Source of the DNA: a virus
Lineage: Duplodnaviria; Caudoviricetes
Length of the DNA stretch: 64,000 nucleotides
Strand: one strand, 5' to 3'
IMG/VR virus record: IMGVR_UViG_3300030330_004628
Coordinates: 6,841 to 70,840 of that record
A model generated the notes under the pieces. It saw nothing but the letters and a program-made list of their open reading frames with translations. It made no database searches and was not told the DNA's origin. The translations under genes were made by a program, and so were the position numbers. Positions 1 to 64,000 of the stretch are shown here, one piece after another; the first letter of the stretch is position 1; every line of letters begins with the position of its first letter.

Positions 1-123
1 TCTTCCTTGTCCCCTATAAGGTTTTTTATAACTATTTTGTGACTTGCTAGCATTTTTGCTATGCACGCCTTTTCGTTTTTTACCCCCATTACTTCTAAAC
101 ACAAAATTATTTCCCTTTGCCAT
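1..123 (-). CDS. Small basic protein with C-terminal KPYRGQGR motif (runs off window edge; not in ORF track)
   Basis: Manual translation from ATG at 123: MAKGNNFVFRSNGGKKRKGVHSKNASKSQNSYKKPYRGQGR. It overlaps the end of the holin gene and resembles small Lys/Arg-rich phage proteins ending in YRGQG. Confidence 0.65.
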   Translation of the reverse strand, partial: MAKGNNFVFRSNGGKKRKGVHSKNASKSQNSYKKPYRGQGR

Positions 124-499
124 TTCTTACTTTTTCTAATGAGCGTCCTCCAAAATAAGAACCCACGATTGTTATTAGTACCATTGTTAATAAATCTGTC
201 CACTTTTCTTCAACTTGAAACTCAAGAAATCCAGCGTCTATAAATATCAAAAGCATAGTACACACCATTACAAATATAAGCATTAATGGTCTAACGTTTT
301 TTGACAGCCATGAATCGCTATTCATATCAGCTTTCCACCTGTCTGTTATATTCTGCTCCATTTGGGCTTGATGACTAAGTATAAGCTCTTTTAATTTTCT
401 TTTAGCATCTAACCTTTCTTCATCGGTAGTTATTACCTCATCTAATATTTCACCTGCATTACCAATCAGGTTTTTAACTATTCCTTTTAACATACGCAA
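107..499 (-). CDS. Holin, 3TM/GTA-holin-like
   Basis: RW-x-ADM-x-SDSWLSKNVRP motif followed by hydrophobic helices and YFGGRS-x-EK; adjacent to the endolysin. Confidence 0.8.
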   Translation of the reverse strand: MRMLKGIVKNLIGNAGEILDEVITTDEERLDAKRKLKELILSHQAQMEQNITDRWKADMNSDSWLSKNVRPLMLIFVMVCTMLLIFIDAGFLEFQVEEKWTDLLTMVLITIVGSYFGGRSLEKVRNGKGK

Positions 500-975
500 T
501 TACCATTAGTTATATCTTTATACGTGATTGTCACGTCTTGCCCTATCTTTATAGCTTTAGCTATTTCTGGATATATTCTTTTGTAAGCCTGTGTAGACTT
601 ACCTATAAAACCGTCCTTCTTGATTTTGTTGTTTTCTTGAGAGTCCCCGACAAGGAGACAACCTGCAGTATGCTCATCGGTATTACCACAATGTATAAGT
701 ATATAATCAAAATTAGGCACATCAAGAACGTGAAGCATCCCAATATGAATGTCGCTAAAACGTTTTTTATATCTTTCATTATACCCACCAACAGTCCTAA
801 GACCAAGCTTATAAGTCCCTTCAGGGATTCTAGTTTCTCCATATTTTTTTTCTTTTCTATATTCATCTTCTAATGTATAACACAAAAACTCTTTATCAAA
901 GTCTCCGTTTGATTTGTATAATAAACCGCTTGTAGAGTCATCACTGTTTGACACCCTTATTACCTCTAGTTTCAT
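487..975 (-). CDS. Endolysin, DUF5675-type L,D-peptidase
   Basis: CYTLED...IPEGTY...ILIHCGNT..HTAGCLLVG, with the His and Cys typical of the L,D-transpeptidase-like DUF5675 family common in crAss-like phages. Confidence 0.8.
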   Translation of the reverse strand: MKLEVIRVSNSDDSTSGLLYKSNGDFDKEFLCYTLEDEYRKEKKYGETRIPEGTYKLGLRTVGGYNERYKKRFSDIHIGMLHVLDVPNFDYILIHCGNTDEHTAGCLLVGDSQENNKIKKDGFIGKSTQAYKRIYPEIAKAIKIGQDVTITYKDITNGNCVC

Positions 976-1262
976 AATTGTTTAAGTTTTGTTTTTAAAT
1001 TTAAAGTTAATTGATTTTTTGTGTCTGAAGAAATAGAAATCCAATCATCTGTTATAGTTGGTTTTTTTTCTTGTATTTCACAATAAGAAATGCCTGGATT
1101 TTTTTCACCTGTATTTAAGTCATAAACACCACCTATATATGTACTGTTTTTTAAAACTACATTTGCTTTTGTCAAACTCAAATTAATAGTTATTTCTGAC
1201 ACCCCACTGGGGTTGTTGTGAACAATATTAAAACCAGATGTTTTGTCAACTAAATACTTCAT
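972..1262 (-). CDS. Hypothetical protein
   Basis: 96-aa ORF translationally coupled to both neighbours. Confidence 0.6.
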   Translation of the reverse strand: MKYLVDKTSGFNIVHNNPSGVSEITINLSLTKANVVLKNSTYIGGVYDLNTGEKNPGISYCEIQEKKPTITDDWISISSDTKNQLTLNLKTKLKQL

Positions 1263-1263
1263 T

Positions 1264-4200
1264 TTATTCGTTTTCGTTATTTTTTTTCACTACAAAATCT
1301 CCATATAACCAATAGTTTGCTTTGACAGGAGTTAATACATCTTCACTAAGATACGAATTATTTCCCCAAGTGGTTGAAAAGTAAGTTCCAGCTAGCCTAA
1401 TATATGACTCTTGCATGGGGTCAAACTGACGATATCCTTCTTTTGGCTTAATGTGAAACTGCAACTCTTCGCCGTCAGGAATTCCCATTTCACCTAAAAA
1501 CACAGTTGTTTGATTTGTTACAGAAAACGGTTGTGTCCAATCATAATTTTCAAAATCCTCTGGAAAAGGAACAGACCCGTCTATTTCAAAAGTATCATAT
1601 ATAAATTCTGGGTCATCAGCTTTTGTTATTTTAACTATATATTCAAATATATTATATTCAGGAGGGTCGTTTAAAGTTAACCTCATTAAATCCATTGTCA
1701 TAGCAGTACCTGAAGCTCTTATTTCTGCCTTTTTTTCTACAATTCTAGTGGGGTCACCTTGAGCTGGAGTTCCTTCAAATCCTTGTCGATATACTCGTCG
1801 AATACTTTTAGCAAGAGCTCTAATTGAAAAAGGGCTTCTAGGGTTGCCTGGAGGAATCCAATACGCATAAACTTTTCCATATATTAATTGACCACTTCCA
1901 TTGGGGTGTTCTGCAGGAATAAAAGCTCCCGTCTCTGGGTCTGTTGGCCATTCAGCCATTATTTCTGGAGTCCAAAAAACTTCAGTATATAAACAATTTT
2001 GTGCATTTATTTCAATCTTTTGAGATAATCCAAACTGACTACCGAAACTAAAAACTCCAAATCTAAGACATATTTCCTCCATTTGCCACCATGGATTTGT
2101 ACCACCCAACTCTGGAGGTGGGCCCCCAATAACTCTAGGGGTATAATGTTCTTTACTTTCAAACCAAAATTTCATATCATGACCTTGCCACTCTGGTTTT
2201 TTGGGTAAAACAACAGTAAATTCCCAATGTCTATTAGCCATATTTCGACTTTCAGCCCTGTCTTCTAAAGGACTTAAGCTTAAAAATCCAGCATAACCTG
2301 GATTAAAAGAATTTATTTCGTCATACGTCATGCCATAATATGAAGTAATTATTTCATCTTCTTGCGTATTTGACGTGGCATAGCCATCCCAAAATATTCT
2401 ATTATAATTACTATTGACACCAACTCTCGCTATATAAATTGGACTATCAAGAGTATTTCTAGCTTCAAGCTGTTCATAGTGACTTGTATCATCAGTTGCA
2501 TCTTCAAAGTCCCAATTTTTTCTATAGTCTGGTGTGTTAATATTTAATTGACCAGTATTACCCGCGCCAGTTATAGAATTACCATTTTCTTCGTCATAAT
2601 GAGCATTTAAACCTTCATTTTCGGTTTGTGTATTGTAAAAGGTATTACCACTTTTACATTCTACAATTCCTGTTTCACCAGTTGTTTCGTTTAAATAATG
2701 CATATCAAACTCAATTCTAGGAAGGTCGCTATTACTCCAAGCACTTAAATTACCATAATGCTTAAAAAGAGATTCACCTGGAAAAGGTAAATGAGCTATG
2801 TGATAATAAGGATTATGTTCTGGATTTAATTCTACACCCCACATTGCAGCACTATAATTGCTTCCCTGGGGAGCGCCTAATTGTAAAAGAGCACCATCCC
2901 ACATTAAATCTGTAAAACGATTTAAATCAAAATGAAAATTTCCATGCACATGAGATATTCTTTGTATAATAGAAAGTTTAAAATAAGGATTAAAGTAATC
3001 ATATTTTTTATACACATTAGATGGCGCGGAAGTATCGCCTTCTGCAACATTCCAATATTCATTATTTTCAGACGTTTGAAAACCTGACCCCTCCCCGTGC
3101 CAATCCCAATATGTGTTTGTGTAATGGTCAGACCAGCTTGAATTAACTTGGGCGCCTACATCATTTAAATAAAATTTTATTATTTTTCCTTCCATAGGCA
3201 TTAAGTCTAATCGATACCTGTTTGGATTTTCTTCAAAAACTGGAGAGTTTTCAGGATTTGGAACTTCTGGGTAATTATCATTTTTAACAATAGTAGTTCC
3301 AAAACTCCATATACCCTTTTCATGACCATATGTACTATTATTTCTTCCTATAATCTGTTCATAGCCATCATATTCTAATAAACTTTTGCCAGGCGCGTCG
3401 AATACATCAACACTTTTAAAGTAGTTTTGATATGACCAATCCCCTATATTGGGAACAAAGGGTGGAGACATTGTTTTTAAATGTTTAAACCTGTATTCAA
3501 CTACAAACTTTCTATCTCCTGCATTATCCCAGTCTATAAAATCCCATCCTGTATCTGCTACGTTTTGAAGATTATTTTCAGGGTGTTCCATGAAGCCTCC
3601 AAAAGGAGTTACAAATCTAAAAAGAAATTCATATGCTCCAGGCTCACCAGCTGTAGGATTAGAGTTTGTTGATATAGAACCATCAAAAGTGGGTTTAAAA
3701 TTGGGCATAAATGCTTCTGCTATAGGTATTATTGTCGTTGGAGTATCTGGGTCATTTAAATTAAAAACTTGAGTATTTAAACCTAAACCATAGGGGTTAA
3801 CTTGTGATTCTCCAAGGACGCCAGGCACATTTGGATTAATTGTATTATCCTCGTTTGTTGTGTATAGACCATATATGTCATTAAACTCAGGTTTTACAGG
3901 GAATCCTGTTCCGTCAGGTCTTGTAATTCTGCACACAGCCCTTATCTCACCCACACCAATATTAGTGCCTTCTGTGTAAAACGCTTTATCAACAGACATT
4001 CCATTTAATATAAACCCCGATATATACACATCAAATTGTGGCGAATAACTTTGATTAAAATAACCCTCATCTTGTTGAGACCCATCATATTGAGAAGATA
4101 AAAAATCTATTCCATTATTTATACCAATATCAAAAGCTGTCACTGGAGATTGTTCACTATTATAAGTTTGGTTAGAAAAAATAGAATCAACTTCTGAAAT

Positions 4201-6663
4201 TAAATTTACATTAGAATTGCTCATTAACCACCACGGCTCATAAATTGTGCCATCTAATCCAGCTGTGTTGCTTATAAAATTGCTAATAGCTTGTGGTAAA
4301 GGAGGCATTCCTGCTAGTTGATAATTAGATTGGTTAAGACCATATGTTAAAGAAGAGCTACTCGCAAAGGGTGTCCAATACAGCAACCCGCCTTGATAAT
4401 TTCCAGAAGGCTCGCCTGTTTGCCAATCTATAAAATTATTTCCATACCAAGCTTGTTGCTCTTGTATTGTATTTATAATAGGCATGCCGTCATCATCATA
4501 CACCTGCTCTATGCCCCAAGACGATAAATCATACGTGATGCCATCAAATTCAATTATAAATTCATTATACACTGGCTCTTGCAAATAAGCATCTTCTGTA
4601 GGCACGCCCCAATACGTAACGTCACCACCGCCTGACAAAACAAATCCAGGCAGGTCAGCTTCATTGGTGTAATTTAAATAATTCCACATAGTGCTTTCAA
4701 TACCTAAATAAGGTATTAAATTCCATCCTGGTGTATTTGTTGATGCAGGAAAATTTGGATACGCAGAGCTATCTGGAAATGAACTTCCCAATTGTTCAAG
4801 CATAATGTTAGAGGGTTCTTCTATTCCAATAGCGTCTGTAGGAATATGCCCTAACTCAGGATATGCGGCAAACATATCTAAAAAATATGATGTTTTAGGA
4901 TAAATCAAATAATCTTCATCCCAATCAACTAAAGATTCAACATAATAAAAAGGAATCCATGCGTCTGTTGTTTCTTCACCCTCTGCAAAAATAGCGCTAT
5001 AATTAGTAAGATATGGAACATTATTATTACTAGTACTACCAGTTTGATAATATGACCACCAAGGAAAAGCATCAGGATATTCTAATGCTGCTCCTCCAAA
5101 CATTATATTAAAAAAATCTGATATACCCATTGGTGGAGGCGCCAACAGTTGGTTTAAATCTTCTAAAGATTCAACAGGAGCGTAAGGTAAACCCACTTTT
5201 ACAGGATTAATCCTTCTCCAATCATTTACTCCTTGACCCACATTTACGGGAATGTCTAGAGTATTGTATATATACCAAGATGTCTCATCAGACACGCTAG
5301 AACCATAGGGAGCAACCCCCCAACCTATAGGGTCAGATGGGCTCAATCCTGAAAAAAACATTTGAACAGAAAAGTATGGGTTATTACTAAGATTAGTTTC
5401 TGATGGATACCAAAGCAAATCTCCTGGAGTGTAATTAGCCGCCAACTCCAAAGAAGCTTCATAAAAATAGTTATGTATACCATAAATTATTGCTGAAGGT
5501 GAATAGTATTCTTCCATATTGAGTGATGTAGACGACCATATGTCTGTTTCTTCATCTTGATTTAACCAAAGGTCATACACACCTTCATAGGGCTCTAAAT
5601 AATTAAAAACATTATCTGTATAACTAGCGGATTGAAAATCAACACCAGAATAAGATTCTTGATTTTCAAACCAGTTGGACGCAACAACGTAATAATCAGT
5701 GTTACTCGCATATCCCCAGTTTATATTTTCTTCTTCTGTTGGGTTACTTATATAAGGACCAATATTCCAAGGGTAATTGCCCGTGTGAAAAGTAAAAGAA
5801 TCTCCATCGAGATTAGTCCACGAATTAATATTTGTAAAAGTTTCTGTTTGAGGCGCGTAATCAGGGGTTGCACATTGAGTGTTGTATCTAACAGGGATAG
5901 GGATTACGGACCATTTGTACATATATTCCCTTTCATCAAAAATACATCTAACTACATTTTTTCTATGTATAGTTGTTTTTAAAAGAAGCTCCTCCATACC
6001 ATCTTTATAGGTAAGCTTGTTATCGCTCCAAACTTCATTATTATCAATATAATCTTGATTAATATACGGAAAGTCTATTTGGGGGTCTTCATAGTATAGA
6101 TTAGTTCCGTTTTCTTGATTTGCTTGTAAAACTTTCCACTCTGGAAGGTAGCAGGGATAAAGACCTTCATCTCCAACAACATGAAACCACTCATCATAAT
6201 AGCCATTTTGCAGTATATTTGAATCTGATTCATATGGAGACGTCCATAACTCTGTCAACTCCTCGCTCATCCAACCAACTCTTAAATGCCAGTTGGGTAT
6301 TATATCCTCCATCAAATCCTCTAAATTTATTCCAATATCATCAGGATTATATGTAAATAAAATATAACTATATGTGCCAACTATAGGGTAAAACCCTTCT
6401 TCCCCACCAAGTGTATTTACTGTAATTTTACCATCCTCAACAAGAGTGTTAAATGGTATAGGCGCTCCAGTAGATGTGGGCATAATTGTACCCACTGGAT
6501 TAGACAGGTTTTTGAAAGCTGCAAAAAACGCTACATGACCCTCTGGGAAAACATAATCAGAACCGTCTTCATTTTTAACATTTAAAACAAATTCAAATTT
6601 ATTGCCCCTTAATGTATTTATTTTAACATTTTTTGCCCAATATGTAGATATATTTTCAGGCAT
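1264..6663 (-). CDS. 1799-aa acidic, aromatic-rich putative tail fibre/receptor-binding protein; termini form a BppU-like adaptor domain
   Basis: aa 1-104 and aa 1785-1794 align with the adjacent 161-aa ORF; the interior is rich in D/E/N/Y/W/P. Confidence 0.6.
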   Translation of the reverse strand: MPENISTYWAKNVKINTLRGNKFEFVLNVKNEDGSDYVFPEGHVAFFAAFKNLSNPVGTIMPTSTGAPIPFNTLVEDGKITVNTLGGEEGFYPIVGTYSYILFTYNPDDIGINLEDLMEDIIPNWHLRVGWMSEELTELWTSPYESDSNILQNGYYDEWFHVVGDEGLYPCYLPEWKVLQANQENGTNLYYEDPQIDFPYINQDYIDNNEVWSDNKLTYKDGMEELLLKTTIHRKNVVRCIFDEREYMYKWSVIPIPVRYNTQCATPDYAPQTETFTNINSWTNLDGDSFTFHTGNYPWNIGPYISNPTEEENINWGYASNTDYYVVASNWFENQESYSGVDFQSASYTDNVFNYLEPYEGVYDLWLNQDEETDIWSSTSLNMEEYYSPSAIIYGIHNYFYEASLELAANYTPGDLLWYPSETNLSNNPYFSVQMFFSGLSPSDPIGWGVAPYGSSVSDETSWYIYNTLDIPVNVGQGVNDWRRINPVKVGLPYAPVESLEDLNQLLAPPPMGISDFFNIMFGGAALEYPDAFPWWSYYQTGSTSNNNVPYLTNYSAIFAEGEETTDAWIPFYYVESLVDWDEDYLIYPKTSYFLDMFAAYPELGHIPTDAIGIEEPSNIMLEQLGSSFPDSSAYPNFPASTNTPGWNLIPYLGIESTMWNYLNYTNEADLPGFVLSGGGDVTYWGVPTEDAYLQEPVYNEFIIEFDGITYDLSSWGIEQVYDDDGMPIINTIQEQQAWYGNNFIDWQTGEPSGNYQGGLLYWTPFASSSSLTYGLNQSNYQLAGMPPLPQAISNFISNTAGLDGTIYEPWWLMSNSNVNLISEVDSIFSNQTYNSEQSPVTAFDIGINNGIDFLSSQYDGSQQDEGYFNQSYSPQFDVYISGFILNGMSVDKAFYTEGTNIGVGEIRAVCRITRPDGTGFPVKPEFNDIYGLYTTNEDNTINPNVPGVLGESQVNPYGLGLNTQVFNLNDPDTPTTIIPIAEAFMPNFKPTFDGSISTNSNPTAGEPGAYEFLFRFVTPFGGFMEHPENNLQNVADTGWDFIDWDNAGDRKFVVEYRFKHLKTMSPPFVPNIGDWSYQNYFKSVDVFDAPGKSLLEYDGYEQIIGRNNSTYGHEKGIWSFGTTIVKNDNYPEVPNPENSPVFEENPNRYRLDLMPMEGKIIKFYLNDVGAQVNSSWSDHYTNTYWDWHGEGSGFQTSENNEYWNVAEGDTSAPSNVYKKYDYFNPYFKLSIIQRISHVHGNFHFDLNRFTDLMWDGALLQLGAPQGSNYSAAMWGVELNPEHNPYYHIAHLPFPGESLFKHYGNLSAWSNSDLPRIEFDMHYLNETTGETGIVECKSGNTFYNTQTENEGLNAHYDEENGNSITGAGNTGQLNINTPDYRKNWDFEDATDDTSHYEQLEARNTLDSPIYIARVGVNSNYNRIFWDGYATSNTQEDEIITSYYGMTYDEINSFNPGYAGFLSLSPLEDRAESRNMANRHWEFTVVLPKKPEWQGHDMKFWFESKEHYTPRVIGGPPPELGGTNPWWQMEEICLRFGVFSFGSQFGLSQKIEINAQNCLYTEVFWTPEIMAEWPTDPETGAFIPAEHPNGSGQLIYGKVYAYWIPPGNPRSPFSIRALAKSIRRVYRQGFEGTPAQGDPTRIVEKKAEIRASGTAMTMDLMRLTLNDPPEYNIFEYIVKITKADDPEFIYDTFEIDGSVPFPEDFENYDWTQPFSVTNQTTVFLGEMGIPDGEELQFHIKPKEGYRQFDPMQESYIRLAGTYFSTTWGNNSYLSEDVLTPVKANYWLYGDFVVKKNNENE

Positions 6664-6678
6664 AATTCTATTTTATTT

Positions 6679-7164
6679 TTAACCTTCTTCAAAGAATCCT
6701 CCTTCACCAGCAGGAACACCTCCTAAGTTACTTGAAGGGTTGTCGTCAATAACAATAAAATCGCCAAACAGCCAGTGTGTTAATTGGTCTGTATTTTCTG
6801 TAGAGTCAACTTTTTGTGTAAATATATTATATTTATATACACCAGGGGCAGGCCAAAAGCCAACATCATTGGTTGATGTTATTGTTATTTTTCCGTCTTC
6901 AACAGTTGTGTTAAATGTAATTGGCGTGGGGGTGTTGTTTGATAAAACGCCGCCTTGATAAGCAGCATATATATTTTGCATTTGATTTCCCGATGGTGTT
7001 AATACCTGAAAGTAACCATTGTCTGTTTCTGTAGAAGAGTTTGTGAAATCATAGTTTTCTCCACTACTTGTTTTAACATTAATAACCAATTGAAAATGAT
7101 TACCTCTTAAAGCTTTTATGGTAACCTTTTGTGCTGAATATGCTAATAACTCTTGTAACGCCAT
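6679..7164 (-). CDS. BppU-N-like beta-sandwich adaptor protein
   Basis: LRGN-x-F...GVYKY...WLFGDF-x-V pattern typical of small phage baseplate/fibre adaptor domains. Confidence 0.55.
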   Translation of the reverse strand: MALQELLAYSAQKVTIKALRGNHFQLVINVKTSSGENYDFTNSSTETDNGYFQVLTPSGNQMQNIYAAYQGGVLSNNTPTPITFNTTVEDGKITITSTNDVGFWPAPGVYKYNIFTQKVDSTENTDQLTHWLFGDFIVIDDNPSSNLGGVPAGEGGFFEEG

Positions 7165-7553
7165 TATTGAAACTTATTTAATATTATTGTATCTACAGAG
7201 TATTGTATTGTTTTTTTGTCCACCTCTAATTGAAACATTATATTAGGACCAAACCTTTCTCTTTCTTCTCCATTTTCAAAAACTAAAACAGTTGGTATTG
7301 CAGACACATTATATTTGTTTTGTATTTTACTACACTTACCTATATCAACCCTATACTTCTCACACTCCTTGAGTTTATTTAGTTCTGCAAATTGGTTAGC
7401 AGAATTCCACTCAACCCAAAATTCTACTACAACAACATCTTTTGCTATTGTTTTATTAAAGTTGTCAGAACTTACAAATTCCTGTCCAAAAGCGCTACCT
7501 ACTAAAAAAAATAAAACACCTAATAAAATTAATATATGATTAGCTATATTCAT
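7164..7553 (-). CDS. Exported thioredoxin-fold protein lacking CxxC
   Basis: Signal peptide (..GSAFG/QE), then VVVEFWVEWN in place of V-x-F-W-A-x-W-C, then KYNVSAIPTVLVFENG (cis-Pro loop). Confidence 0.7.
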   Translation of the reverse strand: MNIANHILILLGVLFFLVGSAFGQEFVSSDNFNKTIAKDVVVVEFWVEWNSANQFAELNKLKECEKYRVDIGKCSKIQNKYNVSAIPTVLVFENGEERERFGPNIMFQLEVDKKTIQYSVDTIILNKFQ

Positions 7554-7831
7554 TGCATGTCGTCTATTTTGTCCCTAAGATATTTAATGTCTTCTTTAAT
7601 TTCTTTGACATCTTCTTGTGTTGTCATAATAGTGGCACGTATCATTTTGTCTTTCATGTCAAACTCCATTTTAGTAACTTCTGGTTTTGGTGGAATTGGA
7701 AGTTCTTTTGCTTCAGCTATATCGGCTTGTAGTGTAAACCACATACCCACAAAAGCAAAAATTAAAACGGCTAACCCGCCTAATGTTTTTAGACTTACTT
7801 CAAACTTGGATTCTTCTGATATTTCTTTCAT
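7550..7831 (-). CDS. Single-TM plus coiled-coil membrane protein (spanin/holin-accessory-like)
   Basis: Hydrophobic helix LGGLAVLIFAFVGMWFTL and C-terminal heptads (VKEIKEDIKYLRDKIDDMQ). Confidence 0.55.
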   Translation of the reverse strand: MKEISEESKFEVSLKTLGGLAVLIFAFVGMWFTLQADIAEAKELPIPPKPEVTKMEFDMKDKMIRATIMTTQEDVKEIKEDIKYLRDKIDDMQ

Positions 7832-8043
7832 TTTTTTGCGAATTTTTCAACTCCACTAATTCCAAAACATCCAAGAACTACCCACACAAAGGAGTCATAT
7901 ACAAACTTATTAATAACTAGGTCTTTGCCCACCCACCCTGTTACTAAGTCAGCTATCATAATTAAGACCATAATAGCAAAGGCAACAAATCCAATTATAG
8001 ATTTTTCGTTCCAATTATTATCGTCTTTAAATATGTTCATCAT
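7828..8043 (-). CDS. Small 2-TM membrane protein (holin-like)
   Basis: Two hydrophobic helices and a basic C-terminus in 71 aa. Confidence 0.55.
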   Translation of the reverse strand: MMNIFKDDNNWNEKSIIGFVAFAIMVLIMIADLVTGWVGKDLVINKFVYDSFVWVVLGCFGISGVEKFAKK

Positions 8044-8402
8044 TTCTTCTTTTTTCCACCCCAGTATTCAACGGCAAAACCCTCTTTTACTAAAGTGTTA
8101 TTTACGTTAATAGGCAAGCCTAAGTCGTCTGGGTATATATGTAACACGCCCAAAACTCTACCAAACTTACCAACGCTTTGACTCTCTACAACTAAATCAC
8201 CTTTATCTAAAAGCTCAACTAATCTATCTTTAGATGCTAGTCCACGCTTTTTTTCTTCCAAGTCTCTGGTTCTAGATTCTGGAGTATCAATGCCTGCTAG
8301 TCTAATTCTTTTTTTTATGGTTACATCAAACCCTAAATCTATATTAGCATCTATTGTGTCTCCGTCAATAACTCTTGCTACCTCTGCTTTGTAGGTGTAC
8401 AT
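8040..8402 (-). CDS. Thermonuclease (SNase-like) family nuclease
   Basis: RVIDGDT, RIRLAGIDTPE, GKFGRVL and LVKEGFA motifs; no signal peptide. Confidence 0.9.
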   Translation of the reverse strand: MYTYKAEVARVIDGDTIDANIDLGFDVTIKKRIRLAGIDTPESRTRDLEEKKRGLASKDRLVELLDKGDLVVESQSVGKFGRVLGVLHIYPDDLGLPINVNNTLVKEGFAVEYWGGKKKK

Positions 8403-8593
8403 TAATCGTATTGTTGAGTAAACATGTCTCTCCTGCCGCCTTTCTTTTTGCGTTTTTTAGAAGATGAATATTTAACTTTTCCACCCTCTTTAAACAGTTT
8501 ACCTGCTAGCATACCTACTGGTCCTAACATACCAGAACCCGCAGCTCCTTTAACAACGTTACCAACCTTGCTCATAATATCTTTAAAAGCCAT
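8402..8593 (-). CDS. Small Gly-rich/basic protein with FKEGG motif
   Basis: 63 aa, coupled to neighbours; amphipathic N-half and Lys-rich C-half. Confidence 0.55.
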   Translation of the reverse strand: MAFKDIMSKVGNVVKGAAGSGMLGPVGMLAGKLFKEGGKVKYSSSKKRKKKGGRRDMFTQQYD

Positions 8594-8595
8594 AA

Positions 8596-9231
8596 TTAAT
8601 TTATTTTATATTTAATACTACCTCCTTCGATGTAAACACCTTCTGGTCTTCTTATTACTTGTCCCTGTAAATTATATAGTAAATTATCAGATATTGATTT
8701 ATCTAATATTTCCCCAAGCGAACTGTTACAAGGCAAACCAGTGTCGCAATCTATATATTCTGTATTGATTTCCATTATTGTGTCAATAATAAATATCTCA
8801 ACATATTCTATAACATCTATAAACATTGTATCTAATACATCTGCATATACAGTGTCTGTGTTATATATATATTCTGTTTCTATAATTGTTTCGTACTCAA
8901 CTATTGTATCATACTCTGTTATATACTCATATTCTATTACTGGAATCTCCACATATACTGTGTCACATTCTTCTGCTGGTGGAGCGCATTCTTCAGCTTC
9001 TGTAGGAACAGCTCCATTCTCATCACCCGCATCAATACAATCTTCCCAACCATCATTAAGCCAAGAGTTTTGAACACATCCCATTGGAGCATATTGAGTC
9101 CAATTAGAAGGGTCATCACCACAATAAAATCCGTCCGCTTCTGCGCAGTCTAAACATAGTTGCTGAAAGTCATATCCTTGAGAAAAGGCAAAAGAAGATA
9201 TGATAAACAATATGGATAATAGTTTCTTCAT
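8596..9231 (-). CDS. Secreted protein: signal peptide, LDL-receptor class A-like module, D-T-x-rich stalk, T9SS-type C-terminal tail
   Basis: MKKLLSILFIISSFAFS/Q; FYC...CVQNSWLNDGWEDCIDAGDE; five D-T-[VIM] triplets; LLYNLQGQVIRRPEGVYIEGGSIKYKIN. Confidence 0.65.
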   Translation of the reverse strand: MKKLLSILFIISSFAFSQGYDFQQLCLDCAEADGFYCGDDPSNWTQYAPMGCVQNSWLNDGWEDCIDAGDENGAVPTEAEECAPPAEECDTVYVEIPVIEYEYITEYDTIVEYETIIETEYIYNTDTVYADVLDTMFIDVIEYVEIFIIDTIMEINTEYIDCDTGLPCNSSLGEILDKSISDNLLYNLQGQVIRRPEGVYIEGGSIKYKIN

Positions 9232-9232
9232 A

Positions 9233-10297
9233 TTACAAAAATAAATAATTTATACCAATCTTAAATTCATGTAGTGGCTTCATCCAATATCTCTGGTGAG
9301 TTCCCTCCATAAATAATCCCAAGCTTTTTGTTAACCTAACCCCCAATACAAGACCTGCGTCCCATTCTATTACGGCTGGTATAGGGTCTTCCTCCCACTG
9401 GGGTAGTGTGTAATCGAAGCTATAATCATCGAGTCCAACATGGTAAGGAAGAATATTCATCCAGCCGTGTAACCACCATTCAGGAGTCCATTTGTAATAA
9501 GCAACTCCCAGTGTAACGGATAATTCTTTTTGTAGTCCTAGTTTTTCTAATTCACTATCATTAAAATCATCAATAGCATTACCAAAATGGTACTCCATAA
9601 ACTCTCCTGTTGTGTGAGCCACTTGTACTGAATCTCCACTAGATATATCAAACCAATCATAGTTAACGTAGTTTCCCTGCATCCATTGTTCACTTACATA
9701 ACCAAAGTCTTCTGCTATAGCGTTAAATGGTGTTACTGCGGGGTCCCAAAACTCATATATTGGTAAAAAGCCATATGCTGGGTGCACTCTAAATGCTCCG
9801 CCTATTGTAAAATCCCAATTACCAACGTTTTTACGCCATTTAAGCTCAGATAATATATATTTAAGGTCTACCCTTTGATTGTCCACAAACTGTGCTTTAA
9901 AAACATACGAATCACTCAAATAACGTAAGAAGAAATCCTGATTTATGTACTCTTCTCCCCTATCTCGTATAAATGAAATATTTGCAAGGTACTCAAAACC
10001 CTTTGCATTACCTATGGGGGCTTTATTAGACATTGTAGACTCTGTTCCATCATAAAAAGACTTAATCTTTCCCTCATAATCAAAACGAGCCACTTTGCGC
10101 CATCCTAATGTAAAATTATAATCATATGGATTAATTTCTGTTATATCTATAAGTTGTTTGTCTTCTATCTTAAACATGCCGTCTTCTAGGGTAGAAGAAC
10201 CCATTGTAGAAGACGCGTAAAAAGTAGAATACTTAAAGAAGTTTTGTGAGCTACATAATGTAGTTAACAATATAAAAAATAATAATATCTTTTTCAT
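9233..10297 (-). CDS. Putative outer-membrane beta-barrel protein (start corrected to MKKILLF at 10297)
   Basis: Signal peptide ending ..LCSS/Q, many alternating amphipathic beta-strands, C-terminal beta-signal-like FKIGINYLFL. Confidence 0.65.
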   Translation of the reverse strand: MKKILLFFILLTTLCSSQNFFKYSTFYASSTMGSSTLEDGMFKIEDKQLIDITEINPYDYNFTLGWRKVARFDYEGKIKSFYDGTESTMSNKAPIGNAKGFEYLANISFIRDRGEEYINQDFFLRYLSDSYVFKAQFVDNQRVDLKYILSELKWRKNVGNWDFTIGGAFRVHPAYGFLPIYEFWDPAVTPFNAIAEDFGYVSEQWMQGNYVNYDWFDISSGDSVQVAHTTGEFMEYHFGNAIDDFNDSELEKLGLQKELSVTLGVAYYKWTPEWWLHGWMNILPYHVGLDDYSFDYTLPQWEEDPIPAVIEWDAGLVLGVRLTKSLGLFMEGTHQRYWMKPLHEFKIGINYLFL

Positions 10298-10301
10298 TAC
10301 A

Positions 10302-10309
10302 CAAATATA
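10302..10309 (-). promoter_or_regulatory. Bacteroidota sigma70-type -7 element TATATTTG, 4 nt before the beta-barrel ATG
   Basis: Exact TAnnTTTG match; lies in a 16-mer identical to the one at 14021-14036. Confidence 0.7.
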
Positions 10310-10313
10310 CAAA

Positions 10314-11456
10314 TTAAAATTTATTAGCTATATACTGATACTTTCTTTGAAAATAATATAACATATTAGACCATCTTCTTTTAAAATTACGATTAAAAAA
10401 AATAACATCACTTGCTCTTGGACCAGAATGCTCGTTCTTAAAAATAAGAACTTCATATATAAAACCCTTAAAAGTGCCAGTTGCGCCCTCAGAACTACTC
10501 ATTCTAGGCTGTCCCCCTATAGTTATACTAGGATGATGTAAACTAGCTCCAGTAAATTCAAAAGTTTCATTTAAGCCTCCTGACCAACCAGTGCCTGACA
10601 TACCACTCATAGTAAAGCCAGGATTCCACAATCTCATATATGTTGGAGAAGGATAATCTCCTGGACTTGAACTAAATTCAGAAAATTGATGATGAAAACC
10701 ATCAGCCTGCAAACTAGTATAACCACTAGTGGGTTGATTATTATTATACATTTCATAAGAATTCCACATATGGTAATGAAACTTCCTGTCATCTGTAGTA
10801 TCATACTCAGTATATCTTAATTGCCTTCCTGATATTTGATTTGCATCATATATTTCTAATGTCCCTTTGTAAGAAGTGGTATCTGCAAAAGAAAAACTTA
10901 ACCATTGATTTGGTGTAGGGTTTGCTGCACCATAATCATTTGTTGTCATAAAAAACACATCTTGCCTTTGGTCTACATCTGGGGTTAATCTTTTGCACAC
11001 AAAATACATAGTGCAAGTGTTTAAATCTATATCCGATGTAGAAAAATCTGTATTATTTACACTGCCACTATTTTGTTTAGTTGCCTCTAAAAACTGTGAG
11101 CCATTAAAAACGGCAAATGATGGATTTCCCGAATTACCACCTAAAAATGTAGGACATAATGAAGATGCTCCAGTTTGAGCAACGTATTGACCAAGAGCTT
11201 TATTTCCAGCAGTAGTCATGTTTTCATTAAGGTCACCCTGAAGATAAGCTTTATTGTAAGCTAACAATATACTTTCACCAGCAGTAGGGGGAGCAGAACC
11301 ACCGCTACTTACGCTTCTTAAAGAAGATACATCTGTAAAATCTACCCAGAATATTAAATCGGGGTCATTAGCCCTATCTTCTGTTACATATTGAGCCTCT
11401 ACTTCTAAAGGATTTAAAAACCTTCTTCCTCGATTATTATTAATACGAGTAATCAT
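10314..11456 (-). CDS. LamG/concanavalin-A-like jelly-roll virion protein (fibre tip/lectin)
   Basis: LIFWVDFTD...Q...PTF...FAVFNGSQFL...FKGFIYEVLIF...YFQRKY pattern. Confidence 0.6.
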   Translation of the reverse strand: MITRINNNRGRRFLNPLEVEAQYVTEDRANDPDLIFWVDFTDVSSLRSVSSGGSAPPTAGESILLAYNKAYLQGDLNENMTTAGNKALGQYVAQTGASSLCPTFLGGNSGNPSFAVFNGSQFLEATKQNSGSVNNTDFSTSDIDLNTCTMYFVCKRLTPDVDQRQDVFFMTTNDYGAANPTPNQWLSFSFADTTSYKGTLEIYDANQISGRQLRYTEYDTTDDRKFHYHMWNSYEMYNNNQPTSGYTSLQADGFHHQFSEFSSSPGDYPSPTYMRLWNPGFTMSGMSGTGWSGGLNETFEFTGASLHHPSITIGGQPRMSSSEGATGTFKGFIYEVLIFKNEHSGPRASDVIFFNRNFKRRWSNMLYYFQRKYQYIANKF

Positions 11457-12178
11457 ATCATTTTAGGAATTAAATAAGCCACAGCCCTTACAAACTGTCC
11501 AAGCCTCACAAAATTCCATCTGCCGTATAATATAACGCCTTCTACTATATTATCTCCAGCTACAAAGGGTCCAGCAGTATGATTTACATCATCAGCATCT
11601 AAACAATCTTCTATTAAAGCTGTTGATTGTTCTACTATTGCTGGAAAAGTTAAACACCTTTTACTTCCCGCCACATCTAATTGAGACGTTAAGTTTGAAG
11701 GAGAGCCACCTAAAGATGTAGATAATTGTATTGTTTTATCATTTTCATTTTTGCTTACAACATAATATGTGGTTGCAGAATGTGGAGCAGTAGAAGTTCC
11801 TATAGTATAACTTGACAAGCCTAAAGAAGAATCTGTTTGCCCCCTCTTCCAATAATTACAAGTATGGCCAACTCTTATATACTTCCAGTCTAAACTATTT
11901 GTAATTTTTATAGTATCATTAGCAGAGCTAACATTATTACCGTTAAATTGAAGAACCATAGAGCCGCCAAAATGTGTACCCCAATACAAAGGGTGCATAT
12001 CATCTGCAACTAAATATTGAAATGAATTATCTATAGCAGAAGACTCCCTATTACTTAATATATGAATAGCTCCTATAAGATATTTACTAGAGCCTAATAA
12101 AGATAATTGTTCCCCAGAATCTAACGTCACCGACCCATATTGACCCAGTGAAAACTTGGATAGGTCGTTAACATTCAT
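11453..12178 (-). CDS. Putative fibre/virion protein (paralog of 12182..12802) with internal insert
   Basis: Shared pattern YWGT/YFGT and G-x-x-x-x-GRW-x-x-[IV]-x-L...A[VI][AV]YL. Confidence 0.5.
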   Translation of the reverse strand: MNVNDLSKFSLGQYGSVTLDSGEQLSLLGSSKYLIGAIHILSNRESSAIDNSFQYLVADDMHPLYWGTHFGGSMVLQFNGNNVSSANDTIKITNSLDWKYIRVGHTCNYWKRGQTDSSLGLSSYTIGTSTAPHSATTYYVVSKNENDKTIQLSTSLGGSPSNLTSQLDVAGSKRCLTFPAIVEQSTALIEDCLDADDVNHTAGPFVAGDNIVEGVILYGRWNFVRLGQFVRAVAYLIPKMI

Positions 12179-12181
12179 AAT

Positions 12182-12802
12182 TTAAAATGTTTGTGAAGTC
12201 GCTGCTTTTAAATACACAATAGCACTTCCTTTAGAAGAAAGAGATATTTTTTTCCATCTTCCTTCAAACAATGTTCCCGAAGGTAATTCTAAACCAGTAG
12301 CCAAAATATCCCCTATTTCTCCTTCAGCACCAAATCGTGTTATATGGTCATCAAAACTTGTCCAAGTTCCACCATTAGGAGCAAGTGTTCCAAAATAAGC
12401 TGTTGAACAAGGTATTAATATATCAATTTCAGTATCACTTTCATTTACATTACTAGTAGACGCAGAGCCTAAGGGCATAATACCTACTATTTCAAACTTA
12501 GGAGCCAACTCTAACGTGTCATCATCTACTAAAGTATGTTTTATTCCATTTACAAATGTAACAGTGTTTGTTGCAGAAGAGGCAACTGTTCCAACAGCTC
12601 TTCCTGTTAATCCACTTATTACTTTATCTCCAGCAGAAAGTCCTGTTCCAGCCACATCAGCTACAGTAACCGATTTAGTACCAGCAGAATGAACGCCATC
12701 AACAGTAATTCCATGAGCAGCACTTGGCCCTCTAAGGTCAAGTGTTCCGCTTGCAGCTAAAATTAATGAAGCATCGTATAAACTTGTTTTATGTATAGGC
12801 AT
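12182..12802 (-). CDS. Putative fibre/virion protein (paralog of 11453..12178)
   Basis: C-terminal LPSGTLFEGRWKKISLSSKGSAIVYL; small-residue-rich beta composition. Confidence 0.5.
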   Translation of the reverse strand: MPIHKTSLYDASLILAASGTLDLRGPSAAHGITVDGVHSAGTKSVTVADVAGTGLSAGDKVISGLTGRAVGTVASSATNTVTFVNGIKHTLVDDDTLELAPKFEIVGIMPLGSASTSNVNESDTEIDILIPCSTAYFGTLAPNGGTWTSFDDHITRFGAEGEIGDILATGLELPSGTLFEGRWKKISLSSKGSAIVYLKAATSQTF

Positions 12803-12813
12803 ATCTTATATTT

Positions 12814-13056
12814 TTATGGTCTTCTTCCTCCTTCTTTACCTTTGCCGCCTCCCCCTTTTGGTGGTGGTGATGAAGCTTTTTTTGGAGCTTTTGGAGTCAT
12901 GACCTTAATGTTTCTACTTTTAGTTAATTTTTTAGCTTTAACTCTTGATTTAGGTCTAGCTTTTTTTGCACTAGCTTGCTTTGATGTGCCAGTAGGAGTT
13001 GCTGATTGTCCACTTCCTGTTTGAGCTGGCCCTATTTGGTCTAATAAACTTGCCAT
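12814..13056 (-). CDS. Lys/Pro/Gly-rich basic protein (H1-like, possible DNA condensation)
   Basis: 80 aa; low-complexity basic tail KKARPKSRVKAKK...PKAPKK. Confidence 0.55.
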   Translation of the reverse strand: MASLLDQIGPAQTGSGQSATPTGTSKQASAKKARPKSRVKAKKLTKSRNIKVMTPKAPKKASSPPPKGGGGKGKEGGRRP

Positions 13057-13067
13057 AATTATATTGT

Positions 13068-13493
13068 TTAATGTGTTGTATCTTCAAATATGTGAAGAAA
13101 TTCATATTCTTGTGTTGCGTTACTTGCGTGTGTTACTTTAAAATCATTATCTGCTTGATAAGGAATTAAAGCGGCTCCTCCTGGAGGAATGTTTCCAACT
13201 ACTGTAGAGCCTAGCGTAACTAAAAGCTCTTCTCCTGATGTTGAAGATAAATTTTTTAAAAAAACATATCCATTTTTTGTGCTAGTAACAAGACTCGCTG
13301 TTATAATAGTTGTAATAGCTGTTTGTCCATTTGAAATTCTTTGAATACCACTTGATACATCTAAATTATCTGTTAAAGAGCCTCTTTTTCTCATTGTAAA
13401 ATTGCAGTATACACTTATAGGAGAGCTAGATATAGTAGAGCTCTTTACTGATACACTTGCTGTTACTACTGGTGTTGTTGGATTAAAAGCCAT
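13068..13493 (-). CDS. Small virion beta-protein (paralog of 13512..13997)
   Basis: Shared MA[FY]..T.P...AS...., GY[VL][FY][LI].N and final EY/EF-hydrophobic strand. Confidence 0.55.
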   Translation of the reverse strand: MAFNPTTPVVTASVSVKSSTISSSPISVYCNFTMRKRGSLTDNLDVSSGIQRISNGQTAITTIITASLVTSTKNGYVFLKNLSSTSGEELLVTLGSTVVGNIPPGGAALIPYQADNDFKVTHASNATQEYEFLHIFEDTTH

Positions 13494-13511
13494 TTTTTTC
13501 TTTTTTAATTA

Positions 13512-13997
13512 TTATAATTCTTGTCCTGGTATATATCCTGCATCCGCACCCTCATATATTACCATATACTCTAGTGGCCATGTATCGTCTGTTGATAAAA
13601 CAGTAATATCCGCTCCATCATGAAGTGTTACAGGCATATATATAAAATCTCCCTCAAACAACTCACAAAGCAAAGCTCCAGACACATCTGTTTCATATAT
13701 AGAAAACTTTCTAGTTCCTTTAGTAGTTGTATTTGGGTTGGCTATATACAAATAACCTCTACCTCTAGTAGCAGATGCGCTTGCAGCAGTATAAGACGAT
13801 GTGTCAAATACTAAAATTCCCGCATTACTATTATTAGTTCCTAAAACTCTTTTTAATCCCGTGCTTCTTTTACATCCAGCTCCGTGAGTAATATCATGAA
13901 GTTGCATTCTATTAGACACAGACACATCGGAAGATGTATACCCAGATGTACTTATGGTTAATGAAGCTGTTGCCGTGGGTGTAGTTGAATATGCCAT
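13512..13997 (-). CDS. Small virion beta-protein (paralog of 13068..13493)
   Basis: See the paralog; has its own upstream TAnnTTTG promoter. Confidence 0.55.
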   Translation of the reverse strand: MAYSTTPTATASLTISTSGYTSSDVSVSNRMQLHDITHGAGCKRSTGLKRVLGTNNSNAGILVFDTSSYTAASASATRGRGYLYIANPNTTTKGTRKFSIYETDVSGALLCELFEGDFIYMPVTLHDGADITVLSTDDTWPLEYMVIYEGADAGYIPGQEL

Positions 13998-14021
13998 TAT
14001 TTTATTCTTTTATAGATTATA

Positions 14022-14029
14022 CAAATATA
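14022..14029 (-). promoter_or_regulatory. Bacteroidota -7 promoter element TATATTTG
   Basis: Exact TAnnTTTG match in the gap after the vRNAP stop codon. Confidence 0.65.
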
Positions 14030-14036
14030 CAAATTA

Positions 14037-17000
14037 TTATTTATTGTCTTTTTTATAAATTAAATCCCTCAAAAACATAGGCATAGTTCTTGAAAAACTA
14101 CCTTTTGCTTTAAGGTCTCCCGCCTCAAATCTTTCTGTTTTTCTTTGGTATTTAGCGCCACTAACTAGCTGAGACATTCCTATAGCTATATTCTCCCCTG
14201 TTTGTAACATTGGTGCACCAGCCATATACAATAGCTTATTTACATTAACTAACAACATCATATCCATCATTAGGTCTTTTAGTTCTCCAGCAACACCGCT
14301 TTCATCATCTTCATCAAAAGCCCCTGCTAATATAGCTAAAAATCCTACCATCATAAAAAATGCACCCCTTCTCATAAACTTTTGTACAGCCTCTTGTTCA
14401 AATTTCTTAAGGTCTCCAAATTTTTTCCTAACGTCTCCAAGGTTTCCATCATGAAAAACATCTTGAACAAATTTACTAGTCATTCTCCATGAGCCTATTC
14501 TTTTTTCTCCAAATCTAGTAATTTTTTCTCCACCCACTCTATCCATTAAGAATGTAGGAAACCATCTTTTAAACTGAAGAAGTCCATTTACTATAAAATA
14601 GTTTTGTACTAGTCTTTGGTCAGTAGCAGTATAACCTCTACCTTGAACACTATATACATTATCTTTCATTTGTTGAGCTGATGGAGTTTTGTCTGTTCCC
14701 TTTTCTATCGTATCAAAAACCTCTTGATTTGTTACAACTAATTCTCCGTCTACCATTTTATAAGAATTCCATTGAGCTTCTGTTAATTGAGAAACAAAAG
14801 CTGCTCTTTGAATATAAGCCTCTGAGCCAGTCATAAACATAAACATAAGCTGTCCAAATGGACCTCCAAACATTCCCTCTGTTGTTTGTGTTGTTGGCTC
14901 AGAAATAAGACCAAAGTGTTCTGTGATACCCCAAACTTTATTATTAGAAAATCCTCTAGCTTTGTAAGCTTCTCCCCAGAATCTTTTTTCACCAACCTTC
15001 ATGGTACCCCAACCTGCTCTACCAAATTCATTATACTTACCTATAGCAATATTAAATGCAGCAACACCAGGCTTAAGAGCTAAGCCTATAAACATTGTCC
15101 ACCCCATTAATATTTCAGATATTTTATCAAGGCTAGTGCTTTTACCATCTTTACTTAGCAAAGATTTTTTACCCTCTCTTAATAAATAAGCATTTTTATA
15201 AAGTTCAGTTACCCATCTTTGAGCTAAAGGGTTTCCTTTAAATTCTTGATAGTTTATTATACCATCTATTATAGGCATAAGATTCATAGCTCCTCCATAA
15301 GAGAAGCCCTTTGCTTTACCTACTTTAGAATCTAATCCATGATAAAAGAAATTAGTTTCTATATATGAGTTTAAATTAGCATGTATTTGAAACGAAGAAG
15401 CAAACTCTGCACTTTTAGAACGAGCCCTAGTATATCTATTAAACCTTGTTGCCTCTGTTAAGTTTTCAGTATTTTGATATCTTACAGCAGGTAATTTTGC
15501 AGCATCTATACCAGATTTTAAATGTCCTTCAGCCTGCCTTACTAGTCTTTTTATTTTATTCTTTCTACTCCAATCATTCACCGATAAACCCTGATAAGCT
15601 TGGTCAACTTTAGCCTCTTCTATAAATTGTCCTAATGTAGCCACCCTTCCACTTTCGTCTTTAACATGAATATCTCTTAAAGAGGAGTCATAATTGTGAG
15701 CTATATATGATGATGTCAAGTTTCTATTAATCATCATCTCAAACTTACTAGCTTTACGTTGTGGAATATATAGTTTTTGTTTATCTCTTTGTAAAACAGG
15801 TTTTCCATCATTACCCTTCTTAATAGATAAGTGGTCATGAAATAATCCTGTCATTTCTGTGTACATATTATAATAGTTAAGCTCAGCTTTAGTAAGATTA
15901 TTGCCCGCAACCTCTTTTAATCTAAGACTTCTATAGTATTTTCCATCATCTCCAACTTCCTCTACAACCTCTACAAGATTACCAAATATATATTGATTAA
16001 ACATTTTGACATATCTTACTGCAGGTATAGTCATATACACAGCTTTTAACATCCACCAAGGAATAATTTTACCCTTAAACTTTTCTTTTAATAAAGCATT
16101 GTAAGCGTCGTCTGTTTTTTTCTTTAACTTCTTAAGCTCTCTTCTGTATTGCATTTCAGACTTATCAACCTCTTTAAGCATTTCTCCTATCTCTGTTCTT
16201 TCTGCAGTTGTAATGTCTGGAGAAAACCACAAATCTCCTTGAGATATATCTTTATATCCTTTCTCTCCTTTTTCAATCTTTATTTTAAGATTATTAAGGT
16301 CAGCCTTTTCTTCAGTAGATAAATCTTTATTAATTTCTAGTATACGATTTACACTATTCATAGCCATTTTAGCGGCCATAATTTTAGTTATTTCTTTATA
16401 TAGTTTAGCAGAAGCTGTTTTATCTAAAGGGTTAATATCATTTTTAATTATTAAATAAAGCCTTCTAACACTGTACTTTCTTTTTTCTAATTCTGTAACG
16501 CCTAACGCATCTTTCTTTAAATACTTTTCAGTTAAATCTTCTACTATAGTTCTATCCTGTATATATTTTATATGAGCCTTGTCAAGGTCTGCTTTATCTT
16601 CTGGAGATAAATTATTTATATCAGACACACCATTTTGTCTAGCATAATCTGCATAATTAAGTTCTGTTTTTTCATTAAAGAATTCTACTTCTTCTACAAG
16701 TTGGAACATTTGTTCAGAACCATACTTGCCATCATGGTCTAATATATTTCTACCATCTTTAGTTTTACCTATTGGTTTGTTTTCGTGAGTAGAGACTAAG
16801 CCCTCGTCTTGAAGTTGATACATCTTAACAGCACCCTTATCTTTCTTTTCTCTAGTAAGCTTTTCATTAGAAGGAATACTCTTACTATCAAATACAGATG
16901 TTTTACCAGCTTTTAACACAGGAGATAGTTTAACATTTTTACCACCATCAAACACCTCATATATCATTTCTACATTATGCCCATTGTTTGAAGGTAGATT

Positions 17001-20000
17001 TATTTTAACAAATGCACCTGGAACTATCTGGCTAAATCCAGCTAATCTTTTGTTAACATATATACTCCCAGCTCTTGTTTCTGTGTTTTTATAATCTAAT
17101 ACTTTAGTTACATCTTTAACCCCTTGTTTATTGTTTAATAACACAGAATGAGCAGACTTTCTAACATCTATATCACTCAAAGAGTCATTACTTCTATTGA
17201 TAATATTATTTGTAGAAGCCTTTATAATTTTAGATTTTTGTTTACCATATAAATATGGGAATAAACTATTTACACCTCTGTTGTTGTTTTCAACTGCTTC
17301 GTATAAATAAAGAAAATCTTGAATGTCTGAAGGAAGTTTATCAAACAACTCCTTTACACGTTTAGGCTCCATGTTTTTAAGAACATCTTTATTTGGCTTT
17401 ATAGTATACTCGCCATCTTTCCTAAACTCTCTTTTTAAATTTTTAAATTGACCATCTACAATTCTTGTTACAGCTTGGGTGTTAGTTTCGTTGTGTGTAA
17501 CATATCCTGTTGGTTCGTCTTTCTTTTCTATTCTTAATAGATTTCTTATAAACTCATAGTTTTCTGAACCTTTTTGTGAATCTATTTGCCCTATAATGTC
17601 ATGGAATAAATAAGATAAAGGAACACCATCTTTAAACATATTGTTTAAATTTTCTAAATAAGCTGTTTTATCTTCTTTAGTTAAGGGAGTTGATTCTAAA
17701 ACAGAGTCCATCACCCTTTTTGTTACCCCAAAAACATCACCATAAACACCTTGTCTAAATAAAGATTCAACACGAAGTCTAGCCATTATAGATTCAACAA
17801 TCTGTTTCTTTCCCTTTTTAGTAACTTTGTTTTCTATAGAACCCATAGTATCTCCGCCAATAGGGAAGATTTTATTAACAATCTGGTGTTCATTAAATGC
17901 TGGGTCCATCTTTCTTCTAACATCTGCATATCTTAAAAGAGTTTCAAAATTCTTTTGAACAAGAGGATTGTTAAAAGTTATAGCATCTTTAACTACATTA
18001 AAGTTTCCTTCAAATATTGCTCGTCTTAAGGTTTCAATATCTTTATTAGAAGAAACTAATTGAGAAACATCTAGTTTAGATTTTGTATCACCTGAGGCAA
18101 GAATTAATAAAGAATCTATAAGCTCAAACCCCTCAACTGTTGTTTCAGGCATATTAGAGTCAAGACTAGATATCTTTCTTATAGCATCTAATTCTTGTTT
18201 AGCATTATGATTGTTAGTTTTAGAAATTAAAGTCATTACATCATCTACTACCAAAGAGTCTGTGTTAATGTCTATAGAAACAGCATCTGTATTATTATAA
18301 TCTAATTTTTCATTAACAAGAGCTGCTAAACTTTTTGCCTCACCATTTTGAACCTGCTTAACAAGGTTTCTAACTATAGGGCTTTGTAATATCTTAACAG
18401 CAGTTTCTAGTTCTACACCTCTAGAAATTAAATCTACATATGTGGGGAATGTGTATTCATTTAAGTTAAGGTCAGCAGCAAATCCTTTATTAGCATCATC
18501 TAAAAACATATTAAGTATGTATGCTAAGTTTAACCAAGATTTACCTTGGTCTTTATATGACCTAACTACAGGAACCCCATCTATCTTAGTGTTAAGTTCC
18601 ATTCCAAGAACATTACTAGAGCTTAATATTTTATGTGCATTATTATATGTTGCAGATATACCAATATTCTTTTGTCCTTCTCTGTTAGACAAGTATATAT
18701 CTCTATTGTCTTTAATACTCAAATCATCTAAAATAGGAGCTTCAATTTTTAAATTTTTCTTTATGTTATTAACAACACCATCCAATGCATTAATACCGCT
18801 TTCTGTATATACTTGATTTCTACCATCCATTAACATGTCAGCCATATTGTCAAAAGCATCATTCCACTTTTGTTTAGAGCTACCTTCTCTTGCGTTTTTG
18901 TTTTTACCAACTATATGTAAAGCGTCTCCATCTAAATCAGAACCTAATATACTAGACACATCAGATGAAACTATTACCATTGTTCCCTGTCCTTTTGTAA
19001 TAGATTTAACTTTACATACAACGCCATCACCCATTTTAGATGTAGGTATTCTTTGAACTATTATAGTGTCGCCTTCTGTAAGTTTAAGGTTTTTAGCAGT
19101 AGACTCGTCTATTATAACTTCTGCTGGTGTAATAACATTACCGTCTAAATCTCTTTCATATCCCTTTAACCCCTCTGATTTAGATATAGAGTTAGCAGGA
19201 AGTTCTGCGCCTACAGCAAAGTCAGTAGACTGAACACCTAACCCACCAGGCCCTCTCATTTTAGTAGCCTTCTTAATTATATTGCTTCTTACTATTGACT
19301 CTATTACCTCAAGACTTCCGCTATCTAAACTTCCATCTTCTAAAAGTTTTATAGTAGACTTACCATATGTATCAGGGTCAACAGCACCCAACACTTCTTT
19401 TAATATAGAGTTTAACTTTTCACCAGTTATTGTTTTTTCATTTCCACCATACTTATTAAAGATAGCATCAGTTGGTGATTTAAATGCATCTACTAAAGAT
19501 GACATAAGAGCATCCACTTCTTCTTTAATTTCAGCATTAGAATACATCATAAACATAAGTTGTTTAGATAAAGTAGCATCACTACCCATTTTATCTAACT
19601 CAGTCTGAACACCAAAGAAAGAACCATCTAATCCATACTCTACCTGACCGTCTTTACTGAATTGAAATAATTCATTTTGACTCTTAGCTAATGCATCTAA
19701 ATCAGATAACTGGTCAACAGTCTTGTAGTGTTTACCAAGATTACCTGTTACCTTAATAGCAGACTCTGTCATTATTATAGGAACAACCTTAGTTCCTGCT
19801 CTACGAGTTTGAGCTCTTCTAGCTCTTAATGCTCTTTGTAGTGGTGCAAAATTAGGATTGTCTTTCACAAATTCTTTTGTAAGTATAAAGACATTTGTTT
19901 TCCCATAGAAAGGATGTCTCTTACCAACTTTAGATTCTAATGTTTTATTGTCTAGGTTTTGTCCATAGTAAACAAACTTATAGTGTTTTCCCACAGGTCT

Positions 20001-23000
20001 TACTGCACCATACTGTTGTTCTATATATTCAGCATCTTCAGGCAATATAAATGAACTTGCATCTGTTCTATTAACATCTCCCTTCATAACATCCTTAACC
20101 ATAATAGGCTCAAGTCTTACATTACCCAGGCCAACGTGCATAGCCACAGCCCCTGCAGAACGCTTAATGTAATCCCTTGTGTTTTTAAAATATTCTTTTG
20201 GCCCAATAAATAAGTCTTTGGCATAGTATTTGTTTAAAGCATAGTTTAGGGCTATTTGTTCTATTAGTTCAACATTTTTTATTTCACTACCTGTTTCTTT
20301 TAAAAAGTCCTTTAAATCATTAACATATTTTTTAGTTTTTTCTGGACCAAAAATTTTATCAGACCATTTTTTTGCCTGTTCATTATTATACAAAGGAGCA
20401 TTACTTAAATGTATCTCCATAGACTTATCACTAAAAATAGAAATAGATTGACTGTATTCTTTTTTATTACCCTCTATAGCGCTTTTCATAAGCTCTATTT
20501 GTAGTTCGTGTATTTGATTACCAGTTGACTCTCCCGCATTAAAACCCTCTCTACCTGATTCCGTAAATATTTCTCCGCCCAATATTTGTGTAAGAATAGG
20601 TTTTGTCCCATTCATCATCATTCTTTGCATAATATGGTTGTCGCCATATAGCTCTTTAAACCTTTCTCTTCCTTCAGGTGTTTTTAACATTTCCTCAAAC
20701 TGAGGCATCATATCCATTAGGATATCCATCTGGTGTTTCTTAGATGTAATAGCAGTCTTTTCTCCACCAGGCATTTGATACATGGTTGCAAAGTTCTGTG
20801 CTCTTTGATTTTCTATTATAGCATTACTAACATCTTTAATAGCATATACAGGAGAATATCTTTGACCCTTTTGATTTTTAATAACAAACTCAGTAGTAGT
20901 TCTAGTAAACTTACCATTTCTTATTTGAAACATGCCATACAAAGCTTGTCCTTTTTGTTTTATAATGGGAACTAAACCTTTTGTTGTTTCTCTTTCTTTA
21001 TTCTTTTTTGCAATATCTAAAGACTTTTTTGCAGCAGATATTAGACTGTTTATTTCTTGCTGTGTTGGCGGGTTTTCTAACTTTAATAAATTCTTTCCAT
21101 TAGTTTGTATCCACTTTTTTAAATCATTAGTAGTTCTACCTGGAAAGGCGCTAAATCCTGCAGTGCCAGCAAACAATGTGTCCCCATTATCTTTAACAAT
21201 CTCTTTAACAGAATCTGTTTCCATTAATCCCTCTACACTAATACCACTATTTTCATTCTTTAATCTATCTGGTAAAAGATTATTATATATATATTGAGCA
21301 GCCGCTTCTCTTTTTGCAACCTCACTTATATTACTGTTAAGTTTGTTATGTAAGTCTACAGCTCCAGATATAAATTTAATTTGTTCTGCTTGAGAATCTT
21401 TACCATTCCTCTGCATTTTATTCTGTATAAGCTCTCCAACTTCTACACCCCTTTTTGTTATAGCTTTAGAAATAGATTTACCCTCTACCTGCTCTACACC
21501 TTTAGGTTTAGTAAGTCTAGTAACTACACCATCCTTTCCAATTCTTTGGTTGTAAGTTAAATACTCTATTCTTTTAAAACCTTTTATGTCGTGGTGATGG
21601 TCTCTAACAGCATTGGCTGCATTTAATCCTTTACCTCTATATAAAGACTCTACGTAGTTATAGTATCTTACAAGAGTTTCTTCTCCTATACTTAACTCTT
21701 CCTTGTTTTTAAATTTGTTTTGTAAATCTCTTATTCTACTTACATAGTCGCTTTCAGAAATAAGACCCAGTGCTTTATCGTGTATACCATACCATAGTTG
21801 AGCATTCAAAAACTCCTCACTAGGAGACTTGCCTTGTATCTCCTGCTCTATTCTAACAAACCTCTTAGCCCACTTACCTCTTTGAGATGTGTCTCCATTA
21901 CGATTATCTAAATAGTTTTCTAACCAAACCTCTTGTTCAATAGACTCATCTTCTGTTAATTCTCTTTCAGTGTTGAATATTTTTGATTCAATAAACTGTT
22001 TTTTAATATCACCTAAAGCAGGTCTTTTCCCCTTTTCTCCAGGCTTATCTTTAGTTCCAAAGTAATAGCTTGCTTCAGTTGGTGTAATGCCACCCTCATC
22101 TTCAAGGTCTCTCATTATATCCCATATCTTTTCTGCTGATTCTTCTACATGGTTTCTAAAGTCTTCTAATACAGATGCTTCAATCTTGCCATTATCATCT
22201 CTCTCCATATAATCCATCTCTTCATTATAGAAGTCTTCATACAGTTCTAAAGCAAGTTCTGTTACATTTTTAGCAGGTGTAGTTTCACTTTCCTCTACCT
22301 GCATAAGCTTATCTCCAAAACCTTTTCTATCTCTTCTAAACTCAAACTTACCTTTTCCTGTAAACACTTGAGCATCGTAATCTTTCATTACCTCATCAAG
22401 AATATCTCTAGCATTAGCAAGTTCTTCATTTCCTGTTTTTTCTAATAATTCTTTTTGCTCTGCTTTATTAAATGGTCTTTTTGCTAAACCCCAAATACTT
22501 GTAATAGCTTTTCGAACTCTACCTTTTTTCTTTGGAAGGTCTATTAGTCCATTTAAATCATTGTCGCTTTTCTTTAAAGACATAACTGTTACTACAGCTT
22601 CTTCAATAATAATTCTTTGGTCAGCATCTGGAAGTGGAATTATTTTATCTTTTGCAAGCTTCTTAGTTGCATACTCATAATAATCTTCTTTAAGTTGCTG
22701 ATTACTTTTACCACTGTCTTTATGTCTTTTTATATACTTACTTCTAGAAATTATATCCTTGTTTTCAAAAACTAAATTTTCAAAAGACATTCCATTATTA
22801 AATATAATCCTATCCATATAAAGCATCTTAGCCTTTTGGAAAACAGCTTCACCAAGAACTAGCTTTTTCAAAGCTTTTACAGGAGCACTATCCCAATGCT
22901 CCATAAGATAAACGTGAGCTAACTCATGGAATAAAGTTAATTGTGTAGCACTGCTAGCATCAAGGTATACAGATAGTCCTTGAGCCATACCATAATATCT

Positions 23001-25790
23001 TAAACCACCCTTTGTTTGTGCAAAGAAATCAAACACAACAAGGTTAATACCCTTTTTAGCAAGCCTTTCTCTAAAAACTTTTTCAGCACCAAAATACCTG
23101 TCAGCAACAATCTTACCTCCTATTTTAACCTTATACTTTTTAAGGTCGTCCATTCTACTTTCAACTAAATCTACTATTTCTTTTTTAGTAAGCTTACGCC
23201 TATTTCTTTCTTTCTTTTTAGAGTTAATCTCTAGTTCATTATTATCCTTTACTTTTTTCTTAGCTTTATTTTTTTGTTTCCCTGCCCTATCCTGTTTTGC
23301 TGTTTCTGCTTTTTGTGCTTCTTGTAATGCTTTCTTTTCTGCCTTTAATGATTCTATTTCTTCTTTAACTACTTCTACACCCTCAGGATTAATTGCGGTA
23401 TTTTCAAGATAATTTACTCGCTCATCTATCTCTTCAATTCTTTTCTCTCTTTGCTTAGGGTCAGTTTTTTTAGCCTTCTTTTTATTCTCTTCTATATTAG
23501 CTTCCTTTTTCTCCATCTCATCCCTTAGCTTCTGCTGCTTAACCTCGTTTCTTTTCTTTCTATTTTTTTCATTTATCTTATTAACCTCATCTTGTAAAAA
23601 CTTACGAGCATCTTTTTGAATTTGTTCCATTCCTAAATGGTAGTCGCTTACAGTTTGTTCCTTTAAAGCAACAGCAGATTCTCTTTCAGCTTCAAGAGCT
23701 TCTATTTCTTTTGTTTTTTGATTTATTAACTTGGCGTTTCCATTATCTGGCCTAGCTTCTATTTCTGCTTTTTGAGCATCGTAATTGTCATTAAGGTCAT
23801 TTATACTATTTTGTTCTTGAGCAATAGCATAAGCTAATCTAACAGCCTCTGTTCTAAAACCTTCTCTTACAGGTATTGTTTTAAGAACACCATTTAAATA
23901 TGGTTGTACTGCAGTTTCTGCATCTTCTAATAATTGAAAAGCAGTTTCTATTTCAGCTTTATTAACTTTAAATTCAGTTATATTTGCAAGTAGATGATTC
24001 AATCTAGCTTTACCAAGTTCAATACCCCCTTTACCTAAAGCTACAGATGATAATACAGCGTTTTCTAATACCTCATATCTTCTGTTAACTGTTTTTTCTT
24101 CTTGAGTGAATTCACCACCTTTAGTTCCCTCTTGTTTTAATTTAGCATAAGCTTGAGCAAAAAGATTACCTTTACCACCCTCTTTAAATCCAGAAGCTTC
24201 AACCTTGTTATCTATTACATTAGCTCTTTCAGCCGCCTCATTCCACATAGATTTAACAACACCCCTAGCGCCCATTAAACTACCCATAGCAAAAGACACC
24301 AATCTTGTTTCAGCAACTTCAGGACTATTATAGTAGTCATAATAGCTCATAAACTCTTCATCTTTCATTTTAGCAAGATTAGTTTTTACTCTCCAATCTT
24401 GATAAACCTCTTGAAGCTCCTCCATCTTACCATCTGCAACAGCTATACCACTACTAACAAGTATATTAGTTGCAGCGCTTTTAAATGTCTGACCAGTTTT
24501 AGCCTTCATCATATTACCTAAACCCTTAAGTCTTCCATCAAAAATAGAATACTGAAGAGCATCAACAGCCATATAATAAGAATTATCTCTCATTACCTGC
24601 AAGCCAACTATTGCTGCTTGGTCTTTTGTTAATCCTTCTTCTAATGCTTGTTTGTGAGCTTCTCCTGCAAGAACAGCTCCTTCGGATAAGTTAGCTCCTA
24701 AACCACCTCCAAACCAACTAGCGGTCCCCATTCCTGTGATTTTAGAACCAAAAAATTTCATTCCTATATCTGGACGAGCTTGATATCTAGCTAGCAATTC
24801 TGTAGCTCTTTTTACACCATATTTTTTAACAGCAGCTGGGGCAACCATTCTAGTGTAAGCACCTGCAGCAGCTTTACTTCCAGCTCCACCTGTATAAGCA
24901 AACACTACCATGTTAGGTATTTGTTTAGCAACTTTAGTGAACCAAAAGTCTGGAATTAATAATTGACCATAATCAACTTTTATATTTCCTTCTGCGTCTC
25001 TTTTGATAAATTCTTCTCCATGCTCATCTCTAAATTGCTGTTCAACTTCATCATCAACAGTTTCTAAAGCAGCACCAATACCCCTAAGTGTATCAGTGAA
25101 GGATTTAGTTACATCAATACCTGTAAAATATTCAAATGTTTTATGTAAAGGAATAAGTGGATTTATTAAATTTGGCGCTGATAATTGAAGTTCTTTTCCC
25201 TGTTGATAAGGAGTTCCCTTTGGGTCTCTTTCTTCGTATATACTTTTAGCGCCTGTATCTTCCGCACCTCCTATCATTTCAGAAACAGAATCCGCCCAGT
25301 CAATAACATCTCCTGCTGCAGTAAATATTTGGGAACCTATGCCCGCAACAATACTTCTCCAAGCCATTCCCATGTGAGAAAAATCTTTATTTCCTAATTT
25401 AGAACTATGAGCAGCCTGTCTAACATTATCACTATGATGTTCTGTTATTCCTAATACATCAAAATTATTATTAACACTGCCTTGTTGAGCATAAGCTTGC
25501 CTAGCGGCATCCATTTCATCATAAACTTTAGGAGACTCATATCCCTCCATAACATCTATAGGGTCAAAGGTGTCTGCCTCTATAAAACCATATTGTCCAT
25601 CATCACCTGCTGTAACGGCTGTAGGTGACATGTTTTGTTGAGGAATATTTTTAACATTAACTTCAGGAGACTCAAAAGATTCTGTTTGACCAGAGTCATA
25701 TAGTTCTACCCCTTCTTTTTGTAAGGCCTTGTCTTTAGTAGCCTCAGGGACAGGATTAGCTGCGTTTCTAAAAAAGTTTATATTTGCCAT
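14037..25790 (-). CDS. 3917-aa virion (ejected) single-chain two-barrel RNA polymerase polyprotein with zincin domain
   Basis: GSDLDGD catalytic motif at nt 18924-18938 (aa ~2285), QRIP upstream (nt ~19044-19055), RTDASSFI (aa ~1907), HELAH at nt 22914-22928 (aa ~955), Gly/Ala-rich hydrophobic N-terminal segments; position matches the crAss-like vRNAP locus. Confidence 0.85.
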   Translation of the reverse strand: MANINFFRNAANPVPEATKDKALQKEGVELYDSGQTESFESPEVNVKNIPQQNMSPTAVTAGDDGQYGFIEADTFDPIDVMEGYESPKVYDEMDAARQAYAQQGSVNNNFDVLGITEHHSDNVRQAAHSSKLGNKDFSHMGMAWRSIVAGIGSQIFTAAGDVIDWADSVSEMIGGAEDTGAKSIYEERDPKGTPYQQGKELQLSAPNLINPLIPLHKTFEYFTGIDVTKSFTDTLRGIGAALETVDDEVEQQFRDEHGEEFIKRDAEGNIKVDYGQLLIPDFWFTKVAKQIPNMVVFAYTGGAGSKAAAGAYTRMVAPAAVKKYGVKRATELLARYQARPDIGMKFFGSKITGMGTASWFGGGLGANLSEGAVLAGEAHKQALEEGLTKDQAAIVGLQVMRDNSYYMAVDALQYSIFDGRLKGLGNMMKAKTGQTFKSAATNILVSSGIAVADGKMEELQEVYQDWRVKTNLAKMKDEEFMSYYDYYNSPEVAETRLVSFAMGSLMGARGVVKSMWNEAAERANVIDNKVEASGFKEGGKGNLFAQAYAKLKQEGTKGGEFTQEEKTVNRRYEVLENAVLSSVALGKGGIELGKARLNHLLANITEFKVNKAEIETAFQLLEDAETAVQPYLNGVLKTIPVREGFRTEAVRLAYAIAQEQNSINDLNDNYDAQKAEIEARPDNGNAKLINQKTKEIEALEAERESAVALKEQTVSDYHLGMEQIQKDARKFLQDEVNKINEKNRKKRNEVKQQKLRDEMEKKEANIEENKKKAKKTDPKQREKRIEEIDERVNYLENTAINPEGVEVVKEEIESLKAEKKALQEAQKAETAKQDRAGKQKNKAKKKVKDNNELEINSKKKERNRRKLTKKEIVDLVESRMDDLKKYKVKIGGKIVADRYFGAEKVFRERLAKKGINLVVFDFFAQTKGGLRYYGMAQGLSVYLDASSATQLTLFHELAHVYLMEHWDSAPVKALKKLVLGEAVFQKAKMLYMDRIIFNNGMSFENLVFENKDIISRSKYIKRHKDSGKSNQQLKEDYYEYATKKLAKDKIIPLPDADQRIIIEEAVVTVMSLKKSDNDLNGLIDLPKKKGRVRKAITSIWGLAKRPFNKAEQKELLEKTGNEELANARDILDEVMKDYDAQVFTGKGKFEFRRDRKGFGDKLMQVEESETTPAKNVTELALELYEDFYNEEMDYMERDDNGKIEASVLEDFRNHVEESAEKIWDIMRDLEDEGGITPTEASYYFGTKDKPGEKGKRPALGDIKKQFIESKIFNTERELTEDESIEQEVWLENYLDNRNGDTSQRGKWAKRFVRIEQEIQGKSPSEEFLNAQLWYGIHDKALGLISESDYVSRIRDLQNKFKNKEELSIGEETLVRYYNYVESLYRGKGLNAANAVRDHHHDIKGFKRIEYLTYNQRIGKDGVVTRLTKPKGVEQVEGKSISKAITKRGVEVGELIQNKMQRNGKDSQAEQIKFISGAVDLHNKLNSNISEVAKREAAAQYIYNNLLPDRLKNENSGISVEGLMETDSVKEIVKDNGDTLFAGTAGFSAFPGRTTNDLKKWIQTNGKNLLKLENPPTQQEINSLISAAKKSLDIAKKNKERETTKGLVPIIKQKGQALYGMFQIRNGKFTRTTTEFVIKNQKGQRYSPVYAIKDVSNAIIENQRAQNFATMYQMPGGEKTAITSKKHQMDILMDMMPQFEEMLKTPEGRERFKELYGDNHIMQRMMMNGTKPILTQILGGEIFTESGREGFNAGESTGNQIHELQIELMKSAIEGNKKEYSQSISIFSDKSMEIHLSNAPLYNNEQAKKWSDKIFGPEKTKKYVNDLKDFLKETGSEIKNVELIEQIALNYALNKYYAKDLFIGPKEYFKNTRDYIKRSAGAVAMHVGLGNVRLEPIMVKDVMKGDVNRTDASSFILPEDAEYIEQQYGAVRPVGKHYKFVYYGQNLDNKTLESKVGKRHPFYGKTNVFILTKEFVKDNPNFAPLQRALRARRAQTRRAGTKVVPIIMTESAIKVTGNLGKHYKTVDQLSDLDALAKSQNELFQFSKDGQVEYGLDGSFFGVQTELDKMGSDATLSKQLMFMMYSNAEIKEEVDALMSSLVDAFKSPTDAIFNKYGGNEKTITGEKLNSILKEVLGAVDPDTYGKSTIKLLEDGSLDSGSLEVIESIVRSNIIKKATKMRGPGGLGVQSTDFAVGAELPANSISKSEGLKGYERDLDGNVITPAEVIIDESTAKNLKLTEGDTIIVQRIPTSKMGDGVVCKVKSITKGQGTMVIVSSDVSSILGSDLDGDALHIVGKNKNAREGSSKQKWNDAFDNMADMLMDGRNQVYTESGINALDGVVNNIKKNLKIEAPILDDLSIKDNRDIYLSNREGQKNIGISATYNNAHKILSSSNVLGMELNTKIDGVPVVRSYKDQGKSWLNLAYILNMFLDDANKGFAADLNLNEYTFPTYVDLISRGVELETAVKILQSPIVRNLVKQVQNGEAKSLAALVNEKLDYNNTDAVSIDINTDSLVVDDVMTLISKTNNHNAKQELDAIRKISSLDSNMPETTVEGFELIDSLLILASGDTKSKLDVSQLVSSNKDIETLRRAIFEGNFNVVKDAITFNNPLVQKNFETLLRYADVRRKMDPAFNEHQIVNKIFPIGGDTMGSIENKVTKKGKKQIVESIMARLRVESLFRQGVYGDVFGVTKRVMDSVLESTPLTKEDKTAYLENLNNMFKDGVPLSYLFHDIIGQIDSQKGSENYEFIRNLLRIEKKDEPTGYVTHNETNTQAVTRIVDGQFKNLKREFRKDGEYTIKPNKDVLKNMEPKRVKELFDKLPSDIQDFLYLYEAVENNNRGVNSLFPYLYGKQKSKIIKASTNNIINRSNDSLSDIDVRKSAHSVLLNNKQGVKDVTKVLDYKNTETRAGSIYVNKRLAGFSQIVPGAFVKINLPSNNGHNVEMIYEVFDGGKNVKLSPVLKAGKTSVFDSKSIPSNEKLTREKKDKGAVKMYQLQDEGLVSTHENKPIGKTKDGRNILDHDGKYGSEQMFQLVEEVEFFNEKTELNYADYARQNGVSDINNLSPEDKADLDKAHIKYIQDRTIVEDLTEKYLKKDALGVTELEKRKYSVRRLYLIIKNDINPLDKTASAKLYKEITKIMAAKMAMNSVNRILEINKDLSTEEKADLNNLKIKIEKGEKGYKDISQGDLWFSPDITTAERTEIGEMLKEVDKSEMQYRRELKKLKKKTDDAYNALLKEKFKGKIIPWWMLKAVYMTIPAVRYVKMFNQYIFGNLVEVVEEVGDDGKYYRSLRLKEVAGNNLTKAELNYYNMYTEMTGLFHDHLSIKKGNDGKPVLQRDKQKLYIPQRKASKFEMMINRNLTSSYIAHNYDSSLRDIHVKDESGRVATLGQFIEEAKVDQAYQGLSVNDWSRKNKIKRLVRQAEGHLKSGIDAAKLPAVRYQNTENLTEATRFNRYTRARSKSAEFASSFQIHANLNSYIETNFFYHGLDSKVGKAKGFSYGGAMNLMPIIDGIINYQEFKGNPLAQRWVTELYKNAYLLREGKKSLLSKDGKSTSLDKISEILMGWTMFIGLALKPGVAAFNIAIGKYNEFGRAGWGTMKVGEKRFWGEAYKARGFSNNKVWGITEHFGLISEPTTQTTEGMFGGPFGQLMFMFMTGSEAYIQRAAFVSQLTEAQWNSYKMVDGELVVTNQEVFDTIEKGTDKTPSAQQMKDNVYSVQGRGYTATDQRLVQNYFIVNGLLQFKRWFPTFLMDRVGGEKITRFGEKRIGSWRMTSKFVQDVFHDGNLGDVRKKFGDLKKFEQEAVQKFMRRGAFFMMVGFLAILAGAFDEDDESGVAGELKDLMMDMMLLVNVNKLLYMAGAPMLQTGENIAIGMSQLVSGAKYQRKTERFEAGDLKAKGSFSRTMPMFLRDLIYKKDNK

Positions 25791-25798
25791 GCTTTTTA

Positions 25799-27637
25799 TT
25801 ATTCAGACTGCTCCCCTAATATACGATATCCATTTAATATAGCTTGCATATCACGCTGTAAAGTAGCAACTTCTTTCTTTGTTATTATATTGTTATCCTT
25901 AAACACATTTAAATACCCTGGGATATCTCCTTCTTTTAATTCAGCAACAGCCTGCTGCATAATAGGGTCTTGTGATGTAGTTAATGTTTGTATAAATACT
26001 TGTGGGTCCATTTTATCCTCTGTATAACTTAATGAATGAGCCATAACAGCAGAATAAACAAGAGGGTCAAACTCTTGTATTCCTATTGTTTTCATAGACT
26101 CATCTAGTCCATTATGTAAAGATGTAATAGCTTGTCTTGGATTATCTCCTGTAAAAGAAAATTTTTGACCTGGAGTGTAAACGTATTCGCCTGGTGAAAC
26201 CTCAGCTGCTGTTTTAGCCTTATAATCCATATCACCCACAACATCATCAAACTTTTTAGCCATTCCAGGATTATTCATGTCTATTTCTATATGTATATAA
26301 TCATCTTTTCCTCTCCAAAAACCATCTTGGTCTCTTAAAACCAAAGTAACTACTCCATCTTTTGCTTTGTTTTTATTAAGTTCAGCACCATTCCCCTCTG
26401 CCGTAACATCATCATATGTTAATAATTTTGTTTTACCATTAACTCTGTCTGTTGTAACCTTAAGTCCATATTGGAATCCCATAACTTCTAATCCTCCTCT
26501 TTCATCATAACTACCGCCAAAAGTTTCTCCTAAAGACATAGAGTTTCCGTCTGTATCATATGCTGTTACACCTCCATGTTGTATAAGTTTATTTATTTGG
26601 TCTAAATCAACCCGCATATCATTAGAGTTTAAATCTTTCTTTTCTATATTAAACAAACTAGAAACAAAATCTTTTTCTTGACCATAAAATATTCTAGTTC
26701 CATAAACTGCACTTTCTCCCACTTGGTCAAATATTCCCCCACCAGCACGGTTTCTTAAGTTTTCTAACACTGTGGCGTTACTTCCTGTTTCCCAAAAATA
26801 ATTAAAATCTCCCTGAAACCCTCTATCTAATTGCTCGTTCATTAATATTATTTGGTCACTAGCTTTAACAGAATTAGCTTTAGATATTCTTTCTTGGTCT
26901 CTATGCCCCTCAATAGAATGTTTACCACCCATAGTAGTATTAAGATAGTTTATTAACATATCATTTGTTATACTACCTCCATGAGACACATGAGTATCGT
27001 TTATATTCTTATCTAAAAGATAATTAAATAAAACTTTATCGTGATTATCTTTATGATTAAGATAAGCTTCCCCAACACTATTATATTGATTAATATCTAA
27101 TCCTTCTTTGTCATAATCTAGATATTGTCCGTGAAATATAAAAGCATCATTTTTACCACTTTGCCAATCTTGAAAACCTTGATGGTCTATAGCAGAAACT
27201 AAATGTGGATTTGAATTAACCACATCTAAATATTGAGTTAAAGCTTTATGATTATGTCTTATAGTTTTAGCTTCATCACTCATAAGAACAGCATCTCTAT
27301 AGTTTTTTAAATGTTGCATACCGCCCCCTCTCATAAAGGCAGTGAGGTCGTCACCATAAAATTCTAATTGAGATTTAATTTCAGCTTCAGCATCTGAAGC
27401 AACAGTTTGCATTTTTTGTAAATCTTGAGGCCTGTAATGTTTTGCTAATTGTTCTGCTTGAGCATTTATTTGGTCAAGATGATTTTGAACTTTCATCTCG
27501 TTTTGTTGTTCCAACAGCTTAGCTTGTTGCTCAATTTGAAAAGCTTTAAGTTTATTTTGCTTTTCTTGTTCAGCTCTTTGTCTACCTCTTTGTGCAGCAG
27601 AAGCCCAATTTCCAACTATTCTTTGATAATTTGCCAT
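25799..27637 (-). CDS. Putative ejection/cargo protein
   Basis: 612 aa, helical Q/E/K-rich N-terminus; lies immediately upstream of the vRNAP gene. Confidence 0.55.
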   Translation of the reverse strand: MANYQRIVGNWASAAQRGRQRAEQEKQNKLKAFQIEQQAKLLEQQNEMKVQNHLDQINAQAEQLAKHYRPQDLQKMQTVASDAEAEIKSQLEFYGDDLTAFMRGGGMQHLKNYRDAVLMSDEAKTIRHNHKALTQYLDVVNSNPHLVSAIDHQGFQDWQSGKNDAFIFHGQYLDYDKEGLDINQYNSVGEAYLNHKDNHDKVLFNYLLDKNINDTHVSHGGSITNDMLINYLNTTMGGKHSIEGHRDQERISKANSVKASDQIILMNEQLDRGFQGDFNYFWETGSNATVLENLRNRAGGGIFDQVGESAVYGTRIFYGQEKDFVSSLFNIEKKDLNSNDMRVDLDQINKLIQHGGVTAYDTDGNSMSLGETFGGSYDERGGLEVMGFQYGLKVTTDRVNGKTKLLTYDDVTAEGNGAELNKNKAKDGVVTLVLRDQDGFWRGKDDYIHIEIDMNNPGMAKKFDDVVGDMDYKAKTAAEVSPGEYVYTPGQKFSFTGDNPRQAITSLHNGLDESMKTIGIQEFDPLVYSAVMAHSLSYTEDKMDPQVFIQTLTTSQDPIMQQAVAELKEGDIPGYLNVFKDNNIITKKEVATLQRDMQAILNGYRILGEQSE

Positions 27638-27642
27638 TTTTA

Positions 27643-29946
27643 TTATGTTATTTTAGTTCTATTTGCTTGATTTACTTCTGAATCTATATCAGAGCCAAAA
27701 CCTTTTTGTTCAAATAATTTAGCATAAGCATCCATTAAAGGTTGTTGAGTAACAGACTTTACAGCATAACTAACATTTTCTAATGCAGTTTCTATAAGTG
27801 CATTACCTATTTGCCCATGTAAATTAGATTTTCTAGCAGCTTCATCATAAGCCATTTTATTATCTATTTGACCACTTTTTTGTTTGTATGTATTTTGATA
27901 CTGCAATGCCTTTCCATAATTTTTCATGTTTTCTCTTTGCATAGCAGCATCTGCAGCACTTAACTTTAAAAGACCTTCAACTCTATTGGCGTTTAAAACA
28001 CCTGCATTAGCTAAAAAAGCTCCCCTACTACCTCCTGCTGCTCTCATTACATTTCTTACGCCCAAATTGTAAGCTTTAGATAAATCTGCATTAGCACTTG
28101 CTTTTTCTTCAGATGTTAATCCTGACTGAGCCATTTCTCTCATTTTTGTCATATGAGCATTCCACGCAGAATCTAATTTAGGCATTTCTTCTACAGGAAT
28201 ATCTTCTAAAGCTTTGTTCATGTGCTTCATCCCCATTCCTCCAGCTAACAAACCTAATGCTGCACCAGCAGCTATTCCTAAACCTTGACCAATTCCTTCT
28301 TTATTTTTTTTCCACCATTCTTTTCTTTTTTCACCTTTCTTTCCTTTGTCATCATCATCTGTAGGTAAGGTTAATTCTTGTTTAATAATTTCAGGCTCTT
28401 CTGTATCTGTTGGCTTAACTTCATCAACAGTTTTTTGCTCTAAAGTAATAGGTGTGGTTTTCTCTATATTTGTTGGTAAAGGTTCTGGTATGTCTACATC
28501 TCTACCTTCTACTTTAGACACCCAAGGTTCAATTTCCTTTTCTACAACATCATCCATAGTTTTTAGATGACTTACGTTTATTTGTTTATCATAACCTTCG
28601 TAGCCAGGACGCTTCCATTCCATGCTTCTATGAGCAATACTACCAATTGGTGGTTTTTGAACATAAACCTTTTTACCGTTTTCGTCATAAGTTTGATTCC
28701 AAACTTTTCCAGCATTGGGGTTTACAGTTTTATAAATATCTCTTAAAACTTTAGTAATCCCTGTTGGATTTCTTTGTTTTTGTATCCACTCAGGAACAGG
28801 CTCATACGGGTCTCCTTTTAAATCTTTTCTTTCTTGAGGTGTAAGTTCATTATATGATTTATTATGTTGTTGATATGACAGCCAATCCATGTGTGTTTTT
28901 GCCTCAAACTCTCCTCTTCTTCTTTGATTCTGAAGTCCTCTTTCTTGTAAATTAGCTGCTTCCCCTTCAGTAAACATATTATTTCTTTCACTCCAATATC
29001 TTGAGTCAGTTCCATTTTTTATAATATCAGCTCTTATTTTTATATACTGACCCATTCCCTCCCTGTAGTTTTCATCAGAAGGCTCTTCATTATTCATAGT
29101 GTTCAAAACCTTTTGCACTTCATCTTCTACACTAACATTTACATTTCCTTGCGAATAAATATCTGTTGGCTGCTTTGTTTGAAACTCTTCTGGAGCTTCA
29201 ACTTTTTCAAAATCAAGTAACGTCCCGCTTGCAGGTGACGAATAGTTTTTTCGTATATAATCTAATTCTCTTTTAAGTGTATTAGAGTTTAAAGGACTTC
29301 CTGCGCTCTTTAAAGCCAATGAATCGCTTGCAAGAGTTTTTACAGTTGTGTCTATTATTTCTGCTGGAGAAGAATTATTTTCAAGATTTTGGTCTATTGT
29401 TTCAAAAAAGTTATTTACAGCCGCGCTTTTTCTTTTAAAAGGATTTGGGTCATTTATATCTCCTTTTGTTCCTGTCCCTCCATTAAAATGATGCATTGTA
29501 GTCATTGTATCATAAACAACATCAGGCACTTTTCCTATGTATTTATCTCCTATTTCTGAGTCAACTTTTTCAAAAACTTTTGCTGCCATTGCACGCTTAG
29601 TGTCTTCACCAGAATCTATTTTAAGTCTAGAAAAACTACCATCTTCTTGTTTAATTTTTATTCCACTACCTTTAGATTCTTTTTGTATTAACCCTTCAGA
29701 TAAAAGTTGTTTTGTTGTTTTTCCTAAAATACCAAGGCTTTCCCATTTTTCAGCAGTTTCTTTAGGAATGCCATGTGCAACTAAATCTTCAACTGTTTTT
29801 ACACCTAATAAATCTACACCAAAACCAACAGTAATTCCCGAATTATCATTAGGGCTATATGAATAGGAAACAAAATCCTCCATAGTGTTAAGGTGTTGCA
29901 ATCTTTCTTCGAATCTATGTATATTATTATAATCTGTTTTAGCCAT
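27643..29946 (-). CDS. Ejection protein with N-terminal pesticin-like muramidase and C-terminal Gly-rich TM segment
   Basis: MEDFVSYSYSPNDNSGITVGFGVDLLG..T.EDL...GIP matches the pesticin-C/phage lysozyme pattern; GIGQGLGIAAGAALGLLAGGMGM hydrophobic helix. Confidence 0.65.
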   Translation of the reverse strand: MAKTDYNNIHRFEERLQHLNTMEDFVSYSYSPNDNSGITVGFGVDLLGVKTVEDLVAHGIPKETAEKWESLGILGKTTKQLLSEGLIQKESKGSGIKIKQEDGSFSRLKIDSGEDTKRAMAAKVFEKVDSEIGDKYIGKVPDVVYDTMTTMHHFNGGTGTKGDINDPNPFKRKSAAVNNFFETIDQNLENNSSPAEIIDTTVKTLASDSLALKSAGSPLNSNTLKRELDYIRKNYSSPASGTLLDFEKVEAPEEFQTKQPTDIYSQGNVNVSVEDEVQKVLNTMNNEEPSDENYREGMGQYIKIRADIIKNGTDSRYWSERNNMFTEGEAANLQERGLQNQRRRGEFEAKTHMDWLSYQQHNKSYNELTPQERKDLKGDPYEPVPEWIQKQRNPTGITKVLRDIYKTVNPNAGKVWNQTYDENGKKVYVQKPPIGSIAHRSMEWKRPGYEGYDKQINVSHLKTMDDVVEKEIEPWVSKVEGRDVDIPEPLPTNIEKTTPITLEQKTVDEVKPTDTEEPEIIKQELTLPTDDDDKGKKGEKRKEWWKKNKEGIGQGLGIAAGAALGLLAGGMGMKHMNKALEDIPVEEMPKLDSAWNAHMTKMREMAQSGLTSEEKASANADLSKAYNLGVRNVMRAAGGSRGAFLANAGVLNANRVEGLLKLSAADAAMQRENMKNYGKALQYQNTYKQKSGQIDNKMAYDEAARKSNLHGQIGNALIETALENVSYAVKSVTQQPLMDAYAKLFEQKGFGSDIDSEVNQANRTKIT

Positions 29947-31807
29947 AATATTCTTTTATTCTAGTTCCATATTTAGCTGTTCCTGCCTTTTTCCAAGAAT
30001 CCATCTCTGAAAAAACAAGCTCACCAGCTTTTTTATAATTTTTAGTTGCTTTGTATTTGTCAAGTTTAGACATAGCTCCCTTATCAAACACACCCTCGCC
30101 TCCTGTTAATTCCATGCCTGTATCATTTCCCTGTTTATCAACAACAGTAAGAGGGTTTGTTTTGTGAGAAAATTCACCAGGAGTCATTCCTCCTTTAACG
30201 TATTTTAAATAACCACCAGTGTAATAGTCCATAGGGTCAAAACTTACTTTACCCCCTTTAACTAACTCTGCTTGAGCAAGCTGTTCATTATTTAGTTTCC
30301 CCCCTTTTATATCTTGATATTTATCTTGTGCAAATTGTTTAATTTTTTCAATATTTTCGTCTCCTATTAAATTTTTAATAGTTTTTCCAGCTTTTGTGGT
30401 TTTAAAAGCCCCATAAGTTTTTTGCGCAAGGTCACTAAATTTTGTTCCTAAATCTCCCGCTTTACCCATTTTTCCTAAAATTTTCATTGGCCCTCCCGCT
30501 AGTCCAAATCCAGCATCTAATCTGGTTTTTTTTAATATATCAGAAAAATCTTTATCTTTATGCCAAGGCATCATAGAAGCAATTTTAACACCAATATGGT
30601 GCCCTATATCTTCTCCAGCGCCAATAGAAGTTCCATAACCAGTTAGAAGTGGATTTCCTGTAGCCATTCCTGATAGCATTGCTGTATCTCCTGCGTCTCC
30701 CATTCCAGATATAAGCTGCATTAAACCTGTATCCATAACTTTTTCATAATGCTCTTTAGCTTGTTTTTTCTTATGTTCAGTTACAGCTTTTGGTTCTTTA
30801 GGGTTTTCTATAGCTTCTCTTTGCTCATCACTCATAGGTGTATTAGCTGTAAGCTGTCCGCTCATTAATTGTTCGTAAATATTTGGCGTTGCTTCACCTC
30901 CATCTTCAAATTTTATTTTTTCTAATATTCCTCCTTTTTTATATTTCATAGTTCTTAAATCTAATGGTCTTGTTCCCTCATTTACACCCCCTTCTTCGTA
31001 ATCTAATCTAGCTCCATGTTTAGCAATAGTTCCTCTAGCTTTTGCTCCAGCTTGACTATATTTATCCAACATAGCCTGCATACTTCCTTGAGCGTCTTCG
31101 GCCCTACTTTGTTGACCCCCCATAACAGAAGCAGCAACACTTTGTTCTACAGATTCTCCTTGTCTAGCAAAGTAGTCTTGCTTAGCTTGTTTTTCTGCAG
31201 CCCTTTGTTCTTTCCTTGCTTTTTTTCTATTAGTGATAGAGCCAACTACATCTCCTATTTCGCCTATAAGCTGTTTCCCCCCACCAATAATATCTCCTGA
31301 CAACATTCTACCAACACCTACAGCTGCACCTGCAACATCAGCTCCAATTTCTCCCACACTATATGTTGTAGCATCATTATCATCTGCTAAAGAATCTAAT
31401 CCACTACCAATCATTGATAAAGGGTCAAAACCGCCACCACCTGCAGCTTTTCCCATAATTCCCTGAACATCTAATCCTCCGCCACTTCCAAGGCCTTCTG
31501 TTACAGCACTTACAATTCCTGCTCCTGGCCCTTCTCCTTTTATTGCTCCACCAAGCAAATCTCCAAACCCCTGCCCTCCTGTCATTTCTTGAACTCCAAA
31601 ATTAAATTGGTCTGCTCCAAATTTACTTCCAATGTTTTGTAAAAATTGTCCAGCTCTAGTTCTTTGTTGAGCTTGTGGCATAACTTGCTGAGACATAGAA
31701 GGTAATTCAGGAGTAGCTGATTCAAAGCCAGTAAAATCCATTGTAGGTAAACTTATCGTACCTCCTGGATTATACCTTTTTTGCACATATTTCTGTATAT
31801 TACTCAT
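29939..31807 (-). CDS. Cargo/ejection protein with repeated [FY]xxGG motifs and C-terminal GG-x-T-x-G-x-FSH...ELTGGE domain
   Basis: Gly-rich membrane-like N-half; YEEGG, YKKGG, FEDGG, YYTGG, YVKGG. Confidence 0.55.
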   Translation of the reverse strand: MSNIQKYVQKRYNPGGTISLPTMDFTGFESATPELPSMSQQVMPQAQQRTRAGQFLQNIGSKFGADQFNFGVQEMTGGQGFGDLLGGAIKGEGPGAGIVSAVTEGLGSGGGLDVQGIMGKAAGGGGFDPLSMIGSGLDSLADDNDATTYSVGEIGADVAGAAVGVGRMLSGDIIGGGKQLIGEIGDVVGSITNRKKARKEQRAAEKQAKQDYFARQGESVEQSVAASVMGGQQSRAEDAQGSMQAMLDKYSQAGAKARGTIAKHGARLDYEEGGVNEGTRPLDLRTMKYKKGGILEKIKFEDGGEATPNIYEQLMSGQLTANTPMSDEQREAIENPKEPKAVTEHKKKQAKEHYEKVMDTGLMQLISGMGDAGDTAMLSGMATGNPLLTGYGTSIGAGEDIGHHIGVKIASMMPWHKDKDFSDILKKTRLDAGFGLAGGPMKILGKMGKAGDLGTKFSDLAQKTYGAFKTTKAGKTIKNLIGDENIEKIKQFAQDKYQDIKGGKLNNEQLAQAELVKGGKVSFDPMDYYTGGYLKYVKGGMTPGEFSHKTNPLTVVDKQGNDTGMELTGGEGVFDKGAMSKLDKYKATKNYKKAGELVFSEMDSWKKAGTAKYGTRIKEYYG

Positions 31808-31808
31808 G

Positions 31809-34800
31809 TTATCTTCTTGAATATCTATAATAAGGAACTAGCGATAATATACTAAATCCTTCGTTTTTCATAATTTTATCTCCACCTTCTACTCCAAAAA
31901 ACTTATCTCCTTCGTCCCAACCTATTGCTGCCGCTACTATAGCGTAGGTTCCTCTTACTGCTGGTTCAGAATTATCTATCTGCGCACCCGCTCCAGTTGT
32001 TCTAAGAGGAATATGATGTGTTCCATCTTTTACACTGTACCACATTTTTTGTCCTGGGTCTTGAAAAAAACTACTTTCAGAACTTGAATAAATTTGGTCA
32101 ACACCAGTAAATTCAGACGCATCATACTCTGTATAAGCCCCTCTATTAGCACTTCCTAAAAATGTAAATTTACGAAAATATAAATGCATAGCTCCCACAT
32201 CTGATTGAGTATTTATATATATATCTATATTATCAAATATTTTAGGCTGCATTGGTTCGTCATTTAAAACAAAATGAATTTGAACAGGTTCTTTGCTAAG
32301 AAGGTCGCTCTTTACACCCCATCTTTCTAAGTTATCTTCTAAAGTAGGATAGTCTTCTGTAAAAACATAATTTGTATATGTATCTACATCATAGCTATAA
32401 CTTTCATCAATTCCATGCCCTAGTATATAATAATCTACATCACCAAATGTTAAATATCTATACCCCTCATCTATATTTTCATTAATATGTCCATTTGATA
32501 AATATAGCATAGTATTAGAAAGTGTTCCTTCATCAAAATCAAAAGTGTCATATGTGCAATAAAGTCTGTTTTTAAAATTTATATAATTAGATGGTCTTTT
32601 AGAAATAAAAGAAGTAAACACCCCTAAGTTTTCATTATAAACAAGAGTGTATGGATTTTTATTAGAAACACTTAAAAGAACCTCACTAAACTCAGGGTCA
32701 TAACCTATATTAATACCACCCCATTCGTTTAAAATGCTATCATAAGCACTTAAATCGTTTACATATTGTCCCTCGCTTACTGCTGGGTAGTTGATGTTTG
32801 GAGACATTAAAGGCTTATCATATATTATTTGATTAGAGTATTGTTGAAAAAATGTTTGCATTCCAGCAGAATCACCTAAAGATGTAACACCAAATCCACC
32901 CCCTTTACCAACTCCTAGTTGTAAGAATTTAGAGGCATTATCATCATAATAATAAGCAGCTCTATCTGTAACAGCTAGTCCATGAAAATGTTGAGTTCCT
33001 AAAGAAGAACTAACATAATCATATCTTTCTATTACATTATCAGTTCCTGTTACAGCTTGAATAGCGCCACCTTCTCCCGCTGGTATCATAACCCTTGGGT
33101 TTACAGCTAACTGACAAGTTCCTGAATCTTGTAAAGCAAAAAGTTTATTTTGAAGTTTAAACATTTGCCTAATAGGACCTTTAGTATAATCTAAATCTTT
33201 TATTTGATTTACTGGAAATATAGAATAATTATCTACCGTGTCTCCCGTCATTTTAGGCTCAGAAAACGCAACCGTTGACGGCCAATGGTCTATTTCCACA
33301 AACCCAAAAGGTTTAGGACTAAAAATTTGTATTTTATTTTCAGCATCATATGATGTGTTATAAGCATAACTACCAGTATCGTCTGGTATTTGTTTTGCTA
33401 TATTTTGTGTATCGCTACCAAAGAAATATCCATGTCTTAAGTCTAGATTTGTTTCTGTTTCTACAGGACAAGTGTATGCTGTTAAAACACCTCTATCAGA
33501 GTATTCCGCATCTGTGTCTGGGTTATGAACTTTCTTTAAACTAAAGTTGGCTATAAAAGTGTCTCCACCAAAAACAGCAAGACCATTATTTCCTGAGCCA
33601 TCATAAGCTGTTACTTGGTTAACCTGTCTAAAAGAGCCTGTTGAAACAAAAGTATTTTTAGCAAAAGCTAAAGAAGTATTGCCTCCATATAAAGTATTTG
33701 CATTATGGTTTTTTACAATAGAAGCCATAGTAACCTCTGGAGAGTCTACACTTCGCGTGGAGCCACGTCCCGTTTTACCAAATTGAGTGGCACCTGAAGC
33801 TCCAGACTGTGGCATTCCACTTATTCCCAAATCACCCCAAGCTTCATGGTCAGCTGCACACGCCCATCTATAACCTGAACCAATAACATTTGTTTGCCAT
33901 TCATCTTGGTCCATATGGTCATTATTCCAATAACCTAATATATTAGGACCACCAAATTGATAAAAAACTCTTTCTCTCCAATTATTAGCATCTAAACAAT
34001 GTCTAGTTATAGGCAGCATGGCGTGATGCGGAAGAGACATTACTATTGTTTTATGACTTAAACAAAAATCCGCTCTACTTTCTGAGTATGTAGTAGTTTC
34101 TTCACTTATATCACTACTTGTACCACCTGTATTACCACCTAAAGAATGGTTTCTCATATTTTTAGATGTAGAGTTTAAAGAAAATGGTAAATTTTGTCTA
34201 TGAGGGTCGTGCCACATAGTAGCATTTCTATAAGGCCTGTCAGAACCCAATGTGCTTTCAGAAACTTCTTGTCCTGGACTAACCACCTGTGCATGATATA
34301 TATTTGACTCTCTCCAATATGGGTCTAGTTTATTAGAAGATGTTGTATAAGAATCTATTCTTTCTCCTGGCGAATTAGTAGGTCCAGTCCAGGATGCATT
34401 AGCTAATATATCTGGAATAACATTAGTAGCTCTAACACCACCCCAATCATTGTATTTATTATAAAAGTCCCACTGTCGTTCTCCATTTAAATACCATAAA
34501 TAATGCTCATCTCCACTTAAAGATAAGTTTGTGTTTACAAAAGTGCTTGTGTTAGTAGTTTCAATTTCATTAGAATAAGGGTTGTCAGAAGTAGCTTGCC
34601 AAGATGCTACACCTGTAAAACAAGGGGTCATCCATCTCTCAGCTGCATAAAATTTCCAATCCCTAACATTCATTCCAAATCCTTCTCCTCCATCATCTCC
34701 TGCACCACCGCCACCTTGAGTGTTAAAGGTTCTAGCTTCACCAACTTGACCATAATCATATTTATTCCAATCAGGTCTAGCCATACCATACATGGGATAG

Positions 34801-37800
34801 GCCCCTATTCTTTTTGAATAATATTTTGTATATATACCAAGATGAACATCTCCCTCTAAAGGCCCATCTCCATATATAGTTGGTTCATCATCTGTATCAA
34901 CAAAAGCCTCATCATCACTCAGACCTTCATTTATAGCGTCAGTTAAATTTCCACCGTTAGGCTCATAACCTGTAAACCTTCTCCATAAAAGGTCAAAAGT
35001 CCAGAAATCTACTTCCCAGTCTGTAGACCATTTGTTATTTGGAGAAAGCTTGTGCTTCCATCCACCAAAATTTTGAACTGTTAGTTCTGCGTCTGCAGTT
35101 GTAGTTTCCTCTTGATAATAATATATATCTTCTCCTTTTAATAATTCAGGGTCTATTTGACAAGCAAACAAACTTACATATTGTGGCCCCAAATACATAT
35201 CTGGCCTACTAGCACCAGCTAAACCACCATAATAACCATCAGATAAATATGAATTAAAAAAATGGGGCCATCTATTATTTAAATACCCTCCGTTTTTAAG
35301 TGATTGTTTAATACAATATCTTTGCTCTGTAATTTTTATTCTATCCCCACTACCAAAATTTAAATTAAAATCCCCATTAATAATAGCATCAGGAGAATCC
35401 ATTGTAAATATATTAGAATGAGACCAATCTTTTTCTCCCCCTATTACAGGTGTGTCTGCACCAAATTTAGTTTTAAAAGCCCCAACGGTATATACTTGCG
35501 TACTACTAGTAGCGTCAAAATCAACGGCAGATTGTCCATATATATGTGAACAATAGTCTTGAATAGTTGGTGTAAATATACTATTATGGTAATTACCATA
35601 TCTACCATCCATACCACATCTATTTGCTCCTTTCCATTCTAAATCACCAACTTCTGAGTCATCTTGAGAATTATCGTTCCAAACAGTATTTGGACTATTA
35701 TCACAATATTTAACTGCTCTTTGTAAAATGCCAGACGTAGATATAGTTCTATTTTGTGGAGTTCTTTCAACTCTTACTATAGAATAACCACTAATTTTAG
35801 AACAGGTTTCAGAAGAAAGTTTTACCTCAAAATAAGGATATAAAACACAACCCTTTTGCCCTTTCCCCATGTCATGGTTAGAATATGGTTTTACGTAATT
35901 TTCTGAATCCCAAGTAAAATTAGGCCAATCTACAAAACCACCATCTAAATTACTTCTACTAGTTTGATAATAGTATGGCCACTTTAAATCAAATCCACTA
36001 ACAGTACTACCAGCAAATGTTGGAGATATATATTCTGTACTGTGTTCAGGCATTCTAATATCACCTATTCTTTTAACAAACATAGGAGAGCCCTTTTTAT
36101 CATAAAATAATAAACCAAATCTATATATCTCCCCCCTTCTATATCCAACATAATTAGAATTATACATTGGATTTGCATAATTAGCATAATAACCTCCTGT
36201 ATCTTGATTTTTATCAACACGATAAAAAGGAGCTCTTGCAGCTATTTCACTTCCTGTTGAAATTAATTTATCATCGTTATCTAACTCTACAGGTCTGTCG
36301 TCACCACTTTCTGAACCAAGAATTCTAAATGTAACCCTAACACCCTCATATTCTCCATTATCTAAAGGAGTTCTAAAATGCTTACTTTCTGCGCCAAATA
36401 TTCCTCTTTTAACTTCATAAGGAACTGGAGCTGTATTTTCAGCCGACCAATATTCTGGTGCTGAAAGAGAAGATGTATAAAGACCATTTTGCTCGCCTTC
36501 TTCATCTACTGGCCCCTTTATATATCTATGAAAATCATCTCCATTGGGTTTAGTGTATTTACCATAATCTTCAGATTGTGGGCCATGATAATCTGGAGAT
36601 TCACCATTCGCATCATAAGAAACCCCTGCCTGAGAATATAGTAAGTCATTATATAAATCTGGATTCCCCCCCTCATAGGAGTGGGGTTGATTCCAGCTAT
36701 TATAAGAAACAACAGTAAAATCTGTATCTACAGATTCTGCAACACCTTTTAAGTTTCCTACAAAAAGTCTATTGTCTTTTACCTCTAAAGCTTTACAACT
36801 ATCCCAACTTATATAATCAGCCCCAAATTCTAAAGCTATTATTTCTTCTCTAATTATTTCTGTTCCCGTGTGAGTCCATTTTAAAGTAGTTTCTCCCGCT
36901 GGAAGAGGTATTGTTGCAAAAACTTGAGCAACTCCAGGAGCGCCCCCTATATAGGGAATATGAATCATTTCTACATAAGGATATCTTGTATCTAAATTTT
37001 CTATTATTCCTTTTATACTTTTAGATGTGTTTTTGCCAGGATTACCTCCTTGAGTAAAAGGTGCTGGGTTAGAAGAGCCAGAAACAGGCAAGGAGGCAGG
37101 ATTACTAACAGGAGATATTCTAGACATTCTACCATCTAATGTTTTATATCTAAATGCATAAGAATGACCAATACTTTCTAAAGCCCCTCCATCTACAAAA
37201 CCAGTAACCTTAGGTACACTAACCTTTGTTTCTATAAATAAATCAAAATATCCTGGGTCGTCAGTATATTGAGAATATATAGAAGGGTCAGCGCCAACAT
37301 TCATTGTCCTTAATGGTATGTCGCCATCAGTAAAATATATCCTTCTTACATGTTCATTTTCTTCAGCTCCTACAACTTTTAATTTTTTCTTATTTGAAAA
37401 CCCAAGATTGCCAAGAAAGAATAATTCATATATTCCCTCTTCTCCAACATTAACAAGCGTTCCGTCTTTTTTTTGAGATGTTTTTAAAACAAAATCAGAA
37501 GGATATCCAGTAATACCCTCTTGTTCTATCCATGTTCCTAAAATTACTAAATAATCCGAAAAAGCATAATGTCCTAATATTTGCATTCCCTTAGATAAAT
37601 ATAAATTTTCTACTGAATATCCAGATTCAATATCAGCATCTTCATTAAGAAGTTGAAAATCTTCTATATCAAAAGTTCCATTTACTCCACTTATAGTAGA
37701 CACATACCAATTTATTCTGTCAGAAAAATAAGCTGCAAATTCAACGCCTATAAAATCTTCAACAATACCACTATTAGCATAGTCAGAATCAGACAAGTAC

Positions 37801-38723
37801 TCGCTAAAAGCGTTTTGCCAATGATATTCAATAGCTTCGTTATCTATATTTGTAGTTACAACTATAGTCCCATTAACTTCTATATTTACATTTGTTACCG
37901 TGTTTTCATTAGAAGAAGAAAAAGTCCAAAGATTATTACCCCCAGAACTTGTAGTAACAGCTGCGGTAAGGCTATTATCTGCTAATGTTATTTGATTAGC
38001 AATTATATTTTCAAAATACAAAGGAGTAGAAGTTGCATCAGAAATTTCTGCAAATGGAGGAACTTCCACATCTATAACTTCTATATCTGCATTAGATAGA
38101 GTTAAAGTTACAGTAAACGTTAAACCAATACCATCTGAATTACTGTCTCCTACACCTGATGCAATAGTAGTTAACGGAAGAGATGTATAATCTAATAAAA
38201 ATTGTTCATAAAAGGTTATATAAAAACCCCCCACACCAAAAGGAGGTAAAAGTTGGCCTCCCACTTCTGACTCTACAGTTACATCATCAAACCATTCTCC
38301 TGGAGTAACATATTCTCCAATAAACACATAACTACTACTAGGAGAACCTGTAGTATCATAATTATCAGAAAGAGTTCCATATGTAAAATATTGCTCAAAA
38401 TCAAGACCAATGCTTGCATTTGTTAAAGCTGTAAAAAATGATTGCCATGTTAATTGAGACCAGTTAGTGTATATAGTTTCGGAAACAGCAGTCCAATTAA
38501 CAATATCACTTATAGTGCCTGTTTCAAAAGTAGAAATTTCACCACCAGCTAAAGCTAACGCCAACTTATCGCTGTCATATGGTTGTACAGAAATATTTTT
38601 ACCAACATAAGATGCTAATCTAATGTTTTTTGCATAACGATACGAATCCTTTGGTTGTAACAAAGGGTCAACATCCATTTGCATGCCTTTTAAAAAGCTA
38701 TTTGGTTTTCCTGGTTTTCTCAT
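31809..38723 (-). CDS. Tail stabilization/muzzle protein (crAss-like), 2304 aa
   Basis: N-terminal NSFLKGMQMDVD...SYRYAKNIRL; WDSCKALEVKDNRLFVGN; YRRGEIYRFGLLFYD; VFGGDTFI; DLDYTKGPI. Confidence 0.8.
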   Translation of the reverse strand: MRKPGKPNSFLKGMQMDVDPLLQPKDSYRYAKNIRLASYVGKNISVQPYDSDKLALALAGGEISTFETGTISDIVNWTAVSETIYTNWSQLTWQSFFTALTNASIGLDFEQYFTYGTLSDNYDTTGSPSSSYVFIGEYVTPGEWFDDVTVESEVGGQLLPPFGVGGFYITFYEQFLLDYTSLPLTTIASGVGDSNSDGIGLTFTVTLTLSNADIEVIDVEVPPFAEISDATSTPLYFENIIANQITLADNSLTAAVTTSSGGNNLWTFSSSNENTVTNVNIEVNGTIVVTTNIDNEAIEYHWQNAFSEYLSDSDYANSGIVEDFIGVEFAAYFSDRINWYVSTISGVNGTFDIEDFQLLNEDADIESGYSVENLYLSKGMQILGHYAFSDYLVILGTWIEQEGITGYPSDFVLKTSQKKDGTLVNVGEEGIYELFFLGNLGFSNKKKLKVVGAEENEHVRRIYFTDGDIPLRTMNVGADPSIYSQYTDDPGYFDLFIETKVSVPKVTGFVDGGALESIGHSYAFRYKTLDGRMSRISPVSNPASLPVSGSSNPAPFTQGGNPGKNTSKSIKGIIENLDTRYPYVEMIHIPYIGGAPGVAQVFATIPLPAGETTLKWTHTGTEIIREEIIALEFGADYISWDSCKALEVKDNRLFVGNLKGVAESVDTDFTVVSYNSWNQPHSYEGGNPDLYNDLLYSQAGVSYDANGESPDYHGPQSEDYGKYTKPNGDDFHRYIKGPVDEEGEQNGLYTSSLSAPEYWSAENTAPVPYEVKRGIFGAESKHFRTPLDNGEYEGVRVTFRILGSESGDDRPVELDNDDKLISTGSEIAARAPFYRVDKNQDTGGYYANYANPMYNSNYVGYRRGEIYRFGLLFYDKKGSPMFVKRIGDIRMPEHSTEYISPTFAGSTVSGFDLKWPYYYQTSRSNLDGGFVDWPNFTWDSENYVKPYSNHDMGKGQKGCVLYPYFEVKLSSETCSKISGYSIVRVERTPQNRTISTSGILQRAVKYCDNSPNTVWNDNSQDDSEVGDLEWKGANRCGMDGRYGNYHNSIFTPTIQDYCSHIYGQSAVDFDATSSTQVYTVGAFKTKFGADTPVIGGEKDWSHSNIFTMDSPDAIINGDFNLNFGSGDRIKITEQRYCIKQSLKNGGYLNNRWPHFFNSYLSDGYYGGLAGASRPDMYLGPQYVSLFACQIDPELLKGEDIYYYQEETTTADAELTVQNFGGWKHKLSPNNKWSTDWEVDFWTFDLLWRRFTGYEPNGGNLTDAINEGLSDDEAFVDTDDEPTIYGDGPLEGDVHLGIYTKYYSKRIGAYPMYGMARPDWNKYDYGQVGEARTFNTQGGGGAGDDGGEGFGMNVRDWKFYAAERWMTPCFTGVASWQATSDNPYSNEIETTNTSTFVNTNLSLSGDEHYLWYLNGERQWDFYNKYNDWGGVRATNVIPDILANASWTGPTNSPGERIDSYTTSSNKLDPYWRESNIYHAQVVSPGQEVSESTLGSDRPYRNATMWHDPHRQNLPFSLNSTSKNMRNHSLGGNTGGTSSDISEETTTYSESRADFCLSHKTIVMSLPHHAMLPITRHCLDANNWRERVFYQFGGPNILGYWNNDHMDQDEWQTNVIGSGYRWACAADHEAWGDLGISGMPQSGASGATQFGKTGRGSTRSVDSPEVTMASIVKNHNANTLYGGNTSLAFAKNTFVSTGSFRQVNQVTAYDGSGNNGLAVFGGDTFIANFSLKKVHNPDTDAEYSDRGVLTAYTCPVETETNLDLRHGYFFGSDTQNIAKQIPDDTGSYAYNTSYDAENKIQIFSPKPFGFVEIDHWPSTVAFSEPKMTGDTVDNYSIFPVNQIKDLDYTKGPIRQMFKLQNKLFALQDSGTCQLAVNPRVMIPAGEGGAIQAVTGTDNVIERYDYVSSSLGTQHFHGLAVTDRAAYYYDDNASKFLQLGVGKGGGFGVTSLGDSAGMQTFFQQYSNQIIYDKPLMSPNINYPAVSEGQYVNDLSAYDSILNEWGGINIGYDPEFSEVLLSVSNKNPYTLVYNENLGVFTSFISKRPSNYINFKNRLYCTYDTFDFDEGTLSNTMLYLSNGHINENIDEGYRYLTFGDVDYYILGHGIDESYSYDVDTYTNYVFTEDYPTLEDNLERWGVKSDLLSKEPVQIHFVLNDEPMQPKIFDNIDIYINTQSDVGAMHLYFRKFTFLGSANRGAYTEYDASEFTGVDQIYSSSESSFFQDPGQKMWYSVKDGTHHIPLRTTGAGAQIDNSEPAVRGTYAIVAAAIGWDEGDKFFGVEGGDKIMKNEGFSILSLVPYYRYSRR

Positions 38724-39382
38724 TACACATTAAGTAATCCATTTAAACTTTTAAGCGGAACTAACGTATTCCATACAGCAGCCGCTTTTTTCATTTCTAT
38801 TGGCGTAGGCATGTTGTCATTACCCCTAGCTTGAGCGCATAATCTTTGCCAATTTGTTTGCAAGTCTACATATATATTTCTAGCTAACTTACCATTATAA
38901 TAATCTCTTGCTTTGTATTTAAACATAAGATAAGCAGACACTGCATCTTCATGACCATCCGCTATAGTAGGAAACCCTTCGTCATCAGTATCTATTGAAT
39001 AGTAGGCTATATCTAAAGAAGATATATCATTATTAGATAAATTTATAGTATCTTCTGTTAAATAAAAAGAATTGCTTTTATCTGTGTCAGAAGGAAACGT
39101 TGCAGAACTTTGAGACAAATATGTAGAGTTAGAAGCATCACCCGACCTTTTTACATCTATTAAGCTTAAAAAATCATTAGGCATAGATGCTTGTTTATTA
39201 ACCACATTAATAGTTGCTGTTTTTTTTACAAACGTTTTATAAGAGCCTATTTTTCTTTCTGCATCAAATGCCCATTCTACAAAATGATAAAAGTTTCTAG
39301 ATGCATCTGTTATATCTAAATTTCTTATAACATTACCAACTACCCTTTTAACACTAACTCTTTTTCCAACCTGTCCATTCAT
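38723..39382 (-). CDS. Tail ring (tubular) protein
   Basis: SVKRVV...EWA..AE..IG...MPNDF...YYSIDTDDEGFP.I...W...CAQARG pattern of crAss-like ring proteins. Confidence 0.75.
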   Translation of the reverse strand: MNGQVGKRVSVKRVVGNVIRNLDITDASRNFYHFVEWAFDAERKIGSYKTFVKKTATINVVNKQASMPNDFLSLIDVKRSGDASNSTYLSQSSATFPSDTDKSNSFYLTEDTINLSNNDISSLDIAYYSIDTDDEGFPTIADGHEDAVSAYLMFKYKARDYYNGKLARNIYVDLQTNWQRLCAQARGNDNMPTPIEMKKAAAVWNTLVPLKSLNGLLNV

Positions 39383-39383
39383 A

Positions 39384-39809
39384 TTAATATTCTTTTATTT
39401 CCTTTATTACACTTTTAAACCTATACAAAGGTAACACTTTACATTTTTTAAACTTTTTAGGTCTAAGCCATACTAACTTATTATAATAATTATCTAGTAT
39501 AGGAACTTTATATTTAACAACTTCTCCACGTTTTTCACTTTCAGCAATATCTACCCTTATGTGAAAAGGTCTTTTGTTTTTACATTTTTTAACATAAATA
39601 GTTCCAAACCTAGATGGTAACTTAACCTTATCTCTCCCTACAGCAACATCTTCAATTAAAATATCAAAATAATTACTTACTATATTTCTATATTCTGTAT
39701 AACTTAACTGCCTATCTCTTTTATCTCCTTTTACTTTTATGTTTTTCTTTATATTGTTAAACACATCTTTTAAAAAAACGTATTTATCTTTAAAGTCTCT
39801 TATATTCAT
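39384..39809 (-). CDS. IHF/HU-like protein of the crAss-like tail cluster
   Basis: KVKLPSRFGTIYVKK DNABII-like arm; position among tail genes. Confidence 0.6.
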   Translation of the reverse strand: MNIRDFKDKYVFLKDVFNNIKKNIKVKGDKRDRQLSYTEYRNIVSNYFDILIEDVAVGRDKVKLPSRFGTIYVKKCKNKRPFHIRVDIAESEKRGEVVKYKVPILDNYYNKLVWLRPKKFKKCKVLPLYRFKSVIKEIKEY

Positions 39810-39811
39810 AT

Positions 39812-40513
39812 TTATCTTGTTCTACCTCTTCTAGACCTAGCATTTGCACTTGGTGATGCAGAAACTGGTGGAGAAGATGCATTTGCTCCTTTGTTGTCAA
39901 CGGAATCGTTTATAGTGTCTGTAGACACCCTTAAATACATTCCAAATTCTTTTGCCAAAACCGATTCTATTAATGAGCTAACTAGCTCCATTGGAATAGG
40001 ATACCTTCCTGATGATGAACCGCCCGCTAATAACGGGTCAGCAAAACAAGCTGTTATTACAGCCTGATACGTACTATCAGAAAAAATTTGACCATCATTT
40101 TCATAAAATCTTAAAGTTCCACCAGGAGTTATTGTGCAAAAAAATTGATGTTTATTAGGAGCAAATCTAGACGCTTCAAAAAAAGCTCTATCTGGCTCAC
40201 TAACTATTCCTACATGATGTTTTTTTGTAGGGCTAGTTGATTTTTGAATATATATTTGCTTAATAGCTCTATTATTAGCCCAACCTATAATTTCACTAAG
40301 TTGTTGAGTAGAACTACTTAATGTTTTAGTTACTTCTTGAAATATAACATCCGAAGTATATCTACCGCTATCTGTATATTTAGTTAAAAGATTAGCCCTA
40401 TGATAATGCACCATATGCTTTATTTGCCTTATAGATAAATTAGAATCCTCACCAGATATACCTCCCTCTACTAAGTTTTTAATATTATATGCTATCTTAT
40501 CTAATGTTATCAT
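39812..40513 (-). CDS. Tail ring/adaptor protein
   Basis: MITLDKIAYNI...DSNLSIRQIKHMVHYHRANLL...ACFADP...YPIPMELV. Confidence 0.7.
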   Translation of the reverse strand: MITLDKIAYNIKNLVEGGISGEDSNLSIRQIKHMVHYHRANLLTKYTDSGRYTSDVIFQEVTKTLSSSTQQLSEIIGWANNRAIKQIYIQKSTSPTKKHHVGIVSEPDRAFFEASRFAPNKHQFFCTITPGGTLRFYENDGQIFSDSTYQAVITACFADPLLAGGSSSGRYPIPMELVSSLIESVLAKEFGMYLRVSTDTINDSVDNKGANASSPPVSASPSANARSRRGRTR

Positions 40514-40525
40514 ATTTATAATTTT

Positions 40526-40562
40526 AAAAAGATAAGGGGCAGGGCGAACCTAACCCCTTATC
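40526..40562 (-). terminator. Intrinsic terminator
   Basis: Minus strand GATAAGGGG-(TTAGG TTCG CCCTG)-CCCCTTATC followed by TTTTT. Confidence 0.75.
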
Positions 40563-40580
40563 ACAAAGCAGGGAGCAAAA

Positions 40581-41354
40581 TTATTTTCCCTCTAATTGTT
40601 TAATTTCTGTGTCTCCAGTTGGATATCTTTCATCAGCAACTGTTCCCATTATTTTTCTAGCAGCAATTTGACAAACCTCTTCTCTTCCATGAACAGGAAG
40701 CCATGTTATATTATCAACACTATTATTATCAGACACATATGTAAAAATAACATAACTAGTTAAAGGTGCTGGTCTAATAATATAAAAATCATTTACTCTA
40801 ACAGCATGATAATCCATTGCTGTAGCGCTTGCTTGACGAAACGGGTCTGACTTAACAGACAAAGCATCATCTAGCTGCATAATTTTTACAGTACTTCCTA
40901 ATTGATTACTTCCATATATTTTAATTTCTACTAAGAATCCAAAATTTATAGAATCCGTATTTTCGTCAGCATCAGTGTCATTATCTTTAACAGAACATAT
41001 TACACCTAGTCCTTCACTAGCATATTCTGCGCCTGGGACTAGTAAAGGCATTAAACCAACTGGTATTAAATTACCTGTATCATCAAAATTTTTATATTGC
41101 CTTCTTATAACATCCTCTCCTGGTTCTTCATCTTCATTAGTTAATGCTGAAGAAAAAATTATACTCTTTACAAAAGAACCAAAGTCATCTCTAATTTTTT
41201 GATTAGCACCAAACATACCTACTCTTTCACGAATATATTCATTTATGGCCATTTCAATAAAGCCATTAATTTCAGTATCTGTTAACCAAGGAGAGTTAGC
41301 CCTATCTAAGATAAGCCTAACCCTTTCCCTAGCGCTTGCCGCATCTATTATCAT
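40581..41354 (-). CDS. Head-tail ring protein (portal-proximal)
   Basis: LDRANSPWLTDTEINGFIEMAINEYI...EEVCQIAARK pattern. Confidence 0.65.
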   Translation of the reverse strand: MIIDAASARERVRLILDRANSPWLTDTEINGFIEMAINEYIRERVGMFGANQKIRDDFGSFVKSIIFSSALTNEDEEPGEDVIRRQYKNFDDTGNLIPVGLMPLLVPGAEYASEGLGVICSVKDNDTDADENTDSINFGFLVEIKIYGSNQLGSTVKIMQLDDALSVKSDPFRQASATAMDYHAVRVNDFYIIRPAPLTSYVIFTYVSDNNSVDNITWLPVHGREEVCQIAARKIMGTVADERYPTGDTEIKQLEGK

Positions 41355-41360
41355 TTGCTA

Positions 41361-42068
41361 CTATTTTTTTGTTTTCTTCTTAGTAGCTTCCTGCTTTTGT
41401 TCAACCAAATCCATTTCAACTTTACCATTACCATTTAACTGGCTTTTAAGTAAAGCAAAAATATCTTTATTATCTTTTAACCACTTAATACATTGGTCTT
41501 CAGATATTCCAATTGTTTGCGTCCCATATTTAAATACATCTTTTTCCCATTTGATGATTTGAGCTTGTTGAGCTTCTAATAAGAATACTCTATAATGCTT
41601 GTCTTCATCAAACCACATTGTCATAAAGTAATCTGGATTTTCAGCAGCTATTTTAAGAACGTGTGCTTTTAAGATATCATCTCTAGAATCTAAATTTAAT
41701 CCTATTAAACGAGCTAATTCTCTTACTTCAGCCATATTTAATTTAGCAGCCTCCATAACAGCATTAGCAGATGTCATAATTGCACTTGCTTCTTGCTCTT
41801 GTCTTTCAATAGAATCTTCTCTTATCCAAGAACCATTTGCTACTAATGGATGTCCTTTTAAAAACTCATCAGCTAGCTTGTGGTGTTCTTGCATAATATC
41901 TAATCTAATTACAGGATTAGTGTTAGGAAAACCTCTATGTGCTACACCATTTACATCTGTATATGTGTGCATCTTACCAGTTTTATCTTTATAGTTTCCA
42001 AAGAATACATAACTCATTCTTTGAGGACTTTTACTTCTGTAATAGACCATGTGTTTATTTTTGCTCAT
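41361..42068 (-). CDS. Conserved crAss-like capsid-cluster protein
   Basis: IAAENPDYF....D......F...A....II......F.YG...IG pattern; location downstream of the MCP gene. Confidence 0.55.
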   Translation of the reverse strand: MSKNKHMVYYRSKSPQRMSYVFFGNYKDKTGKMHTYTDVNGVAHRGFPNTNPVIRLDIMQEHHKLADEFLKGHPLVANGSWIREDSIERQEQEASAIMTSANAVMEAAKLNMAEVRELARLIGLNLDSRDDILKAHVLKIAAENPDYFMTMWFDEDKHYRVFLLEAQQAQIIKWEKDVFKYGTQTIGISEDQCIKWLKDNKDIFALLKSQLNGNGKVEMDLVEQKQEATKKKTKK

Positions 42069-42074
42069 AACTTA

Positions 42075-42224
42075 TTATTTTAATTTTTGCCCATGTTTGC
42101 TAGTCCATTTCAAACCTGGCCCGCTTTGTTTAATTAACAGATTACACCCCTCTTTACGAGTGGACTCTGAGTGTTCTTCTACTTTCCCAGTATTTGGGTT
42201 ATATTTTAATATTGTCCTTGCCAT
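42075..42224 (-). CDS. 49-aa hypothetical protein (not in ORF track)
   Basis: Manual translation MARTILKYNPNTGKVEEHSESTRKEGCNLLIKQSGPGLKWTSKHGQKLK; fills the intergenic gap on the operon strand with an A/T-rich start context. Confidence 0.55.
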   Translation of the reverse strand: MARTILKYNPNTGKVEEHSESTRKEGCNLLIKQSGPGLKWTSKHGQKLK

Positions 42225-42239
42225 AATAATAATACCCAC

Positions 42240-42255
42240 CCCCTCCGAAGAGGGG
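42240..42255 (-). other. C(UUCG)G extra-stable hairpin (mRNA stabiliser/processing or weak terminator)
   Basis: Minus strand CCCCTC-TTCG-GAGGGG; no U-tract. Confidence 0.55.
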
Positions 42256-42273
42256 ATAAGTATAAATTATATA

Positions 42274-42735
42274 CTAGTTATCAAATGTGATAGCAGCATA
42301 ATTTTGTGCAAAAGCTTTTACATACCAGCTTGTTCCATCACAAACCAATTCTACTCTATCTCCTTTTAAAGAAGCAGAAGCAAATTGAATTTTAGTATTA
42401 GAAGAAGCGGCAACATCACCATCAGTAGCAGCATTTTCACCCTGAGTAGAACCATATATAGCTCCAACAAAATCTTCAGCGGCATCACCTTGAACTATAG
42501 TTGACGCAGCTGTATCATAGTCAGCAGTCAATATAACAACAAAATTTAAACCCACTGCAGCTCTTGGCAGGGTAACATCTACACCATTAGCGCCTAGTAA
42601 AATAACTTTACCAGAATCCGTGTCTTCCAAAGTAGTATCAGCCGAAACTGTTTTAGTTTGGATGAACGAACCATTTAAGCTTTTTAAGACATCATCTGAA
42701 TCAGCTGAACGTCTTACTGTAAATACATCTTTCAT
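42274..42735 (-). CDS. Capsid decoration/head-fibre-like protein
   Basis: TL..TDSGKVILL.....VTLP.A..GLNF.V....GDRVELVCDGTSWYV pattern; lies just downstream of the MCP gene. Confidence 0.55.
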   Translation of the reverse strand: MKDVFTVRRSADSDDVLKSLNGSFIQTKTVSADTTLEDTDSGKVILLGANGVDVTLPRAAVGLNFVVILTADYDTAASTIVQGDAAEDFVGAIYGSTQGENAATDGDVAASSNTKIQFASASLKGDRVELVCDGTSWYVKAFAQNYAAITFDN

Positions 42736-42786
42736 TTTTAAATAATTTTTAAAGTTAACACTTAGTTTCCTATTTTTAAATGATTA

Positions 42787-42809
42787 GAGGGAGGTTAACT
42801 TTCTCCCTC
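42787..42809 (-). terminator. Intergenic hairpin (possible terminator/attenuator)
   Basis: GAGGGAG / CTCCCTC 7-bp stem; weak U-tract. Confidence 0.4.
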
Positions 42810-42823
42810 GTCACATTGATTTA

Positions 42824-43129
42824 TTAATGAGCAATAGCTCCAACAGTAACTATATTAGAAAGACCTTCACCTGTAATGTCATCTTTAATAGTTAATACTT
42901 TAGCGTTTATTCCTGCAATAGAATTAACCACTTCAAGTAAAGCAGTTTTTTCTTGAGCATCTGTAGCAGAGCTTGCAAGGTTTAAAGCTATAGAACCAGC
43001 ACCATTATCATTTTTTGAGAACTCTATTAGTAATGTGTCATCTGCACTCATAGAAACACTTGTTATTCTTTCCACGTTTACACATATCGCATCATAAGTA
43101 GCAGTTCTCGCATATATAAATTTTGCCAT
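42824..43129 (-). CDS. Small virion protein, KFIY family
   Basis: MAKFIYART...; related to ORFs at 51845-53548. Confidence 0.55.
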   Translation of the reverse strand: MAKFIYARTATYDAICVNVERITSVSMSADDTLLIEFSKNDNGAGSIALNLASSATDAQEKTALLEVVNSIAGINAKVLTIKDDITGEGLSNIVTVGAIAH

Positions 43130-43151
43130 TTTATTTATTTTTAAAAGTTAA

Positions 43152-43173
43152 ATGGGGCAGTTGCCCACCCCAT
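43152..43173 (-). terminator. Hairpin after major capsid gene
   Basis: Minus strand ATGGGG-TGGGCAACTG-CCCCAT followed by TTAACTTTT. Confidence 0.6.
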
Positions 43174-43184
43174 CATAAATTAGT

Positions 43185-44600
43185 TTACGCATTTGAAAGA
43201 ATACCACAAGATAATGGATTTCTAAGAATAATACCAGATTCAGAAAGAATTTGACATTCAAAGAAATCATCACCATTAGCAGCCATCATCGAGTTATAGT
43301 CATAAGGGTTAACCATACCAGGTACATATTTCTTAACAAAACTTCTGTTAAAACCTTCAGCACCTTTAGCAATTAACTCTACATTACTAACACCATTTTG
43401 CATTCCCATATCTACAAATACCATTTTACCTGATTCATTTGAAGAATCAAATGTAGATGAAATAGAATTGTGTAGATTGCTGTCATCAAATACTGGGCAG
43501 TAAGATAGAATCATTTTATTACCAAGAACATTGTACTCGCTAAAGTTAGCTCCTAATGATACATCAGCACCACCTTTACCAGCAAATACAGAAGCAGCAC
43601 CAGCGCCTTGAGAAACTAATAAGTCTTTCATTGCTCTGTGGAAGTCAATTCTTCCTTGTGTTCCTGTAAATACTGTAAATACGTTACCTTCTGCATTTAA
43701 AGCATTTTTAGAAAGTGTTCCTATAAAGTTAACTATATCTTCTTCAGTTAACGCACCAGCTGTATATGTAGCTTGATTAGAACCATCGATTTGTGCTAGT
43801 AAGCCGTCTCCCATAATTGGAACACCTGAAACAAACTCTCCTGTGTCTAATCCTGTATCTCCAGGGTAACTAGCAGAGGTCATAGTGCTTGACTTTTTAC
43901 CATACCATCTTTGTAATTCTAACTCATACATAAACTGGTCAGTCATTTGTTGTTCTTTTGTGAAATACCATAATCGGTGTCCATTAGATTCAATCCAAGT
44001 AACATCAGTTAAATCAGTTCCCATAATTTTAGTTTTTTTACGAGATAGAGTTAACCAGTTCTTGTAAGTATCTGGATAAGAATAGTTTTGTCCTACCTCA
44101 GACGCTAACGAACCTTGGTTAAACGCATTACCAATACATCCAATGATATCACCTACAGCAGCAGTTTCATTAATTGCATCAATAGCTCTAAACGTAACAA
44201 CATTAGATGTTCCAGAAGCTGTAGGAACATCAGTTACTATAGCAGTGTTACCAGAAGGCATTCTTACTACATCATTTACATTTAAGTTATCACCATGGTC
44301 ACCAGAACCGTGCTTAAGAGTTACTGTAAAAGTTGCACCTGCAGCAACGTTTGGAGTTGCTTCTGTGTGAACTACAGCTGGTTTTCTGTAACGACCTTGC
44401 ATTTTCCATTCAAATGCATAATCACCGATTACTTTTTCTGCAGCATTTCTACCTGCAGCTTCTAACAAATATGTTAGAGAGAAACGTGGATATTGAGAGA
44501 TAATTTTCTTACCTATCTCTGGGTATTTTAGTAAGTTGGTTACCAACGCCGTTTCATCCGTTGTGTCCTTTCCATACGTACCCGTATAAACTTTTGCCAT
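43185..44600 (-). CDS. Major capsid protein (crAss-like HK97 fold)
   Basis: 471 aa; follows portal and scaffold; KNWLTLSRKK...ELELQRWYGK...GDGLLAQI...SESGIILRNP. Confidence 0.85.
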   Translation of the reverse strand: MAKVYTGTYGKDTTDETALVTNLLKYPEIGKKIISQYPRFSLTYLLEAAGRNAAEKVIGDYAFEWKMQGRYRKPAVVHTEATPNVAAGATFTVTLKHGSGDHGDNLNVNDVVRMPSGNTAIVTDVPTASGTSNVVTFRAIDAINETAAVGDIIGCIGNAFNQGSLASEVGQNYSYPDTYKNWLTLSRKKTKIMGTDLTDVTWIESNGHRLWYFTKEQQMTDQFMYELELQRWYGKKSSTMTSASYPGDTGLDTGEFVSGVPIMGDGLLAQIDGSNQATYTAGALTEEDIVNFIGTLSKNALNAEGNVFTVFTGTQGRIDFHRAMKDLLVSQGAGAASVFAGKGGADVSLGANFSEYNVLGNKMILSYCPVFDDSNLHNSISSTFDSSNESGKMVFVDMGMQNGVSNVELIAKGAEGFNRSFVKKYVPGMVNPYDYNSMMAANGDDFFECQILSESGIILRNPLSCGILSNA

Positions 44601-44674
44601 TTTTAAATAATTTTAAATTGTTATAAATAAATTAATACACAATAACAAATAAAATAGCGTTGCCTTCTTATTTA

Positions 44675-45703
44675 TTACTTCATAAACTCAACAGGGTCAA
44701 AACCACTTTTTTGTTTGGTTTCAACATGCTGAGACTTTCGTCCTAGGTTTGGATTAGTAATCTTATTGATTACAGCGGCTTTACCCTTCTCCATTCCTTG
44801 GCCACGTAACATCTTGAAGATTTTATCTTTATATTTCCATAGGAACGCAGCATCCGCAACATTGGCATGATTACTATACAGTTCTTCAGAAAATTCTCCT
44901 GATGTTATATAATTATATAATTCCTTTTTTTCAGCCTTTTTAATTTTACCTCCAAAGAAATCATTTTTTTCTTTAATATATGTTTGTAAAGCTTTTCTAT
45001 TTTCTAGATTAGCTTTTTCTTTTTGAGCTACACGTTCTTTTTCAATCTTTCTCAATCTGTCTCTTTCATTTGCAATATAGTTTTGCAAATTCTTTCTAAG
45101 AACTAATGCTTCTCTTTTTAAAAGTCCAGAATCCTGCATTCTATCTACAGTATCCTTAATCTCTTCTTTTTCCAAGCCAGAAGCCTCCAAATCTGCCTCC
45201 ACTAATCCTCTATCTCCTAGTTTAAGAAAATCCTGCAGTTGTGTTATAGTGTCATTTGCAGGAACAGGATTGTCAAGCATTTTTTTAATTTCTGCCTTAA
45301 AGCTTTTTTCATCAGTTGCTTTTACACCCATTTCGCTAGCTAAAGTTTCCCAATCATATGGGGCCTCCTTAACCTCTTCTTCTTTTTTATCTTCCGCTTC
45401 TTCTTTTTTAGCTTCAGGTTCAGCGTCCCAATCTTCTTCTTCCTCTTGCTGTTCTTCTTCCTTTGACTCAGTTTCTACCGAATCCCAAGTGAAGTCATCA
45501 TCATTAGTTTCTTCTGATTCTTCAGCGCTTTCCGCCTCAACTGTTTCTTCTTGCTTTTCTTCTGTTTTAGTTTCAGAAACTTCTTCTAGTGAAGCAAATG
45601 CTTTAGGGTCAAACCCTGGTTCTTTTGTTTCTTCAGTTGTTTCTGCCACCCCTTGCTCAACCTTTTCTATAAGGTCTTCGCCTGTTTTGTTATTTTCTGC
45701 CAT
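44675..45703 (-). CDS. Scaffolding-like protein
   Basis: Very acidic disordered N-half and helical C-half; lies between portal and MCP genes. Confidence 0.65.
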   Translation of the reverse strand: MAENNKTGEDLIEKVEQGVAETTEETKEPGFDPKAFASLEEVSETKTEEKQEETVEAESAEESEETNDDDFTWDSVETESKEEEQQEEEEDWDAEPEAKKEEAEDKKEEEVKEAPYDWETLASEMGVKATDEKSFKAEIKKMLDNPVPANDTITQLQDFLKLGDRGLVEADLEASGLEKEEIKDTVDRMQDSGLLKREALVLRKNLQNYIANERDRLRKIEKERVAQKEKANLENRKALQTYIKEKNDFFGGKIKKAEKKELYNYITSGEFSEELYSNHANVADAAFLWKYKDKIFKMLRGQGMEKGKAAVINKITNPNLGRKSQHVETKQKSGFDPVEFMK

Positions 45704-45733
45704 AATTTTTAATTTTTGCTCTTTACTTTGTTA

Positions 45734-45741
45734 CAAAGATA
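45734..45741 (-). promoter_or_regulatory. Bacteroidota -7 element TATCTTTG for the scaffold/capsid operon
   Basis: Exact TAnnTTTG match 30 nt upstream of the scaffold ATG. Confidence 0.7.
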
Positions 45742-45745
45742 GTTA

Positions 45746-48058
45746 TTATTTTTTTACTTGTTTTTTAGCTGATTCCTTAGCTCTAAATTCTTTTTTTCTT
45801 TCCTCTCTATCCTTCTTGTCTTTCTCCTTATCATGTTGTATTTTTTTATCTTCTATCTCATTTTTATAATCAGACTGAACAGCCTCTTTATCTAAAGCAG
45901 ACTTTAATTTATCGCTAGTTATATCAGCTTCTAAATCAGCTTGTATTTCAGCGACAGCAATCTTACCTTTATTAAGAGTTTCTGCAGTTTTAATCTTACC
46001 TTCAACATCCATTTGCTTAATCTGTGACTCATGCTCTCTTTGTGCTTGAGCTTCTTGAGCAACAGCTTGTTGTTGTTGAGCCTGTGCTTGTTGAGCAGCT
46101 TGAGTTTGTTGTTGCATTTCTTTTAGTCCATTTTCAAGAACATGTTCAGCTTCAGTGAGAGTATCTGCTTTAAGGACTTTAATAACATCTAACAAGCCAA
46201 TACTTCCACTTTGTAATGCAGATTGTGCTAGTTGAGTGATAGACTGCTTAATAGCATCTTCTTTGCCACCTTCAGTGATATATATACCATAATCATTTAA
46301 AGCAACATCAGGTAACACGCTAAGCATTTTAAATCCACCATCTCCTAATATGTATCCAGCTTTTTTTCCTTCCGCCCAAGCAATCTTCATTAAATTGCAA
46401 ACTTTTTCTATAGCTCTTTTTTTAACTTCAGAATGTTGATAAAACCAACCTTCAGTTACTAAGTTAGACTGTAAAACTGTTCTTTGAACATTTCCTACAG
46501 CCTCATATTGAGAAACAGCACCTTCTCTTTGTGGAGATATTCCGCACACTTGTCCAGCTGTTTGCTCTAGCATTAATTTAAGATTCATTAGTTGCTGAAC
46601 AGAATTAGATAATGTAAAATCAACTTGTTGAAATTGATTAAATCTAGCAGTATCTACACCACCCTCATCTCTTGAATTAATAGGTATAATACCATCATTT
46701 TTAATATGATATAATACAGTTTGCATATCCATACCTATATTAGAAGGCATTTGAGAAACATCATAAACAACAGCTTTTCCTCCAGCTCTAGATAATGTTA
46801 ATTCAATATGATACATGACCACATTATATAACATTTGAATATGCTTAAGAACATCTACCAAACTAGTAACTCTTCCTGAAGATAGATTATGAACACAACC
46901 TGTATAAGAAAGTGGTGTAGGTCCAGCATCGTCTACAGACCTAACCTGATTTGGTCTTCGTCTGCAGTTTACTAAAATTTGTCCTCCTATTTTTGTTGCC
47001 TCCCATATATCATCTACATGTTTAGTTTCAATAACCTCCCCCTTTCTTGCTTTGTATGTGTCTTTTACCATTTTTCTAAATGGATTAGATTCATCGTGTT
47101 TATTTGGAGAAACTTTAACTTTTATAGCTCGAATAGATTTCCATTCACCATGAATAAGCCTAACCTTAACTCCAGTTGAAGAATCATATTGTATCCAATC
47201 TAAATTAGAATTATAATGAGCAAGTTCATCTCCAGAAGAAATGTGTCGCATTTTTTCAAGCTCTATGACATCTTCTTTTGTAAGCTCATCTCCATATTCG
47301 TCTAGTATTTGATTAATCCCAAGCCACCTTTGTTCTACCACCCATTGAGCATTATCTAAATAATCACTTTCAATAGAAACATCAAATGCAATATTTCTTG
47401 GGTCTATTTTTCTTATAGTGGGGTCTCCATTTACAATCTCCGTTTTATAAAAAACTTTTCCAGTTACAAGAAGGTCTCTAAAACCATTTCTAAATAAATC
47501 CTTCCAACGATATCTTTCTTTAAGATAATGAAGCCCGTCTTCTACAGTTTCTTCTATAGCCTCCTTATAAGTGTATCTCATAAAAGTTTCTATATCGTCT
47601 GGTATTTCCATCCCCATAGTGTTTTCTGCTATAGGCATGCCCATTGTGTCATTTACTTCCTGTTTAACACTTGCTAAAATAGATTCTGCTACTAATCCCA
47701 CTTTTACATCTTCTTTTCTTTGAACAGCAGATTTATTAACAGAGCTCACTTGAGTTTCTAGTGGTCTTCTTAATTCCTCACTAGTAAGAAGGTCTATTTT
47801 GGGAGCAATAATATTAAAGTTTGTCATACGAGCTGGAAAAGGTGTTCCGTATTGGTCGGTAACATGCTCGTAATCTTTTGGGTCAAAATGTCCGTGATAT
47901 GCTTGATAATTTCTTATATCTTTATATCTATCATTAACGTACAAGCTATTATTGTGTTGAGCAATATATGGAGCCATTGCGTCTAAATTTTGCTCACACC
48001 AATCCTTAGTTTTTTCTTTATCACTAAGAAGCTGTCTTGGAAAACTCGTATACGACAT
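45746..48058 (-). CDS. Portal protein
   Basis: 770 aa directly after TerL; FPRQLL..KEKT..W, NFNIIAPKIDLL..E, and a coiled-coil C-terminal barrel. Confidence 0.85.
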   Translation of the reverse strand: MSYTSFPRQLLSDKEKTKDWCEQNLDAMAPYIAQHNNSLYVNDRYKDIRNYQAYHGHFDPKDYEHVTDQYGTPFPARMTNFNIIAPKIDLLTSEELRRPLETQVSSVNKSAVQRKEDVKVGLVAESILASVKQEVNDTMGMPIAENTMGMEIPDDIETFMRYTYKEAIEETVEDGLHYLKERYRWKDLFRNGFRDLLVTGKVFYKTEIVNGDPTIRKIDPRNIAFDVSIESDYLDNAQWVVEQRWLGINQILDEYGDELTKEDVIELEKMRHISSGDELAHYNSNLDWIQYDSSTGVKVRLIHGEWKSIRAIKVKVSPNKHDESNPFRKMVKDTYKARKGEVIETKHVDDIWEATKIGGQILVNCRRRPNQVRSVDDAGPTPLSYTGCVHNLSSGRVTSLVDVLKHIQMLYNVVMYHIELTLSRAGGKAVVYDVSQMPSNIGMDMQTVLYHIKNDGIIPINSRDEGGVDTARFNQFQQVDFTLSNSVQQLMNLKLMLEQTAGQVCGISPQREGAVSQYEAVGNVQRTVLQSNLVTEGWFYQHSEVKKRAIEKVCNLMKIAWAEGKKAGYILGDGGFKMLSVLPDVALNDYGIYITEGGKEDAIKQSITQLAQSALQSGSIGLLDVIKVLKADTLTEAEHVLENGLKEMQQQTQAAQQAQAQQQQAVAQEAQAQREHESQIKQMDVEGKIKTAETLNKGKIAVAEIQADLEADITSDKLKSALDKEAVQSDYKNEIEDKKIQHDKEKDKKDREERKKEFRAKESAKKQVKK

Positions 48059-48060
48059 AA

Positions 48061-49881
48061 TTATTCTTCTTTATAAGGAATTAATCTACCATTTTCTTTT
48101 TTATAGTAGACAAATCCCAATTTTTTACCCTGTTGTTCTTTTTCTCTCGCTTGCATTTGAAATATGTCTATATTATGTATAAGGCATAAGCCAAAAGCAA
48201 TAGCCCTATCGGTATTTCTAGTGCCATAATCAGCAAGCTCATTTAACAAATCTATGAACCATATATCATCAACATTTGTTTTAATATAGTCGTCCATGTA
48301 CTGCTCCATTACAGCTTTTGTTTGTTTATTCATCTGTAATCCATATCTGTTCCTAGTTAATGTACCAGGAGCATGTGCAGTTTTGGGTTTTTCTTTTAAA
48401 TACCTTAAAGCGTTCTTTCTTTTAAAGTAATCTATTATCCCAATTTTTGTATATTCTATAAGCATCTTTGCGTTATAGTATATTGCTAATTTTAAACATC
48501 CGTCCCAAAATTCTTCTGCTGTTTTAGGTCTTTCAGTGTAATCTGCTATTATATAATCACTAGCTATATCAGGAGATATAAACCTTCTATATATAAGAGC
48601 ACTTCCTAATGATGTTGAAGCTTCAGCGGTGTCTTGGTCATAAGAATCAATACCACCTATGTCTAGAGATTCATATTCTTCATTTGGATGTTCAAGAACT
48701 AAATAGGGTCCATTTTTATCAGCAATCCATTCTACAGCATCTGTAAATCCATCTTCATCATCAAACACCCATTCTAACCTTCCTCTTTGTATTTGATTTT
48801 CAAGTTTAGTACTTGACATAATCCTACCTCTTTGAGCATTAATTAAAGATAAATCAAATCTACTTCCTTTTGTTTTTAAGAAAGCCTCCTCTACAGTTAG
48901 TGGATAGTTTTGTATATGCAGGTTATAAGCCTTACTACTATCTCTACCTTCTAACTTTTTTCTTTCTTCCAACAGCACATCTCTAGCTCCTTTTTCATTA
49001 CTAACCCCCGTTTTTAAGTCAAAAAAACCATGATAACAAACAGAAGCTGGGATAAACATTGGAATAAGTCCAAATGAATCTGCATTATAATACATTTCCA
49101 TAAAATCCTTAGATGATGTTTCTATATCACCACCAGTTCCTCCAATTACAGGAACACCAAACTGAATATTACCATCCATAAAGCACGCTTTAGATGACAT
49201 ATAGGCGTTAAGCAATTCTTTAAACTCACCAGCCTCTTCAAATATCATAACACTCAAACGTTCACCTTTAAATACTTCAGGATTAGACATTGTTCTACAA
49301 TGTATTGCGGATTGATATCCGCTTATTTGCCATTTACCATCTTTAGTCTTCTCTTTATAGCCACTTCTAATAATATCAGATGTGTCTTTTAAAACAGAAT
49401 GCCTAAGATTAATATGTTGACCATTTAATCCTTTTTTCACTTTGTCAAAGAACGAATCAGCAGTAACTTGTAATCCTGCTGCTATTCCCACTTCATTATA
49501 TGGATAAAATGTATATTCATGTCCACATAATGCAGAATTCATATAACTAAAACCTTTATCTCTGGCTTTAATAACAATCATTCCTTTCTCTTCCTCCTTG
49601 CACTGTTCAAATAAATCAAAATATAACTTATCTAAATCTCTATACCAAGGAGCAATAAGAGTTTTTCTATTTCCATCCTCACCACTATTACCAAGTATCT
49701 TATAAAAATTAAGATAATAATAGTGTTTTCCTGTTATACGGTCCATGCCTTTAGGCTTGTATCCGTGCTTACACCTATGTATCTGTTCTTCCCAAAATTC
49801 TTGGTATGATACAGACTCAGGGTCTAAATCAGGTATCCCATCATAAATAATGGGTGCATATTTTTTAATCCCTTTGCTCAT
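48061..49881 (-). CDS. terL: Terminase large subunit (likely start MSKGIKK at 49881)
   Basis: VIKARDKGFSY (Walker A region), IFEEAGE (Walker B), GGIDSYD nuclease motif, NTDRAIA. Confidence 0.9.
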   Translation of the reverse strand: MSKGIKKYAPIIYDGIPDLDPESVSYQEFWEEQIHRCKHGYKPKGMDRITGKHYYYLNFYKILGNSGEDGNRKTLIAPWYRDLDKLYFDLFEQCKEEEKGMIVIKARDKGFSYMNSALCGHEYTFYPYNEVGIAAGLQVTADSFFDKVKKGLNGQHINLRHSVLKDTSDIIRSGYKEKTKDGKWQISGYQSAIHCRTMSNPEVFKGERLSVMIFEEAGEFKELLNAYMSSKACFMDGNIQFGVPVIGGTGGDIETSSKDFMEMYYNADSFGLIPMFIPASVCYHGFFDLKTGVSNEKGARDVLLEERKKLEGRDSSKAYNLHIQNYPLTVEEAFLKTKGSRFDLSLINAQRGRIMSSTKLENQIQRGRLEWVFDDEDGFTDAVEWIADKNGPYLVLEHPNEEYESLDIGGIDSYDQDTAEASTSLGSALIYRRFISPDIASDYIIADYTERPKTAEEFWDGCLKLAIYYNAKMLIEYTKIGIIDYFKRKNALRYLKEKPKTAHAPGTLTRNRYGLQMNKQTKAVMEQYMDDYIKTNVDDIWFIDLLNELADYGTRNTDRAIAFGLCLIHNIDIFQMQAREKEQQGKKLGFVYYKKENGRLIPYKEE

Positions 49882-50050
49882 GCTTTTTAATTGGGTCATC
49901 TGGACGCCTTGCGTCTTGTAATACACCTCCCAACTTAAAAGCTGTTTTTAATTTCTTTTGATACTTTTCATAAGCGCCTTGCTCCATATAAGTATCACCG
50001 TCCATCACGTATTTTTTGTCCCCTATTTTTATTTTTTTTTGCTTTGTCAT
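49865..50050 (-). CDS. Small hypothetical protein
   Basis: 61 aa, overlap-coupled to neighbours. Confidence 0.55.
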   Translation of the reverse strand: MTKQKKIKIGDKKYVMDGDTYMEQGAYEKYQKKLKTAFKLGGVLQDARRPDDPIKKHEQRD

Positions 50051-50574
50051 ATCTTATCTTTTATACTCATTTGTTCTTCTAAATAACTCATTTTAGCTTC
50101 ACCTTTTATCTTCTGTCTACCACCTCTTCTCTCTATAGCGTCTAAGAGTTTTTGTCTAGTATTAAGAACTTTTTCAATACCAATCATTATCTTTTGCATA
50201 CTTTCGGCATTGTCCTCGTTTATCCTCGTATCTCTCATTAAACGAGTATATTCATCAATCTTTTCATTAAATGCTACCAACTGAGCATCTAATGGGTCAA
50301 ACTGAAGCTCTTTATACTTATTAATCGCTACAGCGATTTTTTTATTTTTTATTCCCTTCCACTCATACTTGTCAAATACTGCTTTACTTACAGATTTAAC
50401 TCTTTCTCTTTCCACAAAGTGTCTATAAGGACTATCGTAATCACATACTAAAGCCACCCATAGCATTGCTTTTATTCCAAGCTCATCTACTAAGTCTTTA
50501 AACTCTTCAATAGCATATAAGCCATCGTCTTCTTCTATTATTGCCCCTTTTTTGTCTAACTGTAATAAATACAT
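50047..50574 (-). CDS. Putative terminase small subunit / conserved TerL-upstream protein
   Basis: Helical protein with DYDSPY motif and coiled coil; position upstream of terL. Confidence 0.5.
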   Translation of the reverse strand: MYLLQLDKKGAIIEEDDGLYAIEEFKDLVDELGIKAMLWVALVCDYDSPYRHFVERERVKSVSKAVFDKYEWKGIKNKKIAVAINKYKELQFDPLDAQLVAFNEKIDEYTRLMRDTRINEDNAESMQKIMIGIEKVLNTRQKLLDAIERRGGRQKIKGEAKMSYLEEQMSIKDKI

Positions 50575-50575
50575 A

Positions 50576-51043
50576 CTATCCGTTCATAGCAACCATTATC
50601 TCTATATTGCAAGCAGAAGTATTTGCATTTGCAGTAACACTAGTAATATCAACATGTGAACCTGTTACATGGCCGCTGTCGTGCGCAAAAAAACCTGGGT
50701 GCTCTGTTGTTGTATTTGATACTGGAACAATAAAACTTCTTCCTGCATCTAATTTAACATAATAAGCATTATTTCCACTTGTATCTTCAAATCCTAATTC
50801 TACAAAATTTGTAGCATCAAGATTTGTTATTCTAAAATACTCTATGGTGTCTTGGTCAAGAGTACCTATATTACCAGCAGACGCTGCAAGAGCAACAACT
50901 TCTGCCATTCCGCCTGTGCCTACAGCTACAGTGGTTTTATATACATTAGTGATTGTGGTAAATGTTTTAGTTCTTTCAGAACTATAGTTGTTTCCATCTA
51001 CAGTTAAATTTTCTGTTAATGTTACCTTTAATGTTGACGCCAT
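50576..51043 (-). CDS. Small virion beta-protein (tandem paralog of 51051..51515)
   Basis: L-x-VT-x-x-E-x-[LI]...Y[FV]RITNL shared. Confidence 0.6.
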   Translation of the reverse strand: MASTLKVTLTENLTVDGNNYSSERTKTFTTITNVYKTTVAVGTGGMAEVVALAASAGNIGTLDQDTIEYFRITNLDATNFVELGFEDTSGNNAYYVKLDAGRSFIVPVSNTTTEHPGFFAHDSGHVTGSHVDITSVTANANTSACNIEIMVAMNG

Positions 51044-51050
51044 ATTTTAA

Positions 51051-51515
51051 TTATTTAGATGCTTCCGTACTTGCTATAAAAACTTCAACCCTTCCTGCTC
51101 CTTTCCAGCAATACGCTTTTACCTCATCAATGTCTTCTAATGATTGCATTTCTGTTCCTGTTATAGCATCAGCATCATCAGCCTCCATAACTAAGGAGTG
51201 GTTGTATAAATACAATGATTGATTTTTTTGTATTTCATAAACAAAAGAAAAATTATTTTCTCCTATAACATTAATAGCTAGTGGATTTGTTCCCAGATTA
51301 GTTATTCTCACATATTTAATACTCCCATCATCAAAAACCGCGCCAGAAACAGTATCATTATGTGTGGTATATAAAGATGTTAATACTTGTTGTTTAAAAG
51401 AATATATTCTATTAAATACATCAACAATATTACTAAAAGTCATTGTTCTTGTAGAACCCTGTTGCCTTCCTTGTAATATGATATGTTCTTTTGTTGTGAC
51501 TGTTAAATTCGGCAT
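51051..51515 (-). CDS. Small virion beta-protein (tandem paralog of 50576..51043)
   Basis: KYVRITNL; C-terminal VEVFIAS versus IEIMVAM. Confidence 0.6.
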   Translation of the reverse strand: MPNLTVTTKEHIILQGRQQGSTRTMTFSNIVDVFNRIYSFKQQVLTSLYTTHNDTVSGAVFDDGSIKYVRITNLGTNPLAINVIGENNFSFVYEIQKNQSLYLYNHSLVMEADDADAITGTEMQSLEDIDEVKAYCWKGAGRVEVFIASTEASK

Positions 51516-51814
51516 TATTTTTTCTTTTTAATTTTATATTTTAATTTCCAAACACCATGTTCCACCCAAGAATATTCTTCTAAGTGGTATTCGTGTGTGT
51601 TTAAATTTATATATGTATCAACTCCTTCATGAGTTTCTCCCCCTACATAATATAATTTTTTATCTAATACTTCATAGTCATTATCTATTAAATACATAAC
51701 TATGTCTTCTTCTTTTCTAGCTAGAGTGGGATATTCTTTTGAAAAGCTTACATGGTACATTTCTCCTGCTAGATTTTTATGCAATACACCAAAAGCTGTT
51801 TTTTCTTTTACCAT
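51515..51814 (-). CDS. Hypothetical protein
   Basis: 99 aa; TATCTTTG promoter element 4 nt upstream. Confidence 0.6.
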   Translation of the reverse strand: MVKEKTAFGVLHKNLAGEMYHVSFSKEYPTLARKEEDIVMYLIDNDYEVLDKKLYYVGGETHEGVDTYINLNTHEYHLEEYSWVEHGVWKLKYKIKKKK

Positions 51815-51818
51815 TCCC

Positions 51819-51826
51819 CAAAGATA
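51819..51826 (-). promoter_or_regulatory. -7 element TATCTTTG, 4 nt before ATG
   Basis: Exact TAnnTTTG match. Confidence 0.65.
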
Positions 51827-51844
51827 TAAAAAAATAACAACATA

Positions 51845-52489
51845 CTAATAAAGTTGGCTTTTATTAGAAGCTGTTATAGAATTGATTCCTATTATATCTT
51901 TATTTATTTTTCTTATTTCAGAAACAAAAGAAATATCTTTTTCTGTTCTTAATGCTTTGTTTATGTCTTTTATTGCTGTAGCTTCTGAGCCATTTTTAAC
52001 ACCAATTTTTATCTCATCTATACTATTTCCTTTTTCAAAATACAAGGATATAACAGAGTTGGTGGATGTTTTTGTTGCGTCAGAAATAATAGGATTTGAT
52101 TCACTAAAAACATAATAAGTATCCCCTTTAGAAGAAAGAGAGGCTCCACAATAATTTTTACAAGGATAGCTATATATATAAGGTGTTCTTTTTACATAGG
52201 GATTTATAAAGCCCCTTTTCAACACTTCGTTGTGAATAACTTGTCCAGGGTTTCTTGACAATGTTATATTATTAGCAGCTATAGCAGAAATCCTAGCAAA
52301 AAATACATTAACTCCTGAATTATATAAATACAATTTTTCACCAACATTTAAATCTAGTGTTGTAAAGTCAATGTAACCATCCTCTGTGCTATTATAATAA
52401 TTAACCATAGAGGTGTCATCTTGTGCTGTTACAACACATTGTCCTAAAGAGACGTTGGCTCCATATGAAAATATAATATTATAAGCCAT
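51845..52489 (-). CDS. Virion protein with C-terminal KFIY-family-like domain
   Basis: YSYPCK..CG...VISLYFEK...DEIKI.V resembles the neighbouring small paralogs. Confidence 0.5.
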   Translation of the reverse strand: MAYNIIFSYGANVSLGQCVVTAQDDTSMVNYYNSTEDGYIDFTTLDLNVGEKLYLYNSGVNVFFARISAIAANNITLSRNPGQVIHNEVLKRGFINPYVKRTPYIYSYPCKNYCGASLSSKGDTYYVFSESNPIISDATKTSTNSVISLYFEKGNSIDEIKIGVKNGSEATAIKDINKALRTEKDISFVSEIRKINKDIIGINSITASNKSQLY

Positions 52490-52791
52490 TACTTAATTAC
52501 AACTTTAGTGAATGATGATATTCCTGTTACATTATCAATAGGCCAAGTACTTATAGTGTCATTAAAGACTATGGTTTCGTTACTATTTCTACCAAATAAT
52601 TCCGCCACCTTTAAAGCCACATCTACACCTGTCCCTGTTTCTATAGTTAGAGTCACCTTATAAGATAATGGTGATTTTTCAAAATATAAATCTATAGTAG
52701 TAGCAGAAAGATATTTAGCACCAATGAAAGCTTTCAAAGGAAACATTAAATAATCAGTGGCTGTATTAACAAACAAAACGTACCTGTCCAT
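52489..52791 (-). CDS. KFIY-family small protein (start corrected to MDRYVLF at 52791)
   Basis: TATATTTG-CACC-ATG context; LMFPLKAFIG...IDLYFEK. Confidence 0.6.
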   Translation of the reverse strand: MDRYVLFVNTATDYLMFPLKAFIGAKYLSATTIDLYFEKSPLSYKVTLTIETGTGVDVALKVAELFGRNSNETIVFNDTISTWPIDNVTGISSFTKVVIK

Positions 52792-52795
52792 GGTG

Positions 52796-52803
52796 CAAAT
52801 ATA
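52796..52803 (-). promoter_or_regulatory. -7 element TATATTTG, 4 nt before ATG
   Basis: Exact TAnnTTTG(CA) match. Confidence 0.7.
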
Positions 52804-52836
52804 ATAAATTAAACGCGAAGCGTTTTTTTGCAAAAA

Positions 52837-53169
52837 TTATACGTCACTACTCATTGTAGCTGAAATACTAGTAATTTGAGTGTGAACCTTTTCTCCTGTG
52901 TCAGCATCAAAAATAACAGTAACATGACTGTCCCCAAAATTTATCTCTTCTACTAAAGCCTCTAATACATCTTTATGTTTATTATTATCAGTGGTAGTAA
53001 TAGTTATAACATCATTATCTTTGTCTGGGTATAGACCGCCTTCAACTATGGGTGTAAAATATAAATTCAATTCTGTGTCGCTAGCTGGGTGTGCACCCCT
53101 CCAGGACTCTGCTGGATATAACAAAGACATGTTACTAGTTACATTTCCTATGTATATAAATTTTTCCAT
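52837..53169 (-). CDS. KFIY-family small protein
   Basis: MEKFIY...LYPAESWRG...LNLYF...DVITIT...INFG...IFD..TGE. Confidence 0.6.
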   Translation of the reverse strand: MEKFIYIGNVTSNMSLLYPAESWRGAHPASDTELNLYFTPIVEGGLYPDKDNDVITITTTDNNKHKDVLEALVEEINFGDSHVTVIFDADTGEKVHTQITSISATMSSDV

Positions 53170-53170
53170 A

Positions 53171-53548
53171 TTAATCAGCTCCTACATTAGCAGTTATACC
53201 AACAGTAGATATATTATTAAATCTTTCTCCTGTAACATTATCACACAATATAATAAATTGGTTTTCTCCAAAAGCTATTTCTCTAGTAAACTCATCAACA
53301 AATGTTCTATGAACTCCAGTAGATGAAAATGTTAGTATAAGTCCGTCATTATCGTCGTTATCCCCCATAGCATATTGATAAGGACTTTCAAACCTTAAAA
53401 TCATTGATGTTGAATTTACAAATATTATACCCCTAATAGCAGAAACAGGAAAACAAACCGAATCTGCAGCATTATCGTCATCAGCGATATCATTCTCAGA
53501 CCTTGCGTATATAAACTTATGACTACTCCTCTTTATGTGACCCCACAT
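53171..53548 (-). CDS. KFIY-family small protein
   Basis: HKFIYARS...CFPVSAIRG...ILRF...GLILT...IAFG...LCD..TGE; start uncertain. Confidence 0.6.
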   Translation of the reverse strand: MWGHIKRSSHKFIYARSENDIADDDNAADSVCFPVSAIRGIIFVNSTSMILRFESPYQYAMGDNDDNDGLILTFSSTGVHRTFVDEFTREIAFGENQFIILCDNVTGERFNNISTVGITANVGAD

Positions 53549-53687
53549 CTTCTATTGATTTATCTGTTAATGTTAAACATACTGGCCCTAAAAAGAATTG
53601 AGCCTCAGTGTATGGGTGTTTTGCGTCGGGCTCATAGTGTCTTATGCCTAACACAAAGCCCCAATGGAAACTTATTACTAACTGCAT
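53523..53687 (-). CDS. 54-aa beta-hairpin mini-protein, first gene of the late block (not in ORF track)
   Basis: MQLVISFHWGFVLGIRHYEPDAKHPYTEAQFFLGPVCLTLTDKSIEDVGSHKEE; TAGATTTG lies 5 nt upstream. Confidence 0.6.
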   Translation of the reverse strand: MQLVISFHWGFVLGIRHYEPDAKHPYTEAQFFLGPVCLTLTDKSIEDVGSHKEE

Positions 53688-53692
53688 GTATG

Positions 53693-53700
53693 CAAATCTA
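53693..53700 (-). promoter_or_regulatory. -7 element TAGATTTG(CA) heading the late block
   Basis: Exact TAnnTTTG match with A/T-rich upstream sequence. Confidence 0.7.
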
Positions 53701-54040
53701 CGAAAAAAAATTTTTTATATTTTTTCAAGTGTACGAACCTTATTCTTATATGCAGTCCCCCTTTGCAAAACTCAAATACCCGTCCCCTTTATTTAAAAAT
53801 GGAATTTTCAAACAGAAAAAGCATCCTTATATTCGCCTCAGGAACTTCCTAACGTCGTTCTTGAGTGCTTGTACAACACTTTTCTAAACAATCTAAATTT
53901 TTATGTACATACAAGAGAGTGACATACATTATTCCACTATGTTCTTGTTCTCGTTTACATTAAGTATTTTGTGTGTGTTGTGTGATGATTACTATTTAAA
54001 TGATTTGTTATAGTACTGTACAGTCATTGTCCCACTCCCG

Positions 54041-54072
54041 CCCAAGTTACGAAAAATATTTGACATTGTCAA
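54041..54072 (-). promoter_or_regulatory. Possible leftward promoter (TTG-N20-TAACTTGG) overlapped by palindrome TTGACA-T-TGTCAA
   Basis: Variant -7 box; perfect 6+1+6 palindrome at 54060-54072 over the -33 position. Confidence 0.4.
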
Positions 54073-54120
54073 GTCCATCTTACAACTATTTTGCTATCAG
54101 TATACTATTTGAGTGATTAG

Positions 54121-54151
54121 TTGTTCTTTTTATTATTGCACAATAGTGTGC
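54121..54151 (+). promoter_or_regulatory. TTGTTCTTTTT plus GCACA-ATAG-TGTGC hairpin (candidate early/vRNAP promoter, copy 1)
   Basis: Same arrangement recurs at 55186-55221. Confidence 0.5.
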
Positions 54152-54172
54152 TTAATTTAAAATACTTATGCT

Positions 54173-54238
54173 ATGATAACTTTATTTATTACATTCAAAA
54201 TTGTTGATATGATTATCAAAAGGTTTGAAACAGTTTAA
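54173..54238 (+). CDS. 21-aa hydrophobic micro-peptide
   Basis: MITLFITFKIVDMIIKRFETV; A/T-rich start; first of a tandem run. Confidence 0.4.
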   Translation: MITLFITFKIVDMIIKRFETV

Positions 54239-54269
54239 TTAACTATGGTCTAACTTAAATACTACAACT

Positions 54270-54344
54270 ATGGGATTTATTATTGACATCTTTATTATTG
54301 GTATAACAATATGTTGTTGTTACCAAATATGTATTGCTAACTAA
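54270..54344 (+). CDS. 24-aa hydrophobic Cys-rich micro-peptide
   Basis: MGFIIDIFIIGITICCCYQICIAN. Confidence 0.45.
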   Translation: MGFIIDIFIIGITICCCYQICIAN

Positions 54345-54367
54345 TTGTTTAACTTAAAATTGTTTAT

Positions 54368-54484
54368 ATGAAACATCTTATTCCACAGCCACAAGTTATC
54401 ACTATCATTGCGATTATTGTTATTATTGCTTTGTTGACATCTTGTGGCACCACTTATCATTGTCCAAATGGTGGGTGGCAATAA
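54368..54484 (+). CDS. 38-aa putative lipoprotein
   Basis: MKHLIPQPQVITIIAIIVIIALLTS-CGTTYHCPNGGWQ; LLTS-C lipobox after a hydrophobic core. Confidence 0.6.
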   Translation: MKHLIPQPQVITIIAIIVIIALLTSCGTTYHCPNGGWQ

Positions 54485-54522
54485 TGTAATTAACTAAATT
54501 ATTAACCTATTAAACATTTGTT

Positions 54523-54648
54523 ATGTCTAATCATGATTACTGTACTAACAAGATACTTCAGCTTAACAAAACCACTGAAGAAAAAGCTGAAATGCTTAAC
54601 ACTTTGCTTGATGTAAAGTTCTATCTTGACAAGTACAAAAAAGATTAA
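54523..54648 (+). CDS. 41-aa helical protein
   Basis: MSNHDYCTNKILQLNKTTEEKAEMLNTLLDVKFYLDKYKKD; followed by a hairpin and T-tract. Confidence 0.5.
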   Translation: MSNHDYCTNKILQLNKTTEEKAEMLNTLLDVKFYLDKYKKD

Positions 54649-54669
54649 GAGCCTTGTGCTCTTTTTCTT
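54647..54669 (+). terminator. Weak intrinsic terminator
   Basis: AAGAGC-CTTGT-GCTCTT followed by TTTCTT. Confidence 0.5.
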
Positions 54670-54886
54670 GCTATTCACTATCATCTGCGCCTAGCCTTTG
54701 CCCTTCTGCCCACAAGTTGTTCTTTTTGCTGTTGTATATTTGACTTTAGTAGTGAAAATTCAGCATACATAGCATAATGCACAGCAACCTACTATTTTCA
54801 ATAATGTGTGAATGAGTGGGAGTGTGCACCTCTCACTCTAATTCACTTCAGTTTATTTATTTATTGTTTAATTTAAATCGTTTATT

Positions 54887-55066
54887 ATGTCTATTACAAT
54901 TATGAAAACCTTTGATTTTAGTGTGGAATTCGTTCCATTCATAGGTTTTGGTGTCGGAACACAAAAAATCTATCAAGGAAGACGACACACATTCTTTATA
55001 CCATTTGCAATCTTCCACATAGAAATATCTAAAGCAGAAAATAAAGACAATAACTATACGCAGTAG
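54887..55066 (+). CDS. 59-aa beta-hairpin mini-protein (alternative start 54902)
   Basis: MSITIMKTFDFSVEFVPFIGFGVGTQKIYQGRRHTFFIPFAIFHIEISKAENKDNNYTQ. Confidence 0.6.
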   Translation: MSITIMKTFDFSVEFVPFIGFGVGTQKIYQGRRHTFFIPFAIFHIEISKAENKDNNYTQ

Positions 55067-55185
55067 TGTTGTTCTTTTTAATAATGTCTCGTTTGTGAAT
55101 ACTTTCGTGCTGAACCTCTTTACGTCTGATATATGTTCACCCATAAAGTCCTCAAACAAAATACAGAGAGCAATCATTAATTTGG

Positions 55186-55221
55186 TTGTTCTCTTTTTTA
55201 TTGCTACACAATAGTGTGTAG
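55186..55221 (+). promoter_or_regulatory. TTGTTCTCTTTTTT plus CTACACA-ATAG-TGTGTAG hairpin (candidate early/vRNAP promoter, copy 2)
   Basis: Identical CACAATAGTGTG core with different but still paired outer stem bases; 21 nt upstream of the 55243 ATG. Confidence 0.55.
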
Positions 55222-55242
55222 TAAAATTTAAATATTAATGTT

Positions 55243-55848
55243 ATGAATTTTACAATTTCCAAAACCCTACAATCTAAATTAGATAAAGTAGGCGATATTC
55301 AACTTCACCAATTAGACAGAACTAATGGTGTAAAACGTGGTACTAAATACACAGTCCAACCATCTTTTAAATATATGATGATTGATAAAGAAACACTTCA
55401 ACCAGACGGTACATATAAATATGATACTTCTGACGCTAAACCATTTGATATGGCTAATATTCTTTTATTAAACAGATATAAAAATAAAGACGGCGATTGG
55501 GTAGATAACAATGTATCAGCATTTGCTATTAATATCAAACTTGATGAGCAACCTAACGACAATATAACATATTGTACAATGATATTTAGAGGTACATCAT
55601 TTGATAGAATAGTTGATGAAGTTATAGCTATGCAACAAGGATTACAACTTGATAGAGCTAAAGCATTATCTGCTATAATCAAAGCAAATGGTTTAACAAT
55701 GTCTACATTTCTTGAGCATTTAAACGAAGGTAAATCTATTGAGTTCGCACAATACAAGCGAAACAGTAATTTAAACTTTGTTGACGCAAGATATTATGAA
55801 GACAAAATTATGCACGACGAAAGATTAGTTGAGCAAGAAATTTCATAG
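55243..55848 (+). CDS. Hypothetical early protein
   Basis: 201-aa ORF; no motif recognised. Confidence 0.75.
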   Translation: MNFTISKTLQSKLDKVGDIQLHQLDRTNGVKRGTKYTVQPSFKYMMIDKETLQPDGTYKYDTSDAKPFDMANILLLNRYKNKDGDWVDNNVSAFAINIKLDEQPNDNITYCTMIFRGTSFDRIVDEVIAMQQGLQLDRAKALSAIIKANGLTMSTFLEHLNEGKSIEFAQYKRNSNLNFVDARYYEDKIMHDERLVEQEIS

Positions 55849-55903
55849 TTTCTACAGATTTAGGGGGATATATTAATTTATGTCCCTCTCTATCTTAATA
55901 AAT

Positions 55904-56027
55904 CAGTAGAGAAACGGAGTTATAGAACGGGTTGCTATGTGAAAAACAGCAATAGAGTATACAAAAGTGTAGTTCCACTTAAAAATAGTTCTATTGTCCC
56001 AAACGAACTTGTGGCTCCACTCTACTG
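55904..56027 (+). ncRNA. Candidate structured RNA element (multi-stem)
   Basis: Nested pairings CAGTAGAG/CTCTACTG, GGAGTT/GGCTCC, ATAGAAC/GTTCTAT, plus two internal hairpins. Confidence 0.4.
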
Positions 56028-56195
56028 TGTTTATAAACTTTTCAAAAGTTTAATCAAAATCCGCTTCGCTTTATTGCCCACCAGCTTTCCCTCCACGGTT
56101 CACTATCATAATGCGCGGTAAGGTTACTCTCTATACCTATTGTTCTCTTTTTTGGCGTGTAAATAACTTTTTGTTAACATTTAATACTATAAACT

Positions 56196-56354
56196 ATGAT
56201 AAACTTTATAAAAAACCTTTTAGGTGCATCTAATAATAATAACGATGTTCTAAACAACCAAAATTATGATGATGAAATTTATTGGTCAGAAATTGAAGAA
56301 CAATGGGCAGATTTTGAAATTCTTGATAAAGACTTAGATGATTTAACATGGTAG
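56196..56354 (+). CDS. 52-aa acidic/aromatic early protein
   Basis: MINFIKNLLGASNNNNDVLNNQNYDDEIYWSEIEEQWADFEILDKDLDDLTW. Confidence 0.6.
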   Translation: MINFIKNLLGASNNNNDVLNNQNYDDEIYWSEIEEQWADFEILDKDLDDLTW

Positions 56355-56419
56355 ATAATGTAGATAGAGCATTTATAATACTAATTATTATAATGCTAAT
56401 AGTGTGCTTTTGCACTTAA
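56348..56419 (+). CDS. 23-aa TM micro-peptide
   Basis: MVDNVDRAFIILIIIMLIVCFCT; start overlaps the previous stop. Confidence 0.5.
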   Translation: MVDNVDRAFIILIIIMLIVCFCT

Positions 56420-56438
56420 CTTTTTAAATAAATGAATT

Positions 56439-56543
56439 ATGAGTAATAAAGAAACTGATATAACTCTAAATCAAATAGCAATAATAATTTTCATATCTGG
56501 AATTGTAGGAACATTTCTATATGTATGTGAAATATATGGTTAA
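56439..56543 (+). CDS. 34-aa TM micro-peptide
   Basis: MSNKETDITLNQIAIIIFISGIVGTFLYVCEIYG. Confidence 0.55.
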   Translation: MSNKETDITLNQIAIIIFISGIVGTFLYVCEIYG

Positions 56544-56562
56544 ACCCTTTAAAATATAAAAT

Positions 56563-56754
56563 ATGTTTGGATACAACGCACAAGCTACTATTGATGAATA
56601 TGGTAGTAAAATAGAATTATGGCAAGAAGGATGCAGTGATGCATACGAATTAATACTAGAATTACAACGACTTATACCTGATGGTAAATTACCACATGAA
56701 TTAGATATACGTTGTGAAGAATTCTTTAAACTGTATGACGATAACTGTATGTAA
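56563..56754 (+). CDS. Hypothetical protein
   Basis: 63-aa ORF with A-rich start context. Confidence 0.65.
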   Translation: MFGYNAQATIDEYGSKIELWQEGCSDAYELILELQRLIPDGKLPHELDIRCEEFFKLYDDNCM

Positions 56755-56780
56755 TTAATAACCTTTTAAATAAATAAATT

Positions 56781-57260
56781 ATGGCAAAACATGAACTTAA
56801 TTATACTATTATTAGAGAAGCCTTGGGCGAGTATCTAAAAAATAAAGAAGTTATACCTATATATAACCAAAAACAAATAAAAGAAGAATCTTACAAGCTT
56901 GAAGACTTAGAAAATTCTAAAGCATTTCTTGTTGACAATGCACCAAGAAAAAGAATAAGAGTTGATTTAAACATTACAAAACAAATTTTATTTGAAACTC
57001 TAGAAAACTTTTTAAGAATAGAACAAAAACCACAATATTTTACTAGTGGTCAATCATATTCAGCAGTAGATAAAAAAAAGTTTGAACAAGTAGAAACTTA
57101 CCTCCAATTAGACAGTGGAGCAAGTTTAGATGTTAGAGTAGATAAAATGATTTGGGTTATAGACAACCTTTTAAGTTGTGGAAACTTAAGAGCTAACATA
57201 ACAAAAGACCAGGTAGAAAGACTTGTAATAGCAACCGAAAACTTACCAAAACATGAGTAA
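56781..57260 (+). CDS. Hypothetical protein
   Basis: 159-aa ORF in the operon. Confidence 0.7.
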   Translation: MAKHELNYTIIREALGEYLKNKEVIPIYNQKQIKEESYKLEDLENSKAFLVDNAPRKRIRVDLNITKQILFETLENFLRIEQKPQYFTSGQSYSAVDKKKFEQVETYLQLDSGASLDVRVDKMIWVIDNLLSCGNLRANITKDQVERLVIATENLPKHE

Positions 57261-57345
57261 GTTCTGGGATGAAGGGGTAAATGGTATACCCTTCGATGCA
57301 ATAGATGAATACCATGAATTAATTAATAACGAAAAAAATATAAAT

Positions 57346-58284
57346 ATGTGTGGATTAGTAGGCTTTTCAGGTAAAGCAAACACAAGTGTGTTAAAAGCTT
57401 TACATTTATTAGCGGACAATGATTCCAGAGGTGGCCACTCTACAGGAATGTTCGCAAATGGTAAAATATATAAAACATTAGATGAGTCTATGAATATATT
57501 ACCAATGCTTGAGTCAAATGATACAGGCAGTGTTCTTATAGGACACACAAGATATGGTACTCATGGTGCTAACACCACTGAGAATGCACATCCATTTCAG
57601 CACAAAGGAATTATAGGTGCTCACAATGGTGTGTTAGATAACTACGAAGAGGTAGGTAAAAAGTATGGTATAAAGAAAACAGCTGTTGATTCAGAAATGA
57701 TTATTAAAGTACTAGGAGAAAAACGAGATGCTAGTAAATTAGGATTATTTGGTGGAACAAAAGCTGTATTATATACCGCCAATGACAATAAGCTTTATGT
57801 GTACCGACATAATAACCCATTGTTCTATTTAAGAAAAGAAGAAGGTGTTTATTTTAGCTCACTCAAAGATGGCCTAGAAAATATAGCAGGCAAAAATGAA
57901 AAAGTAAAAGAGTGTAAAAAAGATAAACTATTTATTTGGGAAAATGGAGAATTGTTGCAAACAATTAACATTAAACACAAACCTATACCAGCCACTAAAG
58001 TTATAAATACAAATTGGCAATCATATGGTAATTATAATAATATGGACAGGTATACAATACCCTCACGCTCAAGCATTTACGAACAAGCTAACATATTTGA
58101 ACAAGATGATTGGGACACTATAGAAGAAGAGGATTATATTAAAGCAGAAAATTTGCAAAAGATAAGTCAAAGGCTACAGGAACTTGAAGAACATCTTGAT
58201 ATGGATGTCGACTCAAGACAAAGCTTAAGAGATGCAATAGTTGCTTTAGATGATATAGCTAACGAAATTTATTATTCATATTAA
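57346..58284 (+). CDS. Class II (Ntn) glutamine amidotransferase (in-frame upstream ATG at 57253)
   Basis: MCGLVG N-terminal nucleophile, RGGHSTG, GHTRYGT.G......AHPF, GAHNGV, VDSE. Confidence 0.9.
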   Translation: MCGLVGFSGKANTSVLKALHLLADNDSRGGHSTGMFANGKIYKTLDESMNILPMLESNDTGSVLIGHTRYGTHGANTTENAHPFQHKGIIGAHNGVLDNYEEVGKKYGIKKTAVDSEMIIKVLGEKRDASKLGLFGGTKAVLYTANDNKLYVYRHNNPLFYLRKEEGVYFSSLKDGLENIAGKNEKVKECKKDKLFIWENGELLQTINIKHKPIPATKVINTNWQSYGNYNNMDRYTIPSRSSIYEQANIFEQDDWDTIEEEDYIKAENLQKISQRLQELEEHLDMDVDSRQSLRDAIVALDDIANEIYYSY

Positions 58285-58295
58285 AACTTTAGATT

Positions 58296-59540
58296 ATGGG
58301 AAAAGAATTAGAAGAAGGTTTGGTTATTGATTTGCATGGCGATGAACAACATGAAGATGACTGTGTTCGGCTACATAATGGAGATTGGTGTCATCAAGAT
58401 GAATCAAAATTCAATGAGTCAGATGGAGAATATTATCATGAAGATGATGACTCTATAATGTGGTGTGAAACTACTGAATGTTATTATGATGAAGGAGATA
58501 TGATTTATGGCGAACTGTATCAAGGTGGAGAGGGCTGGTTTCATCAAGACACTGACTATTCTTATTCAGAATATTCTGATAGATATTTTCAGTGTGCCGA
58601 AACAGCACGAGCCGCAGGATATGATTGGTCTAGCAATAGAGAAGACTGGATTCCAGAAGATGAATACAATGATTATGAGTGCTGGGATGCGACAGCAATC
58701 ACTAAAGACACTATGTTTACTGAAACATATGGAATGCCTTATACATTTGGTGTTGAGATGGAAACTTGTGATGGTTATTTAGACTATACATCTAAATATA
58801 ATCTTAAGTGTGTAGAAGATGGTAGTATAAATGCACAAGAATATGTAACAGGTATATTACAAGGCGATAAAGGCATGAAAGAATTAGAAGACATATGCCA
58901 AGCTATTAGTGAACAATGTTATGTTGATAAAACTTGTGGTGTTCATGTGCATATAGGTGGAGCTAACTTCAATAGAAGATTTGCTATACTATCTATTATG
59001 CTAGGACAAATGATGCAATCACAATTATTTAGAATTCAACCTAAATCAAGGAGAAAAAATACTTACTGCAAAGAAATACCTGAAAAATACAGGGAGTTAA
59101 GAACAGTAAATAAAAAACTATTTCCTTATACATATAAAAGAATGTTAAGGTTGCTTTCTAAATATATTGCTAATAGTTCAGAAGGATTTGACAAACATAA
59201 TTGTAAAAAATCATCTAATCCTAATGGACACTATTCATCTACACGCTATAAGTGGCTCAATCTAAATAACTTTAGTTATAGAGATAGGGGAGACACCATA
59301 GAATTTAGACAACATAGTGGCTCACTTGATTATAATAAAATAAGAAGGTGGGTGTTATTTTGCATGAGTTATGTTAACTTTGTTGAAAATCATTCAAGAA
59401 CCATAATAGAAGCTTATAATAGATTCCAAGAAGACCCAGCTATATGTATATCAATGCGTGAAGTATTGGTTGCAAGCTTAGGTAAAGAGGGAGATAATAT
59501 AGCAGACTATTATGATAAACGTGAAGAACGATTTAATTAA
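58296..59540 (+). CDS. Putative amidoligase (Amidoligase_2, glutamate-cysteine-ligase-like COOH-NH2 ligase) with acidic repetitive N-terminus
   Basis: FGVEMET, EDGSI, EYVT, TCGVHVHIG, RYKWLNL, TIEFRQHSGSLD. Confidence 0.85.
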   Translation: MGKELEEGLVIDLHGDEQHEDDCVRLHNGDWCHQDESKFNESDGEYYHEDDDSIMWCETTECYYDEGDMIYGELYQGGEGWFHQDTDYSYSEYSDRYFQCAETARAAGYDWSSNREDWIPEDEYNDYECWDATAITKDTMFTETYGMPYTFGVEMETCDGYLDYTSKYNLKCVEDGSINAQEYVTGILQGDKGMKELEDICQAISEQCYVDKTCGVHVHIGGANFNRRFAILSIMLGQMMQSQLFRIQPKSRRKNTYCKEIPEKYRELRTVNKKLFPYTYKRMLRLLSKYIANSSEGFDKHNCKKSSNPNGHYSSTRYKWLNLNNFSYRDRGDTIEFRQHSGSLDYNKIRRWVLFCMSYVNFVENHSRTIIEAYNRFQEDPAICISMREVLVASLGKEGDNIADYYDKREERFN

Positions 59541-59560
59541 TCGCTACTCATTCACACATT

Positions 59561-59835
59561 CTACAAGGGGGGAGTTGTAATCATTTTTAACTATTATTAT
59601 TAATACCAGTTATACTTTGTGTTCACGATTACCGATTTCTCCCTCCTATGTAGTTCACTATCATTAACATCAAATAATGCACTCTGAGTAAATACAGTAT
59701 CTGCGCAGTACTTGCTAATAAGCTTAAATATTTACTTGCTTCGTGCATGGCCGTCTAGATAAGAATAATTGGTAGCTAAAATCTACAAGCTCTTTGCTTG
59801 TTAGAGGTAGCTTTAAACGAACCACAATGTTCTTA
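59561..59835 (+). ncRNA. Three consecutive long stem-loops in a 400-nt intergenic region
   Basis: Stems at 59561-59653, 59679-59746 and 59760-59835, with G-U wobbles favouring the + strand. Confidence 0.45.
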
Positions 59836-59940
59836 TTAACTATATTGGAAGGGATATAGCAGGTAACTGAAGACACTGAGGAACCATTGAGTGTATTTAT
59901 TTGGTGTTTTAATTATTAATTATTAAAATTGTAAAAAATT

Positions 59941-60333
59941 ATGGGAAGATATTATAGTGGAGACATTGAAGGCAAGTTTTGGTTTGCAGTTCAATCTTCA
60001 GACGCAGCAGATAGATTTGGTTCATGTGGCTACGAGCCAAGTTATATTAAATACTATTTCGACAAAGGCCACATAAATAAAATTAAAAAAGAAATCAAAG
60101 TAATCAAAGAAAACATTGGTAAAAAAGAACTTGAAATATTAGAAAAGTTTTTTGATGAAAATGCTGGATACACAGAAGAAATGTTAATAAATGCTTTTGA
60201 AAAAAACAAGTTAACTAAAACAGAAGAAGATGTAAAATTTATGCTAAAAGAATATGCCGACTTAGGTTTAGGCAAAAAGATATTAAAATGTATAAATTCA
60301 TATGGAGAATGCTCCTTTGATGCAGAAATATAA
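59941..60333 (+). CDS. Hypothetical protein (MGRYYSGDIEGKFWFAVQSS type)
   Basis: 130-aa ORF with A-rich start context. Confidence 0.7.
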   Translation: MGRYYSGDIEGKFWFAVQSSDAADRFGSCGYEPSYIKYYFDKGHINKIKKEIKVIKENIGKKELEILEKFFDENAGYTEEMLINAFEKNKLTKTEEDVKFMLKEYADLGLGKKILKCINSYGECSFDAEI

Positions 60334-60353
60334 ACAATAAAAAGAATTTAATT

Positions 60354-60590
60354 ATGGCAGAATACATAGCAAGTATAGGAGACAAAGATTTACATGTCGA
60401 GTATACATACATACCAGAACAAGTAGAAAGATATCCAGACACAGAACCTCTTAGGTCTCATGTAGAAATAGGCAGAATATATGTTAATTATGGAGATTAT
60501 AAATGTGATTTAACAGATATTATGTATGAAGTAGCTGATGATTGGTTAATTAACTTAGAGGCAGAAATCATAGAAAAATTAGAAGGATGA
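60354..60590 (+). CDS. Hypothetical acidic protein
   Basis: 78-aa ORF in the operon. Confidence 0.65.
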   Translation: MAEYIASIGDKDLHVEYTYIPEQVERYPDTEPLRSHVEIGRIYVNYGDYKCDLTDIMYEVADDWLINLEAEIIEKLEG

Positions 60591-60898
60591 AAAGTTTATT
60601 TGATACATTCTGGAAAGAATACCCTCGCAAGGTGGGTAAAAAACAATCCCTTGACGCATGGCTAAGGCTCAAACCCTCGCCAGAATTATACTCTACAATA
60701 ATGGAAGCTTTATCTAACCAAAAAAGATATAAAGTTACTTGTGATACCCATAATATATGGGCTCCAGACTTTCCTCACCCTGTGCGGTGGATTAAACACG
60801 AAAGATGGGAAGATGAAGTTCCAGAATTGTCAGATATAATCAAAGATTCAAAATTTATTTATAAACCGCCTAAAAACAATACAAGAGATGAAAGATAG
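60587..60898 (+). CDS. Stand-alone DnaD-like/replication-initiator C-terminal domain
   Basis: FDTFWKEYPRKVGKK....W...PHPVRWIKHERWEDE. Confidence 0.7.
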   Translation: MKSLFDTFWKEYPRKVGKKQSLDAWLRLKPSPELYSTIMEALSNQKRYKVTCDTHNIWAPDFPHPVRWIKHERWEDEVPELSDIIKDSKFIYKPPKNNTRDER

Positions 60899-62180
60899 AG
60901 ACTATTTAGAAAAGGTTTTATTAGGCAAATTAATGTTAGGTAAAGAAAACTACTACGACAACCACTCATTATTAACAGCAGATTTATTTGAAAACCCTGA
61001 GCATAAGAGATTGTATATTATTATGGACTCATCATATCAAAATATGGGTAAATGTGATATGACAGAGTTTTACAATAAATCTAAAGACAAGTATAAGGCT
61101 ATATCGTTAGCACAAGAATGTAACGATAGAGCTTATGACCCATACTTGGCTCAAAAGTTAATACTATTATTGTTGGAAAAAAATAAACTGAGTCAATTAG
61201 AAACACTTGCAAACACTATGAATAGAAAGATAACGAATAATGATGATTTATTCACTATCATTGACTATGCGGAAACTGAATTACAGAAAATTGGCAATGT
61301 TTCTAACGACAGGCTTGTTCATATTAGTGAGCAAATGCCTGGTATGGTTAGGTCTATTGAAAAAAATGTTAATAATCAAGGGATGACTGGTATTCCTAGT
61401 GGATTTAACGATATAGATAAGTTTACTAGTGGGTGGCAAAAACAAGATTTAGTTATTATTGGTGGAGCGTCATCTATGGGTAAGACTAGTTTTGCTCTTA
61501 ATGTTGCTGTTAATGCGGCAGAAAGAGGTTATAAATGCGTGGTATTTTCTTATGAAATGTCTGTTAATCAAATGCTTATGCGTATGGTTAGTGGAGATGC
61601 TGGTATAGACAACAAGCACATGCTTAAAGGAGCTATATATCAAGATGAGTGGGGAAAAATACATAAAAGTATAGGTAGGTTTGATAAAATGCCTTTATAT
61701 ATTGATGAATGTAGAAACACTTCTCTTAAATATCTTCTTAATAGAATGCGTCAATATGTTATAACAAAAGAAGTTGATATGGTAGTCGTAGATTATCTTC
61801 AATTAATTAGTTATAATATAAGTGGACGAAGCAGGGAGCAAGAGGTGTCACATGTAACAAGAGCATTAAAAAATTTAGCAAAAGAATTAGATATAACAGT
61901 ATTAGCGCTTTCTCAACTTTCTAGAAACGTGAGTAAACGCGATGGGGGTCGTCCTACTCTAGCCGATTTGAGAGAATCTGGGGAAATAGAGCAAGCTGCT
62001 GATACAGTTATATTTGTATATAGGCCTGAGTATTACAATATTACAGTAGATGAAAGAGGTAATAGTGTGGTAGGATTGGCTGAAATTATATTTGCTAAAG
62101 GTAGAAATATAGGTATAGGTAGTAAACATTTAAAATTTATAGATTACCTTACCAAGTTTGAAAATCTACCAACAATGTAA
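60888..62180 (+). CDS. dnaB: Replicative DNA helicase DnaB-like
   Basis: GASSMGKT Walker A, FSYEMS, VVVDYLQL, LSQLSR, LADLRESGEIEQAAD, IFAKGRN. Confidence 0.93.
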   Translation: MKDRDYLEKVLLGKLMLGKENYYDNHSLLTADLFENPEHKRLYIIMDSSYQNMGKCDMTEFYNKSKDKYKAISLAQECNDRAYDPYLAQKLILLLLEKNKLSQLETLANTMNRKITNNDDLFTIIDYAETELQKIGNVSNDRLVHISEQMPGMVRSIEKNVNNQGMTGIPSGFNDIDKFTSGWQKQDLVIIGGASSMGKTSFALNVAVNAAERGYKCVVFSYEMSVNQMLMRMVSGDAGIDNKHMLKGAIYQDEWGKIHKSIGRFDKMPLYIDECRNTSLKYLLNRMRQYVITKEVDMVVVDYLQLISYNISGRSREQEVSHVTRALKNLAKELDITVLALSQLSRNVSKRDGGRPTLADLRESGEIEQAADTVIFVYRPEYYNITVDERGNSVVGLAEIIFAKGRNIGIGSKHLKFIDYLTKFENLPTM

Positions 62181-62205
62181 TGTTGAAAAGTTGTTCTTTT
62201 TTACT

Positions 62206-62235
62206 TTGTAAATTGTTATTTATTTAGTAGATTTG
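62206..62235 (+). promoter_or_regulatory. Bacteroidota promoter TTTG-N18-TAGATTTG(CA)
   Basis: Both -33 and -7 elements present; 7 nt before the HU-like ATG. Confidence 0.7.
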
Positions 62236-62242
62236 CACCAGT

Positions 62243-62467
62243 ATGATTAGTTATGAACAAGCTTTATCTAAGCTTTCAAAAAGATTAAAGATTAGCAAAA
62301 CTCTTGCTAAAAAAGTAATGAACGAGACTTTTGGAGAATTAGAGAATGTAATCACAAACGGGAATAACTTTATGTTTAAAGGTTATGTAAAGTTTGTTCA
62401 GTCTAAGAATAAAAAGAAACCGATTAATAAAACCGAATTATTTAATTTAAAAACAAAAGACAAATGA
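62243..62467 (+). CDS. HU/IHF-like DNA-binding protein
   Basis: Helix-turn-helix then FMFKGYVKF beta-arm; 74 aa, basic. Confidence 0.7.
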   Translation: MISYEQALSKLSKRLKISKTLAKKVMNETFGELENVITNGNNFMFKGYVKFVQSKNKKKPINKTELFNLKTKDK

Positions 62468-63099
62468 AACCGAATATTATTGTTGTCGGACCATCAGGTT
62501 CAGGCAAGTCAACTAGTTTATCTAGTTTAAATCCAAAGACAACAGCTGTTCTTAATACAGAAAGAAAGCAGTTGCCGTTCAAAAATGCAAAAGATTTTAT
62601 GAACGTTCCAATTAAATCTGTATCAGAGTTTCACTCAGCTTTAGACAAAGCTATGGAAAGTGATAAAATCAAAACTATAGTTATAGAATCATTTACATCT
62701 CTTATAGAAATTATATTCAGAGAAGCCGACATAAGATACAAGGGTTTTGATGTATGGAGTTACTATAACAAAGAGATAGATAAGATTTTAGATAAGTCTA
62801 AAAATTCTGATAAATATGTTATATTTACTGCTATTGATGGCGTATATGACGGCGACAATGGTGTTGAAGAGCGTTATGTTGCAGTAGATGGTAACAGATG
62901 GAAGAAAAGAGTTGAGAAAGAATTTGTAATTGCATTATTCACCGATGTGCATAAAGGTGATGAGGGTGTAAAATATAGATTCAGAACAAACACTACAGGT
63001 AGAGATTCTGCAAAGAGTCCTATGGGTATGTTTGAGGATTTACACATTCCAAATAACTTAGGTAAAGTTGTAGAGGCATGTGAAGAATACTATAAATAA
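62464..63099 (+). CDS. AAA ATPase (Sak4/AAA_24-like)
   Basis: VVGPSGSGKSTS Walker A, IVIESFTS Walker B variant, AKSPMGMF, IPNNL. Confidence 0.8.
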   Translation: MKPNIIVVGPSGSGKSTSLSSLNPKTTAVLNTERKQLPFKNAKDFMNVPIKSVSEFHSALDKAMESDKIKTIVIESFTSLIEIIFREADIRYKGFDVWSYYNKEIDKILDKSKNSDKYVIFTAIDGVYDGDNGVEERYVAVDGNRWKKRVEKEFVIALFTDVHKGDEGVKYRFRTNTTGRDSAKSPMGMFEDLHIPNNLGKVVEACEEYYK

Positions 63100-63130
63100 G
63101 AGGATAATATTTAGCTTTAGTAAGAAAGAT

Positions 63131-63210
63131 TTTTCATTGGTTCCTCTGATGCATAATACAACTAATGAAAAGGTTTAAATTTTATAAAGGGTACTTACTT
63201 GCCCTTTATA
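63131..63210 (+). other. Twin intergenic hairpins
   Basis: TTTTCATTGGTT/AACTAATGAAAA (12 bp) and TATAAAGGGTA/TGCCCTTTATA (11 bp), each with one G-U pair. Confidence 0.55.
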
Positions 63211-63233
63211 TTTAATCATTAAAAAAATCGAAT

Positions 63234-63782
63234 ATGTTTCCAAAATTAGAAGAAACCGACGTAACATCGAATACAAATACACAATCGAGTTATTTAAAAC
63301 CAGGAGCTCACACTGTTACTGTTAAAAGTTTTAAAACTAGTGATGAAAATGCGGGGTATCAAGGTACTCCCTACTTTGAGTTTATTGTAGAAAATCCAAA
63401 TGGAGTAGCATTTTTAAAGTTTAATGGTGTTGATTCACATACAAGTGAAGCAGCAGCTAAAGTGAGAACTAGTATATTTAAAAACTTTTTAATGGCAGCT
63501 GGAGCTACGACCTACACGGACCCACAAATGGCAGCCAATAGTATTATAGGCAAAACACTTGAGGTTTGTTTAGCGTCAAGGGAGTATTGGACTACAGACA
63601 AAGACACCAATGCACCAGTAATAAAGTCAAGAACAGAATATAAATTTGCTAATCCTAAGGGACAAAAGATTACTTTCAAAGAAAGTTTTAATAAACCTTT
63701 GTCAGCTGAGGATAGGGCGGCTTATGAACAGGCGTTGAAATTACATTCAGCACCTTCTTCAGAAGTACAAACACCATTTTAA
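63234..63782 (+). CDS. DUF669-like single-stranded DNA-binding protein
   Basis: YLKPGAHTVTV OB-like start; acidic C-terminus ending TPF; follows the Sak4-like ATPase. Confidence 0.65.
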   Translation: MFPKLEETDVTSNTNTQSSYLKPGAHTVTVKSFKTSDENAGYQGTPYFEFIVENPNGVAFLKFNGVDSHTSEAAAKVRTSIFKNFLMAAGATTYTDPQMAANSIIGKTLEVCLASREYWTTDKDTNAPVIKSRTEYKFANPKGQKITFKESFNKPLSAEDRAAYEQALKLHSAPSSEVQTPF

Positions 63783-63784
63783 TT

Positions 63785-63955
63785 ATGAGAATGATAAATT
63801 ACTTTGGCTCAAATTTGAGACAAAAAGATAAGTTTAAAATTGAATGTAGATTTTTAGGTATTACTTTATTTGAATTAAAGTTTGATATCTCACGCAGATG
63901 TTTTAAATTAGTTGTCCTTAACTTAGGTTTTGGAACAATGAATTGTGAGTGCTAA
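63785..63955 (+). CDS. 56-aa hypothetical protein (not in ORF track)
   Basis: MRMINYFGSNLRQKDKFKIECRFLGITLFELKFDISRRCFKLVVLNLGFGTMNCEC. Confidence 0.55.
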   Translation: MRMINYFGSNLRQKDKFKIECRFLGITLFELKFDISRRCFKLVVLNLGFGTMNCEC

Positions 63956-64000
63956 TGATATATAAGCACAAAGCATTTATAAAAAACGGAAAGGTAACTT
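63955..64000 (+). CDS. 5' fragment of next gene
   Basis: TAATG stop/start overlap; MIYKHKAFIKNGKVT... Confidence 0.5.
   Translation, partial: MIYKHKAFIKNGKVT

What the first reader, a model, noticed from the sequence alone, without database searches (positions are those of the whole stretch)
1264..7164. A 1680-aa insertion inside a small adaptor domain whose intact paralog is the next gene upstream
Seen: the 161-aa protein reads KVTIKALRGNHFQLVINVK...FNTTVEDGKITI...GFWP..GVYKYNIFT-[14 aa]-WLFGDFIV. The 1799-aa protein reads NVKINTLRGNKFEFVLNVK...FNTLVEDGKITV...GFYP..GTYSYILFT-[aa 105-1784]-WLYGDFVV. The last beta-strand of the domain therefore lies ~1680 residues downstream, so the huge acidic region is a loop-out with both ends anchored in one beta-sandwich. 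No intein termini are present. Inference: a duplicated attachment socket carrying a swappable receptor-binding payload.
Basis: seen in the sequence. Interest (0 to 1): 0.75.

Follow-up and report, generated by a model that had tools for sequence, protein, structure and literature searches.

The report
Split anchor domain carrying giant payload
In a marine crAss-like phage, a small immunoglobulin-like "ring/anchor" protein has a neighbouring copy whose last beta-strand lies about 1,680 residues downstream, so a huge, fast-evolving and exchangeable payload is looped out of one small domain, probably as an optional host-binding appendage of the virion.

Summary
The 161-aa protein (6679-7164, minus strand) and the 1799-aa protein (1264-6663, minus strand) share residues 3-108 (BLASTP E 1e-16). 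They also share the final strand, WLFGDFIV against WLYGDFVV. A profile of the small family's last strand scores 21.4 bits at residues 1784-1796, against 6.8 for the best of 2000 shuffles.

The small protein models as an Ig-like sandwich. Its best structural matches are the N-terminal ring domain of mycobacteriophage Douge BppU (Z 9.2) and the T5 collar protein p132 (Z 8.6).

A two-chain co-fold of residues 1-250 with 1722-1799 puts the C-terminal strand between strands F (97-104) and A (14-15). The ipSAE score is 0.68, against 0.00 for the best control.

Six or more payload types, 852-1690 residues long, sit between the same conserved arms in related marine phages. The arms are an N arm of about 245 aa and a C arm of about 70 aa. 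Profile comparison finds no homology between the payloads.

Two syntenic relatives have only the small gene, so the giant gene is accessory. A tree shows a single origin of the split form.

The payload's function and its place on the virion are inferred, not shown. The payload could not be modelled (pLDDT 27). I rate this a new variant of a known kind, of moderate interest.

The parts
6679..7164 (-). Small intact paralog (161 aa, P0002): a complete Ig-like sandwich with an F-G hairpin (strands 108-117 and 128-139), then a 23-aa Gly/Glu-rich tail.
   Evidence: AF2 pLDDT 80.5, pTM 0.73; Douge BppU ring domain Z 9.2, T5 p132 Z 8.6.
6349..6663 (-). P0001 residues 1-105: a conserved N-terminal peptide (10 of the first 14 residues invariant among long forms) plus strands A-F of the Ig-like domain.
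   Evidence: E 1e-16 to P0002; invariant columns; HMM 59 bits.
5929..6348 (-). P0001 residues 106-245: the conserved N arm, present in all long forms and absent from the small family.
   Evidence: hhalign 1-243 against the other payload types, probability 99.5-100; 82% identity against 58% for the payload.
1477..5928 (-). P0001 residues 246-1729: the variable acidic payload. It has no known family, no internal repeats, and is exchanged or hyper-diverged between relatives.
   Evidence: AF2 failed.
1324..1476 (-). P0001 residues 1730-1780: the conserved C arm. In the co-fold model it touches N-arm residues 227-232.
1288..1323 (-). P0001 residues 1781-1792: the closing G strand (NYWLYGDFVV core), homologous to residues 127-139 of the small paralog.
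   Evidence: 21.4 bits against 6.8 in shuffles; pairs antiparallel with 97-104 and lies next to 14-15.
1264..1287 (-). P0001 residues 1793-1799 (a short polar tail) and the stop codon.
   Evidence: the tail is 2-13 residues in all closed long forms.

Best explanation
The phage is a complete 70.8-kb marine crAss-like virus. Its 161-aa protein is an Ig-like 'ring/anchor' domain of the structural class used by the BppU N-terminal ring domain and by the T5 collar protein p132. Both of those form 12-subunit rings on phage tails and hold side appendages.

The next gene is a duplicate of it. In that copy, the loop between the last two strands (F and G) has been expanded from about 14 to about 1,680 residues. 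The chain leaves the domain after strand F and runs out along a conserved N arm (106-245). It then builds a large acidic payload (246-1729), returns along a conserved C arm (1730-1780), and inserts its last strand (1781-1792) between strands A and F. This closes the sandwich within the same polypeptide.

The closed domain, together with the very conserved N-terminal peptide that both paralogs share, docks the protein on the virion at the kind of site the small paralog occupies. The payload points outward and contacts the host surface as an optional adhesin or fibre.

Because homologous arms flank the payload on both sides, whole payloads can be exchanged by double recombination. Because the closing strand is the last thing translated, only full-length chains can complete the anchor.

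What is shown: the paralogy, the split position, conservation of the arms against turnover of the payload, the accessory status, and the single origin.

What is model-supported only: intramolecular closure.

What is inferred: virion location, ring formation, the adhesion function, and the full-length checkpoint.
For: 1. Homology of both pieces to the small paralog: BLASTP E 1e-16 and 0.024. The HMM of the last strand scores 21.4 bits against 6.8 for the best of 2000 shuffles. Three hits in the whole 70.8-kb genome, and only in these two genes.

2. The small protein models confidently (pLDDT 80.5) as an all-beta domain whose last two strands form a hairpin. The best structural matches are 8zdo_a, Z 9.2, rmsd 2.6, 106 residues on chain residues 1-107, and 7qg9_R, Z 8.6, rmsd 3.0, 111 residues. 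The next row is Z 6.8. 8zdo_a is the Douge BppU N-terminal ring domain, which forms a dodecameric ring and carries a CBM (PMC13033339). 7qg9_R is T5 p132, a dodecameric collar that anchors the pb1 fibres (PMC10038345).

3. Co-fold of residues 1-250 with 1722-1799: score 0.68, best of 3 controls 0.00. That mark was reached by 58 of 80 solved complexes and 2 of 110 mismatched pairs; the counts hold only roughly because my own alignment was used. The runs agree in at least 48% of contacts, and the partner's pLDDT is at least 36. The lowest-error contacts are 98-104 with 1784-1791 in antiparallel register and 14-15 with 1788-1790. This is the homologous place of the G strand.

4. Closed long forms of 971, 1263, 1353, 1417, 1699 and 1799-1813 aa all end in W[LM][YF]GDF[VI][VI] plus 2-13 residues. 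Profile-profile comparison finds only the N (about 1-245/300) and C (about 65-155 aa) parts homologous.

5. Against the closest relative, flanking genes are 89-98% identical and the arms about 90%. The payload is 58%, with troughs of 23-40%.

6. Syntenic relatives L005 and L014 carry the small gene only. Small-plus-long gene pairs are adjacent in four other lineages.

7. The domains of long forms make one split (100/100), sister to the small paralogs that sit beside them.

8. Neither protein has a signal peptide, and they lie at the end of the virion block just before DUF5675 and the holin.
Against: - No direct evidence places either protein in the virion. No PHROG, Pfam or NCBIfam family matches P0001 or P0002. 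No cultured phage in INPHARED has a relative.
- The genes just upstream look like exported cell-envelope proteins rather than virion parts: a thioredoxin fold and earlier notes.
- The co-fold cannot tell closure within one chain from strand donation between chains. Its chains had low pLDDT (36-49), and completing an Ig fold could be recalled from solved structures.
- One relative, P0028 (1317 aa, a singleton on a 4.1-kb contig), keeps the N arm but ends in a dockerin with no closing strand. If it is real, closure is not obligatory.
- The payload could not be modelled (pLDDT 27.2), so nothing shows that it binds anything.
- Relatives manage without the large gene, so it cannot be the essential receptor-binding protein.
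Confidence: 0.6

Rival explanations
1. Donor-strand exchange. The C-terminal strand does not return to its own N-terminal domain. It completes the incomplete Ig domain of a neighbouring subunit, linking copies head-to-tail into a ring, a trimer or a chain, as pilins do in chaperone-usher pili.
For: The co-fold used two separate chains, so it is equally compatible with pairing between chains. The fold search listed pilus subunits and chaperones at Z 5.3-6.3 and self-complemented FimA. The closest structural relatives form 12-subunit rings, where swapping strands between neighbours is geometrically easy.
Against: In the small paralogs the F-G loop is only 9-20 residues and models as a plain hairpin, so the ancestral state is closure within the chain. 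The N and C arms beyond the Ig domain also contact each other in the model (227-232 with 1734-1738), as expected if the chain goes out and comes back. The pilin matches are no better than the generic Ig background.
Confidence: 0.15
2. The two proteins are not virion parts. They are proteins of the infected cell, for example released at lysis or acting on the envelope alongside the exported proteins encoded just upstream. The split Ig domain serves some other binding role.
For: The upstream genes (7164-10316) include a thioredoxin-fold protein. Earlier notes read them as an exported cell-envelope module. The genes lie next to the lysis genes. No virion-protein family matches.
Against: Neither protein has a signal peptide or a T9SS sorting domain. 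The top two fold matches stand above the background and are both ring domains of phage tails. A 1799-aa, fast-evolving, cassette-swapping protein at the end of a structural block is typical of phage appendages. This 70.8-kb genome has no other candidate fibre gene of known type.
Confidence: 0.12
3. The C-terminal WLYGDF motif is an independent signal, such as a docking, chaperone-recognition or assembly tag that both paralogs need. It is not a strand of the N-terminal domain. [quoted passage not shown]
For: P0028 keeps the N arm but has no such motif. The co-fold had low per-chain confidence.
Against: In the small protein the motif is a confidently modelled strand (block pLDDT 94) that is hairpinned to strand F. 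In the co-fold it takes the homologous register between F and A with expected errors of 0.5-0.8 A, while the controls score 0.00. The apparent second open form, P0027, proved to be a truncated copy of the closed 971-aa P0030.
Confidence: 0.07

Closest known systems
BppU (baseplate upper protein) N-terminal ring domain: mycobacteriophage Douge gp23 (PDB 8ZDO) and lactococcal phage TP901-1 ORF48 (PDB 3UH8, 4V96)
   Same: It is an Ig-like sandwich of about 100 residues at the N-terminus of an appendage protein. The fold match to Douge is Z 9.2 over 106 residues, and to TP901-1 Z 5.7-6.5. In Douge the domain forms a dodecameric ring on the tail and carries a carbohydrate-binding payload (PMC13033339).
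   Different: There is no sequence-family membership: no Pfam hit at E up to 1. In BppU the payload follows the complete domain through a linker. Here the payload is nested inside the last hairpin and the chain returns to close the domain. The host phage is a crAss-like podovirus-type virus, not a siphovirus.
Phage T5 collar protein p132 (PDB 7QG9)
   Same: It is a free-standing Ig-like protein of about 140 aa with no payload, like the 161-aa paralog. The match is Z 8.6, rmsd 3.0, 111 residues. It forms a dodecameric collar onto which fibres are grafted (PMC10038345). The protein atlas listed one neighbouring cluster with Pfam LtfC on 31% of its members, which is a lead only.
   Different: In T5 the fibre (pb1) is a separate protein that intertwines with the collar. 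Here the 'fibre' is a paralog of the collar-like protein itself. No sequence similarity is detectable.
crAss001 tail and head fibres (gp22, gp21, gp29)
   Same: They belong to the same virus order. The fibres dock through short N-terminal segments (residues 1-26, 1-38 and 1-58), and gp29 carries an Ig-like sandwich (PMC10172136). Here the first 14 residues are the most conserved part of the long forms, and they are disordered in the monomer model.
   Different: No sequence similarity was found. The crAss001 fibre genes lie between the portal and capsid genes, whereas here that interval holds one 342-aa gene and the giant gene lies near the lysis genes. No split domain is described in crAss001.
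Nested (discontinuous) domain insertions in general, and engineered loop display on phage coat proteins
   Same: One domain is interrupted by a foreign, independently folding segment whose two ends lie close together in space.
   Different: The scale is unusual: a payload of 852-1690 residues sits in a domain of about 120 residues. It occurs as a natural, recurrent cassette system, with an intact paralog next door.

Membership tests
Small Ig-like family of marine crAss-like phages (unnamed; alignment A1) | N-terminal part, strands A-F, including the GxYxY F strand | tested here: met
   P0001 residues 1-109 score 59 bits against the family HMM. BLASTP E 1e-16.
Small Ig-like family of marine crAss-like phages (unnamed; alignment A1) | Final strand W-L-[YF]-G-D-F-[IV]-[IV] | tested here: met
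   21.4 bits at 1784-1796 against 6.8 for the best of 2000 shuffles. The strand is displaced by 1679 residues.
BppU_N (Pfam PF10651) | Match to the family HMM | tested here: not met
   No Pfam family at E up to 1 for P0001 or P0002. None of the 17 small-family members hit it.
BppU_N (Pfam PF10651) | Fold of the N-terminal ring domain | tested here: met
   8zdo_a Z 9.2, rmsd 2.6, 106 aligned residues on chain residues 1-107. 4v96_AA Z 6.5 and 3uh8_A Z 5.7.
BppU_N (Pfam PF10651) | Forms a ring on the distal tail and anchors an appendage | not testable with these tools
   Needs a virion structure or proteomics.
T5 p132 / LtfC (Pfam PF23926) | Match to the family HMM | tested here: not met
   No hit. 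The only link is an atlas neighbour cluster with LtfC on 31% of its members.
T5 p132 / LtfC (Pfam PF23926) | Fold | tested here: met
   7qg9_R Z 8.6, rmsd 3.0, 111 aligned residues. Foldseek 7qg9_L E 8e-4.
Invasin_D4 Ig-like domain (Pfam PF21764) | Match to the family HMM | tested here: inconclusive
   8 of the 17 small-family members match, best E 1.2e-5. P0002 itself does not.
Intein | Hint domain and Cys/Ser/Thr ... His-Asn-Cys/Ser/Thr junctions | tested here: not met
   No Pfam hit. The junctions read ...FTYNPDD... and ...KANYWLYG....
T9SS cargo (C-terminal sorting domain) | Sec signal peptide plus a type A or B sorting domain | tested here: not met
   No NCBIfam or Pfam hit. The N-termini are polar, with no hydrophobic signal.
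Crassvirales (genomic context) | crAss-type portal, large terminase and major capsid protein | tested here: met
   PHROG portal 3.4e-115, terminase 4.9e-89, capsid 1e-29. The portal is 28-29% identical to crAss-like phages over more than 90% of its length.
Dockerin-bearing payload | Dockerin_1 (PF00404) or dockerin_GC match | tested here: not met
   None in P0001. Present only in relatives: P0028 at 2e-7, and P0030 below the cut-off at 3.4e-4.

The most novel reading that the evidence does not exclude
The closing strand may be donated to a neighbouring subunit rather than to its own chain. A phage would then build a strand-exchanged ring or chain of giant appendages by the same principle as chaperone-usher pili. 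The intact small paralog would act as the cap or spacer that sets how many armed subunits are incorporated.
Probability: 0.12. Interest if true: 0.85.

Novelty: new variant of a known kind. Interest (0 to 1): 0.55.

Why it matters
Appendage proteins of crAss-like phages are almost wholly unannotated, and their fibres were not resolved even in the crAss001 atlas. This locus offers a simple sequence rule for finding one class of them in marine metagenomes: a conserved N-terminal peptide plus the A-F strands at the start, and W-L-Y-G-D-F at the very end.

It also shows a design not described for phage appendages. The payload is nested in a ring or anchor domain and flanked by two homologous arms. 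That explains how whole payloads of 850-1700 residues can be swapped without touching the attachment site. It also suggests a built-in check that only full-length chains are mounted.

If the design is confirmed, the F-G loop of the small paralog would be a natural display site tolerant of very large inserts. The pairing of a blank and an armed subunit would be a testable model for how phages tune the number of accessory adhesins.

Tried and rejected
- AF2 of the payload (residues 111-1310, a 9-row alignment) gave mean pLDDT 27.2. Only a beta-rich patch at about residues 905-1065 reached 65-73. I did not use the model for a fold search.
- The protein atlas search on the payload gave no usable hit.
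- Profile search of the PDB sequences with the long-form alignment gave nothing. With the small family it gave only chance-level hits.
- Pfam, PHROGs and NCBIfam on P0001 and P0002 gave nothing.
- tblastn of both proteins against 50,697 phage records gave no match.
- Viral-contig scans for P0027 and P0028 found nothing.
- A search for shorter relatives with intermediate inserts found only fragments on short contigs.
- Diversity-generating retroelement: the gene shares no repeat with the rest of the window. The only similarity is 72 nt at 76% between the 5' ends of the two paralogs.
- Internal repeats in the payload: none.
- Intein and T9SS cargo readings were rejected (see the membership test).
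- I first took P0027 as a second 'open' form. I rejected that when its cluster mate P0030 showed the closed C-terminus.
- The promoter and terminator scan was uninformative.
Full report
**Setting.** The window is most of a complete 70,840-bp virus record with direct terminal repeats. Its minus strand carries a large terminase (48061-49926), a portal (45746-48058) and a major capsid protein (43185-44600). It also carries giant proteins of 2304 and 3917 aa, then a run of small genes, the two genes of the finding, a 96-aa gene, a DUF5675 gene and a holin (107-499). The portal is 28-29% identical over more than 90% of its length to crAss-like phages of Bacteroides, Flavobacterium and Cellulophaga. 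All relatives of the two genes come from marine metagenomes (Tara, ENA, IMG/VR). This is a marine crAss-like phage.

**The observation.** P0002 (161 aa, 6679-7164) and P0001 (1799 aa, 1264-6663) are adjacent, 15 nt apart, on the minus strand.
- BLASTP aligns P0001 3-108 with P0002 4-120 (36% identity, E 1e-16), and P0001 1781-1796 with P0002 127-142 (E 0.024).
- I collected 16 further small-family members of 134-197 aa from 1.84 billion representatives. In their alignment the final strand WLYGDFIV is among the best-conserved blocks.
- An HMM of that strand region scores 21.4 bits at P0001 1784-1796. The best of 2000 shuffles of residues 111-1799 scores 6.8.
- In the whole genome, the family profile hits only P0002, the N-terminus of P0001 and the C-terminus of P0001.
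- The distance from the end of strand F to W of strand G is 9-20 residues in the small family and 1679 in P0001.

**Fold of the intact paralog.** AF2 with the family alignment gives pLDDT 80.5 and pTM 0.73. The model is an all-beta domain whose last two strands (108-117 and 128-139) are consecutive, and whose first eight and last eight residues are disordered.
- An exhaustive structural search puts two rows above the rest: 8zdo_a (Z 9.2, rmsd 2.6, 106 residues on chain residues 1-107) and 7qg9_R (Z 8.6, rmsd 3.0, 111 residues). The next row is Z 6.8.
- Below these come TP901-1 BppU, the 80alpha and NF5 baseplates and a fibre-tail adaptor at Z about 6, mixed with generic Ig domains.
- 8zdo_a is Douge BppU. 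Its N-terminal ring domain (1-100) forms a dodecameric ring around the distal tail protein and carries a carbohydrate-binding module on a linker (PMC13033339).
- 7qg9_R is T5 p132, an Ig-fold protein that forms the dodecameric collar onto which the L-shaped fibres are grafted. Its authors link it to the BppU N-terminal domain (PMC10038345).
- Foldseek against predicted viral structures returns N-terminal parts of minor tail and tail fibre proteins, and a BppU_N protein.

At the sequence level there is no membership. No Pfam, PHROG or NCBIfam family matches P0002. Eight of the 17 relatives weakly match the Ig-like Invasin_D4.

**Does the distal strand close the domain?** An insert-deleted construct cannot be submitted, so I co-folded two natural pieces of P0001 as separate chains, each with its alignment: residues 1-250 and 1722-1799.
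- The score is 0.68, against 0.00 for the best of 3 controls. That mark was reached by 58 of 80 solved complexes and 2 of 110 mismatched pairs. The counts hold only roughly, because my own alignment was used.
- The runs agree in at least 48% of contacts. The partner's pLDDT is at least 36, so its own fold is uncertain.
- The lowest-error contacts (0.5-0.8 A) are 102 with 1785/1786, 100 with 1788 and 98 with 1790. This is an antiparallel register with strand F. Residues 14-15 also touch 1788-1790, on strand A.
- Strand G is thus placed in the middle of an A-G-F sheet, exactly where homology with P0002 predicts.
- N-arm residues 227, 228, 230 and 232 also touch 1734, 1736 and 1738. This suggests that the outgoing and returning arms pair beyond the Ig domain.

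Two caveats apply. Completing an Ig fold may be recalled from solved structures. A two-chain model cannot separate closure within a chain from strand exchange between chains.

**The same junction in relatives.**
- Closed long forms exist with total lengths of 971 (P0030), 1263 (P0005), 1353 (P0029), 1417 (L009), 1699 (P0004/L008) and 1799-1813 aa (P0001, P0003, L001, L006, L007), plus a 5'-truncated one (L013).
- All of them start with the conserved peptide and the A-F strands, and end in W[LM][YF]GDF[VI][VI] plus 2-13 residues.
- BLAST and profile-profile comparison find homology only in the first 245-300 or so residues and the last 65-155 or so residues. The middles are unrelated, with probability at most 35% for a 17-residue motif.
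- Payloads of relatives contain a dockerin (P0028, PF00404, E 2e-7) or a dockerin-like repeat (P0030, below the cut-off).
- P0027, which looked like an open form, is a truncated copy of P0030.
- P0028 alone lacks the C arm.
- No forms with intermediate inserts were found.

**Evolutionary pattern.**
- Against the closest phage (L004), flanking genes are 89-98% identical. The small paralog is 89%, residues 1-110 are 89%, 111-245 are 82% and 1730-1799 are 91%. The payload is 58%, with 100-residue windows as low as 23-40%.
- Two syntenic relatives, L005 and L014, have the small gene followed directly by the 92-97-aa gene, the DUF5675-like gene and the holin. They have no large gene.
- Small-plus-long pairs are adjacent in L006, L007, L008 and L009.
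- In a maximum-likelihood tree of the Ig domains, all long forms fall on one side of a 100/100 branch. They are sister (94/84) to the small paralogs that sit beside long genes, and the L005 small protein lies outside. The root is a midpoint root only.
- The simplest history is one duplication of the small gene, then one insertion into the F-G loop, then repeated replacement or runaway divergence of the payload between fixed arms.
- No diversity-generating retroelement repeat is present.

**Mechanism I commit to.** The small protein is a ring or collar-type Ig anchor of the virion. The large paralog is an optional, armed version of it, whose payload is looped out of the F-G hairpin and presented to the host surface.
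- The N-terminal peptide is shared by both paralogs. Ten of the first 14 residues are invariant in long forms, and it is disordered in the monomer model. It probably docks into a virion partner, as the N-terminal 26-58 residues of crAss001 fibres do (PMC10172136).
- The two arms provide homology for double-crossover exchange of payloads.
- A strand that is central to the sheet and translated last would make anchor folding depend on a complete chain.

These functional steps are inference. The payload resisted modelling and every family search.

**Rivals.** The three rivals are strand exchange between subunits, a non-virion role, and an independent C-terminal tag. They are set out above with the results that would refute each.

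**Verdict.** The functional words 'attachment' and 'receptor-binding' remain plausible but untested. The thing works like a BppU or p132-type anchor with an appendage. It is not a sequence member of those families, and its nested, self-closing topology is a new variant.

Noticed in passing
window 8040-8402 (-): A 120-aa endonuclease (phrog_452, E 1e-37) sits inside the module. It has no counterpart in the syntenic relative L005 but is 97% conserved in L004. It is probably a free-standing homing endonuclease.
   Followed up: partly
window 8596-9231 (-) and 10314-11456 (-): These two genes are only 58-59% identical to the closest phage (L004), while their neighbours are 93-98% identical. The 380-aa and 241-aa genes (10314-12178) have no match at all in L005. 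This is a second fast-evolving, variable patch besides the payload.
   Followed up: partly
window 13068-13493 (-) and 13512-13997 (-): These two adjacent small genes (141 and 161 aa), just after the 3917-aa giant, each match both members of the corresponding pair in L005 at 25-37% identity. They look like another tandem paralog pair, with no known family.
   Followed up: no
window 972-1262 (-): The 96-aa gene directly downstream of the giant gene is only 32% identical in L005, while the flanking DUF5675 gene and holin are 76-91%. It is present whether or not the large gene is. Its function is unknown.
   Followed up: no
window about 3469-3951 (-) (P0001 residues about 905-1065): This is the only part of the failed payload model with moderate confidence (pLDDT 65-73). 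It is beta-rich and ends in an R-F-x-x-L-K-T-M motif, which recurs in the otherwise unrelated payloads of P0029, P0005, P0028 and P0030 (hhalign probability 35% only).
   Followed up: partly
relatives P0028 (residues 1203-1256) and P0030 (residues 681-732): Dockerin-type calcium-binding repeats sit inside or at the end of the payloads of related phages. In P0030 the repeat lies in the middle of the loop-out, not at a terminus.
   Followed up: partly
window 6573-6644 and 7071-7142: The 5' ends of the two paralogs still share 76% nucleotide identity over 72 nt. This is the only DNA-level repeat that involves the gene.
   Followed up: yes
window 44675-45703 (-): Only one 342-aa gene lies between the portal and capsid genes, where crAss001 keeps its fibre genes. 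The fibre module of this phage is therefore placed differently or is much reduced.
   Followed up: no

What the first reader, a model, noticed from the sequence alone, without database searches (positions are those of the whole stretch)
8596..9231. LDL-receptor-like architecture: LA module, predicted O-glycosylated stalk and T9SS tail
Seen: FYC...CVQNSWLNDGWEDCIDAGDE retains the W-x-x-D-G-x-x-D-C-x-D-x-x-D-E Ca-cage of LDL class A repeats, with one Cys replaced by Asn. A ~75-aa stalk follows with five D-T-[VIM] triplets (DTV, DTI, DTV, DTM, DTI), then YNLQGQ..RPEGVYI.GG..K. Established: D-[ST]-[AILVMT] is the Bacteroidota O-glycosylation sequon, and the tail resembles short Prevotella-type T9SS CTDs. 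Inference: a host-glycosylated, surface-displayed decoy or receptor that converges on the eukaryotic LDLR layout.
Basis: partly seen in the sequence, partly recalled or inferred. Interest (0 to 1): 0.8.

Follow-up and report, generated by a model that had tools for sequence, protein, structure and literature searches.

The report
Phage surface protein from host parts
An abundant group of marine crAss-like phages encodes a small exported protein built from parts of its Flavobacteriales host's surface proteins (a calcium-cage binding head, a sugar-site-rich repeat stalk and a miniature secretion tail), so the phage probably puts its own protein on the infected cell's surface.

Summary
All three features are real. 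They lie on the minus strand (8596-9231), in a 211-aa ORF of a complete 70.8-kb marine crAss-like phage.

- **Head (res 18-88):** a divergent LDL-receptor class A (LA) module. The Ca-cage residues are invariant and Cys4 is replaced by Asn. It falls below Pfam's cut-off. Support comes from profile hits, an AF2 model at pLDDT 95-97 that matches only LA modules, and bacterial homologues carrying true LA, dockerin and T9SS tails.
- **Stalk (89-161):** a length-variable beta-type repeat with strict two-residue register. It has one D-T-[IVLM] sequon per ~14 residues, tenfold over shuffles. Glycosylation is untested.
- **Tail (162-211):** misses the standard T9SS C-terminal domain (CTD) HMMs. It fits the experimentally defined 'short CTD' class of Prevotella intermedia, and its profile preferentially retrieves motif B of canonical CTDs.

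Stalk plus tail occur once per genome on varied cargo in small-genome marine Flavobacteriales that have a T9SS. In 79 of 80 related phage loci the gene directly follows a phage-specific gene that looks like an outer-membrane beta-barrel.

The 'decoy/LDLR convergence' reading is unproven. The head is homologous to host modules, not convergent. Earlier follow-ups in this scan reached a similar reading on other genomes.

The parts
8596..9231 (-). Whole ORF (211 aa plus stop) for an exported head-stalk-tail protein
   Evidence: More than 1300 homologues at 90% clustering, many from marine samples (Tara), and none carries a Pfam annotation among those listed. 230 IMG/VR contigs encode a relative.
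9181..9231 (-). Signal peptide (res 1-17). Predicted SPase I cut AFS|Q18, which fits the Bacteroidota Q-rule.
   Evidence: Read directly from the sequence. Q18 is kept in at least 90% of 30 homologues. The Q-rule is described in PMC10367356. No signal-peptide predictor was available.
8968..9180 (-). Acidic six-Cys head (res 18-88; 17 D/E, no K/R)
   Evidence: AF2 pLDDT 95-97 for residues 21-80. Composition.
9019..9147 (-). LA-like core (res 29-71). C29=C1, C37=C2, a 10-aa insert, C52=C3, N59 in place of C4, C65=C5. Ca cage: W57, D60, W62, D64, D70, E71.
8749..8967 (-). Stalk (res 89-161). It starts with the conserved C89-D-T and carries five D-T-[VIM] sequons. The register is dipeptide: T/Y on odd positions, V/I/E/D on even positions.
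   Evidence: AF2 pLDDT is below 50 here.
8599..8748 (-). C-terminal tail (res 162-211). Cys loop C162-DTGLP-C168, helix 172-182, then motif B-like Y186-N-L-Q-G190-Q, motif D-like G198-V-Y200-I201, and motif E-like K207/K209.
   Evidence: PMC11969387
9233..10312 (-). Phage-specific gene for a candidate outer-membrane beta-barrel (359 aa; the barrel fold is a lead, not shown). It is the conserved upstream partner and ends 1 nt before the ORF's start codon.
   Evidence: Directly upstream in 79 of 80 related viral loci. Conserved C-terminal FGFNYL[IF]F. Atlas features point to OMP families as a lead only.
7164..8043 (-). Downstream conserved envelope genes: tm71 (7828-8043), tm93 (7550-7831) and a signal-peptide thioredoxin-like protein without CxxC (7164-7553)
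   Evidence: Present in 50, 71 and 72 of 80 loci, on the same strand. Thioredoxin Pfam hit.

Best explanation
The gene encodes a Sec-exported envelope protein of a marine crAss-like phage that infects small-genome Flavobacteriales. It is a mosaic of host surface-protein modules.

Shown here:
- A signal peptide that fits the Bacteroidota Q-rule.
- A head that is a derived LA-type Ca-cage module. The C4-C6 disulfide is lost (C4 is Asn), the C2-C3 loop carries a 10-residue insert, and there are still six Cys.
- A length-variable beta-type repeat stalk with one D-T-[IVLM] per ~14 residues, all in one register.
- A 50-aa tail with the motifs, spacing and length of a short T9SS type-A CTD.
- The same stalk plus tail at the extreme C-terminus of chromosomal, cargo-variable secreted proteins. 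These were found in 4 of 401 Flavobacteriales genomes. The two genomes checked for SprA and long CTDs have both, and all four have PorP/SprF-family genes and PorV or a PorV-like match.
- Strict pairing with a phage-specific gene that looks like an outer-membrane barrel.

Inferred mechanism:
1. SPase I cuts before Q18.
2. The head folds oxidatively and binds Ca2+ in the periplasm.
3. The host's general O-glycosylation system modifies the stalk threonines.
4. The short CTD takes the protein through the host T9SS.
5. The protein is then released or tied to the cell surface, so the stalk holds the acidic head away from the cell.
6. The head binds a basic (Lys/Arg) ligand the way LA modules do.

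Most likely purpose, with low confidence: remodelling the infected cell's surface, for example masking a receptor against superinfection or against loss of progeny on debris.
For: Phage identity: IMG/VR record with direct terminal repeats, plus Crass_capsid, P22_portal and CrAss ring proteins 1 and 2.

Head:
- 28 of 30 homologues hit Ldl_recept_a, best E 2.8e-4.
- The family profile against PDB gives LA-type hits in 55 of 57 rows, best E 2.6e-4, and the alignment assigns C1-C5.
- The AF2 head has pLDDT 95-97.
- Only 19 of 48,161 chains reach Z>=2 and all 16 entries listed contain LA modules, with rmsd 2.1-5.5 A over 35-44 residues (2.1-2.6 A for the best six).
- Bacterial homologues carry Ldl_recept_a up to 44 bits, Dockerin_1 and Por_Secre_tail.
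- A 61%-identical copy sits at the N-terminus of a chromosomal protein in MAG G001.

Stalk: sequon excess, spacing even in 696 of 710 cases, and sequon count tracking stalk length with r=0.96.

Tail:
- It is always at the extreme C-terminus of signal-peptide proteins with LamG, trypsin, SprB, thyroglobulin-1 or LRR-like (by eye) cargo.
- These proteins sit in chromosomal bacterial contexts.
- 23 of the 28 best hits of the tail profile in 400 Bacteroidia genomes end within 60 aa of an ORF's stop, against ~4.5 expected. About 20 of them are canonical CTDs aligned on motif B, IYNLxGQ.
- Short CTDs of 43-55 aa, with three strands and a B-D gap of 1-6 aa, are cleaved and glycosylated in P. intermedia (PMC11969387).

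Host T9SS: SprA and 25-36 long CTDs in the two genomes checked (G001, G002); PorP/SprF-family genes in all four; PorV over its cut-off in three of four.

Synteny.

Precedent for phage-encoded T9SS cargo: PMC7468147.
Against: - The protein itself scores only 7.1 bits on Ldl_recept_a (cut-off 24.1), and the canonical six-Cys pattern is not kept.
- No Por_Secre_tail, DUF6383 or NCBIfam CTD model hits any of 30 homologues, even at E<=10.
- hhalign of the tail against long CTDs gives probability 15% (P 0.0018), and 7% against DUF6383. Both align only the motif-B strand.
- Each candidate host genome carries this tail once, which is odd for a general sorting signal.
- The stalk could not be modelled. 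Its two semi-hydrophobic faces suggest a folded or oligomeric beta structure in which the Thr residues might be buried.
- The mature protein has nine Cys, so one is unpaired or forms an intermolecular bond.
- The paired candidate barrel has no detectable relation to PorV or PorP/SprF and no host homologue, so its role is open.
- Nothing here tests secretion, glycosylation, Ca binding or phenotype.
Confidence: 0.55

Rival explanations
1. The protein is exported but is not T9SS cargo. The tail is instead a docking domain for the co-encoded phage candidate barrel, or for another outer-membrane component. The pair would then form a self-contained phage surface-display or outer-membrane complex that does not need PorV/SprA.
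For: The candidate barrel gene is directly upstream in 79 of 80 loci. The standard CTD HMMs are negative. The tail occurs only once per host genome.
Against: Bacterial proteins with the same tail have no such barrel next to them, and the four host genomes have no homologue of it. The tail profile retrieves T9SS CTD motif B specifically.
Confidence: 0.2
2. It is the outer-membrane-side component of a lysis or outer-membrane-disruption complex, analogous to a spanin. It would work with the candidate barrel, the type-II membrane protein tm93 and tm71.
For: It sits in the late operon with small membrane proteins. In a relative the module lies next to a DUF5675 gene, which in this window sits beside the holin. 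The odd Cys count could allow intermolecular disulfides, as in o-spanins.
Against: There is no lipobox. The holin and DUF5675 genes of this phage lie ~7.6 kb downstream, at 107-975. The head and stalk plus tail are shared with ordinary host surface proteins. A variable-length stalk with an LA head is unlike any known spanin.
Confidence: 0.1
3. It is a soluble periplasmic or released Ca-binding protein with no surface anchoring. Examples would be a periplasmic decoy, or a competitor that occupies the host T9SS shuttle.
For: Many flavobacterial type-A cargo are released rather than anchored (general knowledge). The protein is very acidic, with 43 D/E against 5 K/R.
Against: A conserved, length-variable stalk between head and tail makes most sense as a spacer from a surface. 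The same module carries candidate adhesin-type cargo (LRR-like by eye, SprB repeats, lectin) in hosts.
Confidence: 0.12
4. It is a virion structural or decoration protein.
For: The gene lies among late genes, between very large ORFs (1799 and 3917 aa) whose function was not tested here.
Against: It has a cleavable Sec signal peptide with the Q-rule and nine Cys that need an oxidising compartment. Its modules are shared with secreted bacterial proteins.
Confidence: 0.03

Closest known systems
LDL-receptor class A (complement-type) repeat, Pfam PF00057
   Same: It has the pattern C3-x6-[C4 position]-D-G-x-x-D-C5-x-D-x-x-D-E with an aromatic residue two positions before the C4 site. The Ca-cage residues are invariant. 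C1-C2-C3-C5 keep their spacing and the aromatic before C2 is kept. The AF2 model superposes on LA modules at 2.1-2.6 A over 35-38 residues. Homologous modules occur in bacterial proteins that pass Pfam's cut-off.
   Different: C4 is Asn in 134 of 140 family domains and C6 is not at its place. An extra Cys lies three residues before C1 and another 16 residues after C5. The C2-C3 loop has a 10-residue insert. The own score is far below the gathering cut-off. The setting is a phage or bacterial envelope, not an animal receptor.
'Short' T9SS C-terminal domains of Prevotella intermedia (Ye et al. 2025, PMC11969387)
   Same: It is ~50 aa at the extreme C-terminus of a signal-peptide protein. It has motif B (Y...G followed by basic residues), a 4-5-residue B-D gap, motif D (G-x-Y-I) and motif E with two basic residues. 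The predicted structure is a few short strands preceded by a helix. The candidate hosts also have long CTDs and T9SS components (SprA, PorV, PorP/SprF).
   Different: It is in marine Flavobacteriales and their phages, not Prevotella. It is preceded by a conserved Cys loop (CDTGLPC). It occurs once per host genome rather than in dozens of cargo. It was not tested against the authors' HMM. Cleavage and attachment are unknown.
Phage-encoded T9SS cargo of 'Cryophage' (Bellas et al. 2020, PMC7468147)
   Same: A phage of a Bacteroidota host carries variable genes for secreted proteins with a T9SS sorting signal.
   Different: Those proteins have canonical type-A sorting domains and enzyme cargo. This one has a miniature tail, an LA-like binding head and an obligatory phage-specific partner gene (candidate barrel).
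T9SS-secreted, O-glycosylated surface proteins of Bacteroidota (for example the Tannerella forsythia glycoproteome, PMC8550257)
   Same: Sec export, D-[ST]-[AILVMT] sequons and a C-terminal T9SS signal occur in one protein.
   Different: Here the sequons sit in a regular repeat, one per ~14 residues in strict register. No glycan has been observed.

Membership tests
LDL-receptor class A repeat (PF00057) | Score over Pfam's gathering cut-off (24.1 bits) | tested here: not met
   P0001 scores 7.1 bits, E 8.7. 28 of 30 homologues hit weakly, best E 2.8e-4. Homologous segments of bacterial proteins lie in proteins that score 16.9-30.4 bits overall.
LDL-receptor class A repeat (PF00057) | Six Cys at canonical spacing (C1-C3, C2-C5, C4-C6) | tested here: not met
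   The C4 position is Asn in 134 of 140 domains, and C6 is absent at D-E-x2-3-C. Disulfide pairing itself was not testable.
LDL-receptor class A repeat (PF00057) | Ca-cage residues (aromatic, D, backbone position, D, D, E) | tested here: met
   W57 (W or Y across the family), D60, W62, D64, D70 and E71. Apart from W57 these are invariant in 30 members.
LDL-receptor class A repeat (PF00057) | LA fold | tested here: met
   AF2 pLDDT is 95-97. All 16 entries listed among the 19 chains (of 48,161) with Z>=2 contain LA modules, with Z 2.0-2.9 and rmsd 2.1-5.5 A (2.1-2.6 A for the best six). Z is low because the domain is ~40 aa, so this match is weak on its own.
LDL-receptor class A repeat (PF00057) | Ca2+ binding and binding of basic ligands | not testable with these tools
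   Needs ITC, a crystal structure or pull-downs.
T9SS type-A CTD, long form (PF18962 / TIGR04183) | HMM match | tested here: not met
   No Por_Secre_tail hit, and no NCBIfam CTD model listed, at E<=10 in any of 30 family members. hhalign probability is 15%, over 19 columns only. The positive control, CTD against DUF6383, gives 98%.
T9SS type-A CTD, long form (PF18962 / TIGR04183) | Seven-stranded beta-sandwich of ~70-90 aa | tested here: not met
   The tail is 50 aa. AF2 shows a helix and three to four short strands at pLDDT 73-85.
Short T9SS CTD (P. intermedia type, PMC11969387) | 43-55 aa at the extreme C-terminus of a signal-peptide protein | tested here: met
   Residues 162-211. In every longer homologue the match ends within about two residues of the C-terminus.
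Short T9SS CTD (P. intermedia type, PMC11969387) | Motifs B, D and E with a B-D gap of 1-6 aa | tested here: met
   Y186...G190-Q-x-I-R-R; G198-x-Y200-I201; K207 and K209. The tail profile finds motif B of canonical CTDs: 23 of the 28 best hits are C-terminal against ~4.5 expected.
Short T9SS CTD (P. intermedia type, PMC11969387) | Single three-stranded sheet equivalent to strands 3, 6 and 7 | tested here: inconclusive
   AF2 gives strands at 184-185/191-192, 199-202 and 205-208 after a helix, at pLDDT 73-85. No structural comparison with a short CTD was possible.
Short T9SS CTD (P. intermedia type, PMC11969387) | Match to the authors' short-CTD HMM | not tested
Short T9SS CTD (P. intermedia type, PMC11969387) | T9SS-dependent secretion, PorU cleavage and glycan attachment | not testable with these tools
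   What can be shown is that the candidate hosts have T9SS parts: SprA and 25-36 long CTDs in the two genomes checked, PorP/SprF in all four, and PorV over its cut-off in three of four.
Bacteroidota general O-glycosylation substrates | Sec-exported protein carrying D-[ST]-[AILVMT] | tested here: met
   The signal peptide was read by eye. There are five sequons against 0.54 expected. After D-T the next residue is I, V, M, L, T or A in 820 of 833 cases across the family. The motif is as given in PMC8550257.
Bacteroidota general O-glycosylation substrates | Glycan actually attached | not testable with these tools
   Needs glycoproteomics.
o-spanin (lysis) | Lipoprotein signal with Cys at +1 | tested here: not met
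   The signal peptide ends AFS|QG, with no lipobox.

The most novel reading that the evidence does not exclude
Stalk plus tail would be an undescribed surface-display cassette of uncultured marine Flavobacteriales, and the first short T9SS CTD outside Prevotella. Abundant crAss-like phages would have captured it and coupled it to a phage-invented outer-membrane barrel. Barrel and cargo would together form a phage-controlled display system that plants a Ca-dependent LA-type binding head on infected cells, blocking superinfection or loss of progeny on debris.
Probability: 0.22. Interest if true: 0.75.

Novelty: new variant of a known kind. Interest (0 to 1): 0.6.

Why it matters
- It shows phages assembling an envelope protein from two different host surface-protein genes. 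This ties a very abundant, uncultured group of marine crAss-like phages to a specific host lineage: small-genome Flavobacteriales, including a single-cell genome.
- If the tail is a working short CTD, this minimal T9SS signal extends beyond Prevotella intermedia, the only species for which it has been reported. It would also offer a 50-residue tag for secretion studies.
- The LA-type Ca-cage is best known from animal receptors. A bacterial and phage variant lacking one disulfide is useful for understanding the minimal fold.
- The function of the conserved barrel-plus-cargo pair is unknown and can be tested experimentally.

Tried and rejected
- **Phage database searches.** Megablast of the region and tblastn of the protein against 50,697 phage records gave no match. 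PHROGs gave no family for the protein or its neighbours except the nuclease.
- **First AF2 run.** With 30 close homologues the mean pLDDT was 48.9 and the head was unresolved. Only the 150-sequence alignment resolved the head. The stalk stayed below pLDDT 50 in both runs.
- **Foldseek against PDB.** No hit reached E<=0.001, although the list was dominated by LA modules.
- **Profile-profile comparison of the tail.** Against long CTDs and DUF6383 it aligned only the motif-B strand. The reversed-profile control gave P 0.35-0.4.
- **DUF6383 as the 'short CTD' family.** It proved to be a normal-length CTD relative (98% to type-A CTDs) and not a match for the tail.
- **The candidate barrel as PorV or PorP/SprF.** hhalign gave P 0.67 and 0.12. 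It has no Pfam or PDB hit and no homologue in four candidate host genomes.
- **ESM Atlas look-alikes of the tail.** They pointed to CTD-bearing Bacteroidota proteins only at lead level, 0.77-0.79.
- **Unpublished genomes.** G576 and G493 appeared in the genome table. No claim here rests on them.

Full report
**What is there.** The finding's coordinates hold a 211-aa ORF on the minus strand (8596-9231, stop included). It sits in a tightly packed late operon. The upstream gene ends 1 nt before its ATG, and the next gene starts 2 nt after its stop. The window belongs to a complete 70,840-bp IMG/VR virus record with direct terminal repeats. That record encodes a Crass_capsid major capsid protein (113.8 bits), a P22-like portal, CrAss tail ring proteins 1 and 2, and a DUF5675 plus 3-TM holin pair at 107-975. 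It is therefore a marine crAss-like phage.

**The family.** A search of 5.8 billion proteins returned 1307 relatives at E<=0.01. Many come from marine samples such as Tara, none of those listed carries a Pfam annotation, and they are 183-342 aa long. IMG/VR holds 230 contigs that encode a relative. An alignment of 30 diverse members (A1) shows four parts:
- a signal peptide ending ...S|Q (Q18 kept in at least 90%);
- a conserved Cys-rich head;
- a middle region whose length varies by insertion of repeat blocks;
- a conserved C-terminal ~50 residues.

The two neighbouring signal-peptide proteins also have Gln right after the predicted signal peptide. This is the Bacteroidota 'Q-rule' as described in PMC10367356. 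It is an independent hint that the host is a Bacteroidota member.

**Head: an LA-like module, a variant and not a canonical member.**
- The protein itself scores only 7.1 bits on Ldl_recept_a, against a cut-off of 24.1. However, 28 of 30 relatives give the same weak hit, best E 2.8e-4.
- A profile of 150 relatives searched against all PDB sequences returns LA-type modules in 55 of 57 rows (VLDLR, LRP1, LDLRAD3, CD320, enteropeptidase, Tva and others), best E 2.6e-4.
- The printed alignment assigns C29=C1, C37=C2, a 10-residue insert, C52=C3, Asn59 in place of C4, and C65=C5.
- The Ca-cage positions are invariant. Asn occupies the C4 position in 134 of 140 family domains.
- With the deep alignment AF2 models residues 21-80 at pLDDT 95-97.
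- An exhaustive structural comparison with 48,161 chains gave only 19 with Z>=2. All 16 entries listed contain LA modules, with Z 2.0-2.9 and rmsd 2.1-5.5 A over 35-44 residues (2.1-2.6 A for the best six). Foldseek's non-significant list is likewise dominated by LA modules.
- A phmmer scan of 1.84 billion representatives found the head inside large proteins. These also carry Ldl_recept_a over the cut-off, Dockerin_1 and Por_Secre_tail. One of them has a canonical six-Cys LA module with the same GG[YF]YC...DGW.DC.DG.DE wording.
- A 61%-identical copy follows the signal peptide of a chromosomal protein in a Flavobacteriales MAG.

The head is thus homologous to bacterial LA-type modules, not convergent with animal ones. 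It fails two defining tests of the canonical family: the score cut-off and the six-Cys pattern.

**Stalk.**
- Residues 89-161 start with a conserved Cys-Asp-Thr and end at ...EYID before Cys162.
- The five sequons compare with 0.54 expected from composition-preserving shuffles. Over 120 relatives the count is 830 against 78. After D-T the next residue is I, V, M, L, T or A in 820 of 833 cases.
- Sequon number follows stalk length (r=0.96), one per ~14 residues.
- Spacing between sequons is even in 696 of 710 cases. Odd positions are mostly T and Y, and even positions mostly V, I, E and D.

This is a strict two-residue register typical of extended beta structure, not a mucin-like linker. AF2 gives pLDDT below 50 here in both runs. 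The sequon D-[ST]-[AILVMT] is the established Bacteroidota O-glycosylation motif (PMC8550257). Whether these threonines are glycosylated cannot be told from sequence.

**Tail.** Standard models fail. No Por_Secre_tail, DUF6383 or NCBIfam CTD model hits any of 30 relatives at E<=10. hhalign against long CTDs aligns only 19 columns, at probability 15%. Three observations nevertheless point to a T9SS signal.
1. **Position.** In the representative search the module (last stalk repeats plus tail) always ends at the C-terminus of signal-peptide proteins. Their cargo differs: LamG lectin, trypsin, SprB repeats, thyroglobulin-1 and LRR-like repeats.
2. **Published short CTDs.** Ye et al. 2025 (PMC11969387) showed experimentally that P. 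intermedia uses 'short' CTDs. These are 43-55 aa with three strands equivalent to strands 3, 6 and 7 of long CTDs. Motifs B and D are only 1-6 residues apart, a helix sometimes precedes them, and they are cleaved and glycan-linked like long ones. The tail fits: Y186-N-L-Q-G190-Q-V-I-R-R, then G198-V-Y200-I201, then K207 and K209. AF2 predicts a helix at 172-182 followed by short strands, at pLDDT 73-85.
3. **Profile search.** I searched a tail-only profile (A5) against 400 Bacteroidia genomes. Of the 28 best weak hits, 23 end within 60 aa of the ORF's stop codon, against about 4.5 expected from ORF lengths. About 20 are plainly canonical type-A CTDs aligned on their motif B, IYNLxGQ.

I therefore read the tail as a miniature type-A CTD, with moderate confidence.

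**Where stalk and tail come from.**
- A scan of 185,579 species genomes and a sample of 401 Flavobacteriales found the module in four small (1-1.5 Mb) genomes, once each. One of them is a single-cell genome.
- The gene contexts are chromosomal: TonB, gamma-glutamyltranspeptidase, lysyl-tRNA synthetase, RseP, chorismate synthase and L19/TrmD.
- The two genomes checked have SprA and 25-36 long CTDs. All four have PorP/SprF-family genes, and three of four have PorV over its cut-off.

The phage gene is thus a mosaic of two host-lineage genes, and it points to these uncultured Flavobacteriales as hosts.

**Context.**
- In 79 of 80 related viral loci a 336-360-aa gene lies directly upstream, at a median gap of 12 nt. 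It has a signal peptide and a conserved C-terminal FGFNYL[IF]F.
- A type-II membrane protein is found in 71 of 80 loci, a signal-peptide thioredoxin-like protein without CxxC in 72, and a two-TM protein in 50.
- This upstream protein looks like an outer-membrane beta-barrel only at lead level. It has no Pfam or PDB relative and no homologue in the four host genomes. It shows no profile similarity to host PorV or PorP/SprF.

**Mechanism and rivals.** The most likely course is as follows.
1. Sec export and cleavage before Q18.
2. Oxidative folding and Ca2+ loading of the head.
3. Possible O-glycosylation of the stalk.
4. T9SS passage through the short CTD.
5. Display or release of an acidic LA-type head that binds a basic ligand.

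Only the architecture, the homologies, the distribution and the synteny are shown; the rest is inference. Rival readings are a barrel-dependent display pair that does not need T9SS, a lysis or outer-membrane complex, a soluble periplasmic protein, and a virion protein. The last is very unlikely.

**Precedent and novelty.** Phage-encoded T9SS cargo has been described with canonical CTDs (PMC7468147). LA-type heads on a short-CTD stalk, strictly paired with a phage barrel, have not turned up in the papers I searched. Earlier follow-ups in this scan reached a similar reading on other genomes. One of their leads, the Ye et al. paper, I read and tested myself.

Noticed in passing
window 9233-10312 (-): A 359-aa signal-peptide protein with a conserved C-terminal FGFNYL[IF]F looks like an outer-membrane beta-barrel. 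It lies directly upstream of the head-stalk-tail gene in 79 of 80 related phage loci. It has no Pfam or PDB hit, no homologue in candidate hosts, and no profile similarity to PorV or PorP/SprF.
   Followed up: partly
window 7164-7553 (-): A periplasmic thioredoxin-fold protein (Pfam Thioredoxin, 35.7 bits) has a signal peptide, but W-N-S-A-N stands where W-C-x-x-C should be. It is conserved in 72 of 80 related loci. It might be a redox-inactive chaperone for the Cys-rich cargo.
   Followed up: partly
window 7550-8043 (-): Two small membrane proteins follow: a 93-aa type-II protein with a helical periplasmic part, and a 71-aa two-TM protein. They are conserved downstream in 71 and 50 of 80 loci, and their role is unknown.
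   Followed up: partly
window 8040-8593 (-): A staphylococcal-nuclease-like gene (phrog_452, E 1e-37) sits inside the envelope module in only 22 of 80 relatives. A 63-aa Gly/Lys-rich ORF is found in 2 of 80. They look like mobile insertions.
   Followed up: partly
window 107-975 (-): DUF5675 (100 bits) and a GTA_holin_3TM holin lie at the end of the late operon and are probably the lysis cassette. In a relative (L002) DUF5675 lies just upstream of the barrel-plus-cargo pair.
   Followed up: no
L006:4303-6207 and proteins P0149, P0164, P0169, P0181: Bacterial tail-bearing proteins carry many copies of a ~24-aa Cys-rich unit, GC[TM]D..ACNY[ND]..A...DGSC.Y, which has no Pfam family. It lies between the cargo and the stalk.
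   Followed up: no
protein P0133 (115 aa, metagenome): In this natural variant the LA-like head joins directly to the tail with no stalk. It may be a real minimal form or an assembly artefact.
   Followed up: no
L007:4714-6225: The single-cell-genome homologue has a very regular 14-residue stalk unit (DTLYVDNFIYETLW, about ten copies) after a leucine-rich-repeat-like region. It would be a good subject for structural work on the stalk.
   Followed up: no
window 57253-59540 (+) and 60888-62180 (+): The opposite-strand region holds a class-II glutamine amidotransferase, an Amidoligase_2 and a DnaB-type helicase.
   Followed up: no
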